A stretch of DNA of 64,000 nt from Tubulanus polymorphus (Eukaryota > Animalia > Nemertea), in contig NC_134025.1 of NCBI RefSeq assembly GCF_964204645.1, positions 31,999,561 to 32,063,560 of the forward strand. Reading direction: 5' to 3'. Of the stretch, positions 1-64,000 are shown piece by piece; position 1 is the first letter of the stretch, and each line of letters opens with the position of its first letter. A program made the position numbers and the translations under genes. The notes beneath the pieces were generated by a model. That model was not told the DNA's origin and did not search any database. It saw only the letters and a list, made by a program, of their open reading frames with translations.

Positions 1-3000
1 CTGAAGATGATTGACTCGATCTGAAATGATAGGTTAGGTAGACTGAACTGATTTCGAGTAGATGGACTGAAAGATACAGATTTTTCTTGCAAAATAGGGT
101 CCTAAAGATGATGAGTTCTATCTTAATTGATGGGTTAGGGTGTACTGAACTGATTTCAAATAGATAGGTTGAAAGAATCAGAATTTTCTTGCTGCTTTTG
201 GTTCTGAAGATGATGGATTTAATCTGAAAAGATGGGCTAAGGCGTATTGAACTGATTTCAAATAGATAGGTGGAAAGATTAAGAGTTTTCTGGCTATTTA
301 TGCTCCTGAAGATGATGGACTCGATCTGAAATGATAGGTTAAGGTAAACTGAACTGATTTCGAGTAGATGGACTGAAAGATACAAATTTTTCTTGCAAAA
401 TAGGGTCCTAAAGATGATGAATTCTATCTTAACTGATGGGTTAGGTTGAACTGAACTGATTTCAAATAGATAGGTAAAAAGAATCAGAATTTTCTGGCTG
501 CTTTTGGTTCTGAAGATGATGGATTCAATCTGAAAAGATGTGTTAAGGCGTATTGAACTGATTTAAAATAGATAGGTGGAAAGATTAAGAATTTTCTGGC
601 TATATGCTCCTGAAGATGATGGACTCGATCTGAAATGATAGGTTAAGGTAAACTGAACTGATTTCGAGTAGATGGACTGAAAGATACAGATTTTTCTTGC
701 AAAATAGGGTCCTAAAGATGATGAGTTCTATCTTAATTGATGGGTTAGGGTGTACTGAACTGATTTCAAATAGATAGGTGGAAAGATTAAGAATTTTCTG
801 GCTATTTATGCTCCTGAAGATGATGGACTCGATCTGAAATGATAGGTTAAGGTAAACTGAACTGATTTCGAGCAGATGGATTGAAAGATACAGATTTTTC
901 TTGCAAAATAGGGTCCTAAAGATGATGAATTCTATCTTAATTGATGGGTTAGGGTGTACTGAACTGATTTCAAATAGATAGGTTGAAAGAATCAGATTTT
1001 TCTGGCTGCCTTTGGTTCTCAAGATGATGGACTCAATCTGAAAAGATGGGCTAAGGCGTATTGAACTGATTTCAAATAGATAGGTGGAAAGATTAAGAAT
1101 TTTCTGGCTATTTATGCTCCTGAAGATGATGGACTCGATCTGAAATGATAGGTTAAGGTAAACTGAACTGATTTCGAGTAGATGGACTGAAAGATACAGA
1201 TTTTTCTTGCAAAATAGGGTCCTAAAGATGATGAATTCTATCTTAATTGATGGGTTAGGGTGAACTGAACTGATTTCAAATAGATAGGTGGATAGAATCA
1301 GAATTTTCTGGCTGCCTTTGGTTCTGAAGATGATGGACTCAATCTGAAAAGATGGGCTAAGGCGAATTGAACTGATTTCAAATAGATAGGTGGAAAGATT
1401 AAGAATTTTCTGGCTATTTATGCTCCTGAAGATGATGGACTCGATCTGAAATGATAGGTTAAGGTAAACTGAACTGATTTCGAGTAGATGGACTTAAAGA
1501 TACAGATTTTTCTTGCAAAATAGGGTCCTAAAGATGATGAGTTCTATCTTAATTGATGGGTTAGGGTGTACTGAACTGATTTCAAATAGATAGGTTGAAA
1601 GATTAAGAATTTTCTGGCTATTTATGCTCCTGAAGATGATGGACTCGATCTGAAATGATAGGTTAAGGTAAACTGAACTGATTTCGAGCAGATGGACTGA
1701 AAGATACAGATTTTTCTTGCAAAATAGGGTCCTAAAGATGATGAATTCTATCTTAATTGATGGGTTAGGGTGAACTGAACTGATTTCAAATAGATAGGTG
1801 GAAAGAATCAGAATTTTCTGGCTGCCTTTGGTTCTGAAGATGATGGACTCAATCTGAAAAGATGGGCTAAGGCGTATTGAACTGATTTCAAATAGATAGG
1901 TGTAAAGATTAAGAATTTTCTGGCTATTTATGCTCCTGAAGATGAAGGACTCGATCTGAAATGATAGGTTAAGGTAAACTGAACTGATTTCGAGTAGATG
2001 GACTGAAAGATACAGATTTTTCTTGCAAAATAGGGTCCTAAAGATGATGAATTCTATCTTAATTGATGGGTTAGGGTGAACTGAACTGATTTCAAATAGA
2101 TAGGTTGAAAGAATCAGAATTTTATGGCTGCTTTTGGTTCTGAAGATGATGGATTCAATCTGAAAAGATGGGCTAAGGCGTATTGAACTGATTTCAAATA
2201 GATAGGTGGAAAGATTAAGAATTTTCTGGCTATTTATGCTCCTGAAGATGATGGACTCGATCTGAAATGATAGGTTAAGGTAAACTGAATTGATTTCGAG
2301 TAGATGGACTGAAAGATACAGATTTTTCTTGCAAAATAGGGTCCTAAAGATGATGAATTCTATCTTAATTGATGGGTTAGGGTGTACTGAACTGATTTCA
2401 AATAGATAGGTTGAAAGAATCAGAATTTTCTGGCTGCTTTTGGTTCTGAAGATGATGGATTCAATCTGAAAAGATGTGTTAAGGCGTATTGAACTGATTT
2501 AAAATAGATAGGTGGAACGATTATGAATTTTCTGGCTATTTATGCTCCTGAAGATGATGGACTCGATCTGAAATGATAGGTTAAGGTAAACTGAACTGAT
2601 TTCGAGTAGATGGACTGAAAGATACAGATTTTTCTTGCAAAATAGGGTCCTAAAGATGATGAATTCTATCTTAATTGATGGGTTAGGGTGAACTGAACTG
2701 ATTTCAAATAGATAGGTTAAAAGAATCAGAATTTTCTGGCTGCTTTTGGTTCTGAAGATGATGGATTCAATCTGAAAAGATGGGCTAAGGCGTATTGAAC
2801 TGATTTCAAATAGATAGGTGGAAAGATTAAGAATTTTCTGGCTATTTATGCTCCTGAAGATGATGGACTCAATCTGAAATGATAGGTTAAGGTAAACTGA
2901 ACTGATTTCGAGTAGATGGACTGAAAGATACAGATTTTTCTTGCAAAATAGGGTCCTAAAGATGATGAATTCTATCTTAATTGATGGGTTAGGGTGTACT

Positions 3001-4650
3001 GAACTGATTTCAAATAGATAGGTTGAAAGAATCAGAATTTTCTGGCTGCTTTTGGTTCTGAAGATGATGGATTCAATCTGAAAAGATGTGTTAAGGCGTA
3101 TTGAACTGATTTCAAATAGATAGGTGCAAAGATTAAGAATTTTCTAGCTATTGATGCTCCTGAAGATGATTGACTCGATCTGAAATGATAGGTTAGGTAG
3201 ACTGAACTGATTTCGAGTAGATGGACTGAAAGATACAGATTTTTCTTGCAAAATAGGGTCCTAAAGATGATGAGTTCTATCTTAATTGATGGGTTAGGGT
3301 GTACTGAACTGATTTCAAATAGATAGGTTGAAAGAATCAGAATTTTCTTGCTGCTTTTGGTTCTGAAGATGATGGATTTAATCTGAAAAGATGGGCTAAG
3401 GCGTATTGAACTGATTTCAAATAGATAGGTGGAAAGATTAAGAGTTTTCTGGCTATTTATGCTCCTGAAGATGATGGACTCGATCTGAAATGATAGGTTA
3501 AGGTAAACTGAACTGATTTCGAGTAGATGGACTGAAAGATACAAATTTTTCTTGCAAAATAGGGTCCTAAAGATGATGAATTCTATCTTAACTGATGGGT
3601 TAGGTTGAACTGAACTGATTTCAAATAGATAGGTAAAAAGAATCAGAATTTTCTGGCTGCTTTTGGTTCTGAAGATGATGGATTCAATCTGAAAAGATGT
3701 GTTAAGGCGTATTGAACTGATTTAAAATAGATAGGTGGAAAGATTAAGAATTTTCTGGCTATATGCTCCTGAAGATGATGGACTCGATCTGAAATGATAG
3801 GTTAAGGTAAACTGAACTGATTTCGAGTAGATGGACTGAAAGATACAGATTTTTCTTGCAAAATAGGGTCCTAAAGATGATGAGTTCTATCTTAATTGAT
3901 GGGTTAGGGTGAACTGAACTGATTTCAAATAGATAGGTGGAAAGATTAAGAATTTTCTGGCTATTTATGCTCCTGAAGATGATGGACTCGATCTGAAATG
4001 ATAGGTTAAGGTAAACTGAACTGATTTCGAGCAGATGGATTGAAAGATACAGATTTTTCTTGCAAAATAGGGTCCTAAAGATGATGAATTCTATCTTAAT
4101 TGATGGGTTAGGGTGTACTGAACTGATTTCAAATAGATAGGTTGAAAGAATCAGATTTTTCTGGCTGCCTTTGGTTCTCAAGATGATGGACTCAATCTGA
4201 AAAGATGGGCTAAGGCGTATTGAACTGATTTCAAATAGATAGGTGGAAAGATTAAGAATTTTCTGGCTATTTATGCTCCTGAAGATGATGGACTCGATCT
4301 GAAATGATAGGTTAAGGTAAACTGAACTGATTTCGAGTAGATGGACTGAAAGATACAGATTTTTCTTGCAAAATAGGGTCCTAAAGATGATGAATTCTAT
4401 CTTAATTGATGGGTTAGGGTGAACTGAACTGATTTCAAATAGATAGGTGGATAGAATCAGAATTTTCTGGCTGCCTTTGGTTCTGAAGATGATGGACTCA
4501 ATCTGAAAAGATGGGCTAAGGCGAATTGAACTGATTTCAAATAGATAGGTGGAAAGATTAAGAATTTTCTGGCTATTTATGCTCCTGAAGATGATGGACT
4601 CGATCTGAAATGATAGGTTAAGGTAAACTGAACTGATTTCGAGTAGATGG
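1..4650 (+). repeat. Higher-order duplication, offset 3159 bp (31 monomers minus 3 bp); ~1-1490 recurs at ~3160-4650
   Basis: Rare variants (gattgactc, ggttaggtag, ggatttaatc, aagagtttt, ggctatatgc) recur at +3159; identical ORFs at 600 and 3759. Boundaries are approximate. Confidence 0.88.
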
Positions 4651-7600
4651 ACTGAAAGATACAGATTTTTCTTGCAAAATAGGGTCCTAAAGATGATGAA
4701 TTCTATCTTAATTGATGGGTTAGGGTGTACTGAACTGATTTCAAATAGATAGGTTGAAAGAATCAGAATTTTCTGGCTGCTTTTGGTTCTGAAGATGATG
4801 GATTCAATCTGAAAAGATGCGTTAAGGCGTATTGAACTGATTTCAAATAGATAGGTGGAAAGATTAAGAATTTTCTGGCTATTTATGCTCCTGAAGATGA
4901 TGGACTCGATCTGAAATGATAGGTTAAGGTAAACTGAACTGATTTCGAGTAGATGGACTTAAAGATGCAGATTTTTCTTGCAAAATAGGGTCCTAAAGAT
5001 GATGAGTTCTATCTTAATTGATGGGTTAGGGTGTACTGAACTGATTTCAAATAGATAGGTTGAAAGATTAAGAATTTTCTGGCTATTTATGCTCCTGAAG
5101 ATGATGGACTCGATCTGAAATGATAGGTTAAGGTAAACTGAACTGATTTCGAGCAGATGGACTGAAAGATACAGATTTTTCTTGCAAAATAGGGTCCTAA
5201 AGATGATGAATTCTATCTTAATTGATGGGTTAGGGTGAACTGAACTGATTTCAAATAGATAGGTGGAAAGAATCAGAATTTTCTGGCTGCCTTTGGTTCT
5301 AAAGATGATGGACTCAATCTGAAAAGATGGGCTAAGGCGTATTGAACTGATTTCAAATAGATAGGTGTAAAGATTAAGAATTTTCTGGCTATTTATGCTC
5401 CTGAAGATGAAGGACTCGATCTGAAATGATAGGTTAAGGTAAACTGAACTGATTTCGAGTAGATGGACTGAAAGATACAGATTTTGCTTGCAAAATAGGG
5501 TCCTAAAGATGATGAATTCTATCTTAATTGATGGGTTAGGGTGAACTGAACTGATTTCAAATAGATAGGTTGAAAGAATCAGAATTTTCTGGCTGCTTTT
5601 GGTTCTGAAGATGATGGATTCAATCTGAAAAGATGTGTTAAGGCGTATTGAACTGATTTCAAATAGATAGGTGGAAAGAATCAGAATTTTCTGGCTATTT
5701 ATGCTCCTGAAGATGATAAACTCGATCTGAAATGATAGGTTAAGGTAAACTGAATTGATTTCGAGTAGATGGACTGAAAGATACAGAATTTTCTTGCAAA
5801 ATAGGGTCCTAAAGATGATGAATTCTATCTTAATTGATGGGTTAGGGTGTACTGAACTGATTTCAAATAGATAGGTTGAAAGAATCAGAATTTTCTGGCT
5901 GCTTTTGGTTCTGAAGATGATGGATTCAATCTGAAAAGATGGGCTAAGGCGAATTGAACTGATTTCAAATAGATAGGTGGAAAGATTAAGAATTTTCTGG
6001 CTATTTATGCTCCTGAAGATGATGGACTCGATCTGAAATGATAGGTTAAGGTAAACTGAACTGATTTCGAGTAGATGGACTGAAAGATACAGATTTTTCT
6101 TGCAAAATAGGGTCCTAAAGATGATGAATTCTATCTTAATTGATGGGTTAGGGTGTACTGAACTGATTTCAAATAGATAGGTTGAAAGAATCAGAATTTT
6201 CTGGCTGCTTTTGGTTCTGAAGATGATGGATTCAATCTGAAAAGATGTGTTAAGGCGTATTGAACTGATTTAAAATAGATAGGTGGAAAGATTAAGAATT
6301 TTCTGGCTATTTATGCTCCTGAAGATGATGGACTCGATCTGAAATGATAGGTTAAGGTAAACTGAACTGATTTCGAGCAGATGGACTGAAAGATACAGAT
6401 TTTTCTTGCAAAATAGGGTCCTAAAGATGATGAATTCTATCTTAATTGATGGGTTAGGGTGAACTGAACTGATTTCAAATAGATAGGTGGAAAGAATCAG
6501 AATTTTCTGGCTGCCTTTGGTTCTGAAGATGATGGACTCAATCTGAAAAGATGGGCTAAGGCGTATTGAACTGATTTCAAATAGATAGGTGTAAAGATTA
6601 AGAATTTTCTGGCTATTTATGCTCCTGAAGATGAAGGACTCGATCTGAAATGATAGGTTAAGGTAAACTGAACTGATTTCGAGTAGATGGACTGAAAGAT
6701 ACAGATTTTTCTTGCAAAATAGGGTCCTAAAGATGATGAATTCTATCTTAATTGATGGGTTAGGGTGAACTGAACTGATTTCAAATAGATAGGTTGAAAG
6801 AATCAGAATTTTATGGCTGCTTTTGGTTCTGAAGATGATGGATTCAATCTGAAAAGATGGGCTAAGGCGTATTGAACTGATTTCAAATAGATAGGTGGAA
6901 AGATTAAGAATTTTCTGGCTATTTATGCTCCTGAAGATGATGGACTCGATCTGAAATGATAGGTTAAGGTAAACTGAATTGATTTCGAGTAGATGGACTG
7001 AAAGATACAGATTTTTCTTGCAAAATAGGGTCCTAAAGATGATGAATTCTATCTTAATTGATGGGTTAGGGTGTACTGAACTGATTTCAAATAGATAGGT
7101 TGAAAGAATCAGAATTTTCTGGCTGCTTTTGGTTCTGAAGATGATGGATTCAATCTGAAAAGATGTGTTAAGGCGTATTGAACTGATTTAAAATAGATAG
7201 GTGGAACGATTATGAATTTTCTGGCTATTTATGCTCCTGAAGATGATGGACTCGATCTGAAATGATAGGTTAAGGTAAACTGAACTGATTTCGAGTAGAT
7301 GGACTGAAAGATACAGATTTTTCTTGCAAAATAGGGTCCTAAAGATGATGAATTCTATCTTAATTGATGGGTTAGGGTGAACTGAACTGATTTCAAATAG
7401 ATAGGTTAAAAGAATCAGAATTTTCTGGCTGCTTTTGGTTCTGAAGATGATGGATTCAATCTGAAAAGATGGGCTAAGGCGTATTGAACTGATTTCAAAT
7501 AGATAGGTGGAAAGATTAAGAATTTTCTGGCTATTTATGCTCCTGAAGATGATGGACTCAATCTGAAATGATAGGTTAAGGTAAACTGAACTGATTTCGA

Positions 7601-10600
7601 GTAGATGGACTGAAAGATACAGATTTTTCTTGCAAAATAGGGTCCTAAAGATGATGAATTCTATCTTAATTGATGGGTTAGGGTGTACTGAACTGATTTC
7701 AAATAGATAGGTTGAAAGAATCAGAATTTTCTGGCTGCTTTTGGTTCTGAAGATGATGGATTCAATCTGAAAAGATGTGTTAAGGCGTATTGAACTGATT
7801 TCAAATAGATAGGTGCAAAGATTAAGAATTTTCTAGCTATTGATGCTCCTGAAGATGATTGACTCGATCTGAAATGATAGGTTAGGTAGACTGAACTGAT
7901 TTCGAGTAGATGGACTGAAAGATACAGATTTTTCTTGCAAAATAGGGTCCTAAAGATGATGAGTTCTATCTTAATTGATGGGTTAGGGTGTACTGAACTG
8001 ATTTCAAATAGATAGGTTGAAAGAATCAGAATTTTCTTGCTGCTTTTGGTTCTGAAGATGATGGATTTAATCTGAAAAGATGGGCTAAGGCGTATTGAAC
8101 TGATTTCAAATAGATAGGTGGAAAGATTAAGAGTTTTCTGGCTATTTATGCTCCTGAAGATGATGGACTCGATCTGAAATGATAGGTTAAGGTAAACTGA
8201 ACTGATTTCGAGTAGATGGACTGAAAGATACAAATTTTTCTTGCAAAATAGGGTCCTAAAGATGATGAATTCTATCTTAACTGATGGGTTAGGTTGAACT
8301 GAACTGATTTCAAATAGATAGGTAAAAAGAATCAGAATTTTCTGGCTGCTTTTGGTTCTGAAGATGATGGATTCAATCTGAAAAGATGTGTTAAGGCGTA
8401 TTGAACTGATTTAAAATAGATAGGTGGAAAGATTAAGAATTTTCTGGCTATATGCTCCTGAAGATGATGGACTCGATCTGAAATGATAGGTTAAGGTAAA
8501 CTGAACTGATTTCGAGTAGATGGACTGAAAGATACAGTTTTTTCTTGCAAAATAGGGTCCTAAAGATGATGAGTTCTATCTTAATTGATGGGTTAGGGTG
8601 TACTGAACTGATTTCAAATAGATAGGTGGAAAGATTAAGAATTTTCTGGCTATTTATGCTCCTGAAGATGATGGACTCGATCTGAAATGATAGGTTAAGG
8701 TAAACTGAACTGATTTCGAGCAGATGGATTGAAAGATACAGATTTTTCTTGCAAAATAGGGTCCTAAAGATGATGAATTCTATCTTAATTGATGGGTTAG
8801 GGTGTACTGAACTGATTTCAAATAGATAGGTTGAAAGAATCAGATTTTTCTGGCTGCCTTTGGTTCTCAAGATGATGGACTCAATCTGAAAAGATGGGCT
8901 AAGGCGTATTGAACTGATTTCAAATAGATAGGTGGAAAGATTAAGAATTTTCTGGCTATTTATGCTCCTGAAGATGATGGACTCGATCTGAAATGATAGG
9001 TTAAGGTAAACTGAACTGATTTCGAGTAGATGGACTGAAAGATACAGATTTTTCTTGCAAAATAGGGTCCTAAAGATGATGAATTCTATCTTAATTGATG
9101 GGTTAGGGTGAACTGAACTGATTTCAAATAGATAGGTGGATAGAATCAGAATTTTCTGGCTGCCTTTGGTTCTGAAGATGATGGACTCAATCTGAAAAGA
9201 TGGGCTAAGGCGAATTGAACTGATTTCAAATAGATAGGTGGAAAGATTAAGAATTTTCTGGCTATTTATGCTCCTGAAGATGATGGACTCGATCTGAAAT
9301 GATAGGTTAAGGTAAACTGAACTGATTTCGAGTAGATGGACTGAAAGATACAGATTTTTCTTGCAAAATAGGGTCCTAAAGATGATGAATTCTATCTTAA
9401 TTGATGGGTTAGGGTGTACTGAACTGATTTCAAATAGATAGGTTGAAAGAATCAGAATTTTCTGGCTGCTTTTGGTTCTGAAGATGATGGATTCAATCTG
9501 AAAAGATGCGTTAAGGCGTATTGAACTGATTTCAAATAGATAGGTGGAAAGATTAAGAATTTTCTGGCTATTTATGCTCCTGAAGATGATGGACTCGATC
9601 TGAAATGATAGGTTAAGGTAAACTGAACTGATTTCGAGTAGATGGACTTAAAGATGCAGATTTTTCTTGCAAAATAGGGTCCTAAAGATGATGAGTTCTA
9701 TCTTAATTGATGGGTTAGGGTGTACTGAACTGATTTCAAATAGATAGGTTGAAAGATTAAGAATTTTCTGGCTATTTATGCTCCTGAAGATGATGGACTC
9801 GATCTGAAATGATAGGTTAAGGTAAACTGAACTGATTTCGAGCAGATGGACTGAAAGATACAGATTTTTCTTGCAAAATAGGGTCCTAAAGATGATGAAT
9901 TCTATCTTAATTGATGGGTTAGGGTGAACTGAACTGATTTCAAATAGATAGGTGGAAAGAATCAGAATTTTCTGGCTGCCTTTGGTTCTGAAGATGATGG
10001 ACTCAATCTGAAAAGATGGGCTAAGGCGTATTGAACTGATTTCAAATAGATAGGTGTAAAGATTAAGAATTTTCTGGCTATTTATGCTCCTGAAGATGAA
10101 GGACTCGATCTGAAATGATAGGTTAAGGTAAACTGAACTGATTTCGAGTAGATGGACTGAAAGATACAGATTTTGCTTGCAAAATAGGGTCCTAAAGATG
10201 ATGAATTCTATCTTAATTGATGGGTTAGGGTGAACTGAACTGATTTCAAATAGATAGGTTGAAAGAATCAGAATTTTCTGGCTGCTTTTGGTTCTGAAGA
10301 TGATGGATTCAATCTGAAAAGATGTGTTAAGGCGTATTGAACTGATTTCAAATAGATAGGTGGAAAGAATCAGAATTTTCTGGCTGCTTTTGGTTCTGAA
10401 GATGATGGATTCAATCTGAAATGATGTGTTAAGGCGTATTGAACTGATTTCAAATAGATAGGTGGAAAGATTAAGAATTTTCTGGCTATTTATGCTCCTG
10501 AAGATGATAAACTCGATCTGAAATGATAGGTTAAGGTAAACTGAATTGATTTCGAGTAGATGGACTGAAAGATACAGATTTTTCTTGCAAAATAGGGTCC

Positions 10601-13600
10601 TAAAGATGATGAATTCTATCTTAATTGATGGGTTAGGGTGTACTGAACTGATTTCAAATAGATAGGTTGAAAGAATCAGAATTTTCTGGCTGCTTTTGGT
10701 TCTGAAGATGATGGATTCAATCTGAAAAGATGTGTTAAGGCGTATTGAACTGATTTCAAATAGATAGGTGGAAAGATTAAGAATTTTCTGGCTATTTATG
10801 CTCCTGAAGATGATGGACTCGATCTGAAATGATAGGTTAAGGTAAACTGAACTGATTTCGAGCAGATGGACTGAAAGATACAGATTTTTCTTGCAAAATA
10901 GGGTCCTAAAGATGATGAATTCTATCTTAATTGATGGGTTAGGGTGTACTGAACTGATTTCAAATAGATAGGTTGAAAGAATCAAAATTTTCTGGCTGCC
11001 TTTGGTTCTCAAGATGATGGACTCAATCTGAAAAGATGGGCTAAGGCGTATTGAACTGATTTCAAATAGATAGGTGGAAAGATTAAGAATTTTCTGGCTA
11101 TTTATGCTCCTGAAGATGATGGACTCGATCTGAAATGATAGGTTAAGGTAAACTGAACTGATTTCGAGTAGATGGACTGAAAGATACAGATTTTTCTTGC
11201 AAAATAGGGTCCTAAAGATGATGAATTCTATCTTAATTGATGGGTTAGGGTGAACTGAACTGATTTCAAATAGATAGGTGGATAGAATCAGAATTTTCTG
11301 GCTGCCTTTGGTTCTGAAGATGATGGACTCAATCTGAAAAGATGGGCTAAGGCGAATTGAACTGATTTCAAATAGATAGGTGGAAAGATTAAGAATTTTC
11401 TGGCTATTTATGCTCCTGAAGATGATGGACTCAATCTGAAATGATAGGTTAAGGTAAACTGAACTGATTTCGAGTAGATGGACTTAAAGATACAGATTTT
11501 TCTTGCAAAATAGGGTCCTAAAGATGATGAGTTCTATCTTAATTGATGGGTTAGGGTGTACTGAACTGATTTCAAATAGATAGGTTGAAAGATTAAGAAT
11601 TTTCTGGCTATTTATGCTCCTGAAGATGATGGACTCGATCTGAAATGATAGGTTAAGGTAAACTGAACTGATTTCGAGCAGATGGACTGAAAGATACAGA
11701 TTTTTCTTGCAAAATAGGGTCCTAAAGATGATGAATTCTATCTTAATTGATGGGTTAGGGTGAACTGAACTGATTTCAAATAGATAGGTGGAAAGAATCA
11801 GAATTTTCTGGCTGCCTTTGGTTCTGAAGATGATGGACTCAATCTGAAAAGATGGGCTAAGGCGTATTGAACTGATTTCAAATAGATAGGTGTAAAGATT
11901 AAGAATTTTCTGGCTATTTATGCTCCTGAAGATGAAGGACTCGATCTGAAATGATAGGTTAAGGTAAACTGAACTGATTTCGAGTAGATGGACTGAAAGA
12001 TACAGATTTTTCTTGCAAAATAGGGTCCTAAAGATGATGAGTTCTATCTTAATTGATGGGTTAGGGTGAACTGAACTGATTTCAAATAGATAGGTTGAAA
12101 GAATCAGAATTTTATGGCTGCTTTTGGTTCTGAAGATGATGGATTCAATCTGAAAAGATGGGCTAAGGCGTATTGAACTGATTTCAAATAGATAGGTGGA
12201 AAGATTAAGAATTTTCTGGCTATTTATGCTCCTGAAGATGATGGACTCGATCTGAAATGATAGGTTAAGGTAAACTGAATTGATTTCGAGTAGATGGATT
12301 GATAGATACAGATTTTTCTTGCAAAATAGGGTCCTAAAGATGATGAATTCTATCTTAATTGATCGGTTAGGGTGTACTGAACTGATTTCAAATAGATAGG
12401 TTGAAAGAATCAGAATTTTCTGGCTGCTTTTGGTTCTGAAGATGATGGATTCAATCTGAAAAGATGTGTTAAGGCGTATTGAACTGATTTAAAATAGATA
12501 GGTGGAAAGATTCAGAATTTTCTGGCTATTTATGCTCCTGAAGATGATGGACTCGATCTGAAATGATAGGTTAAGGTAAACTGAACTGATTTCGAGTAGA
12601 TGGACTGAAAGATACAGATTTTTCTTGCAAAATAGGGTCCTAAAGATGATGAATTCTATCTTAATTGATGGGTTAGGGTGAACTGAACTGATTTCAAATA
12701 GATAGGTTAAAAGAATCAGAATTTTCTGGCTGCTTTTGGTTCTGAAGATGATGGATTCAATCTGAAAAGATGGGCTAAGGCGTATTGAACTGATTTCAAA
12801 TAGATAGGTGGAAAGATTAAGAATTTTCTGGCTATTTATGCTCCTGAAGATGATTGACTCGATCTGAAATGATAGGTTAGGTAGACTGAACTGATTTCGA
12901 GTAGATGGACTGAAAGATACAGATTTTTCTTGCAAAATAGGGTCCTAAAGATGATGAGTTCTATCTTAATTGATGGGTTAGGGTGTACTGAACTGATTTC
13001 AAATAGATAGGTTGAAAGAATCAGAATTTTCTGGTTGCTTTTGGTTCTGAAGATGATGGATTCAATCTGAAAAGGTGTTAAGGCGTATTGAACTGATTTC
13101 AAATAGATAGGTGCAAAGATTAAGAATTTTTTAGCTATTTATGCTCCTGAAGACGATGGACTCGATCTGAAATGATAGGTTAAGGTAGACTGAACTGATT
13201 CTGAATAGATGGACTGAAAGATATAGATTTTTCTTGCAAAATAGGGTCCTAAAGATGATGAGTTCTATCTTAATTGATGGCTTAGGGTGTACTGAACTGA
13301 TTTCAAATAGATAGGTGGAAAGATTAAGAATTTTCTGGCTATTTATGCTCCTGAAGATGATGGACTCGATCTGAAATGATAGGTTAAGGTAAACTGAACT
13401 GATTTCGGGTAGATGGACTGAAAGATACAGATTTTTCTTGCAAAATAGGGTCCTAAAGATGATGAATTCTATCTTAATTGATGGGTTAGGGTGTACTGAA
13501 CTGATTTCAAATAGATAGGTTGAAAGAATCAGAATTTTCTGGCTGCCTTTGGTTCTCAAGATGATGGACTCAATCTGAAAAGATGGGCTAAGGCGTATTG

Positions 13601-16120
13601 AACTGATTTCAAATAGATAGGTGGAAAGATTAAGAATTTTCTGGCTATTTATGCTCCTGAAGATGATGGACTCGATCTGAAATGATAGGTTAAGGTAAAC
13701 TGAACTGATTTCGAGTAGATGGACTGAAAGATACAGATTTTTCTTGCAAAATAGGGTCCTAAAGATGATGAATTCTATCTTAATTGATGGGTTAGGGTGA
13801 ACTGAACTGATTTCAAATAGATAGGTGGATAGAATCAGAATTTTCTGGCTGCCTTTGGTTCTGAAGATGATGGACTTAATCTGAAAAGATGGGCTAAGGC
13901 GAATTGAACTGATTTCAAATAGATAGGTGGAAAGATTAAGAATTTTCTGGCTATTTATGCTCCTGAAGATGATGGACTCGATCTGAAATGATAGGTTAAG
14001 GTAAACTGAACTGATTTCGAGTAGATGGACTGAAAGATACAGATTTTTCTTGCAAAATAGGGTCCTAAAGATGATGAATTCTATCTTAATTGATGGGTTA
14101 GGGTGTACTGAACTGATTTCAAATAGATAGGTTGAAAGAATCAGAATTTTCTGGCTGCTTTTGGTTCTGAAGATGATGGATTCAATCTGAAAAGATGCGT
14201 TAAGGCGTATTGAACTGATTTCAAATAGATAGGTGGAAAGATTAAGAATTTTCTGGCTATTTATGCTCCTGAAGATGATGGACTCGATCTGAAATGATAG
14301 GTTAAGGTAAACTGAACTGATTTCGAGTAGATGGACTTAAAGATGCAGATTTTTCTTGCAAAATAGGGTCCTAAAGATGATGAGTTCTATCTTAATTGAT
14401 GGGTTAGGGTGTACTGAACTGATTTCAAATAGATAGGTTGAAAGATTAAGAATTTTCTGGCTATTTATGCTCCTGAAGATGATGGACTCGATCTGAAATG
14501 ATAGGTTAAGGTAAACTGAACTGATTTCGAGCAGATGGACTGAAAGATACAGATTTTTCTTGCAAAATAGGGTCCTAAAGATGATGAATTCTATCTTAAT
14601 TGATGGGTTAGGGTGAACTGAACTGATTTCAAATAGATAGGTGGAAAGAATCAGAATTTTCTGGCTGCCTTTGGTTCTGAAGATGATGGACTCAATCTGA
14701 AAAGATGGGCTAAGGCGTATTGAACTGATTTCAAATAGATAGGTGTAAAGATTAAGAATTTTCTGGCTATTTATGCTCCTGAAGATGAAGGACTCGATCT
14801 GAAATGATAGGTTAAGGTAAACTGAACTGATTTCGAGTAGATGGACTGAAAGATACAGATTTTGCTTGCAAAATAGGGTCCTAAAGATGATGAATTCTAT
14901 CTTAATTGATGGGTTAGGGTGAACTGAACTGATTTCAAATAGATAGGTTGAAAGAATCAGAATTTTCTGGCTGCTTTTGGTTCTGAAGATGATGGATTCA
15001 ATCTGAAAAGATGTGTTAAGGCGTATTGAACTGATTTCAAATAGATAGGTGGAAAGAATCAGAATTTTCTGGCTGCTTTTGGTTCTGAAGATGATGGATT
15101 CAATCTGAAAAGATGTGTTAAGGCGTATTGAACTGATTTCAAATAGATAGGTGGAAAGATTAAGAATTTTCTGGCTATTTATGCTCCTGAAGATGATAAA
15201 CTCGATCTGAAATGATAGGTTAAGGTAAACTGAATTGATTTCGAGTAGATGGACTGAAAGATACAGATTTTTCTTGCAAAATAGGGTCCTAAAGATGATG
15301 AATTCTATCTTAATTGATGGGTTAGGGTGTACTGAACTGATTTCAAATAGATAGGTTGAAAGAATCAGAATTTTCTGGCTGCTTTTGGTTCTGAAGATGA
15401 TGGATTCAATCTGAAAAGATGTGTTAAGGCGTATTGAACTGATTTCAAATAGATAGGTGGAAAGATTAAGAATTTTCTGGCTATTTATGCTCCTGAAGAT
15501 GATGGACTCGATCTGAAATGATAGGTTAAGGTAAACTGAACTGATTTCGAGCAGATGGACTGAAAGATACAGATTTTTCTTGCAAAATAGGGTCCTAAAG
15601 ATGATGAATTCTATCTTAATTGATGGGTTAGGGTGTACTGAACTGATTTCAAATAGATAGGTTGAAAGAATCAAAATTTTCTGGCTGCCTTTGGTTCTCA
15701 AGATGATGGACTCAATCTGAAAAGATGGGCTAAGGCGTATTGAACTGATTTCAAATAGATAGGTGGAAAGATTAAGAATTTTCTGGCTATTTATGCTCCT
15801 GAAGATGATGGACTCGATCTGAAATGATAGGTTAAGGTAAACTGAACTGATTTCGAGTAGATGGACTGAAAGATACAGATTTTTCTTGCAAAATAGGGTC
15901 CTAAAGATGATGAATTCTATCTTAATTGATGGGTTAGGGTGAACTGAACTGATTTCAAATAGATAGGTGGATAGAATCAGAATTTTCTGGCTGCCTTTGG
16001 TTCTGAAGATGATGGACTCAATCTGAAAAGATGGGCTAAGGCGAATTGAACTGATTTCAAATAGATAGGTGGAAAGATTAAGAATTTTCTGGCTATTTAT
16101 GCTCCTGAAGATGATGGACT
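1620..16120 (+). repeat. Higher-order repeats with 4689-bp period (46 monomers minus 3 bp): ~1620-5700 to ~6310-10390 and ~8760-11430 to ~13450-16120
   Basis: ORF pairs 3032/7721, 3759/8448 and 9648/14337 are all offset by 4689; variants tttatggc, gaacgattatg and ttttgcttg recur at this offset. Boundaries are approximate. Confidence 0.88.
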
Positions 16121-19100
16121 CGATCTAAAATGATAGGTTAAGGTAAACTGAACTGATTTCGAGTAGATGGACTGAAAGATACAGATTTTTCTTGCAAAAT
16201 AGGGTCCTAAAGATGATGAATTCTATCTTAATTGATGGGTTAGGGTGTACTGAACTGATTTCAAATAGATAGGTTGAAAGAATCAGAATTTTCTGGCTGC
16301 TTTTGGTTCTGAAGATGATGGATTCAATCTGAAAAGATGTGTTAAGGCGTATTGAACTGATTTAAAATAGATAGGTGGAAAGATTAAGAATTTTCTGGCT
16401 ATTTATGCTCCTGAAGATGATGGACTCAATCTGAAATGATAGGTTAAGGTAAACTGAACTGATTTCGAGTAGATGGACTTAAAGATACAGATTTTTCTTG
16501 CAAAATAGGGTCCTAAAGATGATGAGTTCTATCTTAATTGATGGGTTAGGGTGTACTGAACTGATTTCAAATAGATAGGTTGAAAGATTAAGAATTTTCT
16601 GGCTATTTATGCTCCTGAAGATGATGGACTCGATCTGAAATGATAGGTTAAGGTAAACTGAACTGATTTCGAGCAGATGGACTGAAAGATACAGATTTTT
16701 CTTGCAAAATAGGGTCCTAAAGATGATGAATTCTATCTTAATTGATGGGTTAGGGTGAACTGAACTGATTTCAAATAGATAGGTGGAAAGAATCAGAATT
16801 TTCTGGCTGCCTTTGGTTCTGAAGATGATGGACTCAATCTGAAAAGATGGGCTAAGGCGTATTGAACTGATTTCAAATAGATAGGTGTAAAGATTAAGAA
16901 TTTTCTGGCTATTTATGCTCCTGAAGATGAAGGACTCGATCTGAAATGATAGGTTAAGGTAAACTGAACTGATTTCGAGTAGATGGACTGAAAGATACAG
17001 ATTTTTCTTGCAAAATAGGGTCCTAAAGATGATGAGTTCTATCTTAATTGATGGGTTAGGGTGAACTGAACTGATTTCAAATAGATAGGTTGAAAGAATC
17101 AGAATTTTATGGCTGCTTTTGGTTCTGAAGATGATGGATTCAATCTGAAAAGATGGGCTAAGGCGTATTGAACTGATTTCAAATAGATAGGTGGAAAGAT
17201 TAAGAATTTTCTGGCTATTTATGCTCCTGAAGATGATGGACTCGATCTGAAATGATAGGTTAAGGTAAACTGAATTGATTTCGAGTAGATGGATTGATAG
17301 ATACAGATTTTTCTTGCAAAATAGGGTCCTAAAGATGATGAATTCTATCTTAATTGATCGGTTAGGGTGTACTGAACTGATTTCAAATAGATAGGTTGAA
17401 AGAATCAGAATTTTCTGGCTGCTTTTGGTTCTGAAGATGATGGATTCAATCTGAAAAGATGTGTTAAGGCGTATTGAACTGATTTAAAATAGATAGGTGG
17501 AAAGATTCAGAATTTTCTGGCTATTTATGCTCCTGAAGATGATGGACTCGATCTGAAATGATAGGTTAAGGTAAACTGAACTGATTTCGAGTAGATGGAC
17601 TGAAAGATACAGATTTTTCTTGCAAAATAGGGTCCTAAAGATGATGAATTCTATCTTAATTGATGGGTTAGGGTGAACTGAACTGATTTCAAATAGATAG
17701 GTTAAAAGAATCAGAATTTTCTGGCTGCTTTTGGTTCTGAAGATGATGGATTCAATCTGAAAAGATGGGCTAAGGCGTATTGAACTGATTTCAAATAGAT
17801 AGGTGGAAAGATTAAGAATTTTCTGGCTATTTATGCTCCTGAAGATGATTGACTCGATCTGAAATGATAGGTTAGGTAGACTGAACTGATTTCGAGTAGA
17901 TGGACTGAAAGATACAGATTTTTCTTGCAAAATAGGGTCCTAAAGATGATGAGTTCTATCTTAATTGATGGGTTAGGGTGTACTGAACTGATTTCAAATA
18001 GATAGGTTGAAAGAATCAGAATTTTCTGGTTGCTTTTGGTTCTGAAGATGATGGATTCAATCTGAAAAGGTGTTAAGGCGTATTGAACTGATTTCAAATA
18101 GATAGGTGCAAAGATTAAGAATTTTTTAGCTATTTATGCTCCTGAAGACGATGGACTCGATCTGAAATGATAGGTTAAGGTAGACTGAACTGATTCTGAA
18201 TAGATGGACTGAAAGATACAGATTTTTCTTGCAAAATAGGGTCCTAAAGATGATGAGTTCTATCTTAATTGATGGCTTAGGGTGTACTGAACTGATTTCA
18301 AATAGATAGGTGGAAAGATTAAGAATTTTCTGGCTATTTATGCTCCTGAAGATGATGGACTCGATCTGAAATGATAGGTTAAGGTAAACTGAACTGATTT
18401 CGGGTAGATGGACTGAAAGATACAGATTTTTCTTGCAAAATAGGGTCCTAAAGATGATGAATTCTATCTTAATTGATGGGTTAGGGTGTACTGAACTGAT
18501 TTCAAATAGATAGGTTGAAAGAATCAGAATTTTCTGGCTGCCTTTGGTTCTCAAGATGATGGACTCAATCTGAAAAGATGGGCTAAGGCGTATTGAACTG
18601 ATTTCAAATAGATAGGTGGAAAGATTAAGAATTTTCTGGCTATTTATGCTCCTGAAGATGATGGACTCGATCTGAAATGATAGGTTAAGGTAAACTGAAC
18701 TGATTTCGAGTAGATGGACTGAAAGATACAGATTTTTCTTGCAAAATAGGGTCCTAAAGATGATGAATTCTATCTTAATTGATGGGTTAGGGGGAACTGA
18801 ACTGATTTCAAATAGATAGGTGGATAGAATCAGAATTTTCTGGCTGCCTTTGGTTCTGAAGATGATGGACTTAATCTGAAAAGATGGGCTAAGGCGAATT
18901 GAACTGATTTCAAATAGATAGGTGGAAAGATTAAGAATTTTCTGGCTATTTATGCTCCTGAAGATGATGGACTCGATCTGAAATGATAGGTTAAGGTAAA
19001 CTGAACTGATTTCGAGTAGATGGACTGAAAGATACAGATTTTTCTTGCAAAATAGGGTCCTAAAGATGATGAATTCTATCTTAATTGATGGGTTAGGGTG

Positions 19101-19185
19101 TACTGAACTGATTTCAAATAGATAGGTTGAAAGAATCAGAATTTTCTGGCTGCTTTTGGTTCTGAAGATGATGGATTCAATCTGA
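11400..19185 (+). repeat. Higher-order duplication, offset 4995 bp (4689 + one 306-bp trimer)
   Basis: ORF pairs 12489/17484, 12836/17831 and 13131/18126; shared rare variants gatcggtta, aaaggtgtt and gatggcttag. Confidence 0.88.
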
Positions 19186-19214
19186 AAAGATCTGTTAAGG
19201 CGTATTGAACTGAT

Positions 19215-22200
19215 TTAAAATAGATAGGTGGAAAGATTAAGAATTTTCTGGCTATTTATGCTCCTGAAGATGATGGACTCGATCTGAAATGATAGGTTAA
19301 GGTAAACTGAACTGATTTCGAGTAGATGGACTGAAAGATACAGATTTTTCTTGCAAAATAGGGTCCTAAAGATGATGAGTTCTATCTTAATTGATGGGTT
19401 AGGGTGTACTGAACTGATTTCAAATAGATAGGTGGAAAGATTAAGAATTTTCTGGCTATTTATGCTCCTGCAGATGATGGACTCGATCTGAAATGATAGG
19501 TTAAGGTAAACTGAACTGATTTCGAGCAGATGGACTGAAAGATACAGATTTTTCTTGCAAAATAGGGTCCTAAAGATGATGAATTCTATCTTAATTGATG
19601 GGTTAGGGTGTACTGAACTGATTTCAAATAGATAGGTTGAAAGAATCAGAATTTTCTGGCTGCCTTTGGTTCTCAAGATGATGGACTCAATCTGAAAAGA
19701 TGGGCTAAGGCGTATTGAACTGATTTCAAATAGATAGGTGGAAAGATTAAGAATTTTCTGGCTATTTATGCTCCTGAAGATGATGGACTCGATCTGAAAT
19801 GATAGGTTAAGGTAAACTGAACTGATTTCGAGTAGATGGACTGAAAGATACAGATTTTTCTTGCAAAATAGGGTCCTAAAGATGATGAGTTCTATCTTAA
19901 TTGATGGGTTAGGGTGAACTGAACTGATTTCAAATAGATAGGTGGATAGAATCAGAATTTTCTGGCTGCCTTTGGTTCTGAAGATGATGGACTCAATCTG
20001 AAAAGATGGGCTAAGGCGAATTGAACTGATTTCAAATAGATAGGTGGAAAGATTAAGAATTTTCTGGCTATTTATGCTCCTGAAGATGATGGACTCGATC
20101 TGAAATGATAGGTTAAGGTAAACTGAACTGATTTCGAGTAGATGGACTGAAAGATACAGATTTTTCTTGCAAAATAGGGTCTTAAAGATGATGAATTTTA
20201 TCTTAATTGATGGGTTAGGGTGTACTGAACTGATTTCAAATAGATAGGTTGAAAGAATCAGAATTTTCTGGCTGCTTTTGGTTCTGAAGATGATGGATTC
20301 AATCTGAAAAGATGTGTTAAGGCGTATTGAACTGATTTCAAATAGATAGGTGGAAAGATTAAGAATTTTCTGGCTATTTATGCTCCTGAAGATGATGGAC
20401 TCGTTCTGAAATGATAGGTTAGGTAGACTGAACTGATTTCGAGTAGATGGACTGAAAGATACAGATTTTTCTTGCAAAATAGGGTCCTAAAGATGATGAA
20501 TTCTATCTTAATTGATGGGTTAGGGTGTACTGAACTGATTTCAAATAGATAGGTGGAAAGATTAAGAATTTTCTGGCTATTTATGCTCCTGAAGATGATG
20601 GACTCGATCTGAAATGATAGGTTAAGGCAAACTGAACTGATTTCGAGTAGATGGACTGAAAGATACAGATTTTTCTTGCAAAATAGGGTCCTAAAGATGA
20701 TGAGTTCTATCTTAATTGATGGGTTAGGGTGTACTGAACTGATTTCAAATAGATAGGTGGAAAGATTAAGAATTTTCTGGCTATTTATGCTCCTGAAGAT
20801 GATGGACTCGATCTGAAATGATAGGTTAAGGAAAACTGATATGATTTCGAGTAGATGGACTGAAAGATACAGATTTTTCTTGCAAAATAGGGTCCTAAAG
20901 ATGATGAATTCTATCTTAATTGATGGGTTAGGGTGTACTGAACTGATTTCAAATAGATAGGTTGAAAGAATCAGAATTTTCTGGCTGCTTTTGGTTCTGA
21001 AGATGATGGATTCAATCTGAAAAGATGTGTTAAGGCGTATTGAACTGATTTCAAATAGATAGGTGGAAAGATTAAGAATTTTCTGGCTATTTATGCTCCT
21101 GAAGATGATGGACTCGATCTGAAATGATAGGTTAAGGTAAACTGAACTGATTTCGAGTAGATGGACTGAAAGATACAGATTTTTCTTGCAAAATAGGGTC
21201 CTAAAGATGATGAGTTCTATCTTAATTGATGGGTTAGGGTGTACTGAACTGATTTCAAATAGATAGGTGGAAAGATTAAGAATTTTCTGGCTATTTATGC
21301 TCCTGCAGATGATGGACTCGATCTGAAATGATAGGTTAAGGTAAACTGAACTGATTTCGAGCAGATGGACTGAAAGATACAGATTTTTCTTGCAAAATAG
21401 GGTCCTAAAGATGATGAATTCTATCTTAATTGATGGGTTAGGGTGTACTGAACTGATTTCAAATAGATAGGTTGAAAGAATCAGAATTTTCTGGCTGCCT
21501 TTGGTTCTCAAGATGATGGACTCAATCTGAAAAGATGGGCTAAGGCGTATTGAACTGATTTCAAATAGATAGGTGGAAAGATTAAGAATTTTCTGGCTAT
21601 TTATGCTCCTGAAGATGATGGACTCGATCTGAAATGATAGGTTAAGGTAAACTGAACTGATTTCGAGTAGATGGACTGAAAGATACAGATTTTTCTTGCA
21701 AAATAGGGTCCTAAAGATGATGAGTTCTATCTTAATTGATGGGTTAGGGTGAACTGAACTGATTTCAAATAGATAGGTGGATAAAATCAGAATTTTCTGG
21801 CTGCCTTTGGTTCTGAAGATGATGGACTCAATCTGAAAAGATGGGCTAAGGCGAATTGAACTGATTTCAAATAGATAGGTGGACAGATTAAGAATTTTCT
21901 GGCTATTTATGCTCCTGAAGATGATGGACTCGATCTGAAATGATAGGTTAAGGTAAACTGAACTGATTTCGAGTAGATGGACTGAAAGATACAGATTTTT
22001 CTTGCAAAATAGGGTCTTAAAGATGATGAATTTTATCTTAATTGATGGGTTAGGGTGTACTGAACTGATTTCAAATAGATAGGTTGAAAGAATCAGAATT
22101 TTCTGGCTGCTTTTGGTTCTGAAGATGATGGATTCAATCTGAAAAGATGTGTCAAGGCGTATTGAACTGATTTCAAATAGATAGGTGGAAAGATTAAGAA

Positions 22201-25200
22201 TTTTCTGGCTATTTATGCTCCTGAAGATGATGGACTCGTTCTGAAATGATAGGTTAGGTAGACTGAACTGATTTCGAGTAGATGGACTGAAAGATACAGA
22301 TTTTTCTTGCAAAATAGGGTCCTAAAGATGATGAATTCTATCTTAATTGATGGGTTAGGGTGTACTGAACTGATTTCAAATAGATAGGTGGAAAGATTAA
22401 GAATTTTCTGGCTATTTATGCTCCTGAAGATGATGGACTCGATCTGAAATGATAGGTTAAGGAAAACTGAAATGATTTCGAGTAGATGGACTGAAAGATA
22501 CAGATTTTTCTTGCAAAATAGGGTCCTAAAGATGATGAATTCTATCTTAATTGATGGGTTAGGGTGTACTGAACTGATTTCAAATAGATAGGTTGAAAGA
22601 ATCAGAATTTTCTGGCTGCTTTTGGTTCTGAAGATGATGGATTCAATCTGAAAAGATGTGTTAAGGCGTATTGAACTGATTTCAAATAGATAGGTGGAAA
22701 GATTAAGAATTTTCTGGCTATTTATGCTCCTGAAGATGATGGACTCATCTGAAATGATAGGTTAAGGTAAACTGAACTGATTTCGAGTAGATGGACTGAA
22801 AGATACAGATTTTTCTTGCAAAATAGGGTCCTAAAGATGATGAGTTCTATCTTAATTGATGGGTTAGGGTGTACTGAACTGATTTCAAATAGATAGGTGG
22901 AAAGATTAAGAATTTTCTGGCTATTTATGCTCCTGAAGATGATGGACTCGATCTGAAATGATAGGTTAAGGTAAATTGAACTGATTTAGAGCAGATGGAC
23001 TGAAAGATACAGATTTTTCTTGCAAAATAGGGTCCTAAAGATGATGAGTTCTATCTTAATTGATGGGTTAGGGTGAACTGAACTGATTTCAAATAGATAG
23101 GTTGAAAGAATCAGAATTTTATGGCTGCTTTTGGTTCTGAAGATGATGGATTCAATCTGAAAAGATGGGCTAAGGCGTATTGAACTGATTTCAAATAGAT
23201 AGGTGGAAAGATTAAGAATTTTCTGGCTATTTATGCTCCTGAAGATGATGGACTCGATCTGAAATGATAGGTTAAGGTAAACTGAATTGATTTCGAGTAG
23301 ATGGACTGATAGATACAGATTTTTCTTGCAAAATAGGGTCCTAAAGATGATGAATTCTATCTTAATTGATGGGTTAGGGTGTACTGAACTGATTTCAAAT
23401 AGATAGGTTGAAAGAATCAGAATTTTCTGGCTGCTTTTGGTTCTGAAGATGATGGATTCAATCTGAATAGATGTGTTAAGGCGTATTGAACTGATTTCAA
23501 ATAGATAGGTGGAAAGATTCAGAATTTTCTGGCTATTTATGCTCCTGAAGATGATGGACTCGATCTGAAATGATAGGTTAAGGTAAACTGAACTGATTTC
23601 GAGTAGATGGACTGAAAGATACAGATTTTTCTTGCAAAATAGGGTCTTAAAGATGATGAATTTTATCTTAATTGATGGGTTAGGGTGTACTGAACTGATT
23701 TCAAATAGATAGGTTGAAAGAATCAGAATTTTCTGGCTGCTTTTGGTTCTGAAGATGATGGATTCAATCTGAAAAGATGTGTTAAGGCGTATTGAACTGA
23801 TTTCAAATAGATAGGTGGAAAGATTAAGAATTTTCTGGCTATTTATGCTCCTGAAGATGATGGACTCGTTCTGAAATGATAGGTTAGGTAGACTGAACTG
23901 ATTTCGAGTAGATGGACTGAAAGATACAGATTTTTCTTGCAAAATAGGGTCCTAAAGATGATGAATTCTATCTTAATTGATGGGTTAGGGTGTACTGAAC
24001 TGATTTCAAATAGATAGGTGGAAAGATTAAGAATTTTCTGGCTATTTATGCTCCTGAAGATGATGGACTCGATCTGAAATGATAGGTTAAGGTAAACTGA
24101 ACTGATTTCGAGTAGATGGACTGAAAGATACAGATTTTTCTTGCAAAATAGGGTCCTAAAGATGATGAGTTCTATCTTAATTGATGGGTTAGGGTGTACT
24201 GAACTGATTTCAAATAGATAGGTGGAATGATTAAGAATTTTCTGGCTATTTATGCTCCTGAAGATGATGGACTCGATCTGAAATGATCGGTTAAGGAAAA
24301 CTGAAATGATTTCGAGTAGATGGACTGAAAGATACAGATTTTTCTTGCAAAATAGGGTCCTAAAGATGATGAATTCTATCTTAATTGATGGGTTAGGGTG
24401 TACTGAACTGATTTCAAATAGATAGGTTGAAAGAATCAGAATTTTCTGGCTGCTTTTGGTTCTGAAGATGATGGATTCAATCTGAAAAGATGTGTTAAGG
24501 CGTATTGAACTTATTTCAAATAGATAGGTGGAAAGATTAAGAATTTTCTGGCTATTTATGCTCCTGAAGATGATGGACTCATCTGAAATGATAGGTTAAG
24601 GTAAACTGAACTGATTTCGAGTAGATGGACTGAAAGATACAGATTTTTCTTGCAAAATAGGGTCCTAAAGATGATGAGTTCTATCTTAATTGATGGGTTA
24701 GGGTGTACTGAACTGATTTCAAATAGATAGGTGGAAAGATTAAGAATTTTCTGGCTATTTATGCTCCTGAAGATGATGGACTCGATCTGAAATGATAGGT
24801 TAAGGTAAATTGAACTGATTTAGAGCAGATGGACTGAAAGATACAGATTTTTCTTGCAAAATAGGGTCCTAAAGATGATGAGTTCTATCTTAATTGATGG
24901 GTTAGGGTGAACTGAACTGATTTCAAATAGATAGGTTGAAAGAATCAGAATTTTATGGCTGCTTTTGGTTCTGAAGATGATGGATTCAATCTGAAAAGAT
25001 GGGCTAAGGCGTATTGAACTGATTTCAAATAGATAGGTGGAAAGATTAAGAATTTTCTGGCTATTTATGCTCCTGAAGATGATGGACTCGATCTGAAATG
25101 ATAGGTTAAGGTAAACTGAATTGATTTCGAGTAGATGGACTGATAGATACAGATTTTTCTTGCAAAATAGGGTCCTAAAGATGATGAATTCTATCTTAAT

Positions 25201-25474
25201 TGATGGGTTAGGGTGTACTGAACTGATTTCAAATAGATAGGTTGAAAGAATCAGAATTTTCTGGCTGCTTTTGGTTCTGAAGATGATGGATTCAATCTGA
25301 AAAGATGTGTTAAGGCGTATTGAACTGATTTCAAATAGATAGGTGGAAAGATTCAGAATTTTCTGGCTATTTATGCTCCTGAAGATGATGGACTCGATCT
25401 GAAATGATAGGTTAAGGTAAACTGAACTGATTTCGAGTAGATGGACTGAAAGATACAGATTTTTCTTGCAAAAT
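19215..25474 (+). repeat. 18-monomer higher-order repeats (periods 1835 and 1834 bp)
   Basis: ORF starts 20477/22312 (1835) and ORFs 22986/24820 (1834); variants cctgcagat, gtcttaaag, ggactcatct and aaattgaactgatttaga recur accordingly. Confidence 0.85.
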
Positions 25475-28400
25475 AGGGTCCTAAAGATGATGAATTCTAT
25501 CTTAATTGATGGGTTAGGGTGAACTGAACTGATTTCAAATAGATAGGTTAAAAGAATCAGAATTTTCTGGCTGCTTTTGGTTCTGAAGATGATGGATTCA
25601 ATCTGAAAAGATGGGCTAAGGCGTATTGAACTGATTTCAAATAGATAGGTGGAAAGATTAAGAATTTTCTGGCTATTTATGCTCCTGAAGATGATTGACT
25701 CGATCTGAAATGATAGGTTAGGTAGACTGAACTGATTTCGAGTAGATGGACTGAAAGATACAGATTTTTCTTGCAAAATAGGGTCCTAAAGATGATGAGT
25801 TCTATCTTAATTGATGGGTTAGGGTGTACTGAACTGATTTCAAATAGATAGGTTGAAAGAATCAGAATTTTCTGGTTGCTTTTGGTTCTGAAGATGATGG
25901 ATTCAATCTGAAAAGATGTGTTAAGGCGTATTGAACTGATTTCAAATAGATAGGTGCAAAGATTAAGAATTTTTTAGCTATTTATGCTCCTGAAGACGAT
26001 GGACTCGATCTGAAATGATAGGTTAAGGTAGACTGAACTGATTCTGAATAGATGGACTTAAAGATACAGATTTTTCTTGCAAAATAGGGTCCTAAAGATG
26101 ATGAGTTCTATCTTAATTGATGGGTTAGGGTGTACTGAACTGATTTCAAATAGATAGGTGGAAAGATTAAGAATTTTCTGGCTATTTATGCTCCTGAAGA
26201 TGATGGACTCGATCTGAAATGATAGGTTAAGGTAAACTGAACTGATTTCGAGTAGATGGACTGAAAGATACAGATTTTTCTTGCAAAATAGGGTCCTAAA
26301 GATGATGAGTTCTATCTTAATTGATGGGTTAGGGTGTACTGAACTGATTTCAAATAGATAGGTGGAAAGATTAAGAATTTTCTGGCTATTTATGCTCCTG
26401 AAGATGATGGACTCGATCTGAAATGATAGGTTAAGGAAAACTGAAATGATTTCGAGTAGATGGACTGAAAGATACAGATTTTTTTTGCAAAATAGGGTCC
26501 TAAAGATGATGAATTCTATCTTAATTGATGGGTTAGGGTGTACTGAACTGATTTCAAATAGATAGGTTGAAAGAATCAGAATTTTCTGGCTCATTTTGGT
26601 TCTGAAGATGATGGATTCAATCTGAAAAGATGTGTTAAGGCGTATTGAACTGATTTCAAATAGATAGGTGGAAAGATTAAGAATTTTCTGGCTATTTATG
26701 CTCCTGAAGATGATGGACTCATCTGAAATGATAGGTTAAGGTAAACTGAACTGATTTCGAGTAGATGGACTGAAAGATACAGATTTTTCTTGCAAAATAG
26801 GGTCCTAAAGATGATGAGTTCTATCTTAATTGATGGGTTAGGGTGTACTGAACTGATTTCAAATAGATAGGTGGAAAGATTAAGAATTTTCTGGCTATTT
26901 ATGCTCCTGAAGATGATGGACTCGATCTGAAATGATAGGTTAAGGTAAATTGAACTGATTTAGAGCAGATGGACTGAAAGATACAGATTTTTCTTGCAAA
27001 ATAGGGTCCTAAAGATGATGAATTCTATCTTAATTGATGGGTTAGGGTGAACTGAACTGATTTCAAATAGATAGGTGGAAAGAATCAGAATTTTCTGGCT
27101 GCCTTTGGTTCTGAAGATGATGGACTCAATCTGAAAAGATGGGCTAAGGCGTATTGAACTGATTTCAAATAGATAGGTGGAAAGATTCAGAATTTTCTGG
27201 CTGCTTTTGGTTCTGAAGATGATGGATTCAATCTGAAAAGATGTGTTAAGGCGCATTGAACTGATTTCAAATAGATAGGTGGAAAGATTAAGAATTTTCT
27301 GGCTATTTATGCTCCTGAAGATGATGGACTCGATCTGAAATGATAGGTTAAGGTAAACTGAACTGATTTCGAGTAGATGGACAGAAAGATACAGATTTTT
27401 CTTGCAAAATAGGGTCCTAAAGATGATGAGTTCTATCTTAATTGATGGGTTAGGGTGTACTGAACTGATTTCAAATAGATAGGTGGAAAGATTAAGAATT
27501 TTCTGGCTATTTATGCTCCTGAAGATGATGGACTCGATCTGAAACGATAGGTTAAGGTAAACTGAACTGATTTCGAGCAGATGGACTGAAAGATACAGAT
27601 TTTTCTTGCAAAATAGGGTCCTAAAGATAATGAATTCTATCTTAATTGATGGGTTAGGGTGTACTGAACTGATTTCAAATAGATAGGTTGAAAGAATCAG
27701 AATTTTCTGTCTGCCTTTGGTTCTCAAGATGATGGACTCAATCTGAAAAGATGGGCTAAGGCGTATTGAACTGATTTCAAATAGATAGGTGGAAAGATTA
27801 AGAATTTTCTGGCTATTTATGCTCCTGAAGATGATGGACTCGATCTGAAATGATAGGTTAAGGTAAACTGAACTGATTTCGAGTAGATGGACTGAAAGAT
27901 ACAGATTTTTCTTGCAAAATAGGGTCCTAAAGATGATGAATTCTATCTTAATTGATGGGTTAGGGTGAACTGAACTGATTTCAAATAGATAGGTGGATAG
28001 AATCAGAATTTTCTGGCTGCCTTTGGTTCTGAAGATGATGGACTCAATCTGAAAAGATGGGCTAAGTCGAATTGAACTGATTTCAAATAGATAGGTGGAA
28101 AGATTAAGAATTTTCTGGCTATTTATGCTCCTGAAGATGATGGACTCGTTCTGAAATGATAGGTTAGGTAGACTGAACTGATTTCGAGTAGATGGACTGA
28201 AAGATACAGATTTTTCTTGCAAAATAGGGTCCTAAAGATGATGAGTTCTATCTTAATTGATGGGTTAGGGTGTACTGAACTGATTTCAAATAGATAGGTG
28301 GAAAGATTAAGAATTTTCTGGTTATTTATGCTCCTGAAGATGATGGACTCGATCTGAAATGATAGGTTAAGGTAAACTGAACTGATTTCGAGTAGATGGA

Positions 28401-31400
28401 CTGAAAGATACAAATTTTTCTTGCGAAATAGGGTCCTAAAGATGATGAATTCTATCTTAATTGATGGGTTAGGGTGTACTGAACTGATTTCAAATAGATA
28501 GGTTGAAAGAATCAGAATTTTCCGGCTGCTTTTGGTTCTGAAGATGATGGATTCAATCTGAAAAGATGTGTTAAGGCGTATTGAACTGATTTCAAATAGA
28601 TAGGTGGAAAGATTAAGAATTTTCTGGCTATTTATGCTCCTGAAGATGATGGACTCGATCTGAAATGATAGGTTAAGGTAGACTGAACTGATTCTGAATA
28701 GATGGACTGAAAGATACAGATTTTTCTTGCAAAATAGGGTCCTAAAGATGATGAGTTCTATCTTAATTGATGGGTTAGGGTGTACTGAATTGATTTCAAA
28801 TAGATAGGTGGAAAGATTAAGAATTTTCTGGCTATTTATGCTCCTGAAGATAATGGACTCGATCTGAAATGATAGGTTAAGGAAAACTGAACTGATTTCG
28901 AGTAGATGGACTGAAAGATACAGATTTTTCTTGCAAAATAGGGTCCTAAAGATGATGAATTCTATCTTAATTGATGGGTTAGGGTGTACTGAACTGATTT
29001 CAAATAGATAGGTTGAAAGAATCAGAATTTTCTGGCTGCTTTTGGTTCTGAAGATGATGGATTCAATCTGAAAAGATGTGTTAAGGCGTATTGAACTGAT
29101 TTCAAATAGATAGGTGGAAAGATTAAGAATTTTCTGGCTATTTATGCTCCTGAAGATGATGGACTCATCTGAAATGATAGGTTAAGGTAAACTGAACTGA
29201 TTTCGAGTAGATGGACTGAAATATACAGATTTTTCTTGCAAAATAGGGTCCTAAAGATGATGAGTTCTATCTTAATTGATGGGTTAGGGTGTACTGAACT
29301 GATTTCAAATAGATAGGTGGAAAGATTAAGAATTTTCTGGCTATTTATGCTCCTGAAGATGATGGACTCGATCTGAAATGATAGGTTAAGGTAAACTGAC
29401 CTGATTTCGAGTAGATGGACTGAAAGATACAGATTTTTCTTGCAAAATAGGGTCCTAAAGATGATGAATTATATCTTAATTGATGGGTTAGGGTGAACTG
29501 AACTGATTTCAAATAGATAGGTGGAAAGAATCAGAATTTTCTGGCTGCCTTTGGTTCTGAAGATGATGGACTCAATCTGAAAAGATGGGCTAAGGCGTAT
29601 TGAACTGATTTCAAATAGATAGGTGGAAAGATTCAGAATTTTCTGACTATTTATGCTCCTGAAGATGCTGGACTCGATCTGAAATGATAGGTTAAGGTAA
29701 ACTGAACTGATTTCGAGTAGATGGACTGAAAGATACAGATTTTTCTTGCAAAATAGGGTCCTAAAGATGATGAATTCTATCTTAATTGATGGGTTAGGGT
29801 GAACTGAACTGATTTCAAATAGATAGGTGGAAAGAATCAGAATTTTCTGGCTGCCTTTGGTTCTGAAGATGATGGACTCAATCTGAAAAGATGGGCTAAG
29901 GCGAATTGAACTGATTTCAAATAGATAGGTGGAAAGATTAAGAATTTTCTGGCTATTTATGCTCCTGAAGATGATGGACTCGATCTGAAATGATAGGTTA
30001 AGGTAAACTGAACTGATTTCGAGCAGATGGACTGAAAGATACAGATTTTTTTTGCAAAATAGGGTCCTAAAGATGATGAATTCTATCTTAATTGATGGGT
30101 TAGGGTGAACTGAACTGATTTCAAATAGATAGGTGGAAGGAATCAGAATTTTCTGGCTGCCTTTGGTTCTGAAGATGATGGACTCAATCTGAAAAGATGG
30201 GCTAAGGCGTATTGAACTGATTTCAAATAGATAGGTGGAAAGATTAAGAATTTTCTGGCTATTTATGCTCCTGAAGATGATGGACTCGATCTGAAATGAT
30301 AGGTTAAGGTAGACTGAACTGATTCTGAATAGATGGACTGAAAGATACAGATTTTTCTTGCAAAATAGGGTCCTAAAGATGATGAGTTCTATCTTAATTG
30401 ATGGGTTAGGGTGTACTGAACTGATTTCAAATAGATAGGTGGAAAGATTAAGAATTTTCTGGCTATTTATGCTCCTGAAGATGATGGACTCGATCTGAAA
30501 TGATAGGTTATGGAAAACTGAACTGATTTCGAGTAGATGGACTGAAAGATACAGATTTTTCTTGCAAAATAGGGTCCTAAAGATGATGAATTCTATCTTA
30601 ATTGATGGGTTAGGGTGTACTGAACTGATTTCAAATAGATAGGTTGAAAGAATCAGAATTTTCTGGCTGCTTTTGGTTCTGAAGATGATGGATTCAATCT
30701 GAAAAGATGTGTTAAGGCGTATTGAACTGATTTCAAATAGATAGGTGGAAAGATTAAGAATTTTCTGGCTATGTATGCTCCTGAAGAAGATGGACTCATC
30801 TGAAATGATAGGTTAAGGTAAACTGAACTGATTTCGAGTAGATGGACTGAAAGATACAGATTTTTCTTGCAAAATAGGGTCCTAAAGATGATGCGTTCTA
30901 TCTTAATTGATGGGTTAGGGTGTACTGAACTGATTTCAAATAGATAGGTGGAAAGATTAAGAATTTTCTGGCTATTTATGCTCCTGAAGATGATGGACTC
31001 GATCTGAAATGATAGGTTAAGGTAAACTGAACTGATTTCGAGCAGATGGACTGAAAGATACAGATTTTTCTTGCAAAATAGGGTCCTAAAGATGATGAAT
31101 TCTATCTTAATTGATGGGTTAGGGTGTACTGAACTGATTTCAAATAGATAGGTTGAAAGAATCAGAATTTTCTGGCTGCCTTTGGTTCTCAAGATGATGG
31201 ACTCAATCTGAAAAGATGGGCTAAGGCGTATTGAACTGATTTCAAATAGATAGGTGGAAAGATTAAGAATTTTCTGGCTATTTATGCTCCTGAAGATGAT
31301 GGACTCGATCTGAAATGATAGGTTAAGGTAAACTGAACTGATTTCGAGTAGATGGACTGAAAGATACAGATTTTTCTTGCAAAATAGGGTCCTAAAGATG

Positions 31401-34400
31401 ATGAATTCTATCTTAATTGATGGGTTAGGGTGAACTGAACTGATTTCAAATAGATAGGTGGATAGAATCAGAATTTTCTGGCTGCCTTTGGTTCTGAAGA
31501 TGATGGACTCAATCTGAAAAGATGGGCTAAGGCGAATTGAACTGATTTCAAATAGATAGGTGGAAAGATTAAGAATTTTCTGGCTATTTATGCTCCTGAA
31601 GATGATGGACTCGATCTGAAATGATAGGTTAAGGTAAACTGAACTGATTTCGAGTAGATGGACTGAAAGATACAGATTTTTCTTGCAAAATAGGGTCTTA
31701 AAGATGATGAATTTTATCTTAATTGATGGGTTAGGGTGTACTGAACTGATTTCAAATAGATAGGTTGAAAGAATCAGAATTTTCTGGCTGCTTTTGGTTC
31801 TGAAGATGATGGATTCAATCTGAAAAGATGTGTTAAGGCGTATTGAACTGATTTCAAATAGATAGGTGGAAAGATTAAGAATTTTCTGGCTATTTATGCT
31901 CCTGAAGATGATGGACTCGTTCTGAAATGATAGGTTAGGTAGACTGAACTGATTTCGAGTAGATGGACTGAAAGATACAGATTTTTCTTGCAAAATAGGG
32001 TCCTAAAGATGATGAATTCTATCTTAATTGATGGGTAAGGGTGAACTGAACTGATTTCAAATAGATAGGTGGAAAGAATCAGAATTTTCTGGCTGCCTTT
32101 GGTTCTGAAGATGATGGACTCAATCTGAAAAGATGGGCTAAGGCGTATTGAACTGATTTCAAATAGATAGGTGGAAAGATTAAGAATTTTCTGGCTATTT
32201 ATGCTCCTGAAGATGATGGACTCGATCTGAAATGATAGGTTAAGGTAAACTGAACTGATTTCGAGTAGATGGACTGAAAGATATAAATTTTTCTTGCAAA
32301 ATAGGGTCCTAAAGATGATGAGTTCTATCTTAATTGATGGGTTAGGGTGTACTGAACTGATTTCAAATAGATAGGTTGAAAGAATTAGAATTTTCTGGCT
32401 GGTTTTGGTTCTGAAGATGATGGATTCAATCTGATAAGATGTGTTAAGGCGTATTGAACTGATTTCAAATAGATAGGTGGAAAGATTAAGAATTTTCTGG
32501 CTATGTATGCTCCTGAAGAAGATGGACTCATCTGAAATGATAGGTTAAGGTAAACTGAACTGATTTCGAGTAGATGGACTGAAAGATACAGATTTTTCTT
32601 GCAAAATAGGGTCCTAAAGATGATGAATTCTATCTTAATTGATGGGTTAGGGTGAACTGAACTGATTTCAAATAGATAGGTGGATAGAATCAGAATTTTC
32701 TGGCTGCCTTTGGTTCTGAAGATGATGGACTCAATCTGAAAAGATGGGCTAAGGCGAATTGAACTGATTTCAAATAGATAGGTGGAAAGATTAAGAATTT
32801 TCTGGCTATTTATGCTCCTGAAGATGATGGACTAAGTCTGAAATGATAGGTTAAGGTAAACTGAACTGATTTCGAGCAGATGGACTGAAAGATACAGATT
32901 TTTCTTGCAAAATAGGGTCCTAAAGATGATGAATTCTATCTTAATTGATGGGTTAGGGTGAACTGAACTGATTTCAAATAGATAGGTGGAAAGAATCAGA
33001 ATTTTCTGGCTGCCTTTGGTTCTGAAGATGATGGACTCAATCTGAAAAGATGGGCTAAGGCGAATTGAACTGATTTCAAATAGATAGGTGGAAAGATTAA
33101 GAATTTTCTGGCTATTTATGCTCCTGAAGATGATGGACTCGATCTGAAATGATAGGTTAAGGTAAACTGAACTGATTTCGAGTAGATGGACAGAAAGATA
33201 CAGATTTTTCTTGCAAAATAGGGTCCTAAAGATGATGAGTTCTATCTTAATTGATGGGTTAGGGTGTACTGAACTGATTTCAAATAGATAGGTGGAAAGA
33301 TTAAGAATTTTCTGGCTATTTATGCTCCTGAAGATGATGGACTCGATCTGAAATGATAGGTTAAGGTAAACTGAACTGATTTCGAGTAGATGGACTGAAA
33401 GATACAGATTTTTCTTGCAAAATAGGGTCCTAAAGATGATGAATTCTATCTTAATTGATGGGTTAGGGTGTACTGAACTGATTTCAAATAGATAGGTTGA
33501 AAGAATCAGAATTTTCTGGCTGCTTTTGGTTCTGAAGATGATGGATTCAATCTGAAAAGATGTGTTAAGGCGTATTGAACTGATTTCAAATAGATAGGTG
33601 GAAAGATTAAGAATTTTCTGGCTATTTATGCTCCTGAAGATGATGGACTCGATCTGAAATGATAGGTTAAGGTAAACTGAACTGATTTCGAGCAGATGGA
33701 CTGAAAGATACAGATTTTTTTTGCAAAATAGGGTCCTAAAGATGATGAATTCTATCTTAATTGATGGGTTAGGGTGAACTGAACTGATTTCAAATAGATA
33801 GGTGGAAAGAATCAGAATTTTCTGGCTGCCTTTGGTTCTGAAGATGATGGACTCAATCTGAAAAGATGGGCTAAGGCGTATTGAACTGATTTCAAATAGA
33901 TAGGTGGAAAGATTAAGAATTTTCTGGCTATTTATGCTCCTGAAGATGATGGACTCGATCTGAAATGATAGGTTAAGGTAAACTGAACTGATTTCGAGTA
34001 GATGGACTGAAAGATACAAATTTTTCTTGCAAAATAGGGATCTAAAGATGATGAATTCTATCTTAATTAATGGGTTAGGGTGTACTGAACTGATTTCAAA
34101 TAGATAGGTTTAAAGAATCAGAATTTTCTTGCTGCTTTTGGTTCTGAAGATGATGGATTCAATCTGAAAAGATGTGTTGAGGCGTATTGAACTGATTTCA
34201 AATAGATAGGTGGAAAGATTAAGAATTTTCTGGCTATTTGTGCTCCTGAAGATGATGGACTCGATCTGAAATGATAGGTTAAGGTAGACTGAACTAATTC
34301 TGAATAGATGGACTGAAAGATACAGATTTTTCTTGCAAAATAGGGTCCTAAAGATGATGAGTTCTATCTTAATTGATGGGTTAGGGTGTACTGAACTGAT

Positions 34401-37207
34401 TTCAAATAGATAGGTGGAAAGATTAAGAATTTTCTGGCTATTTATGCTCCTGAAGATGATGGACTCGATCTGAAATGATAGGTTAAGGAAAACTGAACTG
34501 ATTTCGAGTAGATGGACTGAAAGATACAGATTTTTCTTGCAAAATAGGGTCCTAAAGATGATGAATTCTATCTTAATTGATGGGTTAGGGTGTACTGAAC
34601 TGATTTCAAATAGATAGGTGGAAAGAATCAGAATTTTCTGGCTGCCATTGGTTCTGAAGATGATGGACTCAATCTGAAAAGATGGGCTAAGGCGAATTGA
34701 ACTGATTTCAAATAGATAGGTGGAAAGATTAAGAATTTTCTGGCTATTTATGCTCCTGAAGATGATGGACTCGATCTGAAATGATAGGTTAAGGTAGACT
34801 GAACTGATTTCGAGTAGATGGACTGAAAGATACAAATTTTTCTTGCAAAATAGGGTCCTAAAGATGATGAATTCTATCTTAATTGATGGGTTAGGGTGTA
34901 CTGAACTGATTTCAAATAGATAGGTTTAAAGAATCAGAATTTTCTGGCTGCTTTTGGTTCTGAAGATGATGGACTCAATCTGAAAAGATGGGCTAAGGCG
35001 TATTGAACTGATTTCAAATAGATAGGTGGAAAGATTAAGAATTTTCTGGCTATTTATGCTCCTGAAGATGATGGACTCGATCTGAAATGATAGGTTAAGG
35101 TAAACTGAACTGATTTCGAGTAGATGGACTGAAAGATACAAATTTTTCTTGCAAAATAGGGTCCTAAAGATGATGAATTCTATCTTAATTGATGGGTAAG
35201 GGTGTACTGAACTGATTTCAAATAGATAGGTTGAAAGAATCAGAATTTTCTTGCTGCTTTTGGTTCTGAAGATGATGGATTCAATCTGAAAAGATGTGTT
35301 AAGGCGCATTGAACTGATTTCAAATAGATAGGTGGAAAGATTAAGAATTTTCTGGCTATTTATGCTCCTGAAGATGATGGACTCGATCTGAAATGATAGG
35401 TTTAGGTAAACTGAACTGATTTCGAGCAGATGGACTGAAAGATACAGATTTTTCTTGCAAAATAGGGTCCTAAAGATGATGAATTCTATCTTAATTGATG
35501 GGTTAGGGTAAACTGAACTGATTTCAAATAGATAGGTGGAAAGAATCAGAATTTTCTGGCTGCCTTTGGTTCTGAAGATGATGGACTCAATCTGAAAAGA
35601 TGGGCTAAGGCATATTGGACTGATTTCAAATAGATAGGTGGAAAGATTAAGAATTTTCTGGCTATTTATGCTCCTGAAGATGATGGACTCGATCTGAAAT
35701 GATAGGTTAAGGTAAACTGAACTGATTTCGAGTAGATGGACTGAAAGATACAGATTTTTCTTGCAAAATAGGGTCCTAAAGATGATGAATTCTATCTTAA
35801 TTGATGGGTTAGGGTGTACTGAACTGATTTCAAATAGATAGGTGGAAAGATTAAGAATTTTCTGGCTATTTATGCTCCTGAAGATGATGGACTCGATCTG
35901 AAATGATAGGTTAAGGAAAACTGAACTGATTTCGAGTAGATGGACTGAAAGATACAGATTTTTCTTGCAAAATAGGGTCCTAAAGATGATGAATTCTATC
36001 TTAATTGATGGGTTAGGGTGTACTGAACTGATTTCAAATAGATAGGTTGAAAGAATCAGAATTTTCTGGCTGCTTTTGGTTCTGAAGATGATGGATTCAA
36101 TCTGAAAAGATGTGTTAAGGCGTATTGAACTGATTTCAAATAGATAGGTGGAAAGATTAAGAATTTTCTGGCTATTTATGCTCCTGAAGATGATGGACTC
36201 ATCTGAAATGATAGGTTAAGGTAAACTGAACTGATTTCGAGTAGATGGACTGAAAGATACAGATTTTTCTTGCAAAATAGGGTCCTAAAGATGATGAGTT
36301 CTATCTTAATTGATGGGTTAGGGTGTACTGAACTGATTTCAAATAGATAGGTGGAAAGATTAAGAATTTTCTGGCTATTTATGCTCCTGAAGATGATGGA
36401 CTCGATCTGAAATGATAGGTTAAGGTAAATTGAACTGATTTAGAGCAGATGGACTGAAAGATACAGATTTTTCTTGCAAAATAGGGTCCTAAAGATGATG
36501 AATTCTATCTTAATTGATGGGTTAGGGTGAACTGAACTTATTTCAAATAGATAGGTGGAAAGAATCAGAATTTTCTGGCTGCCTTTGGTTTTGAAGATGA
36601 TGGACTCAATCTGAAAAGATGGGCTAAGGCGTATTGAACTGATTTCAAATAGATAGGTGGAAAGATTCAGAATTTTCTGGCTGCTTTTGGTTCTGAAGAT
36701 GATGGATTCAATCTGAAAAGATGTGTTAAGGCGCATTGAACTGATTTCAAATAGATAGGTGGAAAGATTAAGAATTTTCTGGCTATTTATGCTCCTGAAG
36801 ATGATGGACTCGATCTGAAATGATAGGTTAAGGTAAACTGAACTGATTTCGAGTAGATGGACAGAAAGATACAGATTTTTCTTGCAAAATAGGGTCCTAA
36901 AGATGATTAGTTCTATCTTAATTGATGGGTTAGGGTGTACTGAACTGATTTCAAATAGATAGGTGGAAAGATTAAGAATTTTCTGGCTATTTATGCTCCT
37001 GAAGATGATGGACTCGATCTGAAATGATAGGTTAAGGAAAACTGAACTGATTTCGAGTAGATGGACTGAAAGATACAGATTTTTCTTGCAAAATAGGGTC
37101 CTAAAGATGATGAATTCTATCTTAATTGATGGGTTAGGGTGTACTGAACTGATTTCAAATAGATAGGTGGAAAGAATCAGAATTTTCTGGCTGCCATTGG
37201 TTCTGAA

Positions 37208-37221
37208 ATCATTATCTATTG
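37208..37221. other. Inversion junction J1 (+ to -) with 14-nt insertion atcattatctattg
   Basis: ggttctgaa|atcattatctattg|tatctatttgaaatcag; sequence from 37222 is the reverse complement of 36757 backwards (coordinate sum 73979, matching ORF ends 36440 and 37539). Confidence 0.93.
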
Positions 37222-40200
37222 TATCTATTTGAAATCAGTTCAATGCGCCTTAACACATCTTTTCAGATTGAATCCATCATCTTCAGAACCAAAAGCAGCC
37301 AGAAAATTCTGAATCTTTCCACCTATCTATTTGAAATCAGTTCAATACGCCTTAGCCCATCTTTTCAGATTGAGTCCATCATCTTCAAAACCAAAGGCAG
37401 CCAGAAAATTCTGATTCTTTCCACCTATCTATTTGAAATCAGTTCAGTTCACCCTAACCCATCAATTAAGATAGAATTCATCATCTTTAGGACCCTATTT
37501 TGCAAGAAAAATCTGTATCTTTCAGTCCATCTGCTCTAAATCAGTTCAATTTACCTTAACCTATCATTTCAGATCGAGTCCATCATCTTCAGGAGCATAA
37601 ATAGCCAGAAAATTCTTAATCTTTCCACCTATCTATTTGAAATCAGTTCAGTACACCCTAACCCATCAATTAAGATAGAACTCATCATCTTTAGGACCCT
37701 ATTTTGCAAGAAAAATCTGTATCTTTCAGTCCATCTACTCGAAATCAGTTCAGTTTACCTTAACCTATCATTTCAGATGAGTCCATCATCTTCAGGAGCA
37801 TAAATAGCCAGAAAATTCTTAATCTTTCCACCTATCTATTTGAAATCAGTTCAATACGCCTTAACACATCTTTTCAGATTGAATCCATCATCTTCAGAAC
37901 CAAAAGCAGCCAGAAAATTCTGATTCTTTCAACCTATCTATTTGAAATCAGTTCAGTACACCCTAACCCATCAATTAAGATAGAATTCATCATCTTTAGG
38001 ACCCTATTTTGCAAGAAAAATCTGTATCTTTCAGTCCATCTACTCGAAATCAGTTCAGTTTTCCTTAACCTATCATTTCAGATCGAGTCCATCATCTTCA
38101 GGAGCATAAATAGCCAGAAAATTCTTAATCTTTCCACCTATCTATTTGAAATCAGTTCAGTACACCCTAACCCATCAATTAAGATAGAATTCATCATCTT
38201 TAGGACCCTATTTTGCAAGAAAAATCTGTATCTTTCAGTCCATCTACTCGAAATCAGTTCAGTTTACCTTAACCTATCATTTCAGATCGAGTCCATCATC
38301 TTCAGGAGCATAAATAGCCAGAAAATTCTTAATCTTTCCACCTATCTATTTGAAATCAGTTCAATTCGCCTTAGCCCATCTTTTCAGATTGAGTCCATCA
38401 TCTTCAGAACCAAAGGCAGCCAGAAAATTCTGATTCTTTCCACCTATCTATTTGAAATCAGTTCAGTTCACCCTAACCCATCAATTAAGATAGAATTCAT
38501 CATCTTTAGGACCCTATTTTGCAAGAAAAATCTGTATCTTTCAGTCCATCTGCTCGAAATCAGTTCAGTTTACCTTAACCTATCATTTCAGACTTAGTCC
38601 ATCATCTTCAGGAGCATAAATAGCCAGAAAATTCTTAATCTTTCCACCTATCTATTTGAAATCAGTTCAATTCGCCTTAGCCCATCTTTTCAGATTGAGT
38701 CCATCATCTTCAGAACCAAAGGCAGCCAGAAAATTCTGATTCTATCCACCTATCTATTTGAAATCAGTTCAGTTCACCCTAACCCATCAATTAAGATAGA
38801 ATTCATCATCTTTAGGACCCTATTTTGCAAGAAAAATCTGTATCTTTCAGTCCATCTACTCGAAATCAGTTCAGTTTACCTTAACCTATCATTTCAGATG
38901 AGTCCATCTTCTTCAGGAGCATACATAGCCAGAAAATTCTTAATCTTTCCACCTATCTATTTGAAATCAGTTCAATACGCCTTAACACATCTTATCAGAT
39001 TGAATCCATCATCTTCAGAACCAAAACCAGCCAGAAAATTCTAATTCTTTCAACCTATCTATTTGAAATCAGTTCAGTACACCCTAACCCATCAATTAAG
39101 ATAGAACTCATCATCTTTAGGACCCTATTTTGCAAGAAAAATTTATATCTTTCAGTCCATCTACTCGAAATCAGTTCAGTTTACCTTAACCTATCATTTC
39201 AGATCGAGTCCATCATCTTCAGGAGCATAAATAGCCAGAAAATTCTTAATCTTTCCACCTATCTATTTGAAATCAGTTCAATACGCCTTAGCCCATCTTT
39301 TCAGATTGAGTCCATCATCTTCAGAACCAAAGGCAGCCAGAAAATTCTGATTCTTTCCACCTATCTATTTGAAATCAGTTCAGTTCACCCTTACCCATCA
39401 ATTAAGATAGAATTCATCATCTTTAGGACCCTATTTTGCAAGAAAAATCTGTATCTTTCAGTCCATCTACTCGAAATCAGTTCAGTCTACCTAACCTATC
39501 ATTTCAGAACGAGTCCATCATCTTCAGGAGCATAAATAGCCAGAAAATTCTTAATCTTTCCACCTATCTATTTGAAATCAGTTCAATACGCCTTAACACA
39601 TCTTTTCAGATTGAATCCATCATCTTCAGAACCAAAAGCAGCCAGAAAATTCTGATTCTTTCAACCTATCTATTTGAAATCAGTTCAGTACACCCTAACC
39701 CATCAATTAAGATAAAATTCATCATCTTTAAGACCCTATTTTGCAAGAAAAATCTGTATCTTTCAGTCCATCTACTCGAAATCAGTTCAGTTTACCTTAA
39801 CCTATCATTTCAGATCGAGTCCATCATCTTCAGGAGCATAAATAGCCAGAAAATTCTTAATCTTTCCACCTATCTATTTGAAATCAGTTCAATTCGCCTT
39901 AGCCCATCTTTTCAGATTGAGTCCATCATCTTCAGAACCAAAGGCAGCCAGAAAATTCTGATTCTATCCACCTATCTATTTGAAATCAGTTCAGTTCACC
40001 CTAACCCATCAATTAAGATAGAATTCATCATCTTTAGGACCCTATTTTGCAAGAAAAATCTGTATCTTTCAGTCCATCTACTCGAAATCAGTTCAGTTTA
40101 CCTTAACCTATCATTTCAGATCGAGTCCATCATCTTCAGGAGCATAAATAGCCAGAAAATTCTTAATCTTTCCACCTATCTATTTGAAATCAGTTCAATA

Positions 40201-41719
40201 CGCCTTAGCCCATCTTTTCAGATTGAGTCCATCATCTTGAGAACCAAAGGCAGCCAGAAAATTCTGATTCTTTCAACCTATCTATTTGAAATCAGTTCAG
40301 TACACCCTAACCCATCAATTAAGATAGAATTCATCATCTTTAGGACCCTATTTTGCAAGAAAAATCTGTATCTTTCAGTCCATCTGCTCGAAATCAGTTC
40401 AGTTTACCTTAACCTATCATTTCAGATCGAGTCCATCATCTTCAGGAGCATAAATAGCCAGAAAATTCTTAATCTTTCCACCTATCTATTTGAAATCAGT
40501 TCAGTACACCCTAACCCATCAATTAAGATAGAACTCATCATCTTTAGGACCCTATTTTGCAAGAAAAATCTGTATCTTTCAGTCCATCTACTCGAAATCA
40601 GTTCAGTTTACCTTAACCTATCATTTCAGATGAGTCCATCTTCTTCAGGAGCATACATAGCCAGAAAATTCTTAATCTTTCCACCTATCTATTTGAAATC
40701 AGTTCAATACGCCTTAACACATCTTTTCAGATTGAATCCATCATCTTCAGAACCAAAAGCAGCCAGAAAATTCTGATTCTTTCAACCTATCTATTTGAAA
40801 TCAGTTCAGTACACCCTAACCCATCAATTAAGATAGAACTCATCATCTTTAGGACCCTATTTTGCAAGAAAAATCTGTATCTTTCAGTCCATCTATTCAG
40901 AATCAGTTCAGTCTACCTTAACCTATCATTTCAGATCGAGTCCATCATCTTCAGGAGCATAAATAGCCAGAAAATTCTTAATCTTTCCACCTATCTATTT
41001 GAAATCAGTTCAATACGCCTTAGCCCATCTTTTCAGATTGAGTCCATCATCTTCAGAACCAAAGGCAGCCAGAAAATTCTGATTCCTTCCACCTATCTAT
41101 TTGAAATCAGTTCAGTTCACCCTAACCCATCAATTAAGATAGAATTCATCATCTTTAGGACCCTATTTTGCAAAAAAAATCTGTATCTTTCAGTCCATCT
41201 GCTCGAAATCAGTTCAGTTTACCTTAACCTATCATTTCAGATCGAGTCCATCATCTTCAGGAGCATAAATAGCCAGAAAATTCTTAATCTTTCCACCTAT
41301 CTATTTGAAATCAGTTCAATTCGCCTTAGCCCATCTTTTCAGATTGAGTCCATCATCTTCAGAACCAAAGGCAGCCAGAAAATTCTGATTCTTTCCACCT
41401 ATCTATTTGAAATCAGTTCAGTTCACCCTAACCCATCAATTAAGATAGAATTCATCATCTTTAGGACCCTATTTTGCAAGAAAAATCTGTATCTTTCAGT
41501 CCATCTACTCGAAATCAGTTCAGTTTACCTTAACCTATCATTTCAGATCGAGTCCAGCATCTTCAGGAGCATAAATAGTCAGAAAATTCTGAATCTTTCC
41601 ACCTATCTATTTGAAATCAGTTCAATACGCCTTAGCCCATCTTTTCAGATTGAGTCCATCATCTTCAGAACCAAAGGCAGCCAGAAAATTCTGATTCTTT
41701 CCACCTATCTATTTGAAAT
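37222..41719 (-). repeat. Satellite block 2, inverted (~4.5 kb)
   Basis: Reverse-complement monomers (catcatcttcag, gaaatcagttca); ORFs switch to the + strand. Confidence 0.97.
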
Positions 41720-41730
41720 GGAAAGATTAA
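41710..41730. other. Inversion junction J2 (- to +), 1-nt (T) microhomology at 41719
   Basis: tatttgaaaT ggaaagattaag; the left side mirrors 29506 and the right side equals 28299 onward. Confidence 0.93.
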
Positions 41731-44700
41731 GAATTTTCTGGTTATTTATGCTCCTGAAGATGATGGACTCGATCTGAAATGATAGGTTAAGGTAAACTGA
41801 ACTGATTTCGAGTAGATGGACTGAAAGATACAAATTTTTCTTGCGAAATAGGGTCCTAAAGATGATGAATTCTATCTTAATTGATGGGTTAGGGTGTACT
41901 GAACTGATTTCAAATAGATAGGTTGAAAGAATCAGAATTTTCCGGCTGCTTTTGGTTCTGAAGATGATGGATTCAATCTGAAAAGATGTGTTAAGGCGTA
42001 TTGAACTGATTTCAAATAGATAGGTGGAAAGATTAAGAATTTTCTGGCTATTTATGCTCCTGAAGATGATGGACTCGATCTGAAATGATAGGTTAAGGTA
42101 GACTGAACTGATTCTGAATAGATGGACTGAAAGATACAGATTTTTCTTGCAAAATAGGGTCCTAAAGATGATGAGTTCTATCTTAATTGATGGGTTAGGG
42201 TGTACTGAATTGATTTCAAATAGATAGGTGGAAAGATTAAGAATTTTCTGGCTATTTATGCTCCTGAAGATGATGGACTCGATCTGAAATGATAGGTTAA
42301 GGAAAACTGAACTGATTTCGAGTAGATGGACTGAAAGATACAGATTTTTCTTGCAAAATAGGGTCCTAAAGATGATGAATTCTATCTTAATTGATGGGTT
42401 AGGGTGTACTGAACTGATTTCAAATAGATAGGTTGAAAGAATCAGAATTTTCTGGCTGCTTTTGGTTCTGAAGATGATGGATTCAATCTGAAAAGATGTG
42501 TTAAGGCGTATTGAACTGATTTCAAATAGATAGGTGGAAAGATTAAGAATTTTCTGGCTATTTATGCTCCTGAAGATGATGGACTCATCTGAAATGATAG
42601 GTTAAGGTAAACTGAACTGATTTCGAGTAGATGGACTGAAATATACAGATTTTTCTTGCAAAATAGGGTCCTAAAGATGATGAGTTCTATCTTAATTGAT
42701 GGGTTAGGGTGTACTGAACTGATTTCAAATAGATAGGTGGAAAGATTAAGAATTTTCTGGCTATTTATGCTCCTGAAGATGATGGACTCGATCTGAAATG
42801 ATAGGTTAAGGTAAACTGACCTGATTTCGAGTAGATGGACTGAAAGATACAGATTTTTCTTGCAAAATAGGGTCCTAAAGATGATGAATTATATCTTAAT
42901 TGATGGGTTAGGGTGAACTGAACTGATTTCAAATAGATAGGTGGAAAGAATCAGAATTTTCTGGCTGCCTTTGGTTCTGAAGATGATGGACTCAATCTGA
43001 AAAGATGGGCTAAGGCGTATTGAACTGATTTCAAATAGATAGGTGGAAAGATTCAGAATTTTCTGACTATTTATGCTCCTGAAGATGCTGGACTCGATCT
43101 GAAATGATAGGTTAAGGTAAACTGAACTGATTTCGAGTAGATGGACTGAAAGATACAGATTTTTCTTGCAAAATAGGGTCCTAAAGATGATGAATTCTAT
43201 CTTAATTGATGGGTTAGGGTGAACTGAACTGATTTCAAATAGATAGGTGGAAAGAATCAGAATTTTCTGGCTGCCTTTGGTTCTGAAGATGATGGACTCA
43301 ATCTGAAAAGATGGGCTAAGGCGAATTGAACTGATTTCAAATAGATAGGTGGAAAGATTAAGAATTTTCTGGCTATTTATGCTCCTGAAGATGATGGACT
43401 CGATCTGAAATGATAGGTTAAGGTAAACTGAACTGATTTCGAGCAGATGGACTGAAAGATACAGATTTTTTTTGCAAAATAGGGTCCTAAAGATGATGAA
43501 TTCTATCTTAATTGATGGGTTAGGGTGAACTGAACTGATTTCAAATAGATAGGTGGAAGGAATCAGAATTTTCTGGCTGCCTTTGGTTCTGAAGATGATG
43601 GACTCAATCTGAAAAGATGGGCTAAGGCGTATTGAACTGATTTCAAATAGATAGGTGGAAAGATTAAGAATTTTCTGGCTATTTATGCTCCTGAAGATGA
43701 TGGACTCGATCTGAAATGATAGGTTAAGGTAGACTGAACTGATTCTGAATAGATGGACTGAAAGATACAGATTTTTCTTGCAAAATAGGGTCCTAAAGAT
43801 GATGAGTTCTATCTTAATTGATGGGTTAGGGTGTACTGAACTGATTTCAAATAGATAGGTGGAAAGATTAAGAATTTTCTGGCTATTTATGCTCCTGAAG
43901 ATGATGGACTCGATCTGAAATGATAGGTTATGGAAAACTGAACTGATTTCGAGTAGATGGACTGAAAGATACAGATTTTTCTTGCAAAATAGGGTCCTAA
44001 AGATGATGAATTCTATCTTAATTGATGGGTTAGGGTGTACTGAACTGATTTCAAATAGATAGGTTGAAAGAATCAGAATTTTCTGGCTGCTTTTGGTTCT
44101 GAAGATGATGGATTCAATCTGAAAAGATGTGTTAAGGCGTATTGAACTGATTTCAAATAGATAGGTGGAAAGATTAAGAATTTTCTGGCTATGTATGCTC
44201 CTGAAGAAGATGGACTCATCTGAAATGATAGGTTAAGGTAAACTGAACTGATTTCGAGTAGATGGACTGAAAGATACAGATTTTTCTTGCAAAATAGGGT
44301 CCTAAAGATGATGAGTTCTATCTTAATTGATGGGTTAGGGTGTACTGAACTGATTTCAAATAGATAGGTGGAAAGATTAAGAATTTTCTGGCTATTTATG
44401 CTCCTGAAGATGATGGACTCGATCTGAAATGATAGGTTAAGGTAAACTGAACTGATTTCGAGCAGATGGACTGAAAGATACAGATTTTTCTTGCAAAATA
44501 GGGTCCTAAAGATGATGAATTCTATCTTAATTGATGGGTTAGGGTGTACTGAACTGATTTCAAATAGATAGGTTGAAAGAATCAGAATTTTCTGGCTGCC
44601 TTTGGTTCTCAAGATGATGGACTCAATCTGAAAAGATGGGCTAAGGCGTATTGAACTGATTTCAAATAGATAGGTGGAAAGATTAAGAATTTTCTGGCTA

Positions 44701-45474
44701 TTTATGCTCCTGAAGATGATGGACTCGATCTGAAATGATAGGTTAAGGTAAACTGAACTGATTTCGAGTAGATGGACTGAAAGATACAGATTTTTCTTGC
44801 AAAATAGGGTCCTAAAGATGATGAATTCTATCTTAATTGATGGGTTAGGGTGAACTGAACTGATTTCAAATAGATAGGTGGATAGAATCAGAATTTTCTG
44901 GCTGCCTTTGGTTCTGAAGATGATGGACTCAATCTGAAAAGATGGGCTAAGGCGAATTGAACTGATTTCAAATAGATAGGTGGAAAGATTAAGAATTTTC
45001 TGGCTATTTATGCTCCTGAAGATGATGGACTCGATCTGAAATGATAGGTTAAGGTAAACTGAACTGATTTCGAGTAGATGGACTGAAAGATACAGATTTT
45101 TCTTGCAAAATAGGGTCTTAAAGATGATGAATTTTATCTTAATTGATGGGTTAGGGTGTACTGAACTGATTTCAAATAGATAGGTTGAAAGAATCAGAAT
45201 TTTCTGGCTGCTTTTGGTTCTGAAGATGATGGATTCAATCTGAAAAGATGTGTTAAGGCGTATTGAACTGATTTCAAATAGATAGGTGGAAAGATTAAGA
45301 ATTTTCTGGCTATTTATGCTCCTGAAGATGATGGACTCGTTCTGAAATGATAGGTTAGGTAGACTGAACTGATTTCGAGTAGATGGACTGAAAGATACAG
45401 ATTTTTCTTGCAAAATAGGGTCCTAAAGATGATGAATTCTATCTTAATTGATGGGTAAGGGTGAACTGAACTGA
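41720..45474 (+). repeat. Satellite block 3, direct copy of 28300-32054 (offset 13420)
   Basis: Rare variants ctggttattt, ttgcgaaat, ttccggctg, actgacctg, gaattatatc, gatgctgga and ggtaagggt recur in order; ORFs 30653/44073. Confidence 0.95.
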
Positions 45475-45481
45475 ACCTAAC
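45475..45481. other. Inversion junction J3 (+ to -) with 7-nt insertion acctaac
   Basis: gtgaactgaactga|acctaac|ccacctatctatttg; sequence from 45482 mirrors 43250 backwards (sum 88732). Confidence 0.93.
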
Positions 45482-47013
45482 CCACCTATCTATTTGAAAT
45501 CAGTTCAGTTCACCCTAACCCATCAATTAAGATAGAATTCATCATCTTTAGGACCCTATTTTGCAAGAAAAATCTGTATCTTTCAGTCCATCTACTCGAA
45601 ATCAGTTCAGTTTACCTTAACCTATCATTTCAGATCGAGTCCAGCATCTTCAGGAGCATAAATAGTCAGAAAATTCTGAATCTTTCCACCTATCTATTTG
45701 AAATCAGTTCAATACGCCTTAGCCCATCTTTTCAGATTGAGTCCATCATCTTCAGAACCAAAGGCAGCCAGAAAATTCTGATTCTTTCCACCTATCTATT
45801 TGAAATCAGTTCAGTTCACCCTAACCCATCAATTAAGATATAATTCATCATCTTTAGGACCCTATTTTGCAAGAAAAATCTGTATCTTTCAGTCCATCTA
45901 CTCGAAATCAGGTCAGTTTACCTTAACCTATCATTTCAGATCGAGTCCATCATCTTCAGGAGCATAAATAGCCAGAAAATTCTTAATCTTTCCACCTATC
46001 TATTTGAAATCAGTTCAGTACACCCTAACCCATCAATTAAGATAGAACTCATCATCTTTAGGACCCTATTTTGCAAGAAAAATCTGTATATTTCAGTCCA
46101 TCTACTCGAAATCAGTTCAGTTTACCTTAACCTATCATTTCAGATGAGTCCATCATCTTCAGGAGCATAAATAGCCAGAAAATTCTTAATCTTTCCACCT
46201 ATCTATTTGAAATCAGTTCAATACGCCTTAACACATCTTTTCAGATTGAATCCATCATCTTCAGAACCAAAAGCAGCCAGAAAATTCTGATTCTTTCAAC
46301 CTATCTATTTGAAATCAGTTCAGTACACCCTAACCCATCAATTAAGATAGAATTCATCATCTTTAGGACCCTATTTTGCAAGAAAAATCTGTATCTTTCA
46401 GTCCATCTACTCGAAATCAGTTCAGTTTTCCTTAACCTATCATTTCAGATCGAGTCCATCATCTTCAGGAGCATAAATAGCCAGAAAATTCTTAATCTTT
46501 CCACCTATCTATTTGAAATCAATTCAGTACACCCTAACCCATCAATTAAGATAGAACTCATCATCTTTAGGACCCTATTTTGCAAGAAAAATCTGTATCT
46601 TTCAGTCCATCTATTCAGAATCAGTTCAGTCTACCTTAACCTATCATTTCAGATCGAGTCCATCATCTTCAGGAGCATAAATAGCCAGAAAATTCTTAAT
46701 CTTTCCACCTATCTATTTGAAATCAGTTCAATACGCCTTAACACATCTTTTCAGATTGAATCCATCATCTTCAGAACCAAAAGCAGCCGGAAAATTCTGA
46801 TTCTTTCAACCTATCTATTTGAAATCAGTTCAGTACACCCTAACCCATCAATTAAGATAGAATTCATCATCTTTAGGACCCTATTTCGCAAGAAAAATTT
46901 GTATCTTTCAGTCCATCTACTCGAAATCAGTTCAGTTTACCTTAACCTATCATTTCAGATCGAGTCCATCATCTTCAGGAGCATAAATAACCAGAAAATT
47001 CTTAATCTTTCCA
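45482..47013 (-). repeat. Satellite block 4, inverted (1532 bp), ending in a reverse-complement copy of J2 at 47013
   Basis: cttaatctttccA tttcaaatagatagg at 47001-47028 is the exact reverse complement of J2. Confidence 0.95.
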
Positions 47014-48848
47014 TTTCAAATAGATAGGTGGAAAGAATCAGAATTTTCTGGCTGCCTTTGGTTCTGAAGATGATGGACTCAATCTGAAAAGATGGGCTAA
47101 GGCGTATTGAACTGATTTCAAATAGATAGGTGGAAAGATTCAGAATTTTCTGACTATTTATGCTCCTGAAGATGCTGGACTCGATCTGAAATGATAGGTT
47201 AAGGTAAACTGAACTGATTTCGAGTAGATGGACTGAAAGATACAGATTTTTCTTGCAAAATAGGGTCCTAAAGATGATGAATTCTATCTTAATTGATGGG
47301 TTAGGGTGAACTGAACTGATTTCAAATAGATAGGTGGAAAGAATCAGAATTTTCTGGCTGCCTTTGGTTCTGAAGATGATGGACTCAATCTGAAAAGATG
47401 GGCTAAGGCGAATTGAACTGATTTCAAATAGATAGGTGGAAAGATTAAGAATTTTCTGGCTATTTATGCTCCTGAAGATGATGGACTCGATCTGAAATGA
47501 TAGGTTAAGGTAAACTGAACTGATTTCGAGCAGATGGACTGAAAGATACAGATTTTTTTTGCAAAATAGGGTCCTAAAGATGATGAATTCTATCTTAATT
47601 GATGGGTTAGGGTGAACTGAACTGATTTCAAATAGATAGGTGGAAGGAATCAGAATTTTCTGGCTGCCTTTGGTTCTGAAGATGATGGACTCAATCTGAA
47701 AAGATGGGCTAAGGCGTATTGAACTGATTTCAAATAGATAGGTGGAAAGATTAAGAATTTTCTGGCTATTTATGCTCCTGAAGATGATGGACTCGATCTG
47801 AAATGATAGGTTAAGGTAAACTGAACTGATTTCGAGCAGATGGACTGAAAGATACAGATTTTTCTTGCAAAATAGGGTCCTAAAGATGATGAATTCTATC
47901 TTAATTGATGGGTTAGGGTGTACTGAACTGATTTCAAATAGATAGGTTGAAAGAATCAGAATTTTCTGGCTGCCTTTGGTTCTCAAGATGATGGACTCAA
48001 TCTGAAAAGATGGGCTAAGGCGTATTGAACTGATTTCAAATAGATAGGTGGAAAGATTAAGAATTTTCTGGCTATTTATGCTCCTGAAGATGATGGACTC
48101 GATCTGAAATGATAGGTTAAGGTAAACTGAACTGATTTCGAGTAGATGGACTGAAAGATACAGATTTTTCTTGCAAAATAGGGTCCTAAAGATGATGAAT
48201 TCTATCTTAATTGATGGGTTAGGGTGAACTGAACTGATTTCAAATAGATAGGTGGATAGAATCAGAATTTTCTGGCTGCCTTTGGTTCTGAAGATGATGG
48301 ACTCAATCTGAAAAGATGGGCTAAGGCGAATTGAACTGATTTCAAATAGATAGGTGGAAAGATTAAGAATTTTCTGGCTATTTATGCTCCTGAAGATGAT
48401 GGACTCGATCTGAAATGATAGGTTAAGGTAAACTGAACTGATTTCGAGTAGATGGACTGAAAGATACAGATTTTTCTTGCAAAATAGGGTCTTAAAGATG
48501 ATGAATTTTATCTTAATTGATGGGTTAGGGTGTACTGAACTGATTTCAAATAGATAGGTTGAAAGAATCAGAATTTTCTGGCTGCTTTTGGTTCTGAAGA
48601 TGATGGATTCAATCTGAAAAGATGTGTTAAGGCGTATTGAACTGATTTCAAATAGATAGGTGGAAAGATTAAGAATTTTCTGGCTATTTATGCTCCTGAA
48701 GATGATGGACTCGTTCTGAAATGATAGGTTAGGTAGACTGAACTGATTTCGAGTAGATGGACTGAAAGATACAGATTTTTCTTGCAAAATAGGGTCCTAA
48801 AGATGATGAATTCTATCTTAATTGATGGGTAAGGGTGAACTGAACTGA
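47014..48848 (+). repeat. Satellite block 5, + orientation
   Basis: Forward monomers between the J2 copy (47013) and the J3 copy (48849-48855). Confidence 0.95.
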
Positions 48849-48855
48849 ACCTAAC

Positions 48856-50387
48856 CCACCTATCTATTTGAAATCAGTTCAGTTCACCCTAACCCATCAA
48901 TTAAGATAGAATTCATCATCTTTAGGACCCTATTTTGCAAGAAAAATCTGTATCTTTCAGTCCATCTACTCGAAATCAGTTCAGTTTACCTTAACCTATC
49001 ATTTCAGATCGAGTCCAGCATCTTCAGGAGCATAAATAGTCAGAAAATTCTGAATCTTTCCACCTATCTATTTGAAATCAGTTCAATACGCCTTAGCCCA
49101 TCTTTTCAGATTGAGTCCATCATCTTCAGAACCAAAGGCAGCCAGAAAATTCTGATTCTTTCCACCTATCTATTTGAAATCAGTTCAGTTCACCCTAACC
49201 CATCAATTAAGATATAATTCATCATCTTTAGGACCCTATTTTGCAAGAAAAATCTGTATCTTTCAGTCCATCTACTCGAAATCAGGTCAGTTTACCTTAA
49301 CCTATCATTTCAGATCGAGTCCATCATCTTCAGGAGCATAAATAGCCAGAAAATTCTTAATCTTTCCACCTATCTATTTGAAATCAGTTCAGTACACCCT
49401 AACCCATCAATTAAGATAGAACTCATCATCTTTAGGACCCTATTTTGCAAGAAAAATCTGTATATTTCAGTCCATCTACTCGAAATCAGTTCAGTTTACC
49501 TTAACCTATCATTTCAGATGAGTCCATCATCTTCAGGAGCATAAATAGCCAGAAAATTCTTAATCTTTCCACCTATCTATTTGAAATCAGTTCAATACGC
49601 CTTAACACATCTTTTCAGATTGAATCCATCATCTTCAGAACCAAAAGCAGCCAGAAAATTCTGATTCTTTCAACCTATCTATTTGAAATCAGTTCAGTAC
49701 ACCCTAACCCATCAATTAAGATAGAATTCATCATCTTTAGGACCCTATTTTGCAAGAAAAATCTGTATCTTTCAGTCCATCTACTCGAAATCAGTTCAGT
49801 TTTCCTTAACCTATCATTTCAGATCGAGTCCATCATCTTCAGGAGCATAAATAGCCAGAAAATTCTTAATCTTTCCACCTATCTATTTGAAATCAATTCA
49901 GTACACCCTAACCCATCAATTAAGATAGAACTCATCATCTTTAGGACCCTATTTTGCAAGAAAAATCTGTATCTTTCAGTCCATCTATTCAGAATCAGTT
50001 CAGTCTACCTTAACCTATCATTTCAGATCGAGTCCATCATCTTCAGGAGCATAAATAGCCAGAAAATTCTTAATCTTTCCACCTATCTATTTGAAATCAG
50101 TTCAATACGCCTTAACACATCTTTTCAGATTGAATCCATCATCTTCAGAACCAAAAGCAGCCGGAAAATTCTGATTCTTTCAACCTATCTATTTGAAATC
50201 AGTTCAGTACACCCTAACCCATCAATTAAGATAGAATTCATCATCTTTAGGACCCTATTTCGCAAGAAAAATTTGTATCTTTCAGTCCATCTACTCGAAA
50301 TCAGTTCAGTTTACCTTAACCTATCATTTCAGATCGAGTCCATCATCTTCAGGAGCATAAATAACCAGAAAATTCTTAATCTTTCCA
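48856..50387 (-). repeat. Satellite block 6, inverted (1532 bp), copy of block 4
   Basis: Same junctions and same rare variants as 45482-47013. Confidence 0.95.
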
Positions 50388-53300
50388 TTTCAAATAGATA
50401 GGTGGAAAGAATCAGAATTTTCTGGCTGCCTTTGGTTCTGAAGATGATGGACTCAATCTGAAAAGATGGGCTAAGGCGTATTGAACTGATTTCAAATAGA
50501 TAGGTGGAAAGATTCAGAATTTTCTGACTATTTATGCTCCTGAAGATGCTGGACTCGATCTGAAATGATAGGTTAAGGTAAACTGAACTGATTTCGAGTA
50601 GATGGACTGAAAGATACAGATTTTTCTTGCAAAATAGGGTCCTAAAGATGATGAATTCTATCTTAATTGATGGGTTAGGGTGAACTGAACTGATTTCAAA
50701 TAGATAGGTGGAAAGAATCAGAATTTTCTGGCTGCCTTTGGTTCTGAAGATGATGGACTCAATCTGAAAAGATGGGCTAAGGCGAATTGAACTGATTTCA
50801 AATAGATAGGTGGAAAGATTAAGAATTTTCTGGCTATTTATGCTCCTGAAGATGATGGACTCGATCTGAAATGATAGGTTAAGGTAAACTGAACTGATTT
50901 CGAGCAGATGGACTGAAAGATACAGATTTTTTTTGCAAAATAGGGTCCTAAAGATGATGAATTCTATCTTAATTGATGGGTTAGGGTGAACTGAACTGAT
51001 TTCAAATAGATAGGTGGAAGGAATCAGAATTTTCTGGCTGCCTTTGGTTCTGAAGATGATGGACTCAATCTGAAAAGATGGGCTAAGGCGTATTGAACTG
51101 ATTTCAAATAGATAGGTGGAAAGATTAAGAATTTTCTGGCTATTTATGCTCCTGAAGATGATGGACTCGATCTGAAATGATAGGTTAAGGTAGACTGAAC
51201 TGATTCTGAATAGATGGACTGAAAGATACAGATTTTTCTTGCAAAATAGGGTCCTAAAGATGATGAGTTCTATCTTAATTGATGGGTTAGGGTGTACTGA
51301 ACTGATTTCAAATAGATAGGTGGAAAGATTAAGAATTTTCTGGCTATTTATGCTCCTGAAGATGATGGACTCGATCTGAAATGATAGGTTATGGAAAACT
51401 GAACTGATTTCGAGTAGATGGACTGAAAGATACAGATTTTTCTTGCAAAATAGGGTCCTAAAGATGATGAATTCTATCTTAATTGATGGGTTAGGGTGTA
51501 CTGAACTGATTTCAAATAGATAGGTTGAAAGAATCAGAATTTTCTGGCTGCTTTTGGTTCTGAAGATGATGGATTCAATCTGAAAAGATGTGTTAAGGCG
51601 TATTGAACTGATTTCAAATAGATAGGTGGAAAGATTAAGAATTTTCTGGCTATGTATGCTCCTGAAGAAGATGGACTCATCTGAAATGATAGGTTAAGGT
51701 AAACTGAACTGATTTCGAGTAGATGGACTGAAAGATACAGATTTTTCTTGCAAAATAGGGTCCTAAAGATGATGAGTTCTATCTTAATTGATGGGTTAGG
51801 GTGTACTGAACTGATTTCAAATAGATAGGTGGAAAGATTAAGAATTTTCTGGCTATTTATGCTCCTGAAGATGATGGACTCGTTCTGAAATGATAGGTTA
51901 GGTAGACTGAACTGATTTCGAGTAGATGGACTGAAAGATACAGATTTTTCTTGCAAAATAGGGTCCTAAAGATGATGAATTCTATCTTAATTGATGGGTA
52001 AGGGTGAACTGAACTGATTTCAAATAGATAGGTGGAAAGAATCAGAATTTTCTGGCTGCCTTTGGTTCTGAAGATGATGGACTCAATCTGAAAAGATGGG
52101 CTAAGGCGTATTGAACTGATTTCAAATAGATAGGTGGAAAGATTAAGAATTTTCTGGCTATTTATGCTCCTGAAGATGATGGACTCGATCTGAAATGATA
52201 GGTTAAGGTAAACTGAACTGATTTCGAGTAGATGGACTGAAAGATATAAATTTTTCTTGCAAAATAGGGTCCTAAAGATGATGAGTTCTATCTTAATTGA
52301 TGGGTTAGGGTGTACTGAACTGATTTCAAATAGATAGGTTGAAAGAATTAGAATTTTCTGGCTGGTTTTGGTTCTGAAGATGATGGATTCAATCTGATAA
52401 GATGTGTTAAGGCGTATTGAACTGATTTCAAATAGATAGGTGGAAAGATTAAGAATTTTCTGGCTATGTATGCTCCTGAAGAAGATGGACTCATCTGAAA
52501 TGATAGGTTAAGGTAAACTGAACTGATTTCGAGTAGATGGACTGAAAGATACAGATTTTTCTTGCAAAATAGGGTCCTAAAGATGATGAATTCTATCTTA
52601 ATTGATGGGTTAGGGTGAACTGAACTGATTTCAAATAGATAGGTGGATAGAATCAGAATTTTCTGGCTGCCTTTGGTTCTGAAGATGATGGACTCAATCT
52701 GAAAAGATGGGCTAAGGCGAATTGAACTGATTTCAAATAGATAGGTGGAAAGATTAAGAATTTTCTGGCTATTTATGCTCCTGAAGATGATGGACTAAGT
52801 CTGAAATGATAGGTTAAGGTAAACTGAACTGATTTCGAGCAGATGGACTGAAAGATACAGATTTTTCTTGCAAAATAGGGTCCTAAAGATGATGAATTCT
52901 ATCTTAATTGATGGGTTAGGGTGAACTGAACTGATTTCAAATAGATAGGTGGAAAGAATCAGAATTTTCTGGCTGCCTTTGGTTCTGAAGATGATGGACT
53001 CAATCTGAAAAGATGGGCTAAGGCGAATTGAACTGATTTCAAATAGATAGGTGGAAAGATTAAGAATTTTCTGGCTATTTATGCTCCTGAAGATGATGGA
53101 CTCGATCTGAAATGATAGGTTAAGGTAAACTGAACTGATTTCGAGTAGATGGACAGAAAGATACAGATTTTTCTTGCAAAATAGGGTCCTAAAGATGATG
53201 AGTTCTATCTTAATTGATGGGTTAGGGTGTACTGAACTGATTTCAAATAGATAGGTGGAAAGATTAAGAATTTTCTGGCTATTTATGCTCCTGAAGATGA

Positions 53301-56300
53301 TGGACTCGATCTGAAATGATAGGTTAAGGTAAACTGAACTGATTTCGAGTAGATGGACTGAAAGATACAGATTTTTCTTGCAAAATAGGGTCCTAAAGAT
53401 GATGAATTCTATCTTAATTGATGGGTTAGGGTGTACTGAACTGATTTCAAATAGATAGGTTGAAAGAATCAGAATTTTCTGGCTGCTTTTGGTTCTGAAG
53501 ATGATGGATTCAATCTGAAAAGATGTGTTAAGGCGTATTGAACTGATTTCAAATAGATAGGTGGAAAGATTAAGAATTTTCTGGCTATTTATGCTCCTGA
53601 AGATGATGGACTCGATCTGAAATGATAGGTTAAGGTAAACTGAACTGATTTCGAGCAGATGGACTGAAAGATACAGATTTTTTTTGCAAAATAGGGTCCT
53701 AAAGATGATGAATTCTATCTTAATTGATGGGTTAGGGTGAACTGAACTGATTTCAAATAGATAGGTGGAAAGAATCAGAATTTTCTGGCTGCCTTTGGTT
53801 CTGAAGATGATGGACTCAATCTGAAAAGATGGGCTAAGGCGTATTGAACTGATTTCAAATAGATAGGTGGAAAGATTAAGAATTTTCTGGCTATTTATGC
53901 TCCTGAAGATGATGGACTCGATCTGAAATGATAGGTTAAGGTAAACTGAACTGATTTCGAGTAGATGGACTGAAAGATACAAATTTTTCTTGCAAAATAG
54001 GGATCTAAAGATGATGAATTCTATCTTAATTAATGGGTTAGGGTGTACTGAACTGATTTCAAATAGATAGGTTTAAAGAATCAGAATTTTCTTGCTGCTT
54101 TTGGTTCTGAAGATGATGGATTCAATCTGAAAAGATGTGTTGAGGCGTATTGAACTGATTTCAAATAGATAGGTGGAAAGATTAAGAATTTTCTGGCTAT
54201 TTGTGCTCCTGAAGATGATGGACTCGATCTGAAATGATAGGTTAAGGTAGACTGAACTAATTCTGAATAGATGGACTGAAAGATACAGATTTTTCTTGCA
54301 AAATAGGGTCCTAAAGATGATGAGTTCTATCTTAATTGATGGGTTAGGGTGTACTGAACTGATTTCAAATAGATAGGTTGAAAGAATCAGAATTTTCTGG
54401 CTGCTTTTGGTTCTGAAGATGATGGATTCAATCTGAAAAGATGTGTTAAGGCGTATTGAACTGATTTCAAATAGATAGGTGGAAAGATTAAGAATTTTCT
54501 GGCTATTTATGCTCCTGAAGATGATGGACTCGATCTGAAATGATAGGTTAAGGTAAACTGAACTGATTTCGAGCAGATGGACTGAAAGATACAGATTTTT
54601 TTTGCAAAATAGGGTCCTAAAGATGATGAATTCTATCTTAATTGATGGGTTAGGGTGAACTGAACTGATTTCAAATAGATAGGTGGAAAGAATCAGAATT
54701 TTCTGGCTGCCTTTGGTTCTGAAGATGATGGACTCAATCTGAAAAGATGGGCTAAGGCGTATTGAACTGATTTCAAATAGATAGGTGGAAAGATTAAGAA
54801 TTTTCTGGCTATTTATGCTCCTGAAGATGATGGACTCGATCTGAAATGATAGGTTAAGGTAAACTGAACTGATTTCGAGTAGATGGACTGAAAGATACAA
54901 ATTTTTCTTGCAAAATAGGGATCTAAAGATGATGAATTCTATCTTAATTAATGGGTTAGGGTGTACTGAACTGATTTCAAATAGATAGGTTTAAAGAATC
55001 AGAATTTTCTTGCTGCTTTTGGTTCTGAAGATGATGGATTCAATCTGAAAAGATGTGTTGAGGCGTATTGAACTGATTTCAAATAGATAGGTGGAAAGAT
55101 TAAGAATTTTCTGGCTATTTGTGCTCCTGAAGATGATGGACTCGATCTGAAATGATAGGTTAAGGTAGACTGAACTAATTCTGAATAGATGGACTGAAAG
55201 ATACAGATTTTTCTTGCAAAATAGGGTCCTAAAGATGATGAGTTCTATCTTAATTGATGGGTTAGGGTGTACTGAACTGATTTCAAATAGATAGGTGGAA
55301 AGATTAAGAATTTTCTGGCTATTTATGCTCCTGAAGATGATGGACTCGATCTGAAATGATAGGTTAAGGTAAACTGAATTGATTTCGAGTAGATGGACTG
55401 AAAGATACAGATTTTTCTTGCAAAATAGGGTCCTAAAGATGATGAATTCTATCTTAATTGATGGGTTAGGGTGTACTGAACTGATTTCAAATAGATAGGT
55501 TGAAAGAATCAGAATTTTCTGGCTGCTTTTGGTTCTGAAGATGATGGACTCAATCTGAAAAGATGGGCTAAGGCGTATTGAACTGATTTCAAATAGATAG
55601 GTGTAAAGATTAAGAATTTTCTGGCTATTTATGCTCCTGAAGATGAAGGACTCGATCTGAAATGATAGGTTAAGGTAAACTGAACTGATTTCGAGTAGAT
55701 GGACTGAAAGATACAGATTTTTCTTGCAAAATAGGGTCCTAAAGATGATGAATTCTATCTTAATTGATGGGTTAGGGTGAACTGAACAGATTTCAAATAG
55801 ATAGGTGGAAAGAATCAGAATTTTCTGGCTGCCTTTGGTTCTGAAGATGATGGACTCAATCTGAAAAGATGTGTTAAGGCGTATTGAACTGATTTCAAAT
55901 AGATAGGTGGAAAGAATCAGAATTTTCTGGCTGCTTTTGGTTCTGAAGATGATGGATTCAATCTGAAAAGATGTGTTAAGGCGTATTGAACTGATTTCAA
56001 ATAGATAGGTGGAAAGATTAAGAATTTTCTGGCTATTTATGCTCCTGAAGATGATAAACTCGATCTGAAATGATAGGTTAAGGTAAACTGAATTGATTTC
56101 GAGTAGATGGACTGAAAGATACAGATTTTTCTTGCAAAATAGGGTCCTAAAGATGATGAATTCTATCTTAATTGATGGGTTAGGGTGTACTGAACTGATT
56201 TCAAATAGATAGGTTGAAAGAATCAGAATTTTCTGGCTGCTTTTGGTTCTGAAGATGATGGATTCAATCTGAAAAGATGTGTTAAGGCGTATTGAACTGA

Positions 56301-58632
56301 TTTCAAATAGATAGGTGGAAAGATTAAGAATTTTCTGGCTATTTATGCTCCTGAAGATGATTGACTCGATCTGAAATGATAGGTTAGGTAGACTGAACTG
56401 ATTTCGAGTAGATGGACTGAAAGATACAGATTTTTCTTGCAAAATAGGGTCCTAAAGATGATGAGTTCTATCTTAATTGATGGGTTAGGGTGTACTGAAC
56501 TGATTTCAAATAGATAGGTGGAAAGATTAAGAATTTTCTGGCTATTTATGCTCCTGAAGATGATGGACTCGATCTGAAATGATAGGTTAAGGTAAACTGA
56601 ACTGATTTCGAGCAGATGGATTGAAAGATACAGATTTTTCTTGCAAAATAGGGTCCTAAAGATGATGAATTCTATCTTAATTGATGGGTTAGGGTGTACT
56701 GAACTGATTTCAAATAGATAGGTTGAAAGAATCAGAATTTTCTGGCTGCCTTTGGTTCTCAAGATGATGGACTCAATCTGAAAAGATGGGCTAAGGCGTA
56801 TTGAACTGATTTCAAATAGATAGGTGGAAAGATTAAGAATTTTCTGGCTATTTATGCTCCTGAAGATGATGGACTCGATCTGAAATGATAGGTTAAGGTA
56901 AACTGAACTGATTTCGAGTAGATGGACTGAAAGATACAGATTTTTCTTGCAAAATAGGGTCCTAAAGATGATGAATTCTATCTTAATTGATGGGTTAGGG
57001 TGAACTGAACTGATTTCAAATAGATAGGTGGATAGAATCAGAATTTTCTGGCTGCCTTTGGTTCTGAAGATGATGGACTCAATCTGAAAAGATGGGCTAA
57101 GGCGAATTGAACTGATTTCAAATAGATAGGTGGAAAGATTAAGAATTTTCTGGCTATTTATGCTCCTGAAGATGATGGACTCGATCTGAAATGATAGGTT
57201 AAGGTAAACTGAACTGATTTCGAGTAGATGGACTGAAAGATACAGATTTTTCTTGCAAAATAGGGTCCTAAAGATGATGAATTCTATCTTAATTGATGGG
57301 TTAGGGTGTACTGAACTGATTTCAAATAGATAGGTTGAAAGAATCAGAATTTTCTGGCTGCTTTTGGTTCTGAAGATGATGGATTCAATCTGAAAAGATG
57401 CGTTAAGGCGTATTGAACTGATTTCAAATAGATAGGTGGAAAGATTAAGAATTTTCTGGCTATTTATGCTCCTGAAGATGATGGACTCGATCTGAAATGA
57501 TAGGTTAAGGTAAACTGAACTGATTTCGAGTAGATGGACTTAAAGATACAGATTTTTCTTGCAAAATAGGGTCCTAAAGATGATGAGTTCTATCTTAATT
57601 GATGGGTTAGGGTGTACTGAACTGATTTCAAATAGATAGGTTGAAAGATTAAGAATTTTCTGGCTATTTATGCTCCTGAAGATGATGGACTCGATCTGAA
57701 ATGATAGGTTAAGGTAAACTGAACTGATTTCGAGCAGATGGACTGAAAGATACAGATTTTTCTTGCAAAATAGGGTCCTAAAGATGATGAATTCTATCTT
57801 AATTGATGGGTTAGGGTGAACTGAACTGATTTCAAATAGATAGGTGGAAAGAATCAGAATTTTCTGGCTGCCTTTGGTTCTGAAGATGATGGACTCAATC
57901 TGAAAAGATGGGCTAAGGCGTATTGAACTGATTTCAAATAGATAGGTGTAAAGATTAAGAATTTTCTGGCTATTTATGCTCCTGAAGATGAAGGACTCGA
58001 TCTGAAATGATAGGTTAAGGTAAACTGAACTGATTTCGAGTAGATGGACTGAAAGATACAGATTTTTCTTGCAAAATAGGGTCCTAAAGATGATGAATTC
58101 TATCTTAATTGATGGGTTAGGGTGTACTGAACTGATTTCAAATAGATAGGTTGAAAGAATCAGAATTTTCTGGCTGCTTTTGGTTCTGAAGATGATGGAT
58201 TCAATCTGAAAAGATGGGCTAAGGCGAATTGAACTGATTTCAAATAGATAGGTGGAAAGATTAAGAATTTTCTGGCTATTTATGCTCCTGAAGATGATGG
58301 ACTCGATCTGAAATGATAGGTTAAGGTAAACTGAACTGATTTCGAGTAGATGGACTGAAAGATACAGATTTTTCTTGCAAAATAGGGTCCTAAAGATGAT
58401 GAATTCTATCTTAATTGATGGGTTAGGGTGTACTGAACTGATTTCAAATAGATAGGTTGAAAGAATCAGAATTTTCTGGCTGCTTTTGGTTCTGAAGATG
58501 ATGGATTCAATCTGAAAAGATGTGTTAAGGCGTATTGAACTGATTTCAAATAGATAGGTGGAAAGATTAAGAATTTTCTGGCTATTTATGCTCCTGAAGA
58601 TGATAAACTCGATCTGAAATGATAGGTTAAGG
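50388..58632 (+). repeat. Satellite block 7, + orientation
   Basis: Starts as a copy of 29507 onward (offset 20881, then 19963 after a 918-bp deletion; ORFs 32832/52795) and ends at gataggttaagg. Confidence 0.96.
53410..55290 (+). repeat. 918-bp (9-monomer) tandem duplication
   Basis: Rare variants gggatctaaag, aattaatggg, ggtttaaag, tgttgaggcg and atttgtgctc each occur twice, 918 bp apart (e.g. 54001 and 54919); mirrored in the inverted arm (ORFs 60242/61160). Confidence 0.9.
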
Positions 58633-58712
58633 GTTAGGGTTAGGGTTAGGGTTAGGGTTAGGGTTAGGGTTAGGGTTAGGGTTAGGGTTAGGGTTAGGGT
58701 TAGGGTTAGGGT
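58630..58712 (+). repeat. Interstitial telomeric tract, 13 perfect TTAGGG units (58634-58711), at the last inversion junction
   Basis: gataggttaAGGG(TTAGGG)13T ctgtatc; no variant repeats; G-strand on +. Confidence 0.99.
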
Positions 58713-61700
58713 CTGTATCTTTCAGTCCATCTACTCGAAATCAGTTCAGTCTACCTAACCTATCATTTCAGATCGAGTCAATCATCTTCAGGAGCATAAA
58801 TAGCCAGAAAATTCTTAATCTTTCCACCTATCTATTTGAAATCAGTTCAATACGCCTTAACACATCTTTTCAGATTGAATCCATCATCTTCAGAACCAAA
58901 AGCAGCCAGAAAATTCTGATTCTTTCAACCTATCTATTTGAAATCAGTTCAGTACACCCTAACCCATCAATTAAGATAGAATTCATCATCTTTAGGACCC
59001 TATTTTGCAAGAAAAATCTGTATCTTTCAGTCCATCTACTCGAAATCAATTCAGTTTACCTTAACCTATCATTTCAGATCGAGTTTATCATCTTCAGGAG
59101 CATAAATAGCCAGAAAATTCTTAATCTTTCCACCTATCTATTTGAAATCAGTTCAATACGCCTTAACACATCTTTTCAGATTGAATCCATCATCTTCAGA
59201 ACCAAAAGCAGCCAGAAAATTCTGATTCTTTCCACCTATCTATTTGAAATCAGTTCAATACGCCTTAACACATCTTTTCAGATTGAGTCCATCATCTTCA
59301 GAACCAAAGGCAGCCAGAAAATTCTGATTCTTTCCACCTATCTATTTGAAATCTGTTCAGTTCACCCTAACCCATCAATTAAGATAGAATTCATCATCTT
59401 TAGGACCCTATTTTGCAAGAAAAATCTGTATCTTTCAGTCCATCTACTCGAAATCAGTTCAGTTTACCTTAACCTATCATTTCAGATCGAGTCCTTCATC
59501 TTCAGGAGCATAAATAGCCAGAAAATTCTTAATCTTTACACCTATCTATTTGAAATCAGTTCAATACGCCTTAGCCCATCTTTTCAGATTGAGTCCATCA
59601 TCTTCAGAACCAAAAGCAGCCAGAAAATTCTGATTCTTTCAACCTATCTATTTGAAATCAGTTCAGTACACCCTAACCCATCAATTAAGATAGAATTCAT
59701 CATCTTTAGGACCCTATTTTGCAAGAAAAATCTGTATCTTTCAGTCCATCTACTCGAAATCAATTCAGTTTACCTTAACCTATCATTTCAGATCGAGTCC
59801 ATCATCTTCAGGAGCATAAATAGCCAGAAAATTCTTAATCTTTCCACCTATCTATTTGAAATCAGTTCAGTACACCCTAACCCATCAATTAAGATAGAAC
59901 TCATCATCTTTAGGACCCTATTTTGCAAGAAAAATCTGTATCTTTCAGTCCATCTATTCAGAATTAGTTCAGTCTACCTTAACCTATCATTTCAGATCGA
60001 GTCCATCATCTTCAGGAGCACAAATAGCCAGAAAATTCTTAATCTTTCCACCTATCTATTTGAAATCAGTTCAATACGCCTCAACACATCTTTTCAGATT
60101 GAATCCATCATCTTCAGAACCAAAAGCAGCAAGAAAATTCTGATTCTTTAAACCTATCTATTTGAAATCAGTTCAGTACACCCTAACCCATTAATTAAGA
60201 TAGAATTCATCATCTTTAGATCCCTATTTTGCAAGAAAAATTTGTATCTTTCAGTCCATCTACTCGAAATCAGTTCAGTTTACCTTAACCTATCATTTCA
60301 GATCGAGTCCATCATCTTCAGGAGCATAAATAGCCAGAAAATTCTTAATCTTTCCACCTATCTATTTGAAATCAGTTCAATACGCCTTAGCCCATCTTTT
60401 CAGATTGAGTCCATCATCTTCAGAACCAAAGGCAGCCAGAAAATTCTGATTCTTTCCACCTATCTATTTGAAATCAGTTCAGTTCACCCTAACCCATCAA
60501 TTAAGATAGAATTCATCATCTTTAGGACCCTATTTTGCAAAAAAAATCTGTATCTTTCAGTCCATCTGCTCGAAATCAGTTCAGTTTACCTTAACCTATC
60601 ATTTCAGATCGAGTCCATCATCTTCAGGAGCATAAATAGCCAGAAAATTCTTAATCTTTCCACCTATCTATTTGAAATCAGTTCAATACGCCTTAACACA
60701 TCTTTTCAGATTGAATCCATCATCTTCAGAACCAAAAGCAGCCAGAAAATTCTGATTCTTTCAACCTATCTATTTGAAATCAGTTCAGTACACCCTAACC
60801 CATCAATTAAGATAGAACTCATCATCTTTAGGACCCTATTTTGCAAGAAAAATCTGTATCTTTCAGTCCATCTATTCAGAATTAGTTCAGTCTACCTTAA
60901 CCTATCATTTCAGATCGAGTCCATCATCTTCAGGAGCACAAATAGCCAGAAAATTCTTAATCTTTCCACCTATCTATTTGAAATCAGTTCAATACGCCTC
61001 AACACATCTTTTCAGATTGAATCCATCATCTTCAGAACCAAAAGCAGCAAGAAAATTCTGATTCTTTAAACCTATCTATTTGAAATCAGTTCAGTACACC
61101 CTAACCCATTAATTAAGATAGAATTCATCATCTTTAGATCCCTATTTTGCAAGAAAAATTTGTATCTTTCAGTCCATCTACTCGAAATCAGTTCAGTTTA
61201 CCTTAACCTATCATTTCAGATCGAGTCCATCATCTTCAGGAGCATAAATAGCCAGAAAATTCTTAATCTTTCCACCTATCTATTTGAAATCAGTTCAATA
61301 CGCCTTAGCCCATCTTTTCAGATTGAGTCCATCATCTTCAGAACCAAAGGCAGCCAGAAAATTCTGATTCTTTCCACCTATCTATTTGAAATCAGTTCAG
61401 TTCACCCTAACCCATCAATTAAGATAGAATTCATCATCTTTAGGACCCTATTTTGCAAAAAAAATCTGTATCTTTCAGTCCATCTGCTCGAAATCAGTTC
61501 AGTTTACCTTAACCTATCATTTCAGATCGAGTCCATCATCTTCAGGAGCATAAATAGCCAGAAAATTCTTAATCTTTCCACCTATCTATTTGAAATCAGT
61601 TCAATACGCCTTAACACATCTTTTCAGATTGAATCCATCATCTTCAGAACCAAAAGCAGCCAGAAAATTCTGATTCTTTCAACCTATCTATTTGAAATCA

Positions 61701-64000
61701 GTTCAGTACACCCTAACCCATCAATTAAGATAGAATTCATCATCTTTAGGACCCTATTTTGCAAGAAAAATCTGTATCTTTCAGTCCATCTACTCGAAAT
61801 CAGTTCAGTTTACCTTAACCTATCATTTCAGATCGAGTCCATCATCTTCAGGAGCATAAATAGCCAGAAAATTCTTAATCTTTCCACCTATCTATTTGAA
61901 ATCAGTTCAGTACACCCTAACCCATCAATTAAGATAGAACTCATCATCTTTAGGACCCTATTTTGCAAGAAAAATCTGTATCTTTCTGTCCATCTACTCG
62001 AAATCAGTTCAGTTTACCTTAACCTATCATTTCAGATCGAGTCCATCATCTTCAGGAGCATAAATAGCCAGAAAATTCTTAATCTTTCCACCTATCTATT
62101 TGAAATCAGTTCAATTCGCCTTAGCCCATCTTTTCAGATTGAGTCCATCATCTTCAGAACCAAAGGCAGCCAGAAAATTCTGATTCTTTCCACCTATCTA
62201 TTTGAAATCAGTTCAGTTCACCCTAACCCATCAATTAAGATAGAATTCATCATCTTTAGGACCCTATTTTGCAAGAAAAATCTGTATCTTTCAGTCCATC
62301 TGCTCGAAATCAGTTCAGTTTACCTTAACCTATCATTTCAGACTTAGTCCATCATCTTCAGGAGCATAAATAGCCAGAAAATTCTTAATCTTTCCACCTA
62401 TCTATTTGAAATCAGTTCAATTCGCCTTAGCCCATCTTTTCAGATTGAGTCCATCATCTTCAGAACCAAAGGCAGCCAGAAAATTCTGATTCTATCCACC
62501 TATCTATTTGAAATCAGTTCAGTTCACCCTAACCCATCAATTAAGATAGAATTCATCATCTTTAGGACCCTATTTTGCAAGAAAAATCTGTATCTTTCAG
62601 TCCATCTACTCGAAATCAGTTCAGTTTACCTTAACCTATCATTTCAGATGAGTCCATCTTCTTCAGGAGCATACATAGCCAGAAAATTCTTAATCTTTCC
62701 ACCTATCTATTTGAAATCAGTTCAATACGCCTTAACACATCTTATCAGATTGAATCCATCATCTTCAGAACCAAAACCAGCCAGAAAATTCTAATTCTTT
62801 CAACCTATCTATTTGAAATCAGTTCAGTACACCCTAACCCATCAATTAAGATAGAACTCATCATCTTTAGGACCCTATTTTGCAAGAAAAATTTATATCT
62901 TTCAGTCCATCTACTCGAAATCAGTTCAGTTTACCTTAACCTATCATTTCAGATCGAGTCCATCATCTTCAGGAGCATAAATAGCCAGAAAATTCTTAAT
63001 CTTTCCACCTATCTATTTGAAATCAGTTCAATACGCCTTAGCCCATCTTTTCAGATTGAGTCCATCATCTTCAGAACCAAAGGCAGCCAGAAAATTCTGA
63101 TTCTTTCCACCTATCTATTTGAAATCAGTTCAGTTCACCCTTACCCATCAATTAAGATAGAATTCATCATCTTTAGGACCCTATTTTGCAAGAAAAATCT
63201 GTATCTTTCAGTCCATCTACTCGAAATCAGTTCAGTCTACCTAACCTATCATTTCAGAACGAGTCCATCATCTTCAGGAGCATAAATAGCCAGAAAATTC
63301 TTAATCTTTCCACCTATCTATTTGAAATCAGTTCAGTACACCCTAACCCATCAATTAAGATAGAACTCATCATCTTTAGGACCCTATTTTGCAAGAAAAA
63401 TCTGTATCTTTCAGTCCATCTACTCGAAATCAGTTCAGTTTACCTTAACCTATCATTTCAGATGAGTCCATCTTCTTCAGGAGCATACATAGCCAGAAAA
63501 TTCTTAATCTTTCCACCTATCTATTTGAAATCAGTTCAATACGCCTTAACACATCTTTTCAGATTGAATCCATCATCTTCAGAACCAAAAGCAGCCAGAA
63601 AATTCTGATTCTTTCAACCTATCTATTTGAAATCAGTTCAGTACACCCTAACCCATCAATTAAGATAGAATTCATCATCTTTAGGACCCTATTTTGCAAG
63701 AAAAATCTGTATCTTTCAGTCCATCTACTCGAAATCAGTTCAGTTTTCCATAACCTATCATTTCAGATCGAGTCCATCATCTTCAGGAGCATAAATAGCC
63801 AGAAAATTCTTAATCTTTCCACCTATCTATTTGAAATCAGTTCAGTACACCCTAACCCATCAATTAAGATAGAACTCATCATCTTTAGGACCCTATTTTG
63901 CAAGAAAAATCTGTATCTTTCAGTCCATCTATTCAGAATCAGTTCAGTCTACCTTAACCTATCATTTCAGATCGAGTCCATCATCTTCAGGAGCATAAAT
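58712..64000 (-). repeat. Satellite block 8, inverted copy of 51142-56430, continuing beyond the window
   Basis: Constant coordinate sum 115142 for the junction (58712/56430) and three ORF pairs (54073/61069, 52795/62347, 51534/63608); rare variants mirrored. Confidence 0.97.

Follow-up and report, generated by a model that had tools for sequence, protein, structure and literature searches.

A single telomere-type tract, G(TTAGGG)13, is located inside a fold-back junction of a satellite array, and we contend that it may record a break that was healed by telomerase, after which the short end would have fused to its own resected sister, from which the tract and 2.2 kb of satellite were missing. 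Judging from the sequence, we give this reading a probability of about 0.45. The class of event is known from human cells; the setting described here is unusually well resolved. The window, i.e., the whole stretch of 64 kb that was analysed, consists of one 102-bp satellite throughout, with the tract at 58633-58711 (+ strand) as the only exception.

The uninverted part of the array (1-37207, + strand) is built of 102-bp monomers of three classes that are 75-83% alike and are mostly arranged as a C-B-A higher-order unit of 306 bp, with + as the G-rich strand. Class C monomers terminate in the word GGGTTAGGG, which is found 211 times in the window. In front of the tract the satellite ends in ...GGTTAAGG at 58632, followed by a G at 58633 and 13 perfect TTAGGG units at 58634-58711, the G-strand being directed away from the left array. 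The initial annotation had described the array as stopping at this point and continuing as G(TTAGGG)13, which was borne out, as was the passage through one shared T at 58712 into an inverted satellite arm. A search for TTAGGGTTAGGG with at most one mismatch gave 13 matches in the window, every one inside the tract and on the + strand (shuffled sequences gave a mean of 0.12 matches, and 0/100 shuffles got to 13). The cut falls within a monomer that is otherwise intact: over the 96 bases up to 58632 the satellite agrees, base for base, with another, internal copy of this monomer variant at 55988 that is unbroken and runs on as satellite, and the variant is also present at 10441 and 15130; an unbroken version of the site thus exists. 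The polarity of the tract is read directly from the sequence: its G-strand runs 5'->3' away from the broken DNA from an in-register start, which fits de novo addition. No opposing CCCTAA tract was found when the window was scanned, in agreement with the initial annotation, and the opposed TTAGGG and CCCTAA tracts of a head-to-head telomere-telomere fusion are therefore absent here. Two further origins of the tract were considered and rejected. Slippage expansion of the satellite's own word is contradicted by the GGGTTAGGG words, all of which belong to class C monomers or their inverted copies and none of which is expanded to two units, and by the start of the tract in class A; a satellite with built-in telomeric tracts (het-ITS, such as 2PI-telo) is contradicted by the presence of a single tract in 64 kb and by a word of only 1.5 units in monomer C.

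The last three satellite bases, AGG (58630-58632, + strand), overlap the repeat register and form a candidate priming seed. They had been proposed as a telomere-like seed, and the in-register overlap stands; the argument built on it is weaker than claimed, because a 3-nt overlap of this kind exceeds chance only slightly (200,000 simulated blunt joins gave a P of about 0.053) and a better seed, in monomer C, was left unused.

The inverted arm (58712-64000, - strand) is the exact reverse complement of 51142-56430 (+ strand), with 0/5289 mismatches compared to 813 at the next best ungapped placement, and it runs off the window. The junction itself, J4, has a 1-nt overlap (T, 58712), which is at chance level, being expected in 38% of joins. 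Private to the mirrored template are a deletion and a duplication, each of 918 bp, together with a change to another array subtype near 55370, and the three 400-mers spanning these junctions occur once per strand and nowhere else in the window. Because the mirror is exact and shares these private rearrangements, the fusion partner of J4 is, on sequence grounds, the same molecule or its sister; of the partners first suggested, a sister or homologous copy, the sister is retained, with the molecule itself added, and the homologue is dropped. Between template and tract lies an unduplicated spacer of 2202 bp (56431-58632, + strand) that is absent from the inverted arm, so the partner end was without both the 2202 bp and the tract, giving an offset of 2281 bp at J4. 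The terminal 3.26 kb of the left arm (55370-58632, + strand) is not a collinear continuation of what precedes it: its monomer variants resemble those of window positions 1-20000, where 29/31 of its monomers have an exact copy, as against 17/31 in 28000-37200. The idea that the telomeric 3' end primed the fold-back by base pairing found no support: past 56430 the template has 1 complementary base, and a nearby CCTAA is located about 20 bases off the junction.

Orientation switches seven times in the window, and these switches derive from four distinct junctions; neither they nor the exact mirror at 51142-56430 had been noticed in the initial annotation. J1 (37208-37221) has a 14-bp insert with 8-mers that are also found in the nearby flanks, and a spacer of 450 bp. 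J2 (41719) has a 1-nt overlap and a spacer of 1207 bp, with reverse-complement copies at 47013 and 50387. J3 (45475-45481) has a 7-bp insert matching a 9-mer in its right flank and a spacer of 2224 bp, and a second copy at 48849-48855 arose through a 3374-bp tandem duplication. Both inserts are locally templated satellite and not telomeric; a telomeric origin of the J3 insert was specifically rejected, since 9 bases match the adjoining satellite flank. J3 mirrors through J2, whose copy sits 1531 bp past J3, exactly the template distance. The copy of J1 expected after J3 is missing, and a switch to other array sequence stands in its place; the first junction copy by which the J4 mirror could be judged would fall at 64755, beyond the window. 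If the mirror continues, this would be a copy of J2, followed by the J3 insert at 66287-66293, J2 at 68129, J3 at 69661-69667, J2 at 73423 and the J1 insert at 77921-77934. Three base differences separate the older arms; each is a singleton confined to a single arm and may be an error of the consensus. J1-J3, all left of the tract, appear to nest as breakage-fusion-bridge (BFB) cycles predict, an interpretation that we favor because of the position of the J2 copy past J3, and J4 is probably the latest of four nested fold-backs. Breaks merely 4-10 kb apart would also be expected from repeated template switching in one replication event.

The order of events that we propose would begin with a series of breaks, spaced by a few kb and each followed by sister fusion, that gave rise to J1, J2 and J3. 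The last broken end may then have recombined with a different stretch of this satellite, producing the switch near 55370, and an end terminating in AGG would have been extended by telomerase. This end, only 13 repeats long from the start or by shortening, would have been unprotected, and after replication one sister may have lost its repeats and 2.2 kb before end-joining united the two with next to no microhomology; the identical sequence would result if one chromatid folded back on itself. Such a fusion would have produced a dicentric, which must later have been resolved; the window shows no trace of this, which counts against the proposal. A healed break followed by fusion had been put forward initially, and the geometry supports telomere-type addition and fusion, while the telomerase origin, the capping and the erosion are steps that we infer; a one-step insertion or the capture of a standing end could leave the same sequence. 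Against the healed-break reading count the P of about 0.05 for the seed and, weakly, the zero depth of the 14-bp insert of J1, the oldest junction, in 4/4 public runs, which is a weak test.

The closest known counterpart is the asymmetric sister-chromatid telomere fusion of human cells. In the available text of PMC4864465, human crisis fusions link a chromatid that bears repeats to a resected one, both from the same allele, and the accessible part of PMC2847243 gives a mean deletion of 2.44 +/- 1.54 kb, an overlap of 1-12 nt (mean 1.7) and a mean of 5.8 repeats (maximum 43), with repeats on both sides in only 1/298 fusions. J4 likewise is a head-to-head, inverted duplication of one allele with few repeats (13 units) on one side, minimal overlap (1 nt, a chance-level value) and a loss of 2202 bp, and the sister-fusion reading is preferred because this anatomy (one-sided repeats, a deletion of kb size, the same allele) matches that of the human crisis fusions. 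It is also preferred because all 13 units are perfect and adjoin an undegenerated monomer, unlike old human telomere bases, at which the same part of PMC2847243 places variant repeats. The two cases differ, as far as those texts go, in that here a tandem satellite lies beside the tract, variant repeats are absent, and the evidence is genomic sequence rather than single-molecule PCR of cultured cells. Cancer genomes offer a second parallel: a third class described in the available portion of PMC11293586 comprises breaks healed by new repeats and then fused, similar to J4 in the standard orientation of the tract, the internal sequence on both sides and the short tract at the fusion. The example read there, however, contains about 1750 bp of repeat and joins two distant loci, whereas here 79 bp join the sequence to its inverted self 2.2 kb away; in that portion only about 10% of neotelomere sites fit a telomerase seed model, and its authors inclined towards capture through recombination or end-joining, which weighs against the healed-break reading. 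Fold-back inverted duplications with a spacer (PMC3907307) share the kb-scale unduplicated spacer (median 3.4 kb there vs 0.45-2.2 kb here), and, together with palindromic BFB junction clusters, they share locally templated inserts and several nested junctions (PMC3907307; PMC3834830; PMC10620057, in the parts available). According to the same parts, the telomere is situated as a cap at the far end of the duplication, and inverted microhomology of 2-8 nt is usual at the junctions, whereas here the repeats lie inside the junction and overlaps are of 1 nt or absent. BFB within subtelomeric repeat arrays is on record for an alga in the available text of PMC10620057, which counts for the healed-break reading; no telomere repeats were left at the fusion sites there, which counts against it.

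The repeats may instead have been inserted in one step, 79 nt made by telomerase or taken from a telomeric fragment being added to the broken end of one sister, which was immediately joined to the resected end of the other, so that the tract never capped a chromosome. We consider this unlikely, even though the tract is on one arm only and a short pure tract with 1-6 nt in register is the signature of interstitial telomeric sequences inserted at double-strand breaks (see also the listing of PMC2246262); in the consulted parts of PMC7215372, such a register is found at 31/40 horse loci (at least 3 nt at 14/40) and inversions in 3/66. J4 agrees with these insertions in the short pure tract, the 3 nt in register at the 5' flank and the deletion at the site, and it departs from them, as portrayed in the same parts, in its flanks: inserted tracts typically keep collinear flanks, whereas J4 is flanked by inverted copies in a fold-back with no collinear empty site. 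The 2.2-kb asymmetry, furthermore, matches the mean deletion at short-telomere fusions. That J1 and J3 also bear short inserts indicates that joints in this array do gain insertions, although those inserts are local satellite. A doubtful alternative is that the satellite naturally adjoins telomeres elsewhere in the genome and that the broken arm of the BFB series invaded such an end through homology at about 55370 and copied it, acquiring 3.26 kb of satellite plus a telomere that subsequently shortened and fused; in that case the tract would predate the breaks and be independent of them. The last 3.26 kb does belong to another array subtype, the satellite is G-rich on the strand of the tract, with abundant GGGTTAGGG words as could be expected of a telomere-adjacent satellite, and horse acrocentric satellites directly adjoin TTAGGG arrays in the available text of PMC13477059. 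The junction, however, is without variant repeats or a degenerate transition, and reads placed on one satellite unit included no telomeric loose end among the 24 rows listed of 274, which carries little or no weight as such reads are filtered out.

An artefactual J4, whether from a chimeric long read or amplification product or from an assembly that joined sequence onto a true chromosome end, is quite unlikely in our view. A same-molecule chimera would give a perfect mirror, the J1 insert went unseen in the public runs, the three singleton differences could be consensus errors, and the fold-back distances in the window fall in the under-10-kb range of inverted chimeras from amplification (MDA) in the accessible part of PMC9984789. 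Those chimeras, however, mostly overlap by 5-8 nt and peak at a distance of 250-300 nt, compared to 1-nt overlaps or inserts here. Sequencer fold-backs turn within 200 bp by definition in the part of PMC12338684 that was available, against the offset of 2281 bp at J4, and nanopore fold-backs, in the portion at hand of 10.64898/2026.06.24.734375, mostly bear about 35 adapter bases, whereas all 79 inserted bases at J4 are repeat. In addition, no N interrupts the window, J2 recurs three times with the spacing expected of a mirror, and deletions and duplications of monomer multiples distinguish the arms. Joints on 'opposite strands' in the mapping of the public runs were set aside as evidence because the reference contains both satellite orientations.

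Cultured or tumour cells have so far been the main source of sequenced fusions that keep few repeats on one chromatid. If the J4 junction is somatic or an artefact, it would mainly caution against accepting inverted satellite blocks in assemblies before the underlying reads are checked. Should it prove real and inherited, the succession from three fold-backs through a recombinational switch and telomere addition to fusion would be preserved at a single locus, which would provide a testable origin for orientation switches in satellite arrays, with exact positions predicted for the copies beyond the window. It can be speculated, with considerable doubt, that this is a heritable, base-resolved record of four BFB rounds within one satellite array of a normal organism. 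Were it true, strand switches in satellites could be scars of telomere crisis, a satellite with telomere-like words in its monomers could be healed by telomerase at internal breaks, and an end of 13 repeats would be too short to prevent fusion in this lineage.

Taken with its two joins, the telomere-type tract at 58633–58711 (plus strand) behaves much as a very short telomere fused asymmetrically to its sister chromatid would. Satellite gives way to repeat at 58632, where the last 96 bases are identical to an intact internal copy; past them the internal copy stays satellite, while this site turns into G(TTAGGG)13 up to 58711. All 13 matches to a 12-mer of the repeat lie within the tract, on the plus strand only, against 0.12 expected. 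At the sequence level a tract at a fold-back is real, and the initial annotation described it correctly, including the satellite end at 58632 and the shared T at 58712. Its proposal of a telomere-like seed is less secure than it was put: a 3-nt overlap (AGG) lies in register with the repeat, but when satellite and repeat were joined blunt in 200,000 simulations, 5.3% of the joins overlapped by at least 3 nt, and a perfect 10-nt seed in class C monomers went unused. At least three letters fitting some repeat phase end 12.3% of 50,953 plus-strand positions, and the 7 of the last 9 letters that match the repeat at the tract are equalled by 4.1% of positions. The seed evidence for telomerase priming at AGG is suggestive only; the seed model is reported to fit only about 10% of neotelomere sites (PMC11293586).

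The inverted arm (58712–64000, minus strand) begins at the shared T, the fold-back junction J4. Slid along the window, its reverse complement shows 0 mismatches over 5289 bases at 51142–56430, and 813 at the second-best placement. Within that segment 918 bp are deleted at one point, 918 bp are duplicated at another and the array subtype changes at a third, and 400-mers over these three points occur once on each strand, confined to the J4 arm pair. Given the exact mirror and the three private 400-mers, J4 folds back onto its own molecule or onto the sister; of the "sister or homologous copy" proposed earlier, the homologue would have to carry the identical rearranged haplotype. Only one side of J4 holds 56431–58632 (2202 bp) and the 79-bp tract. 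The right-end overlap of 1 nt, expected in 38% of random joins, probably favours near-blunt end-joining over a primed fold-back. Intra-chromosomal fusions in crisis cells are reported to involve almost exclusively a single allele, a repeat-bearing chromatid joining a resected one (PMC4864465), and a fusion survey gives a mean deletion of 2.44 kb, a mean overlap of 1.7 nt and a mean of 5.8 repeats, with repeats on both sides in 1 of 298 fusions (PMC2847243).

The seven orientation switches in the window reduce to four junctions. At J1 (insert 37208–37221) the array up to 37207 is joined to an inverted copy beginning from 36757; J2 (41719) joins the equivalents of 29506 and 28299; at J3 (insert 45475–45481) the sequence turns at the equivalent of 32054 and the molecule is copied backwards from 43250, running through J2 after 1531 bp. 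The J1 and J3 inserts hold 8- and 9-mers found within 100 bp in the flanks and look like templated end-joining inserts; locally templated inserts are usually ascribed to polymerase-theta end-joining. The unduplicated spacers measure 450, 1207, 2224 and 2202 bp for J1 to J4, the last two (43251–45474 and 56431–58632) being nearly equal, possibly by chance. Fold-back duplications with spacers of 766–70,466 bp (PMC3907307) and clustered palindromic junctions (PMC3834830) have been described. A 3374-bp tandem duplication (44346–51192) copies the entire J3 inverted block with both its junctions, so inversion junctions can multiply along with the array.

J3 is younger than J2 because it copies it, J4 is younger than the rearrangements that it mirrors, and J1 is probably the earliest. 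The arms differ at 2 of 4675 bases (J1), 2 of 3756 (J2) and 0 of 2466 (J3), and all junctions are, by their sequence, young. Three distinct sites differ among the older arms (28852, 30894 and 36539); at each, the uninverted arm alone has the deviating base and the duplicated copies show the usual one, as could result from later mutation, from a donor haplotype that was nearly identical or from consensus error. The J1 copy that pure breakage-fusion-bridge (BFB) cycling predicts after J3 is missing because the arm switches near 55370 to variants typical of 1–20000 (29 of 31 monomers beyond that point have an exact copy there, versus 17 of 31 with one in 28000–37200). This absence, together with 2550 and 204 bp lacking from the first inverted arm and kept in a later one, counts against a pure BFB string, and a single replication event in which the template was switched several times could produce the same fold-backs. 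BFB in subtelomeric repeat arrays, with fusions lacking repeats, is reported for a telomerase-mutant alga (PMC10620057).

Apart from two short inserts and the tract, the whole window is satellite. Splitting it at a conserved motif gives monomers of 102 bp in 566 of 611 pieces, in three classes (A, B and C, 75–83% alike) ordered mostly C-B-A; at 1597–18218 the 306-bp unit is overlain by longer periods of 4689 bp (46 monomers) and 4995 bp (49 monomers). The plus strand is strongly G-rich (GC skew about 0.38 over 1–37207), and each class C monomer ends in GGGTTAGGG, diverged in A and B, with the polarity of the tract; from this skew and these ends, the satellite may be telomere-associated or telomere-derived. 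In the raw-read run X4 (1934 Mb), one 306-bp unit is covered about 14,000-fold and makes up about 0.22% of the bases, which shows the satellite to be genuine and abundant in the organism of that run. A query of 37000–45700 matched partially in three runs of one study (0.27–0.37 of 186 words); a fourth run was included by species label, and the samples seem to be distinct from the source of the window. Depth of the J1 insert at 37210–37219 was zero in all four runs, which counts against J1 as a fixed multi-copy feature and is weak evidence about a single-copy junction, since about 12% of X4 was read, contigs lose rare variants and the samples apparently differ.

As the source of the tract, de novo telomerase addition appears the leading candidate, at a probability of roughly 45%. 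A neotelomere that subsequently fuses is a defined class in which tracts are short (PMC11293586), and breaks close to telomeres are described as ending either in healing or in sister fusion (PMC3463808). One-step insertion, for which telomeric tracts with in-register bases are on record (PMC7215372), is unlikely, and equally so the capture of a standing satellite-telomere end, satellites adjoining telomeres being known (PMC13477059). Slightly less probable still is an artefact, of the inverted-read or amplification kinds treated elsewhere (PMC12338684; 10.64898/2026.06.24.734375; PMC9984789).

Among mostly titles and opening lines of abstracts, which are not proof of absence, we found no telomere stub tipping nested fold-backs in the satellite of a non-mutant organism. 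The feature is now better explained than the initial annotation could show; the class of event is already known, and what this case adds is its setting and a readable order of events.
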